Assembly (NCBI GenBank): GCA_964016885.1
Contig: OZ024741.1
Coordinates: 300,700,001-300,764,000 of the forward strand
Direction of reading: 5' to 3'
From: Eledone cirrhosa
Taxonomy: Eukaryota
Length of the DNA: 64,000 nucleotides
The translations under genes and the position numbers were made by a program. The notes under the pieces are model-generated. The model did no database searches. It saw nothing but the letters and a program-made list of their open reading frames with translations, and had not been told where the DNA came from. Every line of letters starts with the position of its first letter. The first letter of the stretch is position 1. Shown here piece after piece: positions 1-64,000 of this stretch.

Positions 1-1336
1 TACAGGCACACATATATATATGTACGTATCAGTTTTAGCGAACATTTATTATAATGTTCGCTTTGTTCGTTTGTAAACAAACGGACAGCCTGATTTATGC
101 CGTACGGTGTTAAGTCAACCAAGTCACATTTTTGTTCAACACTGACACAGGAACGATGTACTAGTTTCAAGCTTGTTAGCTATCATTCAGCACCGTATAC
201 CCTTCTGCCAGATGGTTGAACGTTCGAAAGTATATACTTTCCTTATGAAAATTAACGGATGAACAGCCTAATTTGCATATCGAGGGAGTTCAGTCGGCCA
301 GGCGCACCCAAAACGATAAAATGGAATAGAATGAAATGAAATTTCATTTCTCACTCTTAGTACGGCACTTTCTTAAATATAAGTATGTATGTATACGTAC
401 ATACATATATGTATACAGACGTACAGTAGCATGTATATATACATATATATATATATACATACAGGCACACATATATATATGTACGTATCAGTTTTAGCGA
501 ACATTTATTATAATGTTCGCTTTGTTCGTTTGTAAACCAACGGACAGCCTGATTTATGCCATACGGTGTTAAGGCAACCACGTCACCTTTTTGTTCAACA
601 CTGACACAGGAACGATGTACTAGTTTCAAGCTTGTTAGCTATCGTCTGCACCGTATACCCTTCTTCCAGATGGTTGAACGTTCGAAAGTATATACTTTCC
701 TTATGAAAATTAACGGCTGAGCAGCCTAATTTGCATATCGAGTGAGTTCAGTCAGCCAGGCGCACCGAAAACGATAAAATGGAATAGAATGAAATGAAAT
801 TTCATTTCTCACTCTTAAGACGGCACTTACTTAAATGTAAGTATGTATGTATACGTACATACATATATGTATACAGACGTACAGTAGCATGTATATATAT
901 ATATACATACAGGCACACATATATATATGTACGTATAAGTTTCAGCGAACATTTATTATAATGTTCACTTTGTTCGTTTGTAAACAAACGGACAGCATAA
1001 TTTATGCCGTACGGTGTTAAGGCAACCACGTCATCTTTTTGTTCAACAGTGACACAGGAACGATGTACTAGTTTCAAGCTTGTTAGCTATCGTCTGCACC
1101 GTATACCCTTCTGCCAGATGGTTGAACGTTCGAAAGTATATACTTTCCTTATGAAAATTAACGGCTGAGCAGCCTAATTTGCATATCGAGTGAGTTCAGT
1201 CGGCCAGGCGCACCGAAAACGATAAAATGGGATAGAATGAAATGAAATTTCACTTCTCACTCTTAGTACGGCGCTTACTTAAATGTAAGTATTTATGTAT
1301 ACGTACATACATATATGTATACAGACGTACAGTAGC

Positions 1337-1427
<91 letters not shown>

Positions 1428-1646
1428 CAGGCACACATACATATATGTACGTATCAGTTTTAGCGAACATTTATTATAATGTTCACTTTGTTCGTTTGTA
1501 AACAAACGGACAGCCTGATTTATGCCGTACGGTGTTAAGACAACCACGTAATCTTTTTGTTCAACACTGACACAGGAACGATGTACTAGTTTCAAGCTTG
1601 TTAGCTATCGTCAGCACCGTATACCCATCAGCCAGATGGTTGAACG
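1..1646 (-). repeat. Tandem array of ~450-520 bp units, each with a hammerhead ribozyme motif (retrozyme-like / tandem pLTR)
   Basis: The unit recurs at spacings of 459, 448 and 518 bp, varying mainly in an internal (TA)n. Hammerhead motifs lie on the minus strand at 153-196, 612-654, 1060-1102 and 1578-1620. The array continues off the left edge. Confidence 0.9.
1578..1620 (-). ncRNA. Type I minimal hammerhead ribozyme (canonical copy)
   Basis: Minus strand reads acggtg CTGACGA t-agct aaca agct-t GAAA ctag TA catcgt. Stem I is 6 bp with one GU, stem II is 4 bp, stem III is the palindrome ACTAGT, and the triplet is GUA. Confidence 0.85.
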
Positions 1647-1843
1647 TACGGTGCTCACGATAGCTAACAAGCTTGAAACTAGTACATCGTTCCTGTGTCA
1701 GTGTTGAACAAAAAGGTGACGTGGTTGCCTTAACACCGTACGGCATAAACAGGCTGTCCGTTTGTTTACAAACGAACAAAGCGAACATTATAATAAATGT
1801 TCGCTAAAACTGATACGTACATATATGTATGTGTGCCTATATG

Positions 1844-1941
<98 letters not shown>

Positions 1942-1993
1942 GCTACTGTACGTCTGTATACATATATGTATGTACATATACATACATACTTAC

Positions 1994-1995
<2 letters not shown>
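1647..1995 (+). repeat. Inverted partial copy of the array unit (foldback arm)
   Basis: Reverse complement of ~1283-1621 with a 25-nt spacer. It begins at hammerhead stem I (core mutated to CTCACGA) and ends in (TA)n. Confidence 0.9.
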
Positions 1996-2067
<72 letters not shown>

Positions 2068-2223
2068 TAAAATAACAGATTAAAGTTTAAGCAAAGAATC
2101 GCTGCTTTCACCCTTAACGGGATCTTCTGAAACTAACAAAGTCAATCTGTAAACGCAGAACTGGATATTTCAAAAAACCTTGCAACCGGAGGAAGACAGG
2201 AAGACGATACTTTGGCTCGTGGA

Positions 2224-2493
2224 AACGTTCGCTGGCAAAGAACGGGAAAAAACGTATAATACGTCAATAATAGGAGCGGTGAAAAACAATTACGCGCAAA
2301 GACAGAACAACGTTTATGGTATAAAAGAGGTCGTAGACTAATGTTCTCTTAGGTGGTGCATAGAGACGTTCTCTGGCAATGAACGAAAAAACGAAGATAA
2401 TAAGTCATATGTGGAGCGTGGAGAACAATAGCACGCAAAGACAAAACCACGTAAATGGTATAGCAGAAGTTGTAGACTAAAATTCTAACTAGG
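2224..2493. repeat. Diverged ~141-bp direct duplication
   Basis: acgttc(g/t)ctggcaa...cgcaaagaca...atggtata...gtagactaa occurs at 2224-2352 and 2365-2493. Confidence 0.75.
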
Positions 2494-2693
2494 AGACCAA
2501 ATGAATCTCCGCTACAGAGTTAAGAACAAAGTAAATAAATACAATACAGAAGTAATAGAAACAAATAAATACATACACGCAAACAGATACGTACATACAC
2601 AAGCATACGCAAAACCTTACGGTTCTTATATATTTGATATATATTTTCCTTATCGAGCCCTCTTTGGATTTTAGCCTTCAATTTTATTATTAT

Positions 2694-2773
<80 letters not shown>

Positions 2774-2938
2774 GAAGTTAACATTTAGTGTTAATCATTT
2801 TCTAACCCAGAAAAGAGAGAGAAACAAAACAGGAAAAAAATATATTTTCCTTCCTAATAATCCTCTCTTTCTCCCTGTTTTCATATATATATAAAGAAAG
2901 AAAAAGATGAAATCGAAAATGCAACTGGCGTCTTATTT

Positions 2939-3046
<108 letters not shown>

Positions 3047-3280
3047 GTCCTTTTAACGGTTTCGCAGTTTTCTGCTTTTCAAAAGTAGAGTTGAGATGGA
3101 GGGTCTGGTTTTTCCCACATCTGGTTGGTCTTTGAATGTTACTTGTTTTATATGGAAAAAAGTGGCTCACGAAGGCTTTTTTTTTATGTAATTTGATTGG
3201 TTATAAATGAAATTATGGCTGTGACGTGAACAAGTTCATTAAATTTATATATATATATATATAAAGAGATTGTAAACATG

Positions 3281-3411
3281 AAGGTTAATATGGAAATGGG
3301 TTCTACAGAACTAGAACTGTTTCATTCAAAAGAAATCGCGAGGGCTTCTCTGATGATTTCCTTTGAATGAAACAGTCCTAGCCCTGCGTAATCAATTTCT
3401 ATATTAACCTT
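3281..3411 (+). mobile_element. Small foldback with degenerate hammerhead
   Basis: Imperfect arms at 3281-3337 and 3355-3411. Hammerhead-like agggct..CTGATGA tttc cttt gaat GAAA cag TC ct agccct at 3341-3385. Confidence 0.6.
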
Positions 3412-4489
3412 GAGATTCTTCTAATGTGCTGAGTACCTTACTAACTCTGGTTACCTCCAATTGAACACATTCATACACAGTCACACACACAAACACACAC
3501 ACGTGCACGTGTGTGTGACTGTATGTGAGTGGTTATTTAATATTTCGGTTCATATCTTATATGTCACGTAAAATATGTGAATGCACAATGCATGAATAAA
3601 TATTTGTAAAGCTGTAGCAGGTAAAGAGATTAACTTTACTCAGGAAGTTAAATTCTAATTTTTCAATCTAAAGATTGTATATAATATTTTTGTTTTTGAT
3701 ATTGTTTCTGATCATATCATTATGAATTTGATCTAATTTCTCTTAGTTCTTCAGCTATTATTCTGTATTCCTGTCATGTTCCAGTAGCAGCGGTACACAA
3801 TATCTCGTCGCCATAAAATCAAATTAGTAACGATTACTATGCAAACCATTTTCCCAATACAAGTTAATTGTATGATTGCGTTCATGAGAGCGAAATGTTT
3901 TTTCGAAAATAAACATCTTATTAGCAGCCACGAAGTATGTTTTCTTGAATTTATTTGTTTATTAATTTTCCTTGCTTTCCTGTCGTCTGATGTGATTTTA
4001 TGAGTGTAAAATATTGCTTTTTCCTATTTCAACCTATTTACAAATCGAAATATGAAGAAGAGTCAATAAAACAATGTAGTGGTCTTCAAATGTTTCAAAG
4101 GTTCTCGAGCAAAACAAATCAAGTAAAATATGCCCAGTGTAAAATGAAATCAAGCCATAGATAATACACACGCCTGGAGCCAATACCTACACTGAAATAC
4201 GCTATATATATATACAAATATATATACGCTTTATATATATACAAATAATTAATTCGGGATTCTTTTATTTTCTTGAATTTTGTATTAAAATATGTGTATG
4301 CAAATTGAAGTGGCATACTGTGTAGTATATTTGAGCCATATACATTCATTAAGGTGGTGAATTGGCAGAATCATTATGCAAAGGAAATGTCTCTCTAGAT
4401 GGATCACGTATATGGTGCAAACAGAGAGTTTGAATACAAATCCTTCACTGCTGAAATCACTGCAGCCTTGGGTGCAGTGGTGAGAGTCA

Positions 4490-5900
4490 TATATCCCAAT
4501 GAGAGGCTTCAATGCACATATTGGCACTGACCATCTGACATGGAAATGAATGACTGAAGGAAACGATGATCCAGATATAAATGCGAATAGAAAGGCCTTA
4601 TTAGACTTCTGTCTTGGTAATATGCTCTCTATTATGAACATCTTATCAGCACTTTTTAACATGCGTATTTACGTATGTTTAAAAGTAAATCGAGGACAGA
4701 GATCATTACTTGATTTCCTTATTGTCTGTAATCTTTTCTATTCTGTGCTGGATGTCCATTTTAAGAGAGGGGAAGAGCTGTCTATTGATCAGTATCTATT
4801 TTTCTGCAGCCTGTGACAATCTAAATCCAAGTATCATCACACTATTGGCAGGTCCAGCTCGCGAACAGGATAAGGGGGACACGCTGACTGATGCAAGGTT
4901 TAGGACCAGATATGCGGATACTATTGCTTCGCAATTCAGAGAACTCCTTGAACAAAGTGAAATGGTATGGTGACTGCTGAACACGACATTTACTTTTTCA
5001 GCTGTTAAATGCTCCGGGCGAAATTAGCTTAGTATCGATACGAGTTGCAGCAGGATTTCCTGATTCATTCCTTAGGTTAAAGATGACATTGAAAACATCG
5101 GAAGCTTACAAAGCTTGGTTTAGAAATAAGTCTTCCTTCTTGGACTTGCGGTACAAGCAGGTGAGAAAAGACGCAGTACAGGAGTCCAAATGTAATGGCG
5201 TTCGAGTTAAGGAGGAATCTGAATATACATTATCAAATAAAGTATTCTGGCAGTACATCCGCCGACTCTGTAATAAGTATCCCCGTTCACATTTGCCATC
5301 TGCATTCGTCTCTGATTCTTCTCTCTGAGATGTAGAGAATTTTCTTTTCAATCCCCTAAATCCGTTGCAACAACATTTTCTCGGAGGCTGAGGTCACCAG
5401 AGGGATTAAAGGGCTCAAATAGGGCAACCCCTCTAGGGAGGATGGAATTCGGCCAGAGATATTAACACATTTAAATAGAGAAGGTATTATCTGGCTGATT
5501 CATGCGTGTCGGGGGAACTGGATTTCTAGGAAGGCAACTAAGTAAGGCCAATCCGGTGTGATAAACCAAATTTTCAAAATGGGACACAAGAAAGATTTCC
5601 TTAATTGTAGAGGAATACTAAGTGCCTGACAAAAAGATGAAAGGATATTGTCGAGTCCAAGCCATCTGGCGAACAGAGTGTTTTTCTCCTCGGACACAAC
5701 AGAGCCGCTCTTCTGGAGATATTGCGGGTTGTCTAAAAACGTATATGGCTGTTTCATATCTCGAAAAGGCAATGACCGAGTTCCACAGGACTTGTTGCGA
5801 AAAGCTCTGTAGGAGTATGGAATGGATAGATAGATTCTTGATGACTTAAAGTACATATACGAACGGCCTATTCTTTGTGTTCATTTACATGGTGTAGGAT
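4490..5900 (+). pseudogene. Decayed RTE-like LINE (APE endonuclease end, linker, start of RT)
   Basis: Peptides LLDFCLGNMLSIMN, GQRSLLDF, NKVFWQYIRRL, KGHKKDFLNCRGI and YLEKA, broken by many stops and frameshifts. Confidence 0.65.
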
Positions 5901-6011
5901 CACTCGGCAGGAATTAACAGCCCACATCGCTCTACGGTTTTGTTTTTCTCTCTCTCTCTATCTATCTATCTCCCTCACACACACACATATATATATATAT
6001 GTATGTGTGTG

Positions 6012-6160
<149 letters not shown>

Positions 6161-6278
6161 GTGATTACACAACAGTTAGTTCACCATACCAAAATGTTGT
6201 GTAATCGCTTCTACCTAACTCGTCCCTTGGACTGAGTGCTCTACCACTACGGATATTACATTCCAGTGTTCCACCACT

Positions 6279-6334
<56 letters not shown>

Positions 6335-6533
6335 GCACACAGACTATATATATATATATATATACTCTTAGTAGAGTTTGCAGCTATCATATATATATAT
6401 ATATATTTATATAAAGATTTACATATATATATATATATATACATATATACATATACGTGTTTTGCAACGGGTCACTTTGTGGCTCAATGAAAAGTTAATA
6501 AATTAAATAATCAGAGCTATATATGATAAAAAC

Positions 6534-6730
6534 TGTCTATAGAATCACCAGATAAAATATATACCATTTCCTCTCCCAATTAGCATAATTAACCATATAA
6601 AAAATATTTGTTGGAGATTTCTTCATAGAAGCCTTATTCTTATAGCTTTGTCTATTCGATTTTTTATATGGTTAATTATGCTAATTGGGAGAGGAAATGG
6701 TATATATTTTATCTGGTGATTCTATAGACA
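6534..6730. repeat. Foldback: 72-bp inverted arms, 53-nt spacer, next to (TA)n
   Basis: 6534-6605 is the reverse complement of 6659-6730. Confidence 0.9.
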
Positions 6731-6824
6731 TGTTTTATGATATATATATATATATATATTTCGTTTCTGAATTTGTTTAGCAAGATTCTTTATCTTTATT
6801 GGCAACATGACCCTCCCAAAGTAT

Positions 6825-6888
<64 letters not shown>

Positions 6889-7041
6889 ATATATATATGA
6901 TAGCTGAAAACTGCTAAAAGTACTGCAATTGCTTAGAGGATTATAGAGTTTGGTGCAGATTTAGGCTACGGCCAGTCACACAAAACTGTTACATATCCTG
7001 AACAGGCAATGCCTGTGCTTTGAATGTTTTCTAAGTGGGGA

Positions 7042-7130
7042 AAGGCCTTTCAGTTGACCAGTCCCACTCTCGGAGCATCGAAAACACTAACCGAAAAGGA
7101 GAACTGGTCAACATCATCAGATGCTTCCGA
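7042..7130 (-). ncRNA. Hammerhead-like motif with long stem II; stem I not evident
   Basis: Minus strand reads CTGATGA t-gttgaccagt...actggtcaac-t GAAA ggcc TT, with a 10-bp stem II and palindromic AAGGCCTT. Confidence 0.5.
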
Positions 7131-7447
7131 AGCCACAGGTTTTGTTTTTTTTCCAGAATTTCCCTCTCCTAGAAAGGTGTTGTGACAACAACTGGGGGCC
7201 TTTTTCTCCCAGGTGAAAAGAAAAAGTACTATTTGGATGACCGATGACTCTGCTGAGTTTCTCCGCCCTTTGTCGGGTCTTGTATTTCATCCTGCCGGGT
7301 ATCCAAATATCACCCTCATCACCAAGCAAGCTCGGTGGGGTTGCCAGTTTAGTCGCCCACGACCCGACCATGAGACACGTTGTACTGGGTTACATAGAAT
7401 TATACTACTTAAAATATACACATACATAAACACACACATATAGGCAA

Positions 7448-7478
<31 letters not shown>

Positions 7479-7758
7479 GAACAAAAATATAATATTCGAA
7501 AAACTCAGATTACCTTTATTGTATTTAGCCACGTAGAGCGATAACTTTTTGTTAGTTATTTGAATATGGCAAAGTCGGCCATTAATCGCTCGTATACATG
7601 AAACTGACTGGCCTGTCTGCTAACTGGCTGAGCAGTGAATCTGCTAATATGTAGATCTGGCTGATCAGTCAGACTGCTAATATGCAAATCAGGCCGATCA
7701 GTCACTGTATATTTTAAATAAATCATATTTTTGTACTAGCTCTGACAGCTGGCAGGTG

Positions 7759-7819
7759 AACAGGGAACTACACTGATGAAGAGTATTCACCCAGAAACAT
7801 TAGTGTCTGCACTTCTGTT
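7759..7819 (+). ncRNA. Degenerate type I hammerhead ribozyme
   Basis: aacagggaactaca CTGATGA agagt attc accca GAAAC attagt GTC tgcacttctgtt. The core is intact and the stems are partly mismatched. Confidence 0.65.
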
Positions 7820-8639
7820 TACATGCCAACACAAAAGCAAGAAGGTGGGGGGGTCATTCTACAGGCATCGCTTAAAAAAGAGGCTTGTTTGCATAATTGC
7901 AAACGAATCGAATATTATCATCAATATTCGAAAAACGCAGATGACATCTTATATATATATTGTGTGTGTGTGTGCGTGTGTATGTGTGTGTGTGTGCCTA
8001 TGTGTGTGTGTACATATGTGTGTGTGTATATATATATATGTGCGAGTGTGTATGAATGTGTTTTAAGTAGTATAATTCTATAATACTTCTATGGGGATTA
8101 ATGTCTCGAAATTACACATTCTTTTGAAAATAAATATCACCGTCAATGCACATTTTCGTTATCAGATGCTTTCTTTTCCGGAAAGATACTTTAGGGATAT
8201 GCTTAATATTACTAATTCAGTATATCTATATTATAGAATATACATGTACATATAAATAGCATAACAGATAATCACTGAAAATCTAATTCTATACAAATGA
8301 GATACTTTTCGCCGAAGAAAATAGATTTCAAAAGTTTACAATATCTATGCTGTTGTCTTTTGATGTATCTAATAAAACCTTTTAAAAAAGTGATAGATTT
8401 TATAGAATCGAAGCAAACATTACAAAAACTAGATATTTTGTATGAAATTCTGTAGTGAAGAGAATATATATATGCGTATGAATAAATTAATAGAATACAT
8501 ATTATGTCCCTATATGGTTAAACAATAAAATGAAATTTTCTTATTTTGTGTACTTGAATTTAGCAGATTGTAAAGAAACATATACATATATATATGGAAA
8601 GACACTCTTATTTGAAGTGACATTTGACAATCTTATTTA

Positions 8640-8807
8640 TAAAGCGTCAGACACCATGCTTTGCAGCATAGAGTTATGACCCTTTACTTTCTGAGTTCAA
8701 ATCCCGCCGAGGTTAGCTTTGCTTCTCATTCTTACGGGGTCGATAAAATAAAGCATCAGTAATGTACTGGGGTAATTGCTGGCCTTGTGCCTAAAGTACA
8801 AACAATT
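8640..8807 (+). mobile_element. tRNA-derived SINE, family A
   Basis: B box GAGTTCAAATCCC followed by the shared body gccgaggt...tttgc.t.tcat.cttacggggtcgataaaataaag...gctggccttgtgcc. Confidence 0.85.
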
Positions 8808-10132
8808 ATTTAGAAAGGATCCGTCATTAATAAATTCCTACCGCTCCGTTTTACACGTTTTTCTCGATTCAATATTGGAAAAAGTTCCCGCGGCAAACAT
8901 TTACATGATTGTTTGAAATACTGGAAATATTACCCAAATTGTCTTGTCTTGGTGTATAACAAATATTACTTTGGTTAGTATGTATCTAGATAGGCCATAT
9001 CTAAAAGTAAATGACTTGGGTTATAAGGTATCTCGATCCGAATGTGATATATGGTTAACCAAGAAAACCAACTATAATTTAATTATGTAACTAAATATGA
9101 ATGGAATTATTGATTTACGAAACTTAAAAATTAAAAGGAATGAAAGTGGATTAATTTCCTCTGAGATTTGAAATTATATATCTGCAAACAGAACATTTAT
9201 ATATAAGATGTCTGAATTTGTCAGTAACGGATTTATATCGACTGAACGTCACAAATCATGATAAAAAGCATTCCATTCGATACTATATAACAAATATGAA
9301 ATATATTTGATTTTTATTCGTTCAATAGAGACAGAGATGATGTGAAAAGATAATTATAACATTCCTAATATCAATATTGATGCAGGTAAAGTTAAATGGC
9401 TCCAATTACGAATAAATTCACGCAACTGATTCATACCTTCATTTCTTTCTATATGTTTCCCGCTCCTCTCTCACTCACTCTTTCACTCACTAACACTGTC
9501 AATCGCTCTAATTGTAGCGCCCCTGGTTCAACTTCACATTGCTCCACTAGCGCTGATGATATGATTTAGATTTTACAATAAATATTATCAATATTCTAGA
9601 TAAAATATTGACTAAAAGATTTGCAATATATGAACTGCAGATATCGATAAACAGGGGTCAATGGCTTTGTAGCACGAAGTCTTTCAACATCAAATAACCA
9701 GTGCATAGTTTGCATCTTTGAATCGTTTGACGAAAGTATATCCTAATATAAATATTATGGGACTTTCAGAGATCTGAAATAGGCGCATTGTGTAAGTGAT
9801 GAAACAATTAAATCTATCTTGTAGTTGTTATTGTTGTTTAACCCAAAGCGAAATCATGATTTGTCAGATTTATTATCAAAGACATTTCAGCTATGTTCAT
9901 AACATTCTGACAACGATACTGAGGACTACATTAACTACAATGCAGCACTTTCTATTTTTATGTCTTTTGGTTTAGCAACACTTTATAATACTTCTTATAT
10001 AACACATCAAATATCGGGAACCAAATATTATCATAGATTCAGGTAGTAGGATGTTATCTCGGCTTCTACTAGCGCTATTTGAAAATATAATAGATAAATA
10101 CTGTATAGATATATATGTCAACTGGTCTCGCT

Positions 10133-10194
10133 AGAAGAAGAAGAAGAAGAAGAAGAAGAAGAAGAAGAAGAAGAAGAAGAAGAAGAAGAAGAAG

Positions 10195-10224
<30 letters not shown>
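10133..10224. repeat. (GAA)n microsatellite
   Basis: About 30 perfect GAA units. Confidence 0.95.
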
Positions 10225-10225
<1 letters not shown>

Positions 10226-10860
10226 CGGGGTCCCTGTTACAGCGCATGACGCTGGTTATTGTCCGCAGAAATGCCTTTGCAGTTTTGTCTACAGGGTGCA
10301 ACTAAATCACCGCCCCAACCTAGGTGTAGAGTCTGCCACCCTCTTTCTTCCTTGCCTAATAGTCCTTGTCTTTTCCCAATAGTCCTTGCTCTTTCCCTCA
10401 TTTTCTTCATATTTATGGCATTTATAGTCTTTTCCTCTACTTTCCTATACAGTCAGATGTACACTTCTTTACTCCTTCTCTCTTTTTTCATTACTTAATT
10501 TGGTTTTTATCTTTTTTTAAATATTTTCCATCATACCTTTTGTTTGTAAAATATATTTGATTGACATTACTGCTAAATATTTGGTTTTTGCGTTTGTTTG
10601 CAAGATTCTTAGTGTGAAACCGTGTAATGAAAGATATTGTTATATTTTGGGAGTGCCTTGCTGCCAATAAAACACACGTACCAGTTGAGTTTCACGTCAG
10701 AGTTTTTCATTATTTGGGTAACTAATCCATTCACCGGTCACTTTAGTAATCAGATGGTTGTTTACTTGTTACTTGTCACGTTAAGTGTCAAATCTCCTTC
10801 GTTACACATCGTGAGTACACTTATTGCTTGCGTCTCCTCTTATACCAAGATGGAGTAAGA
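10225..10860 (-). mobile_element. Probable decayed LINE 3' end with (TTC)n tail
   Basis: A-rich, coding-like minus strand that ends directly at the TTC run. No diagnostic motif recognised. Confidence 0.3.
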
Positions 10861-11867
10861 TACTGCTAAATAATTTTGTTAATTTTGTTTTTTGTAGATA
10901 TATCACCATCATATGAATGAACACTTTATTAAGCAACTTACTGCAGTTTAGTTAGTTCCCACAACACATAATACTTTTATGAAAAATAAGATTAGATCAG
11001 TTTGCCAGAAAATATTATAGATCTGCAGGGCAAACAAAACTTGTTACGTTTAATATACTTTCTGCACAAAGTCGATATTATAAGTAGGATCCAAATAATG
11101 GTTAATATCGTCCATCAATTTTCGATTTATTGCAGAATCAAAAGAAATATTTGATGGTAGCGTTAAATATATCGAAATCACTTGGACTAATATTGTTCAA
11201 ACCTGTTTAGTGATTTTAGCACAGAGAAAAACTCGTTTCCGTTATCCAATCTTCCCATCGTGTGTCTAGTTATATTTGCATACACCATGGCTGTAATTAT
11301 AGAAAAGAGTGTGTGTGTGTGGGGGGGGGGGGGGGTATATATTTTTTGTTCGTTATTTATTATACATTAAGTCAACTAATAGTTTGGATATAAAAGAATA
11401 AACACATTCTACTGACATCTCATTTGAAAAAGAAATATTATCAGCATTTAAAACTTTAACATCAGCAGAGTAACAAACCACTCTTTTAAAACTCTGCTTT
11501 ATTTCAATCTATTTTCCGGGAGTACATTGCAAGGTACTTGGGTGACATGACTGATCATCAAAGATACGCTCAGCAGTAATTTTCTTTTCTAGTTATTAAT
11601 TTAGGATGTTTAGAACATTATCTCTCCGTTCGTGTCAATAAGAATATTTAACTTTGATTAATCTTATTTGTTCGAAACGAGAAAAAAAGTTTTTAGAAAT
11701 GAAGGCGTTTCATTTTATCGATACATAGTTCTCATGAAATGGTATGAATTCTAAAGACGTCTACAAATCAATTTGCATATGGAGAGAATGATTAAAAACA
11801 TAATTATACGTACATACATTAATAACGCTTAGATTTAGGCCTCTTCTCATATTTATCTCTCCCCCAT

Positions 11868-11870
<3 letters not shown>

Positions 11871-11932
<62 letters not shown>

Positions 11933-12071
11933 TGAGAGAGAGAGATGTATGTGTGAGTGTGTACATATATATGGGTGTGTGTGTTTGTTTATATATATAT
12001 ACGTGTGTGTGTGTGTATATGTATATATATATTTATAAATATATATGTATATATATATATAAATATATATG

Positions 12072-12104
<33 letters not shown>

Positions 12105-12462
12105 TATAAATATATATGTATATATATATAAATATATATGTATATATATAAATATATATATATATGTATGTATATATATATATAAATATATATATGTATA
12201 TATATATATATATAAATATATATATATATGTATGTATATATATATATAAATATATATGTATGTATATGCATATATATATATGTATATATATATATGCATA
12301 TATGTATATATATATATATATGTGTATATATATATATGTATATATATGTGTATATATATATGTATATATATATATGTATATATATATATGTATATATATA
12401 TGTATGTATGTATATATATATGTATATATATATGTATGTATGTATATATATATGTATGTATG

Positions 12463-12533
<71 letters not shown>

Positions 12534-12616
12534 GTATATGTATATATATATGTATATATGTATATATATGCATATGTATATATATGTATATGTATTTATA
12601 TATATATATATATGTG

Positions 12617-12674
<58 letters not shown>

Positions 12675-12754
12675 TATGAATGTATATGTATATATATGTA
12701 TATGTATATATATGTATATATATGTATACATATGTGTGTATATGTATATATATC

Positions 12755-12785
<31 letters not shown>
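11871..12785. repeat. ~900-bp compound (TA)n/(TG)n microsatellite
   Basis: Seen directly; it is the source of the YI-repeat ORFs. Confidence 0.95.
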
Positions 12786-12786
<1 letters not shown>

Positions 12787-13699
12787 AGCATATTTAAATA
12801 TTTACGTACGCATATCTGCTTGTATCACTAGTTTAAAAAGATATATTCTTATAATGAACAAGAATGATGACTACTAAGTAGCTGTTATGTTTCCGCTAAA
12901 AACGATGAAAGCAATTATTGCTACACATATTCAAGTGTAGTAGTAGTTGAAGTACCTCATTCGAGCAAATTAATAGCATTTTCTTTTCGAGGTAAGATTA
13001 AATAAAAGGATGTGCGAAATATGTTGGGTGCTTTGTAATCATAGCTTTAATATTATTCTGTCTTGAAGTAAACTGAACATACAGAATGTAAAGCATCAAT
13101 TATCATAATCATATACATAAATGATTAATGAATATTTTAATTATGTCTTCGGGATTGAAGGAGGAGAAAATTAGATTTATTTTGATTTGGTTTTGCATTT
13201 GGTTTTGCATTTCCTATATATTTTGCAGCTCAAATTGTTAATCTGTGCAACTGTTAATCCCTCCGATCTTCTCTTTCGGTTTTTGTTAAATATATATTCT
13301 ACTCTTTTCTTTATCTCTTAATTTATGTATACATTCGTTCGTTCCTTCGTTCCTTCTTTACTTCCGGTCTTACTCCCCCCCCCCCTTCATTCATACATTC
13401 ATTCATCCATGCTACTTCCTCTTCTTTTTCATCTTCTTCTGCTCCCCCTACTTCTCCTCCTCCCCAACCTTATTCGTCTTCTTTTCTCCTCCGTCATCAT
13501 CATCATCCTCATGACCACTACCACCTCCATCAACATCATCATCATCATTTTCTTCTCTTCCTCCACCTTTTCTTCTTGTTAGATGAACCTGCCTGAGATA
13601 GATGGGCGTAGGGCGAAGAAAAAGTTCTGCACGAATCCGTCCAGTGTCCATGCATTACTTATATGTAGAGTTATGTCGAACAACTGTTAATCGGGTGTA

Positions 13700-15480
13700 G
13701 GACGGATTCGGCTATCGACCTAGTCCATTGTGAAAATCGCCCCAGCGCCTCGTTTTGACTGGGAAGGACAATCAGTTTTCCTCTGTTTGGTGTTTGTAGC
13801 GAAAGAGGTTGTGTGTTGGACCAGGTTGAAAGGAATGAAGACTTTTCATTTCGGTCAATACCGCATCAAATGTTTCAAATTTCACTTGGAAAGAAACATG
13901 GGGTGGAGAGAGAAGTGCTGTCTCCCAGTACATTTGCGAAAAGGTGGGTGATTTTGTGAGAAGGGGTTTTGGGAATGGGCCTGCTCTGAGCATGCTGCTT
14001 GGTTTACGGAGAGGGATGTCCTCTCGGGCTGCTCTCGAAGCGTCGGATGGTTCTGGTTAGGGGATTACCTGATTCTCCCCTTAGCAGTTCTTTCCCAGGT
14101 ATAGGAACTAATTAAGAAAGAAAAAACCTGAGCCAACCTCACCCTCCCGACAGAAGTAATGGCCGCAACTAAAAAAAGAGCACTGATTCACAAATGCATT
14201 TCAGTGTAAACTTGTAAGGTGGAGTCGCCCTGCCAATTAAACGTGGAGGCAGCCTTGAAATGCTTCAGAGAAGACATTGAGCACATAGAAAGGACCAGGC
14301 AGTTCGGTACCCTCTCAGCGCTGTTTAAAACGGAGGCTCTTACCATAAAACACTCAGTGGTCACCTCTAAAATGGACCGCATTATCATGTACCCATCCTT
14401 TATTGACAGAAGAACCGTGAAGATCCTGCCATATGGTGGTTTCTGATACCCTCCTCGACATAAAAAAAACACAGAGAATAATTGTCAGGGATGGGTTTCG
14501 AAATTTTATTCCAAATCAGCCCGGACGAACATAAAACCATCCCGGACGATGTTCGCCTTCAAGTCGAGTTCAAAATACAAGTGGTCTCCATGGGAAAAGG
14601 GCGGCCCTGATTCATCTACGGCGAAGCGACACATCTTCGAGCCTTCTGCCCTCAGCTTAAAGTGCAGGGAACCGTAAACTCGAATCGTAAACTCGAACAC
14701 GGAGGAGAGCTTTCTTCAGAACTTGGAAACCCTTAGCGTTAGACCAACGAGTAGACAGTTAAAGGGAATCTCAAAGAAACGCCACTAAACATGGAGGTCG
14801 AACCACTCGATCTCTGATAGAGACCGGAATGTAAGTAACGACCACACCCTTTTGTTCTCTTGATCAACTAGCCGTCATGGTGATTATAAGTGTTAGATTC
14901 CAACAAGCTTTTGGGGGGCTGGGGAGATGGGTGTGATAGTCGAGCAGTGTCTGAGTGAACGGGCCTGCTCTGAGTGTGTGTTTGTAGAATAAGGAAGAAC
15001 TGGCAGGGGGAATCTGACCTGACGGTCAGTTTGACCGTGGCTTTTTATGGGTTTTCCACACGTGGGGACTCGGAGGTTTTCGCCTTTAGGGGATTAGAAA
15101 AAAAAATGCAGTTGTCATTCTGGGCGTCGACGAGAAGAGTCTGATCAGGATCTTCTAGAGGAAATTCAAGTCGGTGATTATGGTCAGTCTCCGAACAACA
15201 TTAGCACGGCTGTGCTGCTGAGGGGCACTTTTAGTTTGAGACAAGATCTATAGGCACCGAAGTGTCAGCAGTCGGTACTGTCTGAGAGGCATGCAGGGCG
15301 AAGTACCTGCTATCGTCTAGTGCCCGTGCGTTGGAGGTTTGATGATTGTGTCGAACCGCTGTTATCACAGGTAGGGGGCTATAGTGAAAATCGAACCTCT
15401 ATCTTCTTTTAGAAAGGAGACGTGTCTGGTCTTCCTCTGCTTGGTAGCAATGCAGAAGGAAGCTGTATAGTGGAATCGTC
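13700..15480. pseudogene. Scrambled L1-Tx1 fragments
   Basis: 13730-13951(+) WEGQSVFLCLVFVAKEVVCWTRLKGMKT closely matches the ORF2 C-terminus at ~52270-52450. 14219-14446(+) is ORF1-like. ~14480-15480(-) is a possible endonuclease remnant. Confidence 0.65.
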
Positions 15481-16286
15481 TAAAAGCATTGAGGATAATA
15501 AAAGTTACTCTATCGACAAAGGTATTTCTGAACAAATTGTTGAATCCGAATTCTTATTTTGTTTTAAACAAAATTGAAAAATCACCAACGGTTTTCGATT
15601 ATTTGCCATTGAAAAATGTTGTTTTAGTTCCATTTTCATGTGTCGGATGTCGTGGATGCAGCATGGCAGAATGATTAACACGTTCGCTTCACAATTATTT
15701 GGTATTGGCTTCGATAACACTGTTTGGCTTATTGGGAATATCTCATTCGACACATGCCTTGTGAGAAGACTGAACCTGATTCGAATACCGTCGGACGGAT
15801 GGTACCTTTAGTTCATATGGCTACTCTTGTTACATACTCTCACGCTGAATCATCTTGGGAATTACGTTATATTTTTTTTTTATATTTAAAGTCTCTTAAT
15901 TTATTTTGTTATCTGTCATATAATGAGGGAAATGTTAAAACGTGATAAAATCAAAATTAAGTAATGAAAAGGGGGGATTGGGTATAGAAGGGTAGATTGG
16001 CTTTATAGGAGAATAAAGGAAAGGACTATAAATGCCATAAATGTGAAGAAAAAAAGGGGGTGGGTAAGAAGAAGGATATTAGGCAACGGAAGAAAGAACG
16101 TGTTAGGGGGAGAGGTTGTCAGTGTTTCTAGGGACGGTTCAGCCATTCACACGTATATTTTACATGCAAGCTGTTGTATTGATTGAACAACTAAAACACT
16201 TCTCATTGAAACTTATGGATTTCCATCGTGTCGTATGCAGAATATATTTTTCTTTTTCCTTTCCCAATTCTACATAAACACATTCT

Positions 16287-16468
16287 ATGGAAACTTTTTC
16301 TCGATTTTAATTTTCTTCGCATTTTTTATCTCTACATGGCATCAAACGTTAGGCATCATCATTTTTTCACAGCAACACCGAAAGGAAAAAAATGATGATG
16401 CCTAACGTTTGATGGCATGTAGAGATAAAATAATGCGAAGAAAATTAAAATCGAGAAAAATTTTCCAT
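16287..16468. repeat. Foldback: ~82-bp arms, 16-nt spacer
   Basis: 16287-16368 versus 16385-16468, with a few mismatches. Confidence 0.9.
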
Positions 16469-17502
16469 CTTAGGTGTGTGCACAATACGAACTATGATGA
16501 GAGGATACAAAATATGTTTACTTCGGTGGGGTGTTCGAAACTATGTAGACATTTCTTGCGAAAGATAATTTATCATAAGTGATGACATGTCAACTAGCCC
16601 AGATCATACTTTTCATTGTGGATATGCCCATCCTCATTCCTCTTTATCACCATCAACAGCAGCTCCCGGTAATTTTCTTTTCTGTCGAATGTACTGCAAA
16701 TTATGATATATAACTATACATGCCATATATTCCCCCCACGACATTTTTTTAGACAATTCTCGTTTATATATTCGTTTTTGTCTTTATATTCGCATAACAT
16801 GAGTGTTGAATATTTCACATTGCTATTTTGAAACGCAATCCCATGACGTATAACCCACATTATTTTATGTATTGTTTGTTATCTGATCATTATATATTTA
16901 ACCACGTGATACTGGCTCCTGATTAGAAACTCATATGCGCTATATTTTATGTATGGCTCTTTTTTGTTCTTTTTAAATTGTAAACTATTTCAAGAGTTTT
17001 CCATCTAGGTATATAATTATAATGATTGACTGCAAAAGACTTATACTTACGAAGGTTGTATGACATATATTCGAATAAAACCAGTTAACTACAAAGATGA
17101 TACTTTGTAATGAATTATAAAAAGAAAAATTCCATAGACTGCGATTAAGATACGGCTTATATTCCTGTTAATTGACGCTCCCTTACATTTTAGATACATC
17201 ATTTTTTCTCATGCAAGACTATACATTTGTATGCGTATAAAATGACCATTGTTTCTTTTTTATTACCATAGTTGTTGTTTAAACCTTTTCTAACTGACCA
17301 AGGACACATAGGATTCGAAGATTCCCAACCTTTACCACTCTGTATTTTATCTTACATACTCCACTATAATTTTAATTAATTAGTAACTCATTTTTTAAGC
17401 GGATAACACAGACTACTAACCTCTAAAAACTCAAATGGGGAGTACCATGAACAAAGTGTCATAAAACGGGGAAAAATGAGGCCAAAATTGGAAGAATTTA
17501 TA

Positions 17503-17690
17503 TAATTGTTTCTACTTTTCGCACAAGGCCAGCAATTATTCCAGTGCATTACTGGTACTTTATTTTATCGACCCCGTAAGGATGAAAGGCAAAGTTAACC
17601 TCGGCGGGATTTGAACTCAGATCATAAAGGGAGGTAACTCTATGCTTCAAAGCATGGCGTCCGACCCTTACCGATACTGCCAATCCACAA
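17503..17690 (-). mobile_element. tRNA-derived SINE, family A
   Basis: Reverse complement of the family A body (ttttatcgaccccgtaaggatgaaaggcaaagttaacctcggcgggatttgaactc). Confidence 0.9.
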
Positions 17691-17977
17691 TGAAAGCTAT
17701 ACCTATTTTCACAAGAGAAGACATCTTTCACCCTCCCCAAAGTGTTTGGGGGATCTCCTCGTTGGACGAGGACAGTTGGCAGGATAACTTTTCTCGAATC
17801 GAATTATCATATAAAGTCTTCCAACCGGAGAAATAGTTATCGACCTAATAAGAGTAATGAATAGTCACAACTCTGTCTAACATTGATGTTTTTGCTGAGC
17901 TACAAAGTGACACGTTTTGCGAAGTATACATTCGATTAAATTAAACAGGAGTTTATTATTTTAATGTATGTATCCCG

Positions 17978-18310
17978 CATGGCCGAATGGTTATGGAGTT
18001 TGCTTCACAATCATGTATTACTGAGTTTGATCACACTGCCTGCTACCTTAGCTACATATAAGGTACAATAAGACGGGTCGACTGAGGCTTTATAAATCAA
18101 ATTGGTTAGCGGAATATGTATGAATGCCCGTTAGATGGATCCTACCTGTAATTCAAAAGGGTACCTCCGTCACAGAGTGTTTTACGCTTGAGGATTACGT
18201 TAGAGATACACATGCTTGGCCACTTACATTTTAATTTCACGAGTAGGCCATTCGATTGCTTTATTAACTTGAAAGACCATCATCGAAACCAATGGATTTC
18301 ATTCCATTCC
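17978..18310 (+). mobile_element. tRNA-headed SINE, family B (diverged)
   Basis: A-box-like tggccgaatgg head. The body (acctgtaattcaaaagg...ttaatttcacgag) is shared with 34887-35220. Confidence 0.6.
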
Positions 18311-20243
18311 TTATATCAACAAAACTAGAATACGAAATATTTATCATGGGTATCAAACGGGTTTTATCAATTCTGCAAATCCAACTCCATTAAAAGGGTA
18401 TTTAATATTAACACTTATCAAAGTTGTTTATTGAAAAACTCTTAATGGTTTTGGACAAAATGCCTCGTGGTTATTATGTATGCCTTCATCTTTTGAATTT
18501 AAATTCAGAGTTCAATAACTTATGTTTCCTGAGAATAACTGAGATCAATCTTAATAGATTATATCAGACCTCAGAATTTGAATGAGTGGCTAAGATAGAA
18601 ATCAATAAGAAAGCCCTTCACACAACATTCATATATAGGCGCCACAACTAGTGACAGGTTTTTTTTCCTTATCCTCTTTTCTCTACATTGAATCGGCAAT
18701 TGTTTTATACCCTGCATACTCCGTTTATTAACAGTATTATTTATTAGATGCCAGTTGACTGAGACGATTGAATTCAATGCTATGAAAATTCACTTGAAGT
18801 CCTTAATAAAATAATTACCAGGCAGAAAGTCTGTAGATTAAATAACCAATACTACGTACACATTGGACATTGGAAGATTTGGGATATTACAAATACTCAC
18901 TGATAGAAATGTTTGAATTGTAATAAATAACACTTCCATCAATAGTACATTTGCTAAGAATACCAATCAAACGAAGGCTTTATTTTTACAATGAGTGTGT
19001 GATATCGTCCGACCGTAACATTGTTACTCATTAATCTAGAGATTACATATGTTTTACATGAACATTTACTACCTACAATGTTCTTTCCGGAATTGCCTAC
19101 GTAGAATACGTAAAGAACGGCTTATACATACTGACATTATCTTGAGACAGAAACAAGTATATAAATATATATAGAAAATCGGATAGATTTAATATCATTA
19201 TAAGCTGCATATGTTCAGCTATGTTTGGCGACATTCCAGTAAATTGCACACTTTCAACGGCATCAACATCTAATATCGGCAATAGACTGGATATTTAATT
19301 AATGACATGGATTACTGAAACAGCTGTTAGGTGTAGATTTGCTTAAAATACAATGGCGACTGATATCAGATTTTAAAAGAACTTTCAATTCATTTTTCGA
19401 ATTGTCATTGTAAAACTATTCTAGCTTTGTCTATTTACAGAATGTATATATAATCTATGCATTGTAAACCTTAACACAACTTCTTAACAAGAATTTAAAA
19501 TATACACAACTCCGTATAAACATAGGTCGTGGCGGTAGGCATGATAACGTGCAATATTCCAAAATGTGATTATAAATAATACATTGATAGAATCACAATT
19601 ATATGACGAAATGGGTGCATGCAAAAAAGCGTAAAGCGCACTGAATAGTTATTTTACGTGTATGATAGTGTCTTTATTTAGAGTAACTAGGTTGATTCAT
19701 TCTGAATGATGAGATGTGGATGAAGTATCTTTTGCATCCAGACTAAGATTGATTCATGAAATAAAAATACTTGTATAACACATTAAATGCTGCAATCTAA
19801 AAAGTATGGTTCTAATAAATCATTTAAAAATATCTTTCAACTTTAGAGAATTTGTTTCAGAAGTAGTGAAAGGAATTTATTTTTACTAATGAAATTTCTT
19901 CACAAATATTATCGTTTGCATTTAGAATTGATTATCTAAGATATGTTATATTTCAATTTCTATGCCAACAATAGCAACGGGATGAGGCTCATAACCACGT
20001 CTGTAGTTATCTTGACAAGATTGCATTCAACTGGTACCGGTTTTAGGTGGTCAGCGTTTTGTGAAGATTAAAATGTAAGGGCCACGTTCATTGTCTTGGG
20101 CACAGTGAAATGTATAATAATATATAAAATCTAACATATAGACCATTGCGGATATTTCGCACAACACGACAAATTGGTGTACGTCGTAATTAATTACGAT
20201 TGAAATAACAGAAACTAACCTAAAATGTATTTGGTTAGATAAC

Positions 20244-20422
20244 AATTGTCTCTACTTTTGGCACAACGCCAGCAATTGCCCGAGTGTTTTACTGGTACTT
20301 TATTTTATCGACCCCGTAATTATGAAAGGCAAAGTTAACCTCGGTGGGATATGAACTCAGATCATAAAGGGCCGTAACTCTATGCTGCAAAGCATGGCGT
20401 CAGACCCTCTCTTGATACTGCA
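20244..20422 (-). mobile_element. tRNA-derived SINE, family A
   Basis: Near-identical to 17503-17690. Confidence 0.9.
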
Positions 20423-21318
20423 GAGTAGGATGTGTTACAGTTAAAAAAATAATGTCGGGTCCCAAATAATAGGGGGTTTAGAATAAGCGGCGGGGTTGTC
20501 TCAGTTGATTTTGTTTAAAAACCAGATTTAGTCGTTTAGTTTACGTATTGAAATCCCAACCCATCCTACTTATGTCATAACGTATTTTGTGGCATGTTTT
20601 TAATGTCTAAAGAAAATGTTCGCAGGAATGCTACCACTTAAAATAGCATTTTGATAGATAAGCGGAGAGGAGTTTGGAATAAGAGTGTAAAGAATCTGAA
20701 AAGTTAATAAGCGGAGTGGGGGTGGTCTTGGATAGAGTCAAACGGAAAGGAATAAATAAACAGAAAGAAAGGCAAAGGGGGAAATATGAAATGAGCCTGG
20801 TAAATATACAGGATTAAGTTATAGAAGTGGTTTGTGTTAGTGTGTGTGTATATGGATAGTTCAACTTATGGTGAAGACAGACGCGATGTGCATTTATATT
20901 TGCTCGAGGTGTGACTACGAAACCCATGTAGATGATCGTGTGTAACCACATTATTTGATTCCAGGAACACCGGGGCTTGAAAAACAGGTGGATGCGTTGG
21001 AGCCTGCAGCCATAATAACTTCAGACTTCGGAGTAATTCTATGAGATGTAAGTTTTATAATTTGTATGCATTCCGAGAGGCAGTTGGCATTCACTGCTCC
21101 CGATTTTGTATGGGGACACATGTTTAAGTATGACCCGATTCATTGAGAAGTTTACATTTGTTTTCCTTGAATCTCCATACGTTCTCTGCAAAACTGGCTT
21201 GTGATATATTTTTACTGTGCTTAAATGAACTTACGTTGTTGTAGTACCAGGATTTGAACGTCTTGCTATTTGCGCCAATATATACGTAGTACCTACTGGT
21301 TATTGTGGCCCTGCACTA

Positions 21319-21376
<58 letters not shown>

Positions 21377-21935
21377 CTTAGAAGATTCAACAAAGAAGGG
21401 ACAATTAAGGGACAACTTTAAAAAATTATTATTTGAAAAAGAAAATACGAACGAAACACACAGAACTCCAAGGTCCGTTGCAGTGGACTTTGGCAGTTTA
21501 GACCCCTACCAACGGTATTGCTGGCCCAACCGGTGTCACACCGTCTGATACAAGTCAAAGTGCTCTCCTGCGGAGTAAGAGACTAGACAAACAGCAACTT
21601 ATAGCAATTAAGCTAACAAATACACATAGAATTTCACGTGGCGACAACGGAACGTATTGTGGTTCTTATAGCACGAGTCTCTCAGGGGTGGAAACAAAGG
21701 AAAGGTAAGAAGAAAGCAAGATATCCTGTTAAATTCAGGACCCCGACGGCTGAGTTCCAGCCGTTGAGTGCAGAATTTTGTCATATATATATATATATAT
21801 TCATTAGTTAAGCAAAACAAGACCACAAATTTCACAAGGAAGACATTATTAAAAGATTGTCAACATATTTAGTTTGATGTAAGGAATGTAGAGAATAATA
21901 ATAATAATAATATTAATAATAATAATGCCCGAAGA

Positions 21936-24329
21936 ATGAGATGGAAAGCGTACCACTTTGACCGTGCGGTTGCTGCTGACGCCGGAAGTACAGCAAATAG
22001 ATATGGATTTGCCACATGCCAGAACCCCCCACACAACATCCTGCTGGACCCTTTTGAGAAAGATCTATTCAACTTCATCAGGAGCATTAAGTTCAAAAAG
22101 CATTATAGACACAGGAATAACTTCCTCACTACATTAGCAACAACTATAAAAAATTTAAGGATAGCAACCTCTTACATGTTATGTCTGACAAAACCAAAAG
22201 TCTATACACCATGACTCCTGAAATTTACAACTCTTTCCTTCTTAAAAAACTCAACAAAAACTATAAAAAAACTACACCCTCCAGTGTAAACGCACTTAAC
22301 CGAAAAGCCCAGGCTTTGGTTAAGGTCTTGCATTTGAATAGATTTACCCACCCTCATTTACCAACAACCCAGGGTTCTCTCTCAAGGACCACAAGCCAAA
22401 CTTTATAGAGAACCCATCCATTAGACTCATAATCCCAACCACATCTGACCTGGGCCGCATCAGTAAGAACATCCTTGATAGGATAATCCCTGGGCTACGG
22501 GATGATACCACCTACAAGTTGTGGTCCAACACCGGCCAAGTCATCAGATGGTTCTTTGATCTAAGGTCCAATCAATCTATGAGGTTCATCCAATTTGATA
22601 TAGACAGATATTACGCGTCAATAACCCCGGAACTGCTCAACAAAGCACTAGCCCTAGCAACCACCAACTCGGACATAACCAATAATGAGATTAACATCAT
22701 ACTCATGGCTAGGCAGACTATCATTGAATTCAACGGAGCACTCTGGACTAGAAAAGGTAGAACAGATAACTTTGACATTACGATGGACTCAAGTGACTCC
22801 GCGCAAGTCACCGATTTAGTTGGGATTTACCTATTACGTAACATCAGAGCCGAAATCCAACCCATGCAAGGTGGAATATACAGGGACGACGCCCTATTTG
22901 CAGTCCACAATTGCACTAATCGGGGAATCGATTTGCTTAAGAAACAATTTCATAGATTCTTCAAAAATAACGGTCTCTCTATCACCATCGAGCTGAACCA
23001 TAAAGTAGTAAACTTCCTGGACGTCACCCTTTATCTCAACAATAACCTTTATAACCCTTACCATAAACCAGGCGAAATACTCACATATATTAGCCCACAC
23101 TCTAACCACCCACCGGCAGTCATCAGAGCAGTAATCAAATATATCTCCTATAGGATGTCAATGCTATCAGCAAATGAAGAGATATTTATAAACCACGCAC
23201 AATATTATAATAAGGCTCTCTCTGAATCTGGATATAAACAATCAATTTATTACATACCAAAATGCCATAACACAGCAACTCACCATAATAAAATTAACAC
23301 TAGAACTAGAAATTCCTTAGCATATAGCCAGATTCGCCGGAATTTTAGCAGTAACAGCACCTATACAGGGAACTTTAATGGTGGCAGCGGCCTGCTCCCC
23401 ACTCCTAGTAGCAAACTAAGAATCAACCCTAGAATAGGAATGAGAAATGGGATAACAAATAACAAACCCCAGGTAATAATAACCCTAGGAAGGCCCCTAC
23501 CAACTGCACTAGAACCCCTAGAAGGAATAGGCCGAAAAATGTGACCTGGATTAACCCACCATTCTCATCTAATCTAGCCACTAATATCCCCAATCGCTTC
23601 TTCTCTATCCTATCCAAACACTTCCCCCCTAACCATAGATACTACAAACTCTTTAATAAAAACAACATTAAAATCTCATTCTCCACTACACCTAACCTAG
23701 CTAGCCACATCGCGTTCAGTAACCATCATAAGCTAAGACACTATAACTCCCACACCGCGGTACCACCACCCCTATCAAATACACCACACCACTACACCAA
23801 TAATTCCTCTAGTAGCACACCTCCACCATCTAATCCTTCTAGCACAGACCAACTGCTTAGGTTAAATAACCCTACTCTCACTAACCGCAGAAGCAACTGC
23901 AACTGCCGGTACCCCAATGCATGCCCATTAAATGGACACTGCCTGACGCCCAACATAGTCTATAGGTGCACAGGTGAGACTGCTTCGAATACCAGCTATT
24001 ATATCGGGTCTACCTCTAACCCTTTTAAGGTACGCTATAACGCGCACTCTTTTTCCTTCCGAGACCCTAGCAACAGATGTTCGACATCGCTAGCTAGGCT
24101 CATTAAAAACCTTAAATTAAACAAAGTTCAACACTCACTAAAATGGGATATCGTAGCTCGGGCCCAGCCGTTCAATGGACGAAGGAAATCTTGTGATCTC
24201 TGTGTTACGGAAGCATATTACTTAACTCTATCAAGACCTCTACCAATTTACGATAGAACGGAGTTAACCATTAGCTGTCAACATCGAAGGGCTAATTCCT
24301 TCGCCAATAGAGTTTTTGACCCAACTTAG
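21936..24329 (+). pseudogene. PLE reverse transcriptase + GIY-YIG endonuclease, frameshifted
   Basis: FIQFDIDRYYASI, FDITMDSSDSAQVTDLVG, GIYRDD, VNFLDVTL, SNHPP, WINPPFS, CNC..CPLNGHCL, IVY..YIGST..FKVRYNAH and CDLC. Frameshifts near 22180, 22380 and 23540. Confidence 0.9.
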
Positions 24330-24696
24330 TCATGTTGCCCCATCTCTAATTGTAGCTAATAAGTTAAATTGCTATGAACAACTCGATAATTATAAGTTAC
24401 CTCCCCTACATTGTCTCTCAATTAAATAATTTAATTACTAGCACATAACTATAAAATACACACAATCTCTAATCTTTCGAGAAGTTACTTCCCCTGAAAC
24501 CACCCTCTAATTAGTAAGGTAAATATGCCCTTTGGCAGCCATCTTGTTACCCATAGGCAGATCTCACACAATGCAGCCTCGACAGATGAGTACTGCTTGA
24601 TTATGGCGGACAGCTGATGAAACAAAGGCACAATAGTAAAAACTAATATATGGAACATTATATTATGTAACATTATTTTAATTTATATTCCTTTGA

Positions 24697-24817
24697 GTTC
24701 CGATGAGCCACTCTGATTTTTTAAATATGTTAATTATTTTCAACTGAACCAGATCAATTATGATACATAGTCATCTGATCCAGAAATATTATACGGAGTA
24801 GCGAAACAATTGTAAAC
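24697..24817 (+). ncRNA. PLE pLTR hammerhead ribozyme (core C-C-GAUGA variant, long stem II)
   Basis: gtt CCGATGA gccactct...ggagtagc GAAA caattg TA aac, with palindromic stem III ACAATTGT. Confidence 0.65.
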
Positions 24818-25129
24818 GGGCATTCTTATTATTAATATTATTAATATTATTATTATTCTCTACATTCCTTACATCAAACTAAATATGTTGACAATCATTT
24901 AATAATGTCTTCCTTGTGAAATTTGTGGTCTTTTTTGGCTTAACTGATGAATATTTCCAGCTCTGCGCACCTAACCTCTGCATGGAACCAGCCACCTAGC
25001 TGCTTTCTACTGCATATTGCACATTGAGCACATGCCTTTACGCTTTGTCTTCTAACTAACTCACCAATCTTTCCTCTCATATCTCCTCTACTATCTCAAT
25101 CTCTCTCTTTAAGATTGGTTACTCTTGAA

Positions 25130-25276
<147 letters not shown>

Positions 25277-25459
25277 CGCGCGTGTGAGTGTGTGTATAAT
25301 AACTTATGCAAAGTTGCGGGACGAGTAGATTGCACAAGTAATTCTATATGTATATGCTTCTGTGAATTACATATATTTTGGAGATCCTTTTATCGAGATG
25401 TTCTGTATATTAGTGACAGCCTTCCGTACGATATATATATATATATATATATATATAGA

Positions 25460-25565
<106 letters not shown>

Positions 25566-25696
25566 GATAAATCTACCAAGAGTTTACGGTAGTGTCCAAT
25601 CCGTATGAAGAACTCAATGTATTCCGGATATCATGGAAAGAAGAGATGTAATGAAAAACGACTTTCGGTGAAAGATAAACGGTATACAGAGTCAAG

Positions 25697-26071
25697 ATAA
25701 AATATTAAACAAATAATGAATAAACAATTCCTTATATTAAACAAAAAAAGTTCATTATTTAACGATCGTTTCTAGGATATATATGTGTTATAATTGGTAT
25801 GCATATTCAACAGATCTATGTACAAAATTATACAAAATTATACAAATTATCAAGATTAAATATACATACCAAACACATATATACGCCGTCTGTGTTTGGT
25901 ATGTATATTTAATCTTGATAATTTGTATAATTTTGTATAATTTTGTACATAGATCTGTTGAATATGCATACCAATTATAACACATATATATCCTAGAAAC
26001 GATCGTTAAATAATGAACTTTTTTTGTTTAATATAAGGAATTGTTTATTCATTATTTGTTTAATATTTTAT
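25697..26071. repeat. Foldback: ~181-bp apparently perfect arms, 13-nt spacer
   Basis: 25697-25877 versus 25891-26071. The mirrored ORFs 25783(+) and 25788(-) reflect this. Confidence 0.95.
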
Positions 26072-26168
26072 ATATATATATATTAATTTAAAAAATTCCA
26101 ACTTTGTCTGATTTACTCGTTTTATTAACAATCATTTAAAATTTATAATGGTATTATAATGAAATAGT

Positions 26169-26358
26169 GGTGAATTGGGCGGTGAATTGGCAGTATCGGT
26201 AGAGGCTCGGACATGCTTTCCAGCATAGTTACGTCCCTTTATGATCTGAGTTCAAATCCCGCCGAGGTTAACTTTGCCTTTCATCCTTACGGGGTCGATA
26301 AAATAAAGTACCAGTAATGTACTGGGTAATTGCTGGCCTTGTGCCAAAAGTAGAAACA
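26169..26358 (+). mobile_element. Full-length SINE family A with 16-bp TSD
   Basis: TSD attataatgaaatagt at 26153-26168 and 26359-26374. A box (tggcagtatcgg) and B box (gagttcaaatccc) are present. Confidence 0.95.
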
Positions 26359-26499
26359 ATTATAATGAAATAGTATGATAGAATATTAAATGTTAAGTCT
26401 TAATTGAACAAGTACTTTCATGCTTTCGCAATCTTCAGGTTCATAATGTGTGGTGACAGTCAAGTTGAAAATTGCAAACTTGACTGTCACCACACATTA

Positions 26500-26538
26500 T
26501 GAACCTGAAGATTGCGAAAGCATGAAAGTACTTGTTCA
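26500..26538 (+). ncRNA. Type I minimal hammerhead (mirror copy at 26405-26443, minus)
   Basis: tgaac CTGAAGA t-tgc gaaa gca-t GAAA gtac TT gttca. Stem I is 5 bp, stem II is GAAA-capped, and stem III is palindromic AAGTACTT. Confidence 0.8.
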
Positions 26539-26700
26539 ATTCACACTTAACATTTAATATTCTATCATACTATTTCATTATAATACCATTATAAATTTTA
26601 AAGGATTGTAAATAAAACGAGTAAATCAGACAAAGTTGGAATTCCTCTTATTAATATAATCTTCTATACACAATCATACACACCCGTGTATATTTATCTA

Positions 26701-26780
<80 letters not shown>

Positions 26781-27762
26781 CATACTTGATACATTTGCAC
26801 ATTTATACAGAATGGTTAATTCGTGAAAATGTATAAGATGGCTCTAACTGTCTAGCTGAAAGTAGGATTTCGAGGAAATAACCAAATTAATTTCAAGCCT
26901 AAGCATCACATGTATTTGTTCGAGTCTGTTTGACATTTCTGATTTTCTTTCATTGATGTGTAGAAGGTAAATAGATTAAAGGATACCAAAGTAATTATTA
27001 CCATATTAATTGACACTCAACGTATTGATACGTCATTGTCAGGTTATATGAATTGTCTAACGGAGTAGATGAAAGGCTTGACATTCTACGTTCCAGTGCG
27101 AGTGTAATAATTATCAATCATTACTGTCTTCATGTTTTCACCTATAAACTCTCTCGTATTTTATCCTGGTTTAGAGATGAGATACAATGTTACATTATGT
27201 GAATCTACACATCTAAAATTTATTATAGATACACTATTTAAAATTTTGTTAATGGAAACTTAAAGTCCGAGATCCATAATCTACGTGATACTAGATTTCA
27301 TATCTTTCTCAAAATTGTTTATATTTCGAAACGTATTCAGGTCACTATCTTCTCGAAGAAGTGAAGTTGTTACTTGAAAATAAATCAGATTCAGTGCACC
27401 TGTACGGTAATGCTTTCGCGAATATGTCCACACAATAAAGAAAGACATTCTCCTTAAATGTCCCTTCTTTTTTAAAAAAAAGTTTCTCTCTGACCCCATT
27501 TATATTTATTTCTTCATTTACTTTAATTTTTCAATTTGATTTTGTTGTAAATATTTTCATTATTGTACATCTGTTCAGAATAAAATATTATCTGTCAAAA
27601 TGACCAGATGTTGTTTAGTTTTAATATATTTCATCTAAAGAGACACACGTCTAGTTGTAAGCAGTGACAAACCAATCTATTATTTCAATATATAATATAA
27701 TATATATACATATATACATACTTACACACACAGACACTCACACACACACACACACATGCACA

Positions 27763-27821
<59 letters not shown>

Positions 27822-28206
27822 ACATACACACATACACACATACACACACACACACACACATGTATATATATATATAATTGGTCGTTTTGGAAGCCTTAAC
27901 AATGCAGATGGGTAAATCTCCGGGTAACAGAATCAGGTGGTGAAGAGAGAGATGTAAGAGGAAATGTTGAATGAGACGTATAGTGTGTAGAGGAACGTAG
28001 GAAAGAGAGTAAAAATAATAACACGAGATAGAGTTACCTTGGAAGTGATTTAATTGTCCCTATATTTCGGATTTCGCATCCACCAACAAGGGGGTTTTCC
28101 GATGGGGAACGGTTTTAGTCGGAGAGGAACGGTACGTGGCCTCTGTATATATATATAAATTAATTGTTAGAGAATACAGTACCAAATTCTTGAACAAATA
28201 TATTTA

Positions 28207-28335
28207 TTGGTTTACAAGTGTTTCAGAAATTAGACGAAAATTCAGTTCATAAAAATAAAATTTATCAATTATATAATCGATAAGAACAGATGATAATAAA
28301 ACTGAACTAAGAACTGACCTCATCTTCAGAACCAA
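28207..28335 (-). ncRNA. Type I hammerhead with ~100-nt stem II region
   Basis: Minus strand reads ttggtt CTGAAGA ...tcagttc...gaactga... GAAA cacttG TA aaccaa, with a perfect 6-bp stem I. Confidence 0.6.
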
Positions 28336-30799
28336 AAAGAAAATAAACATAATATTCAAAAATACATGTCACTGGGGACTATAAAAAACATGAAAGACAA
28401 ACCATACCACTTATCAATCGAAGGACTGAAACATATTGCTTTTAGAAACCATAAGAAACTAAACAAACGTCGTGTCTCCCTTTCTGTTATTGCACCCCTA
28501 CCATTTAACCCTTTGAATTCTCCCTTTAGAATTTAATCGCTGCTAGCGGACAACTCAGGCAAATTACTTTTTGTTTGAAAATTTTCTCTGGCGATTTGAG
28601 ATTTTCACAGCTCATATTGAATTTTGCTCAATGAAAATGCAGTAGGGACGCTGAATAAATAGATATAGATAAATATTTCTTCATCTTATTTGCGTTTCCC
28701 AAATTAATTTGTATATATATATATATGTGGGGGGGGGGTGTATGTGTGGGTGCATGTGTGTGTGGTAAACAGAAATAGAAAAGTAAATGGCACAGTACAA
28801 TGATGAAATATATTAAATTAACGCGTGAATTAATAGGAAATGAGTCTTAACGTTTCGGACACTAGTCTGTTATCCGAAGATAACATGAGACATTTTTCCG
28901 ACATATAATACCCTACTTTACATAATATACATTTTGTATACATTTTGCGCCAAAACACAGGGAATTATTTGAAAAAACTATTTCGTTAATTCATATAACT
29001 TAATGGTATCTCACAACATCTATATTATATGATAGTTATATAAGACTGTTTTAGAATAAATGAACTTGGAACACTTTGCAAAGTAAATGAAAATAACCAC
29101 CATAGGATTAAATGAAATAATTCCTTACAATAATAAGTCTAATCTGGGAATATAAATTATCAGCTAAATATCTGTAAAATAGGGGTATTGGATATCTACC
29201 TATATTAGCTTTCATTAACCCAAATACATATATATATTAGATTTACCTGATGCACGGTCCAATGACAATTATTTTAATTTATTTTTAAAATAATTATAAC
29301 GTTTTCAGTCATTGTATAAGGCTACTTATGAATAGAAGTACAGGTGTGGGCAGAATATCGAACGTAGGTAGCAAGAATCATCAATGATATTATGGTCATG
29401 TATGTAACATTCAGTCACTGTTATATTCCCTTTTGTCTATTAAAGTAGCCTTTGTAATTTTCTTTGCTGTAAATTCTATTTTGTTTTCTCTTATTCTAGA
29501 TCTCAGAATTCACTCAAAGCAATATTTTACAATATTTATTATAGGTAAACGTAATTATATCATCATATTTCAGAATGTTATAAATACGTACTTAAAAAAA
29601 TACAAACTGTATGTTATGTATTGGTACAGTCCATATAACCCACTAAGTCATTTGCGTAATTAGGTTACTGAAATTTTCCCATGTCTTGTAGGATGCACTC
29701 CGTTTCCAATAACTCATTCCGCCTTGTTTAGTCCTGTCTAAGCTGATTGTGTATAGGATTAGTTTATGCTCAATGTAGCCAAATAATTGAAACGTTTGGA
29801 AACGAACACTATACTTACAAGTTAATCAAATTAAACGTTGTTTAAATATGATGTAGATGACCGCCTGCGTTTTTGTTTTTTTTATGTTCACAATTTTGTA
29901 GGTAAAAGATATATACAGCAAATGACAGCTACATCTAACGTGAGTGGCATGAACTCGTTGATAACATAACTTTGCATTCTTGTCGGGCCCACACATTCGG
30001 CACTGTGACATGTTGGCTTTCGAAAAGGTCAGGAAAACACACCTGCTTTTAAAGATGTTTGTCCCGGGTGTTGCCAAATTGTCCCGAATGATTTTTGACT
30101 TGAGATGTTTCCTAAATGAATTTGAGATATTTCAGCAGCTCTGTGTAGATTCCCGATATTTATTTCAGCAGTCTGATTTTTATTTTACCACATCTATTGT
30201 AATGTCATTGTCTTTGTATATGAACAACATTAACCTGATGTGATTAAAGTGTATAATCATCAATACAGACTTTAATGAAATCGTATAATAGCTGCTGCTG
30301 TGGAAAAAGAGGGCTATATGTTTTATTTTAAATATAGATACAAATATACACACCTGTCAACTTTCACCGTTGGACGGGGAGATCTCACACCCACTTCGTG
30401 GTGGGTGAGAGATATCTTCTCTTGTGAAAATGAGTATAGCTTTCATTATGTAAAATCTCATCATTTTGTTTCATTTTTCATGGTAATTCCCGTTTGGGAA
30501 TTAAGAGGTTGGTAGAGAATTAATGTCCATACCGATACATATATATTATATAAATATCCTTGTTGACTAATATATATTCCTTTGATACATTCATTTACGC
30601 AATGAATCATATCTTTTATCAATGAAAAGTACAACAGGCTATTTTAAACATGCATCTAATACCAATTCAAGAGTATCAGAAAACCTTTCCGTAAAATGCA
30701 CATGAATAGCTAGGGTCAATAACTCGAGGGAGGGCATGAGCAACCACAAACATTCAAACTAATGTACCTTTAAACAAACTGTCAAATCAGGAACATATA

Positions 30800-31275
30800 T
30801 GTATATGTATTTGAATTTCTTATTTCTAAAGAAATACGGTATGTTTATATATAAACATTTAGAAAGACGTATCTATGCTAAAGCACTAGCAGCTAACGCC
30901 ACCCAGCGGTGTCCAGCAGGAGCAAGTGGGACAATCGTTGATGAATTTCGAACAGCTATGTTTGAAGCTAAATTCTAATTCTATTCTATTATATGTTGAG
31001 CCAACTTATACAGCTTCATATACAAATGAGATTAATAACTTCATTTACACAGACGAAAAAAACTATATATTTTCAAAGTCTAAGAGCGGAAGTGATCGTC
31101 CTGACGAGAATCAATTCAGTTCGAAACGCGTCGACGATTGTCTCCCTTACTGCTGCTGGACACCGCTAGGTGGCGTTAGCTGCTAGTATTGATACACAGC
31201 GTATTTTTTTAGAAATATGAAATTCAAGTACATATTTCTATACAGCTATGTTCAAAGCTAAATTCTAATTCTATT
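30800..31275 (+). mobile_element. 290-bp hammerhead unit with partial tandem repeat and inverted 5' arm
   Basis: 30952-30985 recurs at 31242-31275. 30885-30953 is inverted to 31119-31187, and 30803-30838 is inverted to 31200-31236. Confidence 0.85.
31092..31141 (+). ncRNA. Type I minimal hammerhead ribozyme, intact consensus
   Basis: gtgatcgtc CTGACGA gaat caattca gttc GAAA cgcg TC gacgattgt, with a GUC triplet and palindromic ACGCGT. Confidence 0.9.
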
Positions 31276-31575
31276 ATATATATATATATGTTTTCTCTTT
31301 TCTTCTCTTTTCCCTTTTATTTTCCTTCCCTTCTATTTTCCTTCCCTCCCTGATCCGTTTTCCCAATAACTTACACAATCATTGAACGCTGTGGGCGGTT
31401 TGTGGGCGGTAGATATCTTGTCTTTAAAGTGTGAAAATATCCAAGACCCCAGTAGACAACTGATGATGAAAGCCCCCCCCCCCCCACGTTCTTGCTTTCT
31501 TCTTATTCTCACTCCATTTTAAACTACCTTAACTACCAACTATTCTCCATATATATATATATATATATATATATA

Positions 31576-32330
31576 CTAGTAGAATGGCCCGGCGTTGCCC
31601 GGGCTTCTAAACATAGATTGGCATGTTTATCCCTCCTTTCTGAAAAAGTACAGAGAAGTACGGAATACCCCGGCCTGGGGATGGTGTCTACATTGTGTGC
31701 TAATAAAAATAATTCGTCGTAGATTACCAGGGGTTTAAATTAATTGGGTGCCTGAGAGTAAAATGTTCAACCCACGAAAGCCAAGACGATAGGGTTAAGT
31801 CAAAAGGCATTCGACAAACCAAGCATGTATTTGTTGTGCTATAGTACAATAAAAGTTACAGAGCAGTAAGCATGTGGGACTGCAGTGGTGGATAGCATGA
31901 ACCAATTTAGTTGGATACGTTTACGGTTACAAAAATCTACCCAATCTGTTATAGACCGGACTGTTATATCGGATGCCGAACGCTTCGGAGTTACTATCGG
32001 GGTCACCATCAACAATTTCAAGGGATGTACGTTTAAGTAGGGATAATATAGTCTATAAAGAGAGGTAACTCTTTCAAAATACTAATGAGGTGTCTCTCTT
32101 GAACATTGAAAACAAAATTACCGCACTGACAAATACGGCTTAAGGTTTTAGTGAAAAAAACGACTTTGACAACAGAGAATTTAAAAATAAAAGCTGCAGT
32201 GAATATCTTTAGACCGCAAGGAACATATAAATGCAAGTTTGAAGTCAATCAGAGTAGAAATGTGGATTTGTATAGACTTTCCAAAATTAGGACACACACA
32301 CAGACAATTTCAGTTTTATATATATATATA
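31576..32330 (-). mobile_element. Non-autonomous Helitron
   Basis: The minus-strand 3' end has a GC hairpin (gcccgg-gcaacg-ccgggc, 31587-31604), then CTAG, then T. The 5' end runs into (TA)n followed by aaaactgaaattgtc(tg)n; a terminal TC is not seen. Confidence 0.75.
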
Positions 32331-32448
32331 TATAATTTCATATGCCTCTAGATAACGAAATTATGTACACAAACAGAAATATACCCAAACACAAAGATAT
32401 ATATACACATACAATACGCGCATGAATTGAGTATGTGTGTGTGTCTGT

Positions 32449-32529
<81 letters not shown>

Positions 32530-32919
32530 TCAAATGCCAAGTTTCATCAGCATAAAAGTAGTTGAGCCAACTAGTTTAGAGCGTCTCGGTCTTCCATTCT
32601 GAACGAAGTTATTTTTATCCTCATTCCGTTTGTGACTGGACGAATTTATAAACAAATACAAGTCAGCCTGTCCTCACAAATAAAAAAAGGGATATGTAGA
32701 ATTGCATTGCTGAATATTACCTTTATTATTGAAAATATATAATTCCGGGTAATACGTAAGTCAAAGGAATTTTGTTATCTCTACCCCTCGAGTGTCAGCG
32801 TTGATGTTCACCTATTGGAAATTATTAGTATTGTTGATTTATATTTTATTCTATTGTTGCTTATTTATTTGAGAATAAAAAAATCATGTGACTAAAGTTG
32901 TTACAGATGATATTACTGA

Positions 32920-33236
32920 TAAGAGAAATGTTGCACAAAGCTTCACTACCGACCATTGGGTCTGATACTGTTACATATGATAGTGCTGTTGAGAGAAGTG
33001 TTAAAATAAGCTTCACTACCGACCATTGGGTCCTATACTCTTACATATGATAGTGCTGTTGAGAGAAGTGTTAAACTAAGCTTCACTACCAACCATTAGG
33101 TCTGATACTCTTACATACATTAGTGCTGTTGACAGATGTGTTGCACAAAGCTTCACTACTGACTATTGGATGTGTAATGTTACATATGATAGTGCTGTTA
33201 AGAGAAGTGTTAAACTAAGCTTTACTACCGACCATT
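32920..33236. repeat. 70-bp minisatellite, ~4.5 copies
   Basis: aagcttcactaccgaccatt... recurs at about 32938, 33008, 33078, 33148 and 33218. Confidence 0.95.
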
Positions 33237-34202
33237 AACCATTCGCTCGGATTATATTTGTATTGATCAGGAATTGTGTATTAATATTCGTAAAGCCTCA
33301 ATTGATAATCGAATTTTTGTAGAATTATTATATAGAATTGTGCGGATAGTAATGAAATATTATCAACTCGTTATCCTGTATTATAGTCGCAATTTTCTTC
33401 TTGTCGTATGAAGTATGCTCAATAGTTAGAGACGCATGTAGAAACCGTCAAGCCAGACAAAGGCATCATTTGCAACATTATGGATTGCCTCGAGGCCACC
33501 GGGAATGTGTCTAAGTGGGCGTCCCGAACAACTTTTAGTACCGTCTGGTTATGACCCCCACAGTTACATGCTTGTCTGCCTTTCATTTTCCATTCGTCGC
33601 AATGGGTCATTGTTTTAAACACGTGGGTGGCATACACTAAGATAATTTTACTGCATATACTAAGGTACGTTTTAATAGTTTAGCTAAATGTTGCATTCCT
33701 CACCGAACTATAAAACTCATTAAGTTATGAGAAATCCTTTAACAAATTAATTGACTAAGTGTTTGAGGGATACACACTATTCACAAAGAAGGAAGAATTA
33801 CTAAATTTCGAAAACAAAACACACAAAACAATATCAAATGCAAATTAAACATCTTGTTCTATAAATCATTACAGGCGAGGTGTACTGAATATTTTAGTGA
33901 GATCGAAAAGAGGCAATCGGCTTATCAGTAATAGTATATAATTTGTTATCTTTGAATTTGGTATTTTGTTCAGTTGAAATAAGTCATATATGTTACACAA
34001 ATAATATCTTTATCCTAGTTTTAATTTCATACTAATTTATCAAGGTATAGAGCAGGGCTAGTTGATATAGAGTATTATAATACTAAGAAAAATTATGCAT
34101 TATAAATTGTACAATGCTATTTTTATTATAAGATCAATCCTGGTTCAACTCGAACCGGAACAACAGATCGATTCACCAACAATATAATTTCTTTGTAGAA
34201 TA

Positions 34203-34547
34203 AATGTTTCTATATTTGGCGCAAGTCCAGCAATTTGAAAGGAAGGGGAAAGTCGTTTAAATTGACCTCATATCATAAAGGCTCTTAACTCTATGCTACA
34301 CAACATGGTGTCCGACGCTCTACAGATACTGCTAATCCACCGCCCTTCAAAAACTAACAATTTTGGAGGAGGGCAAAATCGATTAAATCAACCGCAATGA
34401 ATTACTGCTACTATGTATCATCAACCCATTAAAGATGAATGACAAAGCTAACCTCGGCGGAACTTGAACTCAGAACATAAAGGACCGTAACTATATGCTT
34501 TAAAGCATGTCGTCCGACGCTCTACCGTTATTTCCAATCCCCCGCCT
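34203..34547 (-). mobile_element. Two adjacent diverged SINE family A copies
   Basis: Family A body (aaagctaacctcggcggaacttgaactcag; tccgacgctctac) occurs twice. Confidence 0.75.
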
Positions 34548-34559
34548 TTATAATACTAA

Positions 34560-34790
34560 TAATAATATTTTATTGGCCACAAGGGCCTACATATAGGGAG
34601 CTATACTATAGACAAGGGCAGTAGGTGGTTTACAAGAAAATCGAGTAAAAACAAATAAAGAAATAACAATAAACAAAGAATTACCACAATGAAAATTGAC
34701 CAATAGTGAGTAAGAACCCCCACCAGGGACAACTCAGGAACCCCACCAATTTTGAATCACCCGGCACTCCAAGAGCGTACAAAGAGGGTG
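34560..34790 (-). mobile_element. L1-Tx1 3' end fragment
   Basis: Minus strand cccttgtggccaataaa resembles cccttgtggttaataaa at ~52721 and is followed by an ATT-rich tail. Confidence 0.6.
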
Positions 34791-34886
34791 CCCCACTCCT
34801 CCCCAAATCAGCGAGCCTACAGGCTGATTCTTTTCAAAGTATGTATCAATACTTCACATATTTCTCTCCATCTACTCTCGCAGAAA

Positions 34887-35220
34887 AGGCATAGCCTAGC
34901 TAAATGGTTAACAAGTTCATCTTGCAGCCATTAAGTCCCGGTTTGCTCTCACTCTCTGGTATCTTGAGCAAATCTCATCCATGCCAGGTGAATGAAATTG
35001 GGGAAACTCTTTGGTAGCCCGTCAGTTTCACTATACCTGCAATTCCAAGGGTCAGTCATATCAAAAGCCGTCACCACAAAGCGCACAAGGAATTATGTGA
35101 AGGTTATCATGTGACCGTGGAATGCTCAGTCATTACCCATTAATTTAATGAACATCTATTCTGTTCATCATTGAACAACTTGAACAGAAAGGTTGAAATC
35201 GACGGATTTTCATTCCACTT
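34887..35220 (+). mobile_element. SINE family B (diverged)
   Basis: Similar to 17978-18310. Confidence 0.55.
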
Positions 35221-35311
35221 TTACAAATAATTGCTAAATATCAATATATTTCAATAGGTTATATTGTTATATTTCGTAATATATCAAACATGAAGAACTG
35301 TAATAATATTT

Positions 35312-35505
35312 TATAATTTAGCCACAAGGCCAGCGATTTGGGTGAGTGGTGTACGTCCATTACACCGATCCTTGAGTGAGACTTTATTTTACGACATCTG
35401 AAGGATGGTAAGTAAAGTTGATCTCGACAGGAATTGAACTGAGAACGTAGAGCGTCGTAATTAAATACCGTAAAGCATTTTGACCCACACTTTACCGATA
35501 CTGCT
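35312..35505 (-). mobile_element. Old SINE, family A-related
   Basis: cacaaggccagc...aaagttgatctcgacaggaattgaactgagaacgta. Confidence 0.65.
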
Positions 35506-36945
35506 CATAAACAATCCTTTTGTTGGATTTGTTGGTTTCCTATTCATTATTAATTGTTTTATTCATGAGATGTTTCCTATTTCTACTGTATATTCGTATA
35601 TTCTTTTTAATATTTACGTACGAGTCATTGTGTTCTAATGCACATATTTTGTATATGTAATATTCATTTAAGGAAAAGCTATCTATTAACATTGGCATTG
35701 GATATATATTCAACAATTTATTCTTAAGTGCATTCATACTTTATATATTTAAAATGCTGCATAATTTTGTAACCTATTATCAATGAATCGTTTTGCATAT
35801 TTAAGATAGTAGTATATTTCTACACAACAATATTCCTAACATGTGACATATTTTAGAAGATTGTAAATAGCTTTTTTTCGCACATTTCTCTTTTTTATGG
35901 AATGATCTATAGATCATCCAATACTCATGACAATACTAAATAATGTTGACGTTACATAACCGCTATTAAAATGTTTTCTGTAATACATTAGACAGAAATT
36001 TTGCATGAATATATTTGATACTATTCTATCCTTAGTTTTCATACATGAAGAATTCCGTTCGAATTTCTATGCGAGAGACTCTGTTTCCACATTTGTAATT
36101 CAAACTCTGTGGGAAGACAGACACTATTGATTGGAAAGTTTTACTAAATTGTTAATATCAATAAAGCAATTAATATTTCGAACAAATAATCTATTTGACT
36201 GTTCTAAATTGAAATAATTATCTCTTTTCATATATATGAGGCTGAATGAAATAGATTTACGTTCTTATTTTTCTATTACCTTAACGCAAATCTGCAGAGC
36301 TTGAAAAGCATGGTGGAGAGTATTACTTCAACATTCATCAGAATGCTTGGGTGATGACAATTTGCTGTAATATTATGACGCAGAAAAATGTGTAACAGAG
36401 GAGTACTGATTATAAATCTGAAATGCTGCAGCTGCATACTACATAAACACTTTCAACATTATCCAAACATTATCTGACATAGAAGCACGTTTCCATTCAC
36501 ACACATGCTACCATACATATTATAGTTATTTAGCCCAATGTCCGTAAGAGCAATGGTCAACTACTCCTATGCACGATACACACACTCGTTGTGATTATAC
36601 ATTTAATTCTATTTTCAGATATATTTATATAGGAGCGCCTAATTAAATATGCACATTTATCAAAAGAATATGCTCCCATTTCAGATAGATTTTTGCAGTT
36701 AGTTTGTGCCGATTCAATGGCTACGCAGACCATTTATATCAAGTTTGGCCGATAAGTGCACATCAAGCACTGATCCAAAACGTTATAAAGGGAGTTGTTA
36801 ATAAAATATTGCAATAGCTTCGTATACACCAACATTAAAGATAGTTCTGTTAGAAAGCTAATTTAGCTCATTAAACTTTATATCTAAACTCGTATGTGAA
36901 CATTCCTTTTTGCATCCTCCTCATAGTTTACGTTTTATAAAGTTT

Positions 36946-37734
36946 TTTAAATATACCGACATGTAACTATTACAACCAGGGACGTTTCTCATCCATTTCA
37001 GTGAAGTTATAGAAAATACGGAGAAAATAGCTCTATAAGTAGCTTAAATGTTTGTTTACATTTAAACGATGATTCAATTGAAATTATTCATTGATATGCA
37101 GTTCATTGCAGTGAATTATAGTATGTATGAGATGTATTCAAATTCAAATGATTGCGTCTAAACATTTATTATTTGTGTTTTTCGTACACACAATTACAAA
37201 AAGAAAACATCCTTTCAACAATAACTGTTGAATTTATCAGACATATTTGTCAATCGATTTAAATATTTGTGATGTTATATTCGAAGACAAAAGTTTCTTA
37301 GTGAGACAATATGCCACATACGTCATCATAATCAAAGTCAAAGCATATTTCGTAATTCATATCTTATTCCTTGAATATGTTCAACAATGTATAAAAGAGA
37401 CGACACTGTATTTAGTGAAATAGAAATTAAACCTAAATTAAATTTCACGACGGCATCATCATCATCTCCATATGATACCCTGACCAATATAAGTATATGC
37501 TCCTTACTTACTATACGCGCTGATTTTCTTCAATAAGCAGCGCAGTTATTTCTTTGTTAGCATTTCCTCAAATTTGCTAGGAGAGATGAACTCATCATAT
37601 ATTTCCTTATATGAGTGTACTTAGAAATAATTTTAAGCTACTTACAGAGCTATTTTCCCCGTATTTTCTATAACTTCACTGAAATGGATGAGAATCGTCC
37701 CTGGTTGTAATAGTTACATGTCGGTATATTTAAA
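36946..37734. repeat. 103-bp inverted repeats around a 583-bp spacer
   Basis: 36946-37048 versus 37632-37734, with ~3 mismatches. Confidence 0.9.
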
Positions 37735-39600
37735 TACTACAGCTAACATATTTACAAATTTTCGTAAATTCATCTGAGTCAGAAAATATGTTGGTCATAA
37801 ATAAACATATTTGCGCTTATATACGGTTTCAAACTGAGCAAAGCTCCCTACGTCACATTTTAATATGCAAAGGCAGCGTTATGGTATGTCACTTCAATCT
37901 CTAAATCTTGAAACCTATGAGCGCAGAAAATTGTAATAACATTGTTTTTATGTCACAAACTAAATAATGAACGAGTGCTTCGATAACCAAATATATAAAA
38001 TTTCATTTCTCAAGCTGAGCCGACGCTGATATAGGTTTTTGTAAGAAAATATGTTCTAGTACAACCCCAGGGTAAATGTCGGTATATATAAACGGTTTAT
38101 GTATCTGTTGGATTCATAGTGCATGTCATGCAAACAACCAGTCATATCTAAGATATGAAAATGGTCTTGAAATTCCTGTTATAAAGAAAGGATTCTGCGA
38201 AATTATCAGTAATGTACTTTAATGATGAGTTCATCCATTTCATTTACGAAGTCAAATTACGCAACATGTAATTATACAGTACAGACATTTACATTAATTT
38301 GTATATAATATAATGCCAATAGAAGAGTAGCAAGCAATAGGATTGGAATCGTTCAATGAGCGAAATATTCCAACAAAGAAAAAAAATCAAATCAGTTATC
38401 AAACAGCAAAAGAAAAGATAATTGTGAAGTCTTCGACATAAAATTCACTTTGATTATGCATAAATTTGAATAATTAAATTAAAGGTGGGGTATTGTGTGC
38501 CATATTCAATGGATTCTTAATTTATTAAAATGTTTCTTTTGGGTTGAACCGAAATTAAGAACACATCATTTCCATATCAATTAAAGTCAGGAAAATTCAC
38601 CTTAGGTACATGTTTTCATTCATTTTCAAAAAAGATATTTCAATAAATTTATGTTCTTCTTATTCCGTACAGCCCACGCAACGTCTTTACAAAATTCATA
38701 ATATTCTAACACAAACTCGAGGTCAAATTTACCGTTCATTCATTTGAGGTACGTACAAAGATTTTCTATCCTTCTCTAGAAGAAATCTGCCGGGAAGGCC
38801 TCTATCAAGTTTTTAAATGCCCTAGAAACGCCATATATCAATATGGCAACCTTACGACTCCCTCGGTGAGTTGTGGGAACATGTATGTGGGAACAACTCA
38901 GTAAGTTTCTCTTAGTTTTAATTTTAATTGTGTAAACTAACCTTGTCTCCCAAATATTTACTGACGAATTTTGTTCATGTATCATCAATAATTTGTCATT
39001 AACCTCTGGTGGAACTCCATAGAGCATATCCAGGTATAGTCCATGTTTTCCAGGTTTAAAAATAACTGATTTCTTTCAGGGTAAATGGGGAAAGATATAT
39101 AGAGAAGATAGGATAAAACAGAATACATTGAACAAAAGGATAACTGGATACTACGACACATTAGTACTTATATATCAACCAGGAATGATGGAAAGGCATA
39201 GTTAACCTCGTTGTTATTTGAACATAAATCAAAGATTATCTAAATAGATATGATAAATCATTCCCTCCCACGCCTTGACTACCGATTCACAGCTTTTGTA
39301 TATTTATTAATTATCACTTAACTTAGCACTACATGAAGCTGTTGAGATCAACATCGATCTAACGTGAGTTACTTCCCTCTTGAGAATATCTTCTGCACAT
39401 GTCTATTTGTACAATCGTTTTCCATTTCTGTATTATCTCATTTAATCCGTGCTGATGATCCGTTTGAGGTGAAACAAATTGTTCTCGGATATGGTGTATT
39501 AACTGCTGTGCAACTACTTCTGCCAAACTCGTTTCAGGGACAAAGTGTTCTACTAGTGCGGATATAACCCCCCAGTGTGCTACCACTATATATATATATA

Positions 39601-39634
<34 letters not shown>

Positions 39635-39649
39635 AGTGTGTGTGTGTGT

Positions 39650-39705
<56 letters not shown>

Positions 39706-39711
39706 TGTGTG

Positions 39712-39743
<32 letters not shown>

Positions 39744-40191
39744 CGTTTGCGTGTGTATTGATTAATGTTGAAACCTTTATACTCATTACCATTTCTCTCT
39801 CTCCCCCTCACACACACACACACATACACACACACACGTACACATAACATGGCATACGTGTTTAAAATAAGCTACGACTTTAATTCAGTTTTACAATACC
39901 ATGTTTCTCTTTCTATTCATAGGGCTTCCGGGTTTATTCTGCTGGTGGATAAAGTATACCTTATTCTTAAAGACACTTTTCTAAGGCCTTATTATAATTG
40001 TATGAATGTTCTGTAGAGATAAACGCATTGAAATGTTTGAAAATCTCAATGTCATTAGATGTATGTAGCAAACACCATTAGTCAAGATGAAATTAATTTC
40101 TGGAATAATCCATGACATCATAGATTGTCTCGAAGGTTTCGATTAATCCATGGTCTTCAAACTTTCGTAAACACCTCTAGAGAGATAATAT

Positions 40192-40380
40192 AATTGTTTC
40201 TACTTTATGCACAAGGTCAGCAATATTGGATGGAAGGGAAAAGTCGATTAAATCGATCCCTGTGCATTATTGGTGCTTTAGTTATCGACCACGTAAAGAT
40301 GAAAGGCACAGCTAATCTCGGCGGTATTTGAAATCAGAACGTAAAGAGCGATAACTGTATGCTGCAAAACATAGTGTCTG
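40192..40380 (-). mobile_element. SINE family A
   Basis: gttatcgaccacgtaaagatgaaaggcacagctaatctcggcggtatttgaaatcag. Confidence 0.8.
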
Positions 40381-40859
40381 GTGAGAGGGGGAGAGAGGGG
40401 GGATAGAGAATATAATGAATTAGCTCTTAACCAGAGATTATATTGACAATCTTACCAATTCACAAATGGTTTTCTTGCAACTTAATGCTTAATTTTGATT
40501 TATCACTTAGTGTTTCTATTTCCTAAAATATCGGTTTAAAACTCTAATATTTATAATTTTAGTATTATTTATATTATTTTATTTCAAGATGCATGTCAGA
40601 CACTCATTTGCTTAATTGGTTAATTTATACAATATTCGATAGCGTTGATTCATTTTTCACTTGTTGCCATTATTTTGTTGATAATTACATGGCATTTTTA
40701 CGAACTGCTTACTTATTTTTCTCTTTATTTTTATTAATTTCTCAAATGCTATTTTTTAATAACGGAATATTATTTCATTAATGTATCACGGAATTTTTTT
40801 CCAAAAATTCGGATGTTCATTTTGTTTTGTATAATTTATTCTACATTATTTCATTTAGT

Positions 40860-40948
40860 GTATTATTATATGTATTATATGTATTATTATATTATATGTA
40901 TTATATGTATTATTATATTATATGTATTATATGTATTATTATATGTAT
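40860..40948. repeat. TATTATATG-based short tandem repeat
   Basis: Seen directly. Confidence 0.9.
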
Positions 40949-41581
40949 TTTGACATAACTGCTGTAGTTGCATAACATTTAAATTGAGACAAATTTAAAT
41001 TGAGACAAATGGTGGTCTTCTATATCGGATCATTAAGATGATTGTATAGAAGTCCATTAGTAAGTCTAATCCTCGTGGAATCCTGGGAACAAGGACTCAA
41101 ACTGTTCTTGTTCCCATGTAGGATGGGTACATATTGACCTTGCTGGTTTTGCAAGGTTTCAACGAGTGTTTCACAGAGTTTCTATTGTTATTGATGTTGT
41201 TGTTGTTGTTGCATATTCACTGCTACTTGATCGTTGTTGTTGCTGACTCTGCTGCTACTGCTGCTTTCATCATTAATGGTGGTGGTGGTGATGATGTTTA
41301 TCTTGAAAGTAAAATTAAAATGTTGGCTCCGACATAGCTCTATACATAGCTGTTTGAAGGTCCAGCAGCGAGCAAGCGAAGCACTGTCGCGATGACGACC
41401 AGAGCCAGAAATGTGCATTGAGAGTTGTTCCCCGCTGCTTCTGTCGGAATCCTCTAGACAACGCTGGCCGTCAGGTTTTCAATATTCATAGCTAGAAGGC
41501 TTTTCAAATGTTTATTCTTAATCATAGAGTATATCATTACACACACACACACACACACACACATATGTATATGTAATGATG

Positions 41582-41671
<90 letters not shown>

Positions 41672-41913
41672 CGTGTGTGTGCATGTGTGTGTGTGTGTGT
41701 GTGTTTAATTATAAAGATTTGGAAAGCTCTAGTCGTACTTTTGGGACTAAAGAAATTTTATCCTGATAGTTGGGTATAGAACCCTCTAAGAAATATATAT
41801 ATGTATAAGAATTTTGTGTTGGCGCTCTGAAATAGTGATGTATATATGATTGTACGTATTGTATATTTAATAATATACTCTATGGTTATTGTAAAATATT
41901 TTGAAGGCCTTTC

Positions 41914-42090
41914 GCTATGAATTTAAATGTAATGACTAACGTCACAACCCTAGTTTCAGCAAAAACAAAGGGAAGTAATTGACGGTGACCGTTTCTTAAA
42001 TACTAGTGGTTGTCAAAACTACATATTACTTCCCTTTCTTTTTACCGAAGCTAGGCATGTGACGGTAGTCTCAACCTTAAAATTCATAGC
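41914..42090. repeat. Diverged foldback, ~66-bp arms, abutting the R4/Dong 3' tail
   Basis: 41914-41979 versus 42025-42090. Confidence 0.75.
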
Positions 42091-45000
42091 ATTATTATTA
42101 TTGTTCTTTGAGTCTCAGTCATTGATGTTATTTAACTGGAAAGTTTGTTGAAATGAATATCAAGCCACTACCTGCAGCCTCAGACGTATCGGAGGGTCCT
42201 TGCTGTTCCCAGCAAGCATGCCTTTTGAAGTGTTCCAAAAAGCGGGGCTGAACTAATCTTCTTTAACAATCCTTGGAAACTCTTTGAGATAGTACCTTGT
42301 GCGCCTATGACAATCGGGACGACCTTGATTTCATGGCAGTTCCAAATCCTTTTTAACTCCCAATTTAAATCCTGATATCGGTTAATTTTCTCCCTCTCCT
42401 TTTCTTGCACTCTCGTGTCAAATGGGCAGGCTACATCTACAATCAGACACGATCTTTTTTCCTTGTCCAAAACCACTATTGTGTTCTAATTTCTTGTCCG
42501 TCTGTATCCTAAAACCTCATAGCACCTTTACCTGATCGTTTTCTATCACCGACTCTGGCTTATGCTCATACTACTTCTCAGAATGTGGTAAATTGTTTAC
42601 TTTGCATAGATGCCAGTGGATCACCCTGCCCATCACATCATGTCTCCAGCCTTTATATTAAGTCTGGGCTAGATGTTTACACTTGGATACAATGTGAGCC
42701 ACAGTCTCCTCTCTCTCTCCACAGATCGTACACATTGAGCTAGCCTAATCCTTCTCAATACGTTCTGAGGGCTTGCTCTTGCGCGGCCATTAGCATTCCT
42801 TCTGTAGCTTTTTTCAGTTTTCTTAAAGAAGGTGCTATGAAGGGATTTTTCATGAAGGTTGCTCTTCCTCCTTGTTGTTATTTTCTCCTTGGATATCCCC
42901 TGGTCTATTGTCTTCTCCTTCAGTACAATTTTGAGCATTGGCTCTCTACTGTCAGTCCCATATTTGTGCAGGTTGTTTTTCTCCATCTGAACACAGTCCA
43001 CTATGCTGATAAACCTCTTCCACCTTCAGATCTTTTTAAGTAGAGTCTATCGACATCACTCCTCTTGTGGAACATGTAGATAATCAATAGCTTCCTAGTC
43101 TTCCTATCCATTTCTTTTTGTTCAGTAATATTCCATTTCAGAATTCCCGCACTGTACCTAATAATAGACACAGCTCGGGAACTTACTGCATTTATGACAT
43201 TCCTACTATATAGATGTGATTTTAGTATGTTCCTTACTCTCCTTATGTATTCAGATCTTATCAATTCCTTCAGTTTTTTGTTCTTGATGTCATCTGCTTC
43301 TAGAATACCTAAATATTTGTATCCCTCTTCAGTGTCAATTTCCTTTATCATCTCACTTGCTGGTATCTGGATTCCGTTGCTTCTGCTTAATTTTACCCCC
43401 TTTTCATCACTAGGACTCCACATTTATTAATACCAAATTCCATACATATATCATTGTTGAAACTACGGAGAGTGTCAACAAGTACATCCAACTTCTTCTC
43501 ACTCTTCCCAAAGAGTTTAAGATCGTCCATGAACAGGAGGTGGTTGATGGTAAGCTCTCCTCTTCCCAACTTGTATCCTGCTCTCACTTTTCGCAATATA
43601 TCGGAAAGGGGTATCAGGGCAAGAACAAACAGCAGAGGGACAAACTATCTCCCTGGAAGATACCTCTCTTGATCTTCTTGCCTCCCAAGGATTCTCCACC
43701 TGATGTTAACTCTGTTTCCCAGGACTTCATACTTTCTCTCATTAGCTGTCTGATGTTATCTGCCACCTTGAAGATCTCTAGGCTTTTGGTTATCCACGAA
43801 TGAGGTACCATGTCGAATGCCTTTTTGTAATCTATCCATCTCATGGCAGACCAGTGTGTCGCCTCTTGCAATTCCTCATTACCATCTTATCAATAAGTAA
43901 CTGGTCTTTTGTACCACGGGACTTCTTTAAGCATCCTTTCTGTTCGTCTCGTAATAAGTTTTTTATTTGGAGGTGATAGTAGATTTCCTCAGACACGATG
44001 GTTGTTAATAGTTTCCACATTACGGACCGACATGTGATAGACCTATATTTGGTAACATGATTACCCTTGATTCGGTCTTTCATTACTAGAACTGTGGTAC
44101 CTTTTGTCAACCACTCTAGTACTTCACCCGACATCAAGCAGTCATTGTACTTGGTTGTCAGTTTCGGGTGGAGGGATGTTATATTTTTAATCCAATACCC
44201 TTGCACACCATCTGGGCCTGGTGATTTCCAGTTGGTTAGTTTTTTGGCCTGCCCTTTAAGAGTTTCAACTGTGATACTCAAATTAGGTTCTTGGTGTGCT
44301 TGTTCACTAATCTCGTTTTGAACTGTCTCAATTCACACTGCCTGACTATTATGTTCAACATCCTGCTCCATTTATTCCTCTTCAGAATGTCTTAGACTGT
44401 TCCTCCTCAGGGATCACGTCGTTGCCTCTTTCTTTCCCTTCAAGCTGTCCAAACAACATCTTCTGATTGTTGTCAAACATGCGGTTCTGTCTATACTGAC
44501 TAACTTTGTTCTCATACCACCCAATCTTTGCACTTTTTGCTATAATGCGTTGCTTCAGTTCCTCTATGATAATATTTAGCTTTTTCCTCCTAGTTTTGTA
44601 CTTTATTTTCAATCTATCTTTAGTGTCTATGTTTTGTAATGTCCCATTCAGTAAAGACTCAAGCTTTCCAATGTCTTTTCTTATTTCCTTCATTTGACCA
44701 TTCAGTCGTTTCTTCCACCAAGGTTCTGATCCTTCTTGTTTGTTGTTTCCTCTCGTTTTTGTGCCAAGTAATTTCCTCACCGCATTTGGTGTTGCTTTGA
44801 CGATATTGTTGCATTGGTGAAGGTTCCTCGCCTCAAGGTATGGGATGACATGGTTTACCTTAGCTGTTGTTTCTTTTAACTTTTTCCTGTCTACACATCT
44901 TAGGTTCATAGGTGTTCCACTATCATTGTTCAGTTCATCTTCCGCTAAGTTTAGGATATCAACCAAATCTTGCCATAGCTCGTCAGTATTCATTTCCTCA

Positions 45001-45590
45001 ATGGCCGTATCTTTGTTCCAGATGTTATTTATTTCAGCATTCAGATCATATTCTTCTTCGGATGCTTCCTCAGATCTCTCAACCTATTCACCTTCATTTC
45101 CCACTGGCTCGTTTGCCTGGCATACTCCACTGTCCATTTCCAACTCAATCTTTCTGCTCAGTTCCTCCAGTTCCAACTCGCTTATCCATCCATTAGTTCT
45201 TATTACTCGAGCCTGTCCGACAAATTTTTGTTCATCTAATTTAAATAGACCAATCTCGTTCCAGATGTTATGCATCCATTTCCTATAGTCTTTTTCCATG
45301 GGGTTACTCTTCAGGTAACACTTCATGACAGTTCTATTCAATTCTTTCGTCGAGTTGGTTCTGGTCCCATTCCTTCTTCTTCCTTCAACACCAGCAGTAT
45401 TTGGATGACAGCCAGGTCCCTGCTGTTGGGCCAGGGTGCACTTGCTGGGTGAGAGTATTTCACATGATGTTCTAGTCTCCTTTTCACCGTTATTCGAACT
45501 GTTTAGGTTCGACATTTAAAGACTCATATCGAGGATTGGTGAATGTATGGTTACATAACCACCGGTGATTTCATCACCAGCGGTGATCTT
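42091..45590 (-). mobile_element. R4/Dong-type non-LTR retrotransposon (RT + restriction-like endonuclease), near full length, decayed
   Basis: EPWWKKRL, WKSPGPDGVQGYWIK, SRGTKDQLLIDK, WIDYKKAFDMVPHSWI, RGIFQGDSLS, INHLLFMDDLKLF, YKYLG and RLE IVDVACPFD..EKINRYQDL..VVPIVIG. It has a (TAA)n 3' tail and many frameshifts. Confidence 0.9.
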
Positions 45591-45987
45591 AGAGTGGCAC
45601 CATCACGCTGTAGACGAAAATAAATAAATAAACAAATAAATAGATAAAGACATAAAAAATAAACATAAGTTTCATTGTAATGTTTGAATGCTGACTTTTT
45701 TTTTCTTTTTGTTTTTCAATGCCAGTAACATCGATTACTAGTGTTATTTCTGCTGTTTTTGATTTTAGCTGCGCTAAGCTCGTAGTCATAGCAACGAGGG
45801 ATGTTGCGTTCAAAACTTTTGAAATTGTTTTTCTTTCGATGTTGCGTTTGTTTTTGTCTGTGTTCTGTTCTGTAATTTTTCGACTTGCTGCTTATCATTA
45901 TTATTATTATTATTATTATTATTTGACATCGTTTAAACTAAACATTTTGAGAGAGTTTAGAGATACAACGACAATTATTATTATTAT

Positions 45988-46172
45988 GGTGGATTGGCAG
46001 TATCGGTAGAGGGTCAGACACCATGTTTTCCAGCATAATTACGTCCCTTTACGATCTGAGTTCAAATCCCGCCGAGGTTGACTTTGCCTTTCATCTTTAT
46101 GGGGTCGATAAAATAAAGTACCAGTAATTCACTGGGTAATTGCTGGCCTTGTGCCTAAAGTAGAAACAATTA
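45988..46172 (+). mobile_element. Full-length SINE family A
   Basis: A and B boxes and body as at 26169. Flanked by acaattatta(t) on both sides. Confidence 0.9.
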
Positions 46173-46249
46173 TTATGGTGTTGTTGTTGGCTATGTTTGA
46201 CCGGGTCACTAAATCAGTCTATTTATATCTTTTGGTAGCTATCTCCTTT

Positions 46250-46700
46250 CTAGTCATGTGTACTACTACCTTCCCTCTCCAGGAGGTAGTGAGGGAATAG
46301 TGGTGTTAGCGATGATGGAGTGGTGACGGTGGTGATGGAGTAGTAGTACTGTAGTGATGGGGTTGTTGCTGTTGTTGGTTTGTTTCTAGCTAAATTTTGT
46401 GTTAGTGGTGGTGGTAGCAGCGGTGGTGGCGGTGTTGGTGGTGAAATTATTTGGCTGTTGTTTTTTTTCAATGATGAGGGAATAGTGGTGATAGCGATGA
46501 TGGAGTGGTGACGGTGGTGATGGGGTAGTAGTACTGTAGTGATGGTGTTGTTGTTGCTGTTGGTTTGTCTCTAGCTACATTTTGTGGTAGTGGTGGTGGT
46601 GGCGGTGGAGGCGGTGGTGGTGGTGGTGGCGGTGGAGGCGGTGGTGATGGTGGTGGTGTTGGTGTTGAAATTATTTGGCTGTTGTTTTCTCCCATTTGTG
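46250..46700 (-). repeat. Tandem duplication of a Pro/Thr-rich coding-like segment, possibly a Tx1 ORF1 5' end
   Basis: ORFs 46250-46471 and 46468-46695 are near-identical (NNSQIIS..PPPP..KPTATT.PSLQYYY). Confidence 0.6.
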
Positions 46701-46964
46701 ACCATTTGTAACCATTTTTTTTTTACTATAAAATTTCTGATACAAAATTAAATATTTTAGCAATATGCCAGAGTGTATCACTTTCTGAGAGCTAAGACTC
46801 GTGACTTATGTCCCATCTGTTATAAGAATTATTCTATCACAATTGTTTTAAATATGTAAAAAATAAAAAACTTACGGGAGCGATTCCATAACACTCTATC
46901 CACCATGTGCGTATTATTCCCTTATTATTATTATTATTATTATTATTATTAGTAGTAGTAGTAG

Positions 46965-49900
46965 TATTGGCGACCTACGTAGGAAATCGTATTATTGTGA
47001 CCTCTGCAAAGGTTTTCAGTTGTTTCAAATTGCCATTTATGGAAAGGTTTTGGTGTTAAGTTTTTATAAGTTCACATAAATTGCTTTCCGAAAAGGACAC
47101 TCAAAAAGATTGGGGCCTTGAGCCCAAAATTTTAACTTTTATAATAATTATCAAACAAAAATTTTTTCGAAAAAAATCATGGTCGACTCACAGCTACTCG
47201 TAGCTGAGAGCCTTCCTCACAAACTAACACCGCACACCATCACCACCATTGTAAATATTACTACGTTTGCCAACACTAAAAATATAAGCAGTAGCAATAA
47301 TTTAAATTTGTCTCATGCAGACATTCATTTCCCGCCATTACCAAAAACTGCAAGTGTTAAAGCCGCCACTCCCATCACCACCACCACAGCGACAACAGAA
47401 ACAAAAGAAAAAATAAATTATTATCTCGTGACATCGAAATGGATTCACCCAGATTCGACTCTTCCACACCGATCACCACTGACACCCCCCCACTACAACT
47501 GAAACTAAAAATAACAATAAGAAAAATAACAATAACAACAACAGCAACAACAACAATGAAAAAAACTACAAAAACATCAACACCACCGCAAATGTGTCGT
47601 TTGCCAAAGCAGCCAAGAAATTCGAAACAATCGAGGTAACTCAGGAGGAATTAAATGAAGCCAAGAGAATGGTAAAGAAAGATGGGTACAGGGTTAGCCT
47701 CCCCCCATCCCCCATCCCACCACACCTAATAAAATGGAGCATCGGCGCCTGTGCACCGTATCTTATCGGACGATTAACACAAAATCGCGCCGAGTGGAAC
47801 GGGCATCCGAGTCCCAAATCCAAAAAGCTTTGGGACATGTGTGGGCGAAAAAAACCCACATCAGACGTGGGCAGAAATATGGAACATTAGACATGTTCTT
47901 TGGAACACCACAGGAGGCAGGAGAACACTCCATGGCCCCATAGAGAAGCGACGACTTCACACTCGTCCCAAGCTATTGTGTCCAGAGACTCGTGAAGATC
48001 AGGGTGACCCACGTTCCACCGGTCATCGAAATTCCCTAGCTAATGGCTGCCGTCCTGGCCGGCATCGAGGCCAACACCAAAATAATTGAAATATCAGAAG
48101 AAAAGCAGGAGAACTGGTCCGGATCTGGGATGGAGCTCCTGATCCAAGCGGACCAAAAAAGCATTGAGGAAATCCCAGAGGTAATGGACCTCACTGACGG
48201 CAGCCACCTCACCGTAATCGTCGAGGGTAGAAAGCCTAGGTGTGTCGTTTATGGTAAAGGAACCCACCTAAAGGCTTTCTGCCCTCAGGCTAAAAAGTTG
48301 AGGCCATCTCTCTTACCCACCCCAGTGACTCAACCATCAACACCACCAGCAGCAGAAATGGCAGTGTAGCAGCAACAACAGGAACAACTGTAGCAGCAAC
48401 AACCCAAGCAACAGTAGTAAAACCAACACCACCACCACCACCCACCGCGCCAGAACTAGCACCAGCGCCTCCACCATCCACCGCGTCACAACCAAAACCA
48501 ACGCCTGTGGAGGATTTTCCATCCCCGACCTATCGCAACTGGAGACAGATTGTGACGACGAGGAGTGGGAAACTATCAGGAAAAAAGAAAAAGAAGCCAA
48601 AATAGAAAAAATCCTCTTCCTCCCCCCTCCAAAAACAAAATACAGAGGGAAAAAAATAAACTATCAAACAAAAAAGTTAGGACGGCTATGCCACCAGCCA
48701 CACCAGCATCAACAACCCCATCACCACAAACACCAACACCATCACCAACACCACAAATGTCACCAAAAAGCGAAACAGAAACAAACCCACAACAAACGCA
48801 AACAAAACAAAACAACCAAAACGATACACACTACACAGCATTAAATTTGAACAACAACCAATTATTACATTCATGCAACACAACACCAGCATCACAAAAA
48901 CAGACTACACAACACCCCAAAAGTTCACACCAGCTCCACACATACAAATCACTCGCATCACACAGAAGACGTACACGGCACTAAAACAAAAATTCCCCAA
49001 AAACATCGGAGACTTCCTACAAACACTCTCCAGGAGGATTTATAAGGACATCCTTCCGCAGGAGGCCAGAAGCAGTGAAAAGGATGGAGAGACCATCCTA
49101 CCTCTACGACAAGTAAGGTAAGTGGTCTTTCCATCTTTCCCACTCCTTTTCAACATGACCTCACTCAGAATAGGCAGCATAAATGCGCGTGGCTTGGGGT
49201 CGTCATGGAAGCAGGGCCACCTGCTCAACGACCTCAGGTCACTAAAAATAGATGTAGTGGCCATCAGCGAGACCAGAATCTCCGAAGCACAGGACTTCGC
49301 AGCGATCATGGGCGGTTTCGATGTGTACGCATCTCCCAGCCGTCCTGGATCGGGAGGAGGAGTTGCTGTGCTTTTTCGGAGAGGTTTGGATCTCGCCATC
49401 TTCCTGGACCCAGAAGGTAAGTTGGTGGTGCTGGACGTGACCAGCGGAGACGGGCAAGCTTTCAGGCTAGTGGCCGTATATGCCCCGACAGGATCAGGGC
49501 GGCCTGATTTCTTCCGGCGTCTAGAGACCTTTCTTGGAACGTCCCGCCCTTTAGTGTGAGTGAGCGACTGCAACGGGATCTTAGTTGCACGCTGGGACTG
49601 TGTGGGATTAGCGAATAGGGGAGGAGGGTGCAAGAGCCTCACCAACCTGCTCAGGCGTTTTGAACTGTCTGACAGGTACCGATTCGATTTCCCGAGTGTG
49701 CCAATGTGGACTTGAACAAATCGCATAGGGTCATCCAGATCATATCTAGATAGAGTATTTTGTAGGGAAATAGATAGGTCTAGAATAGGCTGTCCACAAT
49801 TCAAGATAGTCAGCTACACAGACCACAAATTCGTGATCTGTGTGCTTGACTTAGATAGGCTTCAAAGACGAGGACCCGGCTACTGAAAGCTAAACGCGTC

Positions 49901-52742
49901 CTTACTAGCGCGCAAGGGCTACAGAGAACGTATTAGCGAACTAGTTAAGCGGACGTTGACGGGGGCCATCGTCAACAACAAATGGTGGTTTGCTCTGAAA
50001 AGAGCCATTAGAATATAGTCCATTAGTTTAGTAAGGCTTTAGCTATAGAGAAAAATAGAGCAGAGGGAGAACTAGTTAGAAAATTAGCAAAGGCATCGCG
50101 ACGTCCGTCGCGATGCCTTTGCGAAATTGGCCCTTGACCAATTCTTCAATGCAAAGCACGAAGGCTGTGTTGTCAGAGCTAGGGTGCGTGCTCTCAGACA
50201 CGCGGGAGCGAAAGCCGTTGAATGGGCTCGAGTGGCGGAGGCGCGTCGTGGCAACAAATCCACGATCCAGTCTCTGCTGGACCACGACGGGCGCATGCTA
50301 CTCGATCCCGGGCAAATGTGTGAAGCTTTTCAGCGACACTTCGCACGGCTGTTCGGGCGCAGCGGCGGGCCAGATCGAGAGATGGACTTCAGTGTCTACC
50401 TCTACGGACTGCCGCAGCTCTCGGCCAGTGAGGCGGAGTGTTGCGAAAAGCCGATAACAGCCGCTGAAGTACGCGAGGCAATGACAGGCTGCACAAGGGG
50501 TAAATCGCCTGGATTGGATAGTCTGCCCTATGAACTTTACGTACAGATGCCACACTTGTTCGGAGGCCTCTTGGCGGACGTCTACTGCAACTGGCAACAG
50601 AACCGGAGAATTCCCAGCTCTGTGAGCCGAGGAGCTGTGGCGCTGCTGAGAAAGGATCCGAACCAGGGGAATATCATAGATAATTTCAGGCCCATAACTC
50701 GGTTAAACACAGAGTTCAAGATTTTGGCCAAGGTGCTAGCAAAGAGGTTGGCGCTTGTCGTTGGTGGTCTGGTGGGAGAGGCTCAGACATGCGCCATTCC
50801 CGACAGATCCATCCACGACAACCTCCACCTCATGCTATACATCGTAGAGAGGGTAGCTAGGGAACCTGGCACGGGTGGGTCCCTGATCAATTTCGAAAGC
50901 TTTCTATAGGGTCGACCATCGTCACCTAGCGGCAGTCCTGAGGGCGGCTGGCTTTGGGCCCGTCTTCAGAAGCTGGATCGCTGCCATGCACAGCGACATC
51001 TGCTCTGTGGTGAGAGTGAACGGTCACCTTTCGGAACCGTTCAACCGCCAAGGATGTCCCCTCTCGTCCCTCTTGTACGTATTGACTCTCTAGCCATTAC
51101 TGCACGAACTGGAGAAGTTGAGGGGGGTCCCGCGCGAACTAGGATGCGGTAGATCCGTGTCAGAATATGCGGACGATGTCACCGTAGTGGTGTCGAACGC
51201 CAAACACATCGAGGCGATCGGCACTACACTAAGAGAATACGAAGCGGTGACAGGAACAATGATCAACCAGGAAAAGTCAGTGGGCCTGCAGCTCGGCACC
51301 TGGAGAGACAGGTCCATGCCGTCCAACAGCGTCGTCGGGCGCTGGACGGACGACCAGTTAAATTGCTAGCGGTCTGGTTCGGTCCGGACCTCCAGACGGA
51401 CAAAAACTGGGACGAGGTGACGAGCAGGGTGGCTTCTCTCACCCAGAAATGGGTGGAGAGGAAGATATCCCTGAAAGGTCGAGCGGAGGTGGCTAACGCG
51501 TTCATCGCGTCCGTCATCTACTACCGCCTGACCGTCGTACCTTGTCCTAAGCCCCCCCCCCCCCCTTACTGCGCTGGAGCGTTTTCTCTTTCGCTTTTTG
51601 TGGAAGGGACGCGCTCCGATTGTCAGGCGGTCCATCTGCTGTCAACACCCGTTACGTGTAGGGCTGGGCATGCCGTGGCTGATGAAGCGCAGACACGCGC
51701 TCTCGCAACAACATCTCCACTTTCTTCCTCGACGTGAACAGGTGAGGTCGCAGTTTGCTAGACGCGTCTCTCCCGAGCTCGTCTCCTTGACGGAGCTGCA
51801 GTCCTGGGTCAAGCGAAGACCGAGACGGTGCGCTTGGAGAATGGAATGTCTTAAGGCGCTCACAGCCCTCGACCAATCGGGCAATGTGATCGGTGGAAAC
51901 TCCACCCTGGCGTTCTATAGAGGATTAGTGGAGGGGAAGAGCTACGACGTACTTGGAGAAACTCTAGGCGTCGACGAAAATCAACTAGCCAATCTCTTCG
52001 GAAGAACTTCCGGGCTGGGGCCTATGGGCAACTTTCAGAAATCCCTGGCCTGGCAGTGCTACAGAGGAGCTTTGCCAGTTCGGGATAAACTCTACAGGCA
52101 TGGAGGTGCCGTCAGCCGGGCATGTCCGAGATGCGCGCAGGGCGACGAAACCGTCCTGCACGCACTCGTCCAGTGTCCGAGCATTGCTGACTTGTGGGTT
52201 ATATGTCGAACACGTGTAGGACGGATCCAGCTATCAGCTGAGTCCATCGTGAGGATTTCCCCGCCCTCTTCCTTTAGCCGGGAAGGGCAGGCAGTTTTTA
52301 TCTGTCTGGTGGCCATGGCAAAAGAGATAGTATGGTGGACACGTTTGAAAGGGCTGAAGACGAGCACTTACCTTTTCAGTGATGCCCTGATTAACTTTTT
52401 CAAATTTCATTTGAAAAGGAAAATCAGGGTAGAGAGGGAAGTGCTCTCTTCCCAGCATTTTGTTGAAAGATGGGTGAGAGAAGCAAGTATGTAAATTAAA
52501 GGTGGAAAACTGGGAGAGGGCACTTGCCCTGGTGGTCAGGGTCACTGTGGCCTTTTAATGGGCTTTCTCCACAAATGTCCGTCGGAAGTCTCCCCCCTAT
52601 TGGGGAATTTTTCATTGTTATTTTTTGTTACATCCTGTCTTTGTTTTTTTCCACGCAGAAATGCCCATTTGTACCGTCCTGTATTGTCCTGTACTGTCCT
52701 TAATGTCTAATTTATGTAAACCCTTGTGGTTAATAAAGAAAG
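46965..52742 (+). mobile_element. L1-Tx1 clade LINE, near full length, decayed
   Basis: ORF1 with a degenerate knuckle (RKPRCVVYGKGTHLKAFCP), ORF2, a 3' AATAAA and (ATT)n on both flanks. The 5' boundary is uncertain. Confidence 0.85.
49155..52494 (+). pseudogene. Tx1 ORF2: APE endonuclease, RT, C-terminal zinc motif
   Basis: SINARGL, ISET, VAVYAP, YLDR, TDH, GKSPGLDSLPYE, NFRPITRLN, RQGCPLS, YADDV and CPRC..ETVLHALVQCP, with stops and frameshifts. Confidence 0.92.
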
Positions 52743-52782
<40 letters not shown>

Positions 52783-52788
52783 CATATA

Positions 52789-52858
<70 letters not shown>

Positions 52859-53136
52859 TCAACCAGAAGCTAGTAGTCTGACACTAAAATCATCTACTAC
52901 CGAAGCCATCACATTAACAACATAGTCATACATTCGCAGATGTACGTGTGGAGTATTTTAATCTCAAGAAACAATCGTTTAACATACACATTTCAGTCCA
53001 CAACTCAAGTCTTCTCTTTTTTCTTTAAACTGTGAAATTCGTCATACATGACGTTTGGAAAAAATAGTTAATCGTTATCATATAACGTCAATAATTATAT
53101 ATATGCATATTTCCCGATGCATAAGTATTATCTACA

Positions 53137-53244
<108 letters not shown>

Positions 53245-56200
53245 CGCGTGTGTGTGCGTGTGTGTGCGTGTGTGTCTGTGTGTGTGTGTGTGTGTTGGTG
53301 TTTGTTTGTATGTCTGGGAATGTGTGTGTATTGTCGGTTAAAAATCGTTCAAAAGCAATCGGATTTCGTGAATATTTTCCGGGAGGATACTTATTGATAA
53401 CTTAACAGGCTTCATCGAATAATTCAGAAATTAATTCGTTTGAGAACATATATCAAATGTACGTTTTTTTTTTGTTTTTGTTTTGTTTTTTCAAATTAAC
53501 TAGAGATAAATTGTTTCCATCTATATGTTTTCAAGAGCTGAATGAATATATTATACAATGTATTGAGTGGAATGACCATTGATCGATACAGAGTTATTAC
53601 ATACGTAATAATATTAATTCAAAACGATTATGTAATAAATATATTTTTTATGGTAATTTAATTCATCATATGTATAAGTACCTTTTTCTTCTGAATATAT
53701 TCATAAGATATATTGATAATATCTACTCGTATTTCATTGATTGTTATCGATGTATCAATGTACGTATTTGGTATTTCTATATAGACTTCTATTTTTTGTT
53801 CTGTAAAATGGTTGTGAAATATTAAACATTGAAAATGAATTGACCATCGCCTATGATATTTATATTAATGAGATTTTTGCCATGATTCTGTATAACTGCT
53901 ATTTATGTATGATGAAGCAGCAAAGAGTCAAATAGCTAACCACTTTTACTAGTTCTGTTTCACATATAACGAATCGAAGTACTTTTATGCACGTATTTTT
54001 AGCTATTTCCTTTTGCTCATTTTTTTAATACCGCTGAAAATTGTATGAATATTACCTTTTACTAATATGTTAAAAGTAATGTCAGCAAAAATGACATTAA
54101 TAATGCTATAAAACGGTTATTCGCTAGCACTATAAATGGATTGAAATAAACGAAGGATGAGAAAATATAGCTTTAAATACTTGTAAATATAGGGTACATT
54201 CTCTGAAAGTTTCTCAGCTGATGTTTCATCGAATACATAAATGATTATATTGTTATTTATACGTTAATACATAAGTATCACATTCTAAATAAAATATATA
54301 TACAAAGTGTGAAGTACATACTTATTCTAATTTTCTGGGCATCAATTTCCCTTTAAGAAGACGATTTTGCTTAAAGTGCTGCTTACTACCAAGTCTCTTC
54401 AATAGTTAACATTCTGAACATCAAAATGCACTAATTGATTACCGCTTACAAACAGGGAAGTAGCAATAATGTTAAACTTGAAACGATGCGTTTACTTCGT
54501 TTTTAAACAAATAGATTTAGTTGGTTGAAAATGTGATTCGAATTATCACTGCAAGGCAATAATTCACCTGTTAAGCAATAAGGTCAATAATATTTCATGA
54601 ATGCCTTAAACCTTGTTTGGTTTGCACTTTCTTGGATGTGAAGTATTTATCATGGAAACAAATATGCTAGGACTAAATTTGGTTTCCATAAAACTTGCAG
54701 CGTATCAGCGTGGTAGTTTGTGCACACCACCTTGAGCAAATGTCTTTTCATAAAACCTAATGTTGTCCAGCTTCATCAAAATTTGGTTGACGTACCATGC
54801 ATGAAAAATCTTTCTAATGGAAATGTTCGTGGACTTTTATGTCACCTTGCTACCGGGACTCTTTAAAGGAGTCTGCCAGTGAAGCTCTCCACTTTGATAT
54901 GCTTCTTTAACAACAGATAAGTCATGGTTTCTTCATTAGCCTATCACATGATTATCAGAGTATATGCAAAGTTCACACTTAACACCTTTCAAATATTCAT
55001 ATAAATGAAACGTAGAATTAGTGGCATACTAAAGAGACACAACTTTCTGAAACCAAACTGTTTTTCAGTCACACTTCAATGGACAGGCAATTGTTCTTAT
55101 GCTCCAGGTTATTGATAATGTTATCGCCAGTGTTTATGAAAATGGAAAAGCCTCTGTATGGACAACCTACTTTCCTGGCCACATTTTGCTACGATATGAT
55201 TAGTACAGCCACTCTATGCTGCGATCAATCTTTCTTCACCTGCTTTACGGAATTTGGTGGTAATATGATTGATGACTGTCACTCCGTGTGTGGTGATGCC
55301 CCATATTATATCACCGTTTCTTACAGTCTTGTTCTTACGGCTGAATACCTACTATTTTCATCATTCCTTCCACTACGACTGCGTGAGCGCCCCGTATATA
55401 AGACCCAGCAGTTTATTGTGCTGTTAACGTCGGCAAGTTTGAGTAACTCTTTGCAGTAGTATTCATATTTCTGTCTCATGTTTGCCCAGATAGGCGTATT
55501 ATCAAACAAAGAATTAAAAAGATATACATATATCACCATTGTCATTTAACCCTTCCATTACCATAATTTTACTTTATCCGAATTAATTAAAGAAGAATTT
55601 GGAGGCATTTACTAAAGTTGTTATACAACATCTGTCGATTATCATGGAAGTGTGTCGAGGAATCAATCCTTCGTTAAAACGCTTAGCTCTGACACACTTG
55701 TAGAATTTCGGGGATGGGCGGTCACTTGGAACATTCACCCCATACTTTTCTGTGAGGGCTACAGGAAACACCTTTTGTGTTCTTTACCAGCGTCTAGCTA
55801 TTTCCATCGGCAATAATGTGGTTTACATGGTCCTCATCCAAAGGTTTATTGACGCACGCTTTATAAAATCTCGTCTTCTCTGTCGCTTTGGCGGAGCTGG
55901 GTTAAACTGTTTATTTGAACTAAACTTCTGTACATACATATATAAATACATACATGCATTCATACATACATACATACTTTCACACGATACAACGCAGTGG
56001 ACAAAAGGCCAAAATCTATGTGGTTGTGAAGCGAATTTATTAATTACATAACCTTACATACATAAGTTCACGCGTATATTTATATATCCATACATATGTA
56101 CATACATGCAAACATATATCAATACATACCCACATACAACCAAATAGATACATTCCGATGCATGTAAAGAATGGAACGAAAGGCAAAAATGCTCACAATC

Positions 56201-57561
56201 ATATTCACATAGACATATGATAGGTTATTACATTCATTTCTCTCGCATCAGATGTTTACGTGAGGCTTTTCTGCCTTTCTAATCATTATAGGTGCCATTA
56301 TATTCGTAGTTGTTTGCAACCGCTTACCATATAGAATGTGTTAAGTTATTGTTACGTATTACTTCATGAAAAATCAGCTTCTTGACAGTAACGTTAATTC
56401 CAATATTCATTATTACAAATGTAATTCTGTGTATTGTCTATCTTTTGAATTGAAATAGTTTTCAGCGCAACTTGCTAATTTATGAAATATGTTGCTTTAT
56501 ATTTGACATGCTTCATTCAGTGATCGTTGATCCGGAAAAAATCTATTTCAACACAAAACTATAGATAACATTGGAATTTCAATATCCTTCACTAATCACC
56601 AACTCTCAAGAATATCTTCACATGATTATATAGGAAGAGACAATTATATTCAGTCTGGCGTGCTTTCTCTTTTATCGATTTTCTTCCACGAAAGAATTTT
56701 GGTCAGTTTCACTACATTTTGATATTACCACTTAGTTCTGTACCTAATAAACTTGAGCATAGATATGTAAGAAATGTCATTAAAGAATTCTACAATATCG
56801 AGTAATATTATATTATGTTAGACTGATCATTTCAGCCAGCTAATCTACAAATACTATATACATATCTTACCGCTTCTCATTATTATATACTAATTTAGAT
56901 AAGATGTTACTTACATTAGATTACTATACTTAAAGCATCGTAGTTACTAGTCACTTTCATTTTATATCAGATGTTCATACAAACTATATAATCTAAAATT
57001 GAAATGCAACCCACGAAATAGGTAAATGGTTGGGTGTTTCAAAATCGCTATCAATTACAAGGTTATCGTATGTTAATCGGATTCAGGCAGTTGCATTTAT
57101 ATATGTGTGCTACAACGTGTGCATTTGTCATGCTGACATTTCTATGTGAAAATGTGGACATAATATACAGAATTAAAAATAATTATTTCTCATTTAGGCA
57201 GGAGGTCAACAGTTTGTCGTGGAAAGTCGATTACATTGTATGTTATGTATATATATATGTGTGTGTGTACGTATGCATCCTTACATTTATGTATCAGCTA
57301 GGGCGAGAAATAAAATTCTAAATGTTATTGTTTATTTTTATTTTTATTTTTATTTTTATTTTTATTCTTATTATTATTACTATTATTATTTATCTGTCAC
57401 CCTTTATTTTTTTTTATATTTTACCCTTTCTGTAGTTTTTAATTGTAAATCTACAGTTATTTGTTTACCCACTCCCTCCCTAAAACACATTAATAGGTGT
57501 CTAAGAAAGGATCCCGGGACCTCTGTCAATGGTTTGGATGTGTCTTCGCATATATAAACTC

Positions 57562-57651
57562 GCATATCTGAGATGTTCAAGACGGTTCGGGCCCCCGACA
57601 TCATTATGACTGTACCCTGAGCTAATGGATACTGCAACAATTGTAATATGC
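57562..57651 (+). ncRNA. Degenerate hammerhead remnant
   Basis: gcatat CTGA-GA tgttca...tggata ct GCAA caattg TA atatgc. Stem I is a perfect 6 bp and stem III matches that at 24807; there are two core lesions. Confidence 0.5.
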
Positions 57652-57678
57652 CAATATCGTTTCTACACGAATTACTTT

Positions 57679-57741
<63 letters not shown>

Positions 57742-57746
<5 letters not shown>

Positions 57747-60507
57747 ACAGGAGGCTGGACTGGGGAAATCCTTGAAAGGTTTATTATACTATGATCATTT
57801 CAATAACCGGGTTCCATATGAATCTGGTGATATCATCAGGTATTGGAATATAACAAAGGAATGTGTAAAAAGCGATGGGTCCGAAAAACCATGGGTCCGA
57901 GAAACCAGAGACAGAGAGGGCGGCCGATCAACTAGCTTCTCAGCCAGCCGCCCTCAAAGTGTTGGCAACCGAAAACTACCAGTGAATATCTGGTAAGGGG
58001 GGCGCAGGCTTATCATGTACTACCACCACGCCGTCAAAGAAGAAGGGGAAAAAAGAAAGAAAGGGAGAAAGAAGTGTAGTGTAAGGGTCAAACTACATTC
58101 ATGTTAGAAAATGCCGTGAAAAAAATGCTACCCAAAGAATCTATAGTGGGTGTCTGTATGGTCTAATGTGTGAACCGAAGATTGGAACGTTTAACCTATG
58201 TTGCGATTTATAGGATGAAATAAATTAAATTAAAAATATTATATTGCAAAATGGTAAATTGAAAAATAGAGGTAGCGAGATTTATTTATTTAACGAACTT
58301 ACGGAGAGAATCTTATATGAAAAATTTTTTTTTTTTATTTAACTCGATAAGATATTAGGATGGGATATAGAGTAAAGATTTCGATTGGGAGTCCCAGCCA
58401 GCACACCCACCACCATGCGTCAGCCAGTCTCGAGTGGTATCGTCCAGCGAAAGAAATGGAAATTAATTTTTCCGAGTACTCTAGGAACGTAGCTAACTTT
58501 GGCCCCGGGATCGCTAGCGGGAAGCCCACAATTTCGACAGGCCATCGTCTATACCACGAATACTATTTATTAAATCACACATTAGGGGGGGGGGGTATTT
58601 ACGTGTCAATAGAGGCATGATACAGCTAATAGTTGTGCCCAAACCTGGAGTTTGTGGGTACAGGTATAATTAGGCGGCCAAAACAGGTGGCGCGGTGGGA
58701 CTGGAGCAGAGCAAGCCACTCCGAGTAATTTCATTTACCTAAAGAGGAGAAATTTATTTTTCCGAGCACTCAAGGAAGGCTGAACTTTCCGAGTGCCCAG
58801 CGCGCAGCCGGGAAAAAGCCACCACTCAAGTCAAACAATGAAAAGTGCAAATAGATCAAAATTATTTTAAATTATTTTAAAGTCCTAGTTAGTCCGCGTT
58901 ATAGGTAGTGTGGTTCTTAGGTGGGTAGGGGGCTATGAAGGTGCATAATGACCTGAGTAAGGAAAAGTTACTAAAAAATACCAATACATTGATAAAAATA
59001 TATTAATAAAATAATAGAAAATAATAAAATAATAAAATATACATTAATGAGATAGTAAAAAAATTAATAAAGGTAAATAAGAGTCAATATAGATCAAGTT
59101 GTAGTAAGATAATATAAGTTGTACATATAGATACAGATATATAGGATGGAGGAGATGGAATGGTAACAGATTGTACCTAGTATAAAGTTCGGGTTCCGAA
59201 TTCAGTGCGAGTCACAAAAAGTCCTGAGGTATAGAGTAGAGAATACAGTCAATACAATACAAGCTTTAGTATAATACGTAGAGTTTTGTCCGAATCGGAA
59301 TCCTTCCGACAAGGAAGTGGTATCAGGTGGCGGTAGATAAGGCGCAGAGCAGCCAAAGTCCGAATGGCAAGTAGATCAGTTAATCCCATGCTGGTAATAG
59401 CTGTACACTGAAGTCAGTGCCGCTGTTCAATATTACATTTTGAAGTGCTCAACATTATAGGAGCATTATTTCTTAAGGTTTGTTGGTTCACCACTGGATA
59501 GAACTGGTCATTCCGTATGGTCAATCCTGGTGTAATATTGTGAAGAGTACTCAACGCAGTGCAGTTTACCCACCTTCGTTTGTGTAGTTGGTGGTGCGAA
59601 TACGGAGTTAATTATAAATTAAATAACAGGAGGCTGGACTGGTGTAAATCCTTGAAAGGTTTATTATACTATGATCATTTCAATGAAGGGTTCCATATGA
59701 ATGCTGGCTGGGACTCCCAATCGAAATCTTTACTCTATATCCCATCCTAATATCTTATCGAGTTAAATAAAGAAAATTTTTTTCATATCAGATTCTCTCC
59801 GTAAGTTCGTTAAATAAATAAATCTCGCTACCTCTATTTTTCAATTTACCATTTTGCAATATATTTTTAATTTAATTTATTTCATCCTATAACTCGCAAC
59901 ATAAGTTTAACGTTCCAATCTTCGGTTCACACATTAGACCATACAGACACCCACTATAGATTCTTTGGGTAGCATTTTTTTCGCGGCATTTTCTAACATG
60001 AATGTAGTTTGACCCTTACACTACACTTGTTTCTCCCTTTCTTTCTTTTTTCACCTTCTTCTTTGACGGAGTGGTGGTAGTACATGATAGGCCTGCGCCC
60101 CCTGACCAGATATTCACTGGTAGTTTTTGGTTGCCAACACTGTGAGGGCGGCTGGCTGAGAAGCTAGTTGATCGGCCGCCCTCTCTGTCTCTGGTTTCTC
60201 GGACCCATGGTTTTTCGGACCCATGGCTTTTTACACATTCCTTTGTTATATTCCAATACCTGATGATATCACCGGATTCATATGGAACCCGGTCATTGAA
60301 ATGATCATAGTATAATAAACCTTTCAAGGATTTACCCCAGTCCAGCCTCCTGTTATTTAATTTATAATTAACTCCGTATTCGTACCACCAACTACACAAA
60401 CGAAGATGTGTGAACTGCACTGCGTTGAGTACTCTTCACAATATTACACCAGGATTGAACATACGGAATGACCAGTTCTATCCAGTGGTGAACCAACAAA
60501 CCTTAAG

Positions 60508-60508
<1 letters not shown>
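57742..60508 (-). mobile_element. Non-coding hammerhead-bounded element (1880-bp period) with ~800-bp inverted arm
   Basis: 57742-57822 repeats at ~59622-59702. 59702-60508 is inverted to 57742-58403 and to 59471-59702. (TA)n lies on both outer flanks. Confidence 0.9.
60249..60317 (+). ncRNA. Type I hammerhead (second copy at ~57782-57850 minus; half copy at 59662-59702 minus)
   Basis: atac CTGATGA t-atcaccgg attcatatggaac ccggtcat-t GAAA tgatca TA gtat, with palindromic ATGATCAT. Confidence 0.8.
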
Positions 60509-60530
<22 letters not shown>

Positions 60531-60538
<8 letters not shown>

Positions 60539-61433
60539 TAAACGGAATAGAAAATGCTGACAAATTGTTCACAGTGAAAAATAGTTTAATTAGGAATAAG
60601 TGATAATTAGTAATAGTATTGGTTAGTATTAAGTTTTGGTTTTAAGTTTTACCGGTTGCGCATTTCTAATGCTTTTCAAAAATAATTTTGAGATAGAGCG
60701 TCCGTGATGTTTGCTCTGATCAGATTAGTTTTGGGAATTCTACCTGTTTTTATGTTAAAAAAGTGGCTCCAGCGGTATTAAAATAAGTTTTGCGCCAATT
60801 CGTGTTGCAAAAATTCTTGTGGTCAAAACAATTTTGATTGGTCGGTAGAGGTCATGTGAATGTAAAAACTCCATTTTGCGCCAAATGTAGGTTTGTGTCG
60901 GCTGACTGAGAGATAAGTCTTTCACAACAAATATGTGTGTGTAGTAGTAGTAAAGAGGTTCGTTGTTGTGATAATGGTCAGCAGGGATGTGTGTGCGAAC
61001 CTCTTTACTACTACTACACACACACACACACATTTGTTGTGAAAGACTTATCTCTCAGTCAGCCGACACAAACCTACATTTGGCGCAAAATCAATTTTTT
61101 ACATTCTCATGACCTCTACCGACCAATCAAAATTGTTTTGACCACAAGAATTTTTGCAATACGAATTGGCGCAAAACTTATTTTAATACCGCTGGAGCCA
61201 CTTTTTAAACATAAAAACAGGTAGAATTCCCAAAACTAATCAGATCAGAGCAAACATCACGGACGCTCTATCTCAAAATTATTTTTGAAAAGTATTAGAA
61301 ATGCGCAACCGGTAAAACTTAAAACCAAAACTTAATACTAACCAATACTATTACTAATTATCACTTATTCCTAATTAAACTATTTTTCACTGTGAACAAT
61401 TTGTCAGCATTTTCTATTCCGTTTACCAATATA
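60531..61433. repeat. Foldback: ~435-bp arms, 33-nt spacer (inverted pLTR-like 5' end of the adjacent Penelope element)
   Basis: 60531-60962 versus 60996-61433. The right arm runs directly into the PLE ORF. Confidence 0.92.
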
Positions 61434-61442
61434 TCATAACTT

Positions 61443-64000
61443 GTGTGTTACACCTCTATTCTTTTAAATATCATATCCTCACACGAGATACAGAAAATGC
61501 CAACAAAAACGGATACAACTCTCATCAACACAAATGAAGAGATTCTACAGGAACTCAAAAAAATTAACACCAACCTATCTGTGCTGGTCGACAAACTTGA
61601 CTCCACAAATAAGGAAACCGTCACCGGATACAAACCCTCCGAAATCGGCGATAAACTCCAAAACCTTTGCGATACTATCCAAACTATGTTCACTACTACC
61701 AACCCAGGAAAGACCAACGAAGAACCATGTGAGATTGATTCACACAAAATAAAAATTCGAACAATTCCAAAATGGAACAAATCCCTCAGAGACAGAAAGT
61801 TCTCATTCTGGAAGATGATACAAAATCACAACAAAGCGGAGATATATGAAAAGTGGCTTAACTCAACCCCTCGTAAAATACAAGTAAAGTCCATTCCAAA
61901 TGAACCCGAACATCAAAGACACCTTAGAGAAAGAATGGCATTGGAAAAAATGAAGACAGAAATTGAACTTCTTAAACTGAGGGCCCAGACAAGTGAGGAA
62001 AAAATCAAAACCATCGAGGAAGAGATCCTCCTGGAAATCAACAATAAAACTTAAGGCCCCAAAGTAGAGAATATCTCCAAATTATAGAAAGGGGGCTGCA
62101 ACAGGAAAGAACTGAAATCCCTTCAACGCTGGGAAAAAAGTGCCGCTTGGCTCCTACACTATGAATCGACTTTTCAAACGGATTACACCTCCAATAACCC
62201 GTTAATAAAAATAGGAAAACCCATGACTGAACCGCACAACAACTTCGCAGACCCCCAAGCCTCTAACAAACGAAGAAGCAAGCACCACACGAAGATGAAT
62301 TTCCCAACCTCGCTACCATAAGAAGGAACAAAGACCCTAGAAATCATCTCCCCCAGAATGACATTTATAACTTCCCCCCTTCAAGGAGACACCATACCAA
62401 ATCACTCAACTACTACGCGGATGCCTCATCGTCAAACATAGGGAAAAGATACCACCACCATGATAGATGTAACAACTTCCCCGCTTCAAGGGGACAGCAA
62501 GGTAATTTCCATTTTCTCAACTCTCGCTTCCACAATACACAACAAACCCACACCACACGATACAACCAACAAGGTAGGCCACCTATAACACCACAATCCA
62601 ATATGGCACATAGAAACACACACCCATACTCGCAGTACAGGAACACCCCATTCAATCTACAACCACCAACCCGAACCACATTTTACAACAGCAAGGAATA
62701 TAACAAACACAGGAGACACTTAACATCAGCAGACAACCCCTCAACCCCAACCATTTTTTAGACACAGCACACAGATACAAGCAAACAAAGTAACACAAGA
62801 CAGGGAGGAGAAACCGATAGTAATAAAAATTATCAATCTTACTAGTGCAGAACCAACACCCAACCTTATCAACTTACTCTCCAAAGGTCTTAAATTCACA
62901 CCGACCCCACTACATCCTAACTACTATGAAATGAAGGAAGATATCACAGACTTCTGTAGAAAGTTACGACTCAGTGAACAACTATTCGACCAGTACAATG
63001 AGGATGAATCATTAGCCAGAAATAGAAGCAATTACACCCCATCAAAAGGTAGAAATAAAATCCTGGACGAATTCTGTGAACACATCACAAACATCCCTTA
63101 CCAACACTTGCACAGACAAAAACACAAGCCAAACCTCAACAAGAAAGAATGAGAAGAATTAAATCTGATTAAAAACCGACAGAACCATTACAATTAAAGA
63201 GGCTGATAAATGGAGTACAGTAGTCCTAATGGAGACAGCATTCTATATCAACTTAGCGCTCTCCACTTTTGAAAACGAAACATACTACGAAAAGGCTGAA
63301 CACTACAATCAACAGAAAATTATGAAAAACCTAAAAACTCTGATCAACCAATACAAAGAAGGACTCACTAACAAGGAATTCAGCTTCATCACAGACTTCA
63401 CAAGTAAATCCAGCCTTTTCTACGGTATCCCTAAAGTACATAAAAGCGAATTAATAAGTAAGGCATGCAAGGAAGCCACAGACATAGTCATCAATGTCCC
63501 CTCACCCAATGATCTCAAATTAAGACCTATAATAGCAGACCCCGCTTGCTAAACCCACCGCCTCAGCAACTTCATTGATACCCTTCTCAAGCCTTTTCTC
63601 AAACACATCAAAAGCTATATAAGGGACGACCTAGATATGCTCAATCACCTCCCTAATATGCCACTTTCTGAACAAACCCTACTAGTAACGTTCGATGTAC
63701 TCAACCTATACTCCAACATCCCCCACAATCTAGGAATAGAAGCTATCCAATTCTGGCTGGATAATTACCACAATGAACTCCCACAACGCATCAAAAAAGA
63801 ATTCGTGATAGAGGGACTCAAATTTATCTTGGAGAACAATTACTTCGTTTTCAATAACAAACCCTACAGGCAGAAATCTAGGACCGCTATGGGAACGAAA
63901 ACAGCCCCCACTTATGCCAATCTAGTCATGGGATACCTGGAAATCACCCTCTACACTAAAGTCCTAAACACATTTGGAAACACTCTCCACTTACACATAG
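61443..64000 (+). pseudogene. Penelope-like element (Neptune/Poseidon-type) N-terminal region and RT; continues past the window
   Basis: LLSKGLKFTPTP, FCRKLRL, IKEADK, FYGIPKVHK, LRPIIA, LVTFDVLNLYSNIPH, LENNYF and TAMGTKTAPTYANLVMG, with in-frame stops. A charged helical ORF lies upstream at 61443-62054. Confidence 0.9.

Follow-up and report, generated by a model that had tools for sequence, protein, structure and literature searches.

Hammerhead ribozymes occur at two places of the analysed window, the whole stretch of 64,000 nucleotides from Eledone cirrhosa (C2, positions 300700001-300764000 of a 3.0-Gb genome), each preceded by an octamer and by the heptamer CTGGCAG, which raises the question of whether these repeats carry a promoter of their own and, if so, which polymerase would read it. 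A sequence-only reading had proposed that both motifs, placed at identical spacing before two different hammerheads, form a conserved internal promoter. The motifs and distances are as described: TATGCAAAT lies at 279-271 on the minus strand and at 7681-7689 on the plus strand, CTGGCAG (211-205 and 7749-7755) follows 59 nt on at both loci, and the CTGANGA...GAAAC hammerhead core begins 14 nt after the heptamer in the array on the minus strand and 17 nt after it at the 7681-7755 locus. The flank of 271-279 is taggctgttcatcc, and the one quoted for it, taggctgctcagcc, is that of the copies at 737 and 1185, of which the former reads CTGGAAG, not CTGGCAG. The pattern TATGCAAAT-N57..61-YTGGCAG was found three times in the window (205-279, 1111-1185 and 7681-7755), against 0.00 times in 100 shuffles. 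Three further TATGCAAAT sites (4297, 11282 and 11779) have no hammerhead behind them; one of these, 4297-4368 on the plus strand, with the octamer followed after 56 nt by TTGGCAG, was considered as a third member and rejected as a chance look-alike.

The features of both loci, together with those of a third element, are collected in Table 1. The array, made of family A units, has (TA)n at both outer ends, and the U6-type box of its other copies is located at 726-737 and 1174-1185. The core of copy 1 carries a 1-nt insertion (CTGAATGA), its stem III being the palindromic ACTAGT; the cores of copies 1-3 are mutated, and copy 4, with an intact core, ends before its promoter region. At the second locus, occupied by family B, the hammerhead has its core at 7773-7779 and GAAAC at 7794-7798, with a predicted cut after 7807, and the TATA word has decayed. 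The third element, of family G, extends over 31019-31290 on the plus strand, with an inverted piece near 30880-30955; another genomic copy of this family has an intact box.

Table 1. Coordinates of ribozyme-associated features in the window (positions of the whole stretch)
Feature	Position	Strand	Remark
Family A tandem array	1-1647	-	Some 3.6 units, 448-518 bp long; 5' truncation near 1647
Copy 1 hammerhead (type I, stem I extended)	134-221	-	Predicted cut between 159 and 158
CTGGCAG, copy 1	205-211	-	5' arm of distal hammerhead stem I (fold); predicted start region, A206 inferred as TATA+30
TATA-like box TATATA	231-236	-	Offset of 43 nt from the first base of the octamer box; centre of a palindrome
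U6-type upstream box TATGCAAATTAG, array copy 1	268-279	-	Same 12-mer class as host U6, U6atac and MRP at -77/-79
Pair of T4 runs shortly upstream of the following box	310-321	-	Candidate Pol III terminator
Family A arm, inverted and 5'-truncated, with terminal (TA)n	1647-1995	+	Penelope-type head-to-head insertion
Family B insertion, complete (one unit preceded by a partial repeat)	7491-7952	+	Inside a TA/CA microsatellite
Putative family B promoter block, 33-bp octamer repeat	7624-7692	+	Last box TATGCAAATCAG at 7681-7692
TCAGT	7698-7702	+	Resembles the -57 box of host U1/U2/U5 genes
Decayed family B hammerhead	7749-7828	+	TGGCA pairs with TGCCA (7824-7828), predicted fold
Third sister family G, mutated box TATACAAATGAG, TATA, core at 31101	31019-31160	+	Sequence

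A first look at the genome yielded 2,242 candidates for family A and 1,753 for family B, from which 40 per family were scored and the best 30 of each compared. In family A the motif and its spacing recur, with a gap of 59 nt in 29/30 copies (the remaining one was unparsed) and CTGGCAG in 26/30; in family B they do not, the heptamer being TTGGCAG in 24/30 copies and CTGGCAG only in the window's own, and the gap being 60 nt in 20 copies, 57 in 5, 58 in 2, 59 in 2 and 61 in 1. The C at 7749 is a change private to the window copy, the family B state being T, and CTGGCAG and 59 nt occur together in 1/30 family B copies, that of the window. The identity of heptamer and distance was consequently rejected as a conserved signal, and the exact match between both loci is, by the copies compared, an accident added to common descent.

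That descent is apparent from the consensus sequences. Families A and B align with a score of 124, against 39.7+-6.8 and a maximum of 71 in 500 shuffles; the part 3' of the ribozyme alone scores 63 and the octamer plus 14 nt scores 30 (0/1000 shuffles reach either value), and the part upstream of the octamer scores 14, which 899/1000 shuffles reach. A and B are sister families of high-copy non-LTR retrozymes, alignable over most of the unit, and the octamer layout is thus common to them by descent, so that the two ribozymes do not represent the independent cases they had been taken for. The sequence between octamer and heptamer is largely dissimilar, as had been noted: alignment of the distal spacer is not significant (score 19, reached by 166/1000 shuffles).

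Nor did the heptamer hold up as a second promoter box. In the predicted folds of A, B and F, the partner of TGGCA is TGCCA or TGTCA on the 3' side of stem I; families C, E and G, from which CTGGCAG is absent, have other complementary pairs at the same position. Since TGGCA folds into stem I, the heptamer is predicted to be kept as ribozyme stem and start region rather than as a factor-binding box.

The combination of octamer and ribozyme is widespread in the genome. At 32,925 sites the octamer ATGCAAAT precedes a hammerhead core by 72-100 nt (the reversed pattern gave 3), and a pattern with A/G after the octamer (496 sites, 0 in the control) revealed families D, E, F and G; core-like matches as a whole number 122,752 genome-wide, some counted twice (control 2,614). 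The box-ribozyme layout is present in at least seven families or subfamilies. Across seven family references, 11 of the first 12 box-anchored columns are invariant, although the invariance of the octamer in C-G is partly by construction, since these families were found with the octamer in the query, and most later columns vary; a TATA word is present in 7/7 references, starting 43-46 nt after the first base of the box. Many hammerheads have no box, as found in an octamer-blind sample and in 274 kb of contiguous sequence, where the 14 cores comprise 6 boxed ones (0-1 mismatch), 2 truncated family A arms, 2 of family I and 4 others. Cores without a box also occur in the window, at 3350 and 39452 on the plus strand; the one at 3350 represents a very common type, which is frequently found within small inverted repeats and probably corresponds to Penelope-type ends.

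The family copies carry a type I hammerhead, recognised by pattern and folding (core and stems I-III), the window copies being partly decayed; an Rfam scan of the window at E<=1 returned no hammerhead, only microRNA-model and similar matches on dinucleotide repeats. Units measure 430-466 bp, GC is 0.34 over window positions 1-2000, and there is no ORF of 120 aa over either the A or the B locus. These repeats are short, low in GC, non-coding, tandem or dispersed and of high copy number, the features by which retrozymes are recognised. They share with the metazoan non-LTR retrozymes, as presented in the available parts of two descriptions (Cervera and de la Pena, 2020, PMC7229834; bioRxiv 10.64898/2026.07.22.740005), the type I hammerhead, short low-GC tandem units without an ORF, a range from monomers to long arrays, and the proposed Penelope-like mobilisation; they differ in unit length, which is about 170-400 nt in the latter. 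Within the same available text, no unit promoter is described: the word 'promoter' appears twice in PMC7229834, both times for T7, and never in the bioRxiv manuscript.

The promoters of the host's own snRNA genes offer a comparison for the octamer. The box TATG(C/G)(A/T)AATNAG at -77/-79, with TATA at -30, was found in 12/20 U6 loci, in the top U6atac locus (1/10) and in the single MRP gene; the box is interrupted in 6/20 U6 loci and absent from 2/20, and 9/10 U6atac loci lack it, loci with a broken or missing box being taken as retrocopies. In a U6 array on C19, the -78 box is interrupted in 6 copies by an insert resembling a common short interspersed repeat. Conversely, no exact octamer lies within 300 nt upstream of U1/U2/U5 in any of 26 distinct upstream regions, and U2 was rejected as a model for the octamer, its genes being devoid of it. 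The 14 U1/U2/U5 genes measured have YCARY at -55/-58 in 14/14, an AATTA box at -88/-91 in 13/14 and, by a strict pattern, TATA near -30 in 13/14. The same order (AATTA near -89, then YCAGT at -57, then TATA at -30) was observed across the host Pol II snRNA loci (L103-L121, L061-L072, L148-L150 and L243-L262). Their AATTAAAT box, with the same AAAT end as the Pol III box, is more distal than the latter by about one helical turn. In the distal octamer enhancer of vertebrate type, the POU site is near -220; this role was rejected for the octamer, as the box occupies -77/-79 in the host genes and, counted from the predicted start of the elements, about -73/-74. Judged by sequence, the octamer in this genome is the -78 box of Pol III type-3 genes.

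A Pol III matrix was built from 5 host Pol III boxes and applied with 100 mononucleotide shuffles per element. The 10 box-bearing elements scored 12.7-20.5 bits, with TATA 42-46 nt on (p 0.01-0.02), and 0/8 hammerheads without a box reached p<0.13. Following these results, we consider it highly probable that the units carry a working, built-in promoter of snRNA-gene type, a prediction within which reading by Pol III takes the larger part and reading by Pol II the smaller. Of the internal promoter first proposed, what stands is that a promoter of this type best explains the octamer, and what falls is the role of CTGGCAG, the exact 59 nt and the independence of both loci. We favour as probable a captured U6-type promoter, comprising the box and the TATA-like box and presumably read by Pol III.

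The strongest competitor is a Pol II snRNA-type promoter, in which YCAG at -57 and TATA at -30 would set the start and the octamer would be an adjacent activator site. In A, B and F, TCAG and TATA are 26-28 nt apart, like in host U1/U2/U5, transcripts are predicted to begin with A, like U1 and U2, Pol II would pass T-runs, and the Pol II snRNA layout suits families B and F as well (p 0.01-0.04), in a test in which one control likewise reached p 0.04, at a misplaced position. The tandem families H and I, which lack the octamer, fit only the U1/U2/U5 layout (p 0.03 and 0.01); these two families, H having a 311-bp tandem unit, show YCAGT, 26-27 nt and TATAAG at G000:C1:1239857-1244284 and at four other loci. 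Against this, the Pol II matrix fails for A, A2, C, D, E and G (p 0.06-0.62), and the octamer is missing from all the host Pol II snRNA upstream regions considered above. Weighing these data, we regard a Pol II promoter as possible but unlikely for the boxed units. A more tentative idea, to which we give somewhat less than even chances, is that the genome holds two parallel hammerhead radiations, one having captured a Pol III (U6-type) and the other a Pol II (U1/U2/U5-type) promoter; if true, B and F, with both boxes and a shortened distance from box to TATA, would be hybrids, forming a natural series for the choice of polymerase by snRNA promoters.

The ends of the insertions bear on the same choice. 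Among 3' ends flanked by (TA)n, those at or before the T-run amount to 46/46 in A (unit positions 293-412), 34/36 in B (268-312), 11/11 in C (362-435) and 28/29 in A2 (330-390), the A and A2 sets overlapping in part; ends without a following (TA)n (A 16, B 38, C 6, A2 25), likely alignment breaks or nested inserts, were set aside. These ends fall in the stretch that separates the 3' hairpins from the T-run, and hardly any lie in the promoter region, despite the TA microhomology in promoter and ribozyme; family A insertions stop at or before the first of the two T4 runs at 310-321. Several families also show a short interspersed repeat inserted repeatedly in the ATTATT loop of the 3' hairpin (nine loci). 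The halt of the insertions at the T-run speaks against Pol II. A, A2 and B have no T4 run from the predicted start to position 296-407, and F has none to 330. In E (T8, T6) and G (T5-T7), T-runs occur about 90-120 nt after the core and the insert continues past them, and all 11 3' ends of C lie beyond a first T5 in the copy used; a T-run terminator after a T-run-free transcript thus fits A, A2, B and F, fits C in part, and does not fit E and G. Family B further counts against Pol III, as it must pass a long T-run to carry its promoter.

With these data in mind, we propose that transcription by Pol III from the captured U6-type promoter would proceed as follows. The upstream box TATGCAAATNAG of the unit would be the promoter element, and since TATA lies at -30 in the host genes, the start is predicted at the A/G of CTGGCAG: counting 30 nt from TATA leads to unit position 73-75, which in A, A2, B, E, F and G is the A of CAG, while the distance from the box would give position 78-80, and both positions belong to the 5' arm of stem I. 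The majority of transcripts would end at the T-run immediately preceding the box of the next unit. A promoter located upstream of the start can be carried only by RNA that reads through tandem copies; such RNA would contain the next promoter internally, the hammerhead would trim its 5' end, and a Penelope-type reverse transcriptase would copy the trimmed RNA into (TA)n. Tandem read-through and trimming would be the way in which an upstream promoter survives retrotransposition.

The marks of Penelope-type insertion are present, namely 5' truncation, an inverted arm, partial tandems and the (TA)n target, which are shared with Penelope-like insertions as given in the available part of PMC8557442; the units differ from these elements by the lack of a coding region. 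Among 30 of the 150 GIY-YIG loci that were scored, out of 10,597 candidates, no autonomous Penelope-like partner with terminal homology was found, and the matches resembled neighbouring insertions. Because the 3' ends are bounded, a linear template fits better than a circle, and ends at the T-run would suit a linear RNA ending in oligo-U; alternatively, the reverse transcriptase may start at a set distance from the 3' hairpins. In family B, 12/30 5' truncations fall within 20 nt after the predicted cut (p 1.5e-5 versus uniform), as expected if the template is cleaved; this pile-up is absent in A (1/16) and A2 (1/18). Family A combines a short palindromic stem III, long arrays and no cluster after the cut, and this type of stem III is reported to need dimers (PMC6765202, available part). 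The 5' truncation points were also tried as a proxy for the start site and gave no support, the interval 66-87 holding 5/16 in A, 2/18 in A2, 2/30 in B and 0/4 in C.

A second alternative is that the layout was merely inherited or kept for RNA structure, with the units read through from neighbouring promoters and the octamer inert. The homology of A and B is in agreement with this, and so are the location of the TATA word in a palindrome, a stem I that spans the predicted start (in the folds of A and F it pairs to about 15 nt upstream of it), and the distance from box to TATA, which is unlike that of the host genes: 43-46 nt in the elements versus 47-49 nt in 5/5 host promoters used, that is, 2-6 nt shorter, the host spacing occurring in no family reference. 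In insects, this spacing is conserved to 1-2 bp, according to the available part of PMC1761439. However, the 12-mer hardly varies among families that can no longer be aligned in their spacers, it matches three unrelated classes of host Pol III genes at a similar distance from TATA, it is tripled in the 33-bp repeat of family B, and the tandem families without the octamer, H and I, carry the other host snRNA layout. An inert octamer is accordingly improbable in our view, even though RNA structure, through the palindromic TATA-like word and a stem I extending upstream, may explain part of the conservation. A chance meeting of two short words in AT-rich DNA, which would explain as chance changes both the exact distance of 59 nt and the C that opens CTGGCAG in the B copy, and also the ribozyme-less look-alike at 4297, is refuted for the layout as a whole by the genome-wide and window counts given above.

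Built-in promoters have been encountered in other hammerhead repeats. That of newt satellite 2, attributed to Coats, Zhang and Epstein in 1994, reportedly consists of an octamer and a PSE. The Sm-alpha promoter of Schistosoma is tRNA-like, with A and B boxes. According to the available part of PMC2220036, the snRNA promoter of newt satellite 2 is read by Pol II and the schistosome repeat has a Pol III promoter. Newt satellite 2 thus shares with the present units a hammerhead tandem repeat with an internal snRNA-type promoter (predicted in the present units), whereas here the box matches that of host Pol III type-3 genes and comes with a TATA, and the octamer is missing from the Pol II snRNA genes of the host. 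The SINE-like Sm-alpha repeats share with the layout proposed here a Pol III promoter placed before the hammerhead, and since this promoter comes to lie at the 3' end of cleaved units, tandem copies are needed (PMC6765202, available part); the units described here differ in having an upstream U6-type box and TATA. The principle therefore has precedents in newts and schistosomes. A literature search, outside which most subscription papers lay, returned no report of a U6-type promoter in hammerhead repeats and no paper on cephalopod snRNA promoters. The available parts of PMC7229834 and bioRxiv 10.64898/2026.07.22.740005 leave the transcription of animal retrozymes open, and the box shared with host U6-type genes provides a testable answer, in terms of box, TATA, start and terminator, for tens of thousands of copies. 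Further, the U6-type and U1-type promoter layouts of this animal are outlined, which would be useful for driving guide RNAs.

Other features of the window include a Pfam zf-RVT match at 51532-52491, within the frame 51532-52494 on the plus strand (15 of 39 long frames were scanned), likely an unrelated LINE fragment, and two pairs of 97% inverted repeats, 57762-58239 / 59861-60337 (arms of about 480 nt) and 60530-60952 / 61012-61434 (423 nt), which are probably other transposon insertions.

What the first reader, a model, noticed from the sequence alone, without database searches (positions are those of the whole stretch)
30800..31275. 290-nt retrozyme-sized unit with the cleanest hammerhead in the window
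The direct repeat at 30952/31242 defines a 290-bp period holding one fully canonical hammerhead (GUC). A partial second unit ends in (TA)n, and the inverted arm starts within stem II. The size fits the few-hundred-nt monomers known for animal non-LTR retrozymes.
Basis: partly seen in the sequence, partly recalled or inferred. Interest (0 to 1): 0.75.

Follow-up and report, generated by a model that had tools for sequence, protein, structure and literature searches.

The report
Decayed Penelope-type hammerhead retrozyme copy
This is one old, partly deleted copy of a 340-base non-coding repeat that carries a predicted self-cutting RNA motif and is scattered, likely in thousands of copies, through this animal genome, likely pasted in by a Penelope-type jumping-gene enzyme; the kind is known, and this copy is predicted to be inactive.

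Summary
The repeat, hammerhead motif and inverted arm are real, but 290 nt is not the unit. The locus is a decayed copy of a dispersed family (2,109-3,972 search candidates in a 3.0-Gb genome) whose period is about 341 nt (median of 54 loci). The window copy is the shortest, having lost about 53 nt. Its GUC/ACGCGU site is private: the family has AUC/AUGCAU. Its stem II is weakened, and its own inverted arm is predicted to block the fold. Helix III is a 6-nt palindrome, the dimer-dependent type. No array over 2.1 units was seen in 81 loci. Copies end at two fixed sites about 44 nt apart next to (TA)n/(CA)n. In two-armed insertions, including this one, the arms use different sites (13 of 15, P=0.004). 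That is the Penelope 'tail' footprint. Two copies are fused to 5'-truncated RT+GIY-YIG Penelope-like elements. Verdict: new family of a known kind (animal non-LTR retrozyme / non-autonomous Penelope-like element). No RNA evidence was obtainable. The scan had already noted other such families elsewhere in this genome.

The parts
30803..30953 (-). Inverted arm: family unit from the 3' strand of hammerhead stem II (phase 229) round to end site A (phase 38); keeps the 34-nt piece deleted from the forward arm; its outer end abuts a TA-rich run at about 30796-30802
30952..31279 (+). Forward arm: phase 45 round to end site B (about phase 80-86); about 1.1 units of the deleted monomer
30952..31241 (+). 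The 290-bp period = about 341-nt family monomer minus deletions of about 10, 9 and 34 nt
31092..31141 (+). Type I hammerhead motif: stem I 31092-31100/31133-31141, core CTGACGA 31101-31107, stem II 31108-31111/31119-31122 (last pair U.G), GAAA 31123-31126, predicted cleavage after 31132
31126..31131 (+). Palindromic helix III ACGCGT; private double transition from family ATGCAT (C at unit position 237 and G at 240 each in 1 of 71 units)
31187..31200 (+). Site of the main deletion (14 nt here in place of 48 nt in the inverted arm)
31242..31279 (+). Terminal repeat = the roughly 44-nt 'tail' between end sites A and B
31273..31290 (.). (TA)n run at the forward 3' end, the likely target

Best explanation
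This is an old, internally deleted, likely inactive copy of a dispersed ~340-nt non-coding hammerhead-motif repeat (animal non-LTR retrozyme type), likely inserted by a borrowed Penelope-like reverse transcriptase/GIY-YIG endonuclease. Shown: family, period, fixed ends, microsatellite neighbours, two-armed geometry, deletions. Inferred: source copies with two hammerheads were transcribed and cut as hammerhead dimers (palindromic helix III) into unit-length, probably circularised RNA. A Penelope-like protein nicked both strands of a (TA)n/(CA)n site and primed cDNA at two sites about 44 nt apart on the RNA, one per strand. This gave a forward arm ending at site B and an inverted arm ending at site A, joined by a 2-nt overlap. 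Copying past the start point gave the more-than-unit length. The copy then decayed neutrally; it has one whole hammerhead, which is predicted to be masked by its own inverted arm.
For: Family: 2,109 and 3,972 first-look candidates; 77 exact matches of a 33-nt hammerhead pattern, 0 for the reversed control. Homology among 30 loci is confined to the unit, tandem or inverted. Period median 341. Forward 3' ends fall at A in 43, B in 24 and elsewhere in 14 of 81 loci. A dinucleotide run follows the end in 54 of 81, against 474 of 4,050 random flank positions. An inverted arm adjoins the 5' start in 32 of 81. Where both arms end at A or B, they differ in 13 of 15 (binomial P=0.004, Fisher P=0.01). 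A CX4CxxC + GIY-YIG Penelope-like family in this genome shows the same two ends about 43 nt apart (alignment of 25 ends read by eye; Pfam RVT_1 and GIY-YIG). L008 and L088 fuse the unit directly to 5'-truncated copies of that element, with no upstream part within 5 kb and 3 kb. Natural 340/342-nt monomers fold better than shuffles as circles (z -4.0, -3.6); the 290-mer does not (z -1.5). The hammerhead core is intact in 36 of 71 units, against 34.2 expected from neutral decay. Literature: two RT start sites define the tail and both strands are extended (PMC11167929); partial tandems, inverted 5' copies and microsatellite bias (PMC8557442); palindromic helix III needs dimers (PMC4209133); retrozymes derive from PLE pLTRs (10.64898/2026.07.22.740005).
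Against: No expression, cleavage or circle evidence. No long arrays (maximum 716 nt in 81 loci), unlike coral or axolotl retrozymes, so a linear tandem template or template jumping explains more-than-unit copies as well as a circle does. The unit shows no real sequence similarity to the 3' end or pLTR of the candidate partner (only AT-rich matches, best E=0.008 on a TA run). The genome also holds other Penelope-like RTs, so the partner is not pinned down. In 17 of 32 loci with an inverted arm, at least one end is at neither fixed site. The two fusions end near a minor third end site (phase about 0-7, also seen in L079, L146, L149) and could be independent insertions. In vitro, the anole element showed no difference in start site between strands, and hammerhead cleavage was not needed for insertion (PMC11167929). 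Loci were sampled by best similarity or exact motif, not at random.
Confidence: 0.8

Rival explanations
1. The unit is just the pseudo-LTR (3' end plus tail) of an autonomous Penelope-like element not yet found, and the copies are 5'-truncated insertions of it.
For: Most PLE hammerheads occur as single, dispersed, truncated copies (PMC4209133). The order hammerhead, then two RT start sites 130-175 nt downstream, resembles the anole element (PMC11167929). Two copies sit right in front of a PLE ORF.
Against: In the sampled loci the sequence upstream of the hammerhead and downstream of site B is more unit, not ORF. The ORF family fused in L008/L088 has its own different 5' region (no unit in 29 of 29 other 5' loci) and its own different 3' end. 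tblastn of natural PLE stretches found no endonuclease end running into the unit in 81 loci. Only 40 candidates per search are scored, so a rare parent is not excluded.
Confidence: 0.1
2. One reading: an active 290-nt retrozyme monomer whose GUC hammerhead cleaves and gives a 290-nt circular RNA.
For: Core letters intact, stem I predicted at probability above 0.9 without the arm. ACGCGU would pair between two molecules more strongly than AUGCAU (-7.5 vs -4.7 kcal/mol), so an isolated fragment might cleave as a dimer in vitro.
Against: The 290 period is unique among 54. There is one whole hammerhead only. Stem II probability is 0.02, and stem I falls to 0.0 when the inverted arm is included. 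Arm and forward copy are only 87% identical. The circle folds no better than shuffles (z -1.5).
Confidence: 0.04
3. A DNA-level repeat (satellite relic or MITE-like palindrome) spread by recombination or DNA transposition, with the hammerhead a passenger.
For: Inverted arms give a palindrome. No A>G excess that would mark RNA editing (123 A>G vs 147 T>C, P=0.71). The core is not under visible selection.
Against: 5' starts are variable while 3' ends are fixed. The arms have unequal length and phase, there are no constant terminal inverted repeats and no arrays, and 3' ends abut microsatellites. These are marks of target-primed reverse transcription.
Confidence: 0.06

Closest known systems
Metazoan non-LTR retrozymes (Cervera and de la Pena 2020, PMC7229834: passages and parts 2 and 4 of 6 read; Li, Clavereau and Pollet 2026, bioRxiv 10.64898/2026.07.22.740005: parts 1-3 of 5 read)
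   Same: Non-coding 150-450-nt unit, GC below 45% (0.36-0.38), type I hammerhead, head-to-tail permutation, monomer-dominated families are described, PLEs co-occur and are the proposed mobiliser.
   Different: No array above 2.1 units in the sample; this locus fails the preprint's 'active' criterion (two complete hammerheads); helix III is a bare palindrome; no loop-loop contact, RNA or circle shown; two-armed A/B end geometry is not described in the parts read.
Penelope-like elements with GIY-YIG endonuclease: pLTR, tail and inverted 5' copy (Craig et al. 2021, PMC8557442: passages read; Frangieh et al. 2024, PMC11167929: parts 1-2 of 4 read)
   Same: Partial tandems, inverted 5' copy, 30-45-nt tail between two RT start sites, AT-rich/microsatellite targets, hammerhead upstream of the tail.
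   Different: No ORF; no sequence link to the pLTR of the local CX4CxxC (Neptune/Nematis-type linker) family; here the two arms use different start sites, which the in vitro study did not see.
PLE minimal / dimeric type I hammerheads (Cervera and de la Pena 2014, PMC4209133: parts 1-2 of 4 read)
   Same: Short palindromic helix III that needs a second ribozyme; G10.1-C11.1 pair; low expected monomer activity.
   Different: Stem II is 4 bp and stem I 7-9 bp with no extra base between positions 9 and 10.1, i.e. closer to that paper's 'canonical metazoan' type I than to its min-HHR (stem II 7-8 bp, stem I 4-5 bp).

Membership tests
Metazoan non-LTR retrozyme | Type I hammerhead motif in each unit | tested here: met
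   Motif in window; core pattern in 57 of 99 unit positions (set partly chosen by the motif); no Rfam match
Metazoan non-LTR retrozyme | Non-coding unit of 150-450 nt, low GC, no LTR | tested here: met
   Median 341 nt, GC 0.36-0.38; no ORF of 120 aa or more at the locus
Metazoan non-LTR retrozyme | Head-to-tail tandem organisation (dimers to multimers) | tested here: inconclusive
   Family: two hammerhead positions in 20 of 81 loci (3 of the 30 motif-picked loci), maximum 2.1 units, no multimers. Window locus: one whole hammerhead, so not met for this copy.
Metazoan non-LTR retrozyme | Expressed as linear and circular monomers | not testable with these tools
   No RNA holder listed; the two runs laid were contigs of unrecorded kind
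Metazoan non-LTR retrozyme | Self-cleavage in vitro | not testable with these tools
   Folding predictions only
Non-autonomous Penelope-like element | Two fixed 3' ends 30-45 nt apart (tail), variable 5' starts | tested here: met
   A 43, B 24, other 14 of 81; starts spread over all phases
Non-autonomous Penelope-like element | Inverted 5' copy and microsatellite target | tested here: met
   32 of 81 inverted; 54 of 81 next to dinucleotide runs vs 11.7% of control positions
Non-autonomous Penelope-like element | Sequence similarity to the 3' end/pLTR of an autonomous partner | tested here: inconclusive
   Not similar to the two pLTR/3' ends compared; pLTRs of other local PLE families were not compared
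Autonomous Penelope-like element | ORF with RT and GIY-YIG endonuclease | tested here: not met
   None in the unit or running into it at a shared breakpoint

The most novel reading that the evidence does not exclude
Penelope-like integration is a coupled two-primer event: one protein dimer primes both strands of the break at two different RNA sites (A on one strand, B on the other), most likely on one circular RNA. The local CX4CxxC Penelope enzyme copies this unrelated 340-nt ribozyme RNA and can jump onto it mid-synthesis, which would tie an animal retrozyme directly to its mobiliser without shared sequence.
Probability: 0.4. Interest if true: 0.55.

Novelty: new member of a known kind. Interest (0 to 1): 0.27.

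Why it matters
The locus itself is an ordinary dead copy. The family adds genomic support for a link the literature proposes but has not shown directly in the parts I read: that animal retrozymes are mobilised by Penelope-like enzymes. The opposite-site rule for the two arms and the two retrozyme-PLE fusions give a cheap, specific test for the existing in vitro PLE system: does each strand use its own start site, and does the enzyme accept a circular, non-homologous RNA?

Tried and rejected
Rfam: no hit at gathering threshold in the window and no hammerhead at E<=10 in 30700-31400. Expression: no RNA holder listed; this is not evidence either way. The two runs laid were contigs of one sample and unrecorded kind; they match the left flank and part of the inverted arm without differences, but no listed piece spans the hammerhead or the deletion. 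Unit as 5' part of the CX4CxxC PLE: rejected, since no other of 30 5' loci carries it and most continue upstream in PLE sequence. Unit as that PLE's 3' end: rejected. ACGCGT as an ancestral state lost by CpG decay: rejected, since C and G each occur in 1 of 71 units. RNA-editing scars (a lead from note e1-8803865): no A>G excess in 158 segments. Enrichment of units near PLE copies (L057, L089, L103, L105, L190): seen, but units also cluster near each other, so not used as evidence. First classification of arm ends was not significant (8 of 11 discordant, Fisher P=0.24) because alignments ran on into TA repeats. The rule was then changed after seeing the data, so that ends at 45-55 count as site A and the last HSP end is used; the P values should be read with that in mind. 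Within-locus vs between-locus identity of tandem units (0.87 vs 0.83, 18 loci) does not separate a circular from a tandem template. Literature: the search for octopus + hammerhead ribozyme + Penelope listed only PMC8557442; five paper searches in all. No supplements were read; those of the 2026 preprint and PMC7229834 may list related families. Nine of 90 fetched unit loci were dropped as duplicates; L083/L084 are probably one duplicated insertion but were counted as two.

Full report
Observation. The sequence shows a 38-nt direct repeat at 30952 and 31242, 92% identical, and two inverted matches, 30885-30953/31119-31187 (87%) and 30796-30851/31187-31242 (80%). A type I hammerhead motif lies at 31092-31141 with predicted cleavage after GTC 31132. 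It is the only hit in the window under my scans, with 0 hits in each of 30 locally shuffled windows. Rfam did not recognise it. Helix III is only the palindrome ACGCGU, which cannot close as a monomer; such motifs are described as working in dimers (PMC4209133, parts 1-2 read).

The family. The window lies in a 3.0-Gb animal genome. The unit had 2,109 first-look candidates, a natural 1.65-unit query 3,972, and an exact 33-nt hammerhead pattern 77 matches against 0 for its reversed control; candidates are not copy numbers. I fetched 90 loci (30 per search), dropped 9 duplicates and analysed 81; they were chosen by best score or exact motif, so the sample is biased. Shared sequence among the first 30 is confined to the unit. 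The period could be measured in 54 of 81: median 341, range 290-348, with the window shortest. Against a natural 343-nt unit the window copy lacks about 10, 9 and 34 nt, and its own inverted arm still carries the 34-nt piece. The longest same-strand run was 716 nt. Two hammerhead positions occur in 20 of 81 loci, but in only 3 of the 30 motif-picked ones. So this is a dispersed family of 0.5-2.1-unit insertions, not an array.

The hammerhead of this copy. In 71 units not chosen by the motif, helix III is ATGCAT with an AUC triplet; the window's C and G each occur once. The core is intact in 36 of 71, as neutral decay predicts (34.2). Stem II is predicted at probability 0.02 here and 0.94 in a family-type copy. 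With the inverted arm included, the whole region folds into one long hairpin (-186.6 kcal/mol) and stem I falls to 0.0. Natural 340/342-nt monomers fold as circles better than shuffles (z -4.0, -3.6), the 290-mer does not (z -1.5; 40 shuffles each). Tandem units within loci are 79-94% identical, so the sampled family looks old. These are predictions; no cleavage was tested.

Insertion footprint. With phases counted on a natural 340-nt unit from L088, 5' starts are spread over all phases, whereas forward 3' ends fall at site A (about 35-38) in 43, site B (about 77-86) in 24 and elsewhere in 14 of 81. A dinucleotide run follows in 54 of 81, against 474 of 4,050 control positions. An inverted arm adjoins the start in 32 of 81. 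In 15 of these both arms end at A or B, and 13 of the 15 use one site each (binomial P=0.004; Fisher P=0.01). A first, stricter classification gave 8 of 11, not significant, and the rule was adjusted afterwards for run-on into TA repeats. The window is a B/A case: the 'partial second unit' is the tail between A and B. Frangieh et al. showed in vitro that a PLE protein cuts and extends both strands and starts at two internal RNA sites that delimit the genomic tail; they saw no strand difference in start site and no need for hammerhead cleavage (PMC11167929). Craig et al. describe partial tandems, inverted 5' copies, 30-40-bp tails and microsatellite bias as PLE traits (PMC8557442, passages).

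The likely mobiliser. L008 continues from the unit into the 3' half of an RT + GIY-YIG ORF with a CX4CxxC linker, and L088 into a longer 5'-truncated copy. Pfam gave RVT_1 (E=1e-6, just under its cut-off) and GIY-YIG (E=3e-5, above cut-off) for natural stretches of a relative. The linker marks Neptune or Nematis by PMC8557442; I did not build a tree. The unit is neither the 5' part of this element (absent from the 29 other 5' loci) nor its 3' end, which has its own variant hammerhead-like motif and two ends about 43 nt apart. No sequence similarity links the two. The missing upstream PLE sequence is absent within 5 kb and 3 kb. Template switching is my preferred reading of the fusions, but both junctions lie near a minor third end site with a few TA-rich letters, so separate insertion is possible. 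Other PLE-like RTs exist in the genome. I put about 55% on this family being the partner.

Mechanism, shown and inferred. Shown: family, period, deletions, fixed ends, targets, arm geometry, fusions. Inferred: transcription of two-hammerhead source loci, dimer cleavage, circularisation (by analogy with PMC7229834, parts 2 and 4 read), two-site priming by a PLE protein. A linear tandem template is not excluded. No RNA holder was listed, so expression is open.

Comparison and novelty. It works like, and on the testable features belongs with, animal non-LTR retrozymes read as non-autonomous PLE derivatives (10.64898/2026.07.22.740005, parts 1-3 read). This locus fails that preprint's criterion for an active element. 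Notes on other families in this genome (308-600 nt) describe the same two-armed, two-site footprint; they are unchecked AI notes. They prompted my paired-end count and the editing test, which was negative here. Those notes call the host a cephalopod; I did not verify it.

Verdict. Real feature, new family of a known kind, dead copy; interest 0.27. The most novel surviving reading (coupled priming of the two strands at different sites by a non-homologous PLE partner) has probability about 0.4 and would merit about 0.55.

Noticed in passing
window 60530-64000 and beyond (L193 = G000:C2:300761001-300770000): An apparently full-length copy of the CX4CxxC RT+GIY-YIG Penelope-like family: inverted arm about 60530-60982, upstream repeat about 60982-61430, ORF region from about 61430 to L193:4065, and the repeat again from about L193:5220. 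The ORF is broken by stops and frameshifts.
   Followed up: partly
window 22342-24329 (+): Two ORFs (400 and 288 aa stop-to-stop) with no Pfam hit that match another RT-like ORF in L031 at 38-50%; a second Penelope-like family. The label 'Naiad-like' would be from recall and was not tested.
   Followed up: partly
window 1-1998: 448-bp tandem (3 copies, 93%) with an inverted counterpart at 1342-1998 around (TA)n: a two-armed repeat; no hammerhead passed my scan there.
   Followed up: no
window 57734-60512, 25697-26071, 26359-26584, 6363-6922: Further palindromic or two-armed repeats, 94-97% identical arms in the first three, 74% in the last.
   Followed up: no
window 8640-8812, 17500-17690, 20240-20421, 26180-26367, 30353-30450, 34395-34563, 40258-40380, 45988-46177: A dispersed repeat of about 180 bp, eight or more copies in the window at 76-92% identity; very high contig depth at 30400-30500.
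   Followed up: no
window 31575-31800: Another high-copy repeat starts right after the (TA)n at 31549-31575, with a short GC-rich palindrome near its start; resembles non-autonomous Helitron-type ends (recalled, untested).
   Followed up: no
window 51532-52494 (+): LINE remnant with zf-RVT (PF13966, E=1.3e-8).
   Followed up: no
L168-L192, about 170-200 nt into the aligned 3' end: The CX4CxxC PLE family carries a hammerhead-like motif with a variant first core (ATGAAGA in most copies), 4-bp stem II, palindrome ACCGGT and GUA triplet.
   Followed up: partly
L103:6736-7668 (-); L091:299; L094:1161; L088 about 7700: At least four other hammerhead-motif families in the fetched loci, including three motifs spaced 466 bp apart in L103.
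   Followed up: no
L083/L084 (G000:C2:306917364 and 306922464): Two 1.7-unit copies 5.1 kb apart, 98% alike, likely a local duplication.
   Followed up: no
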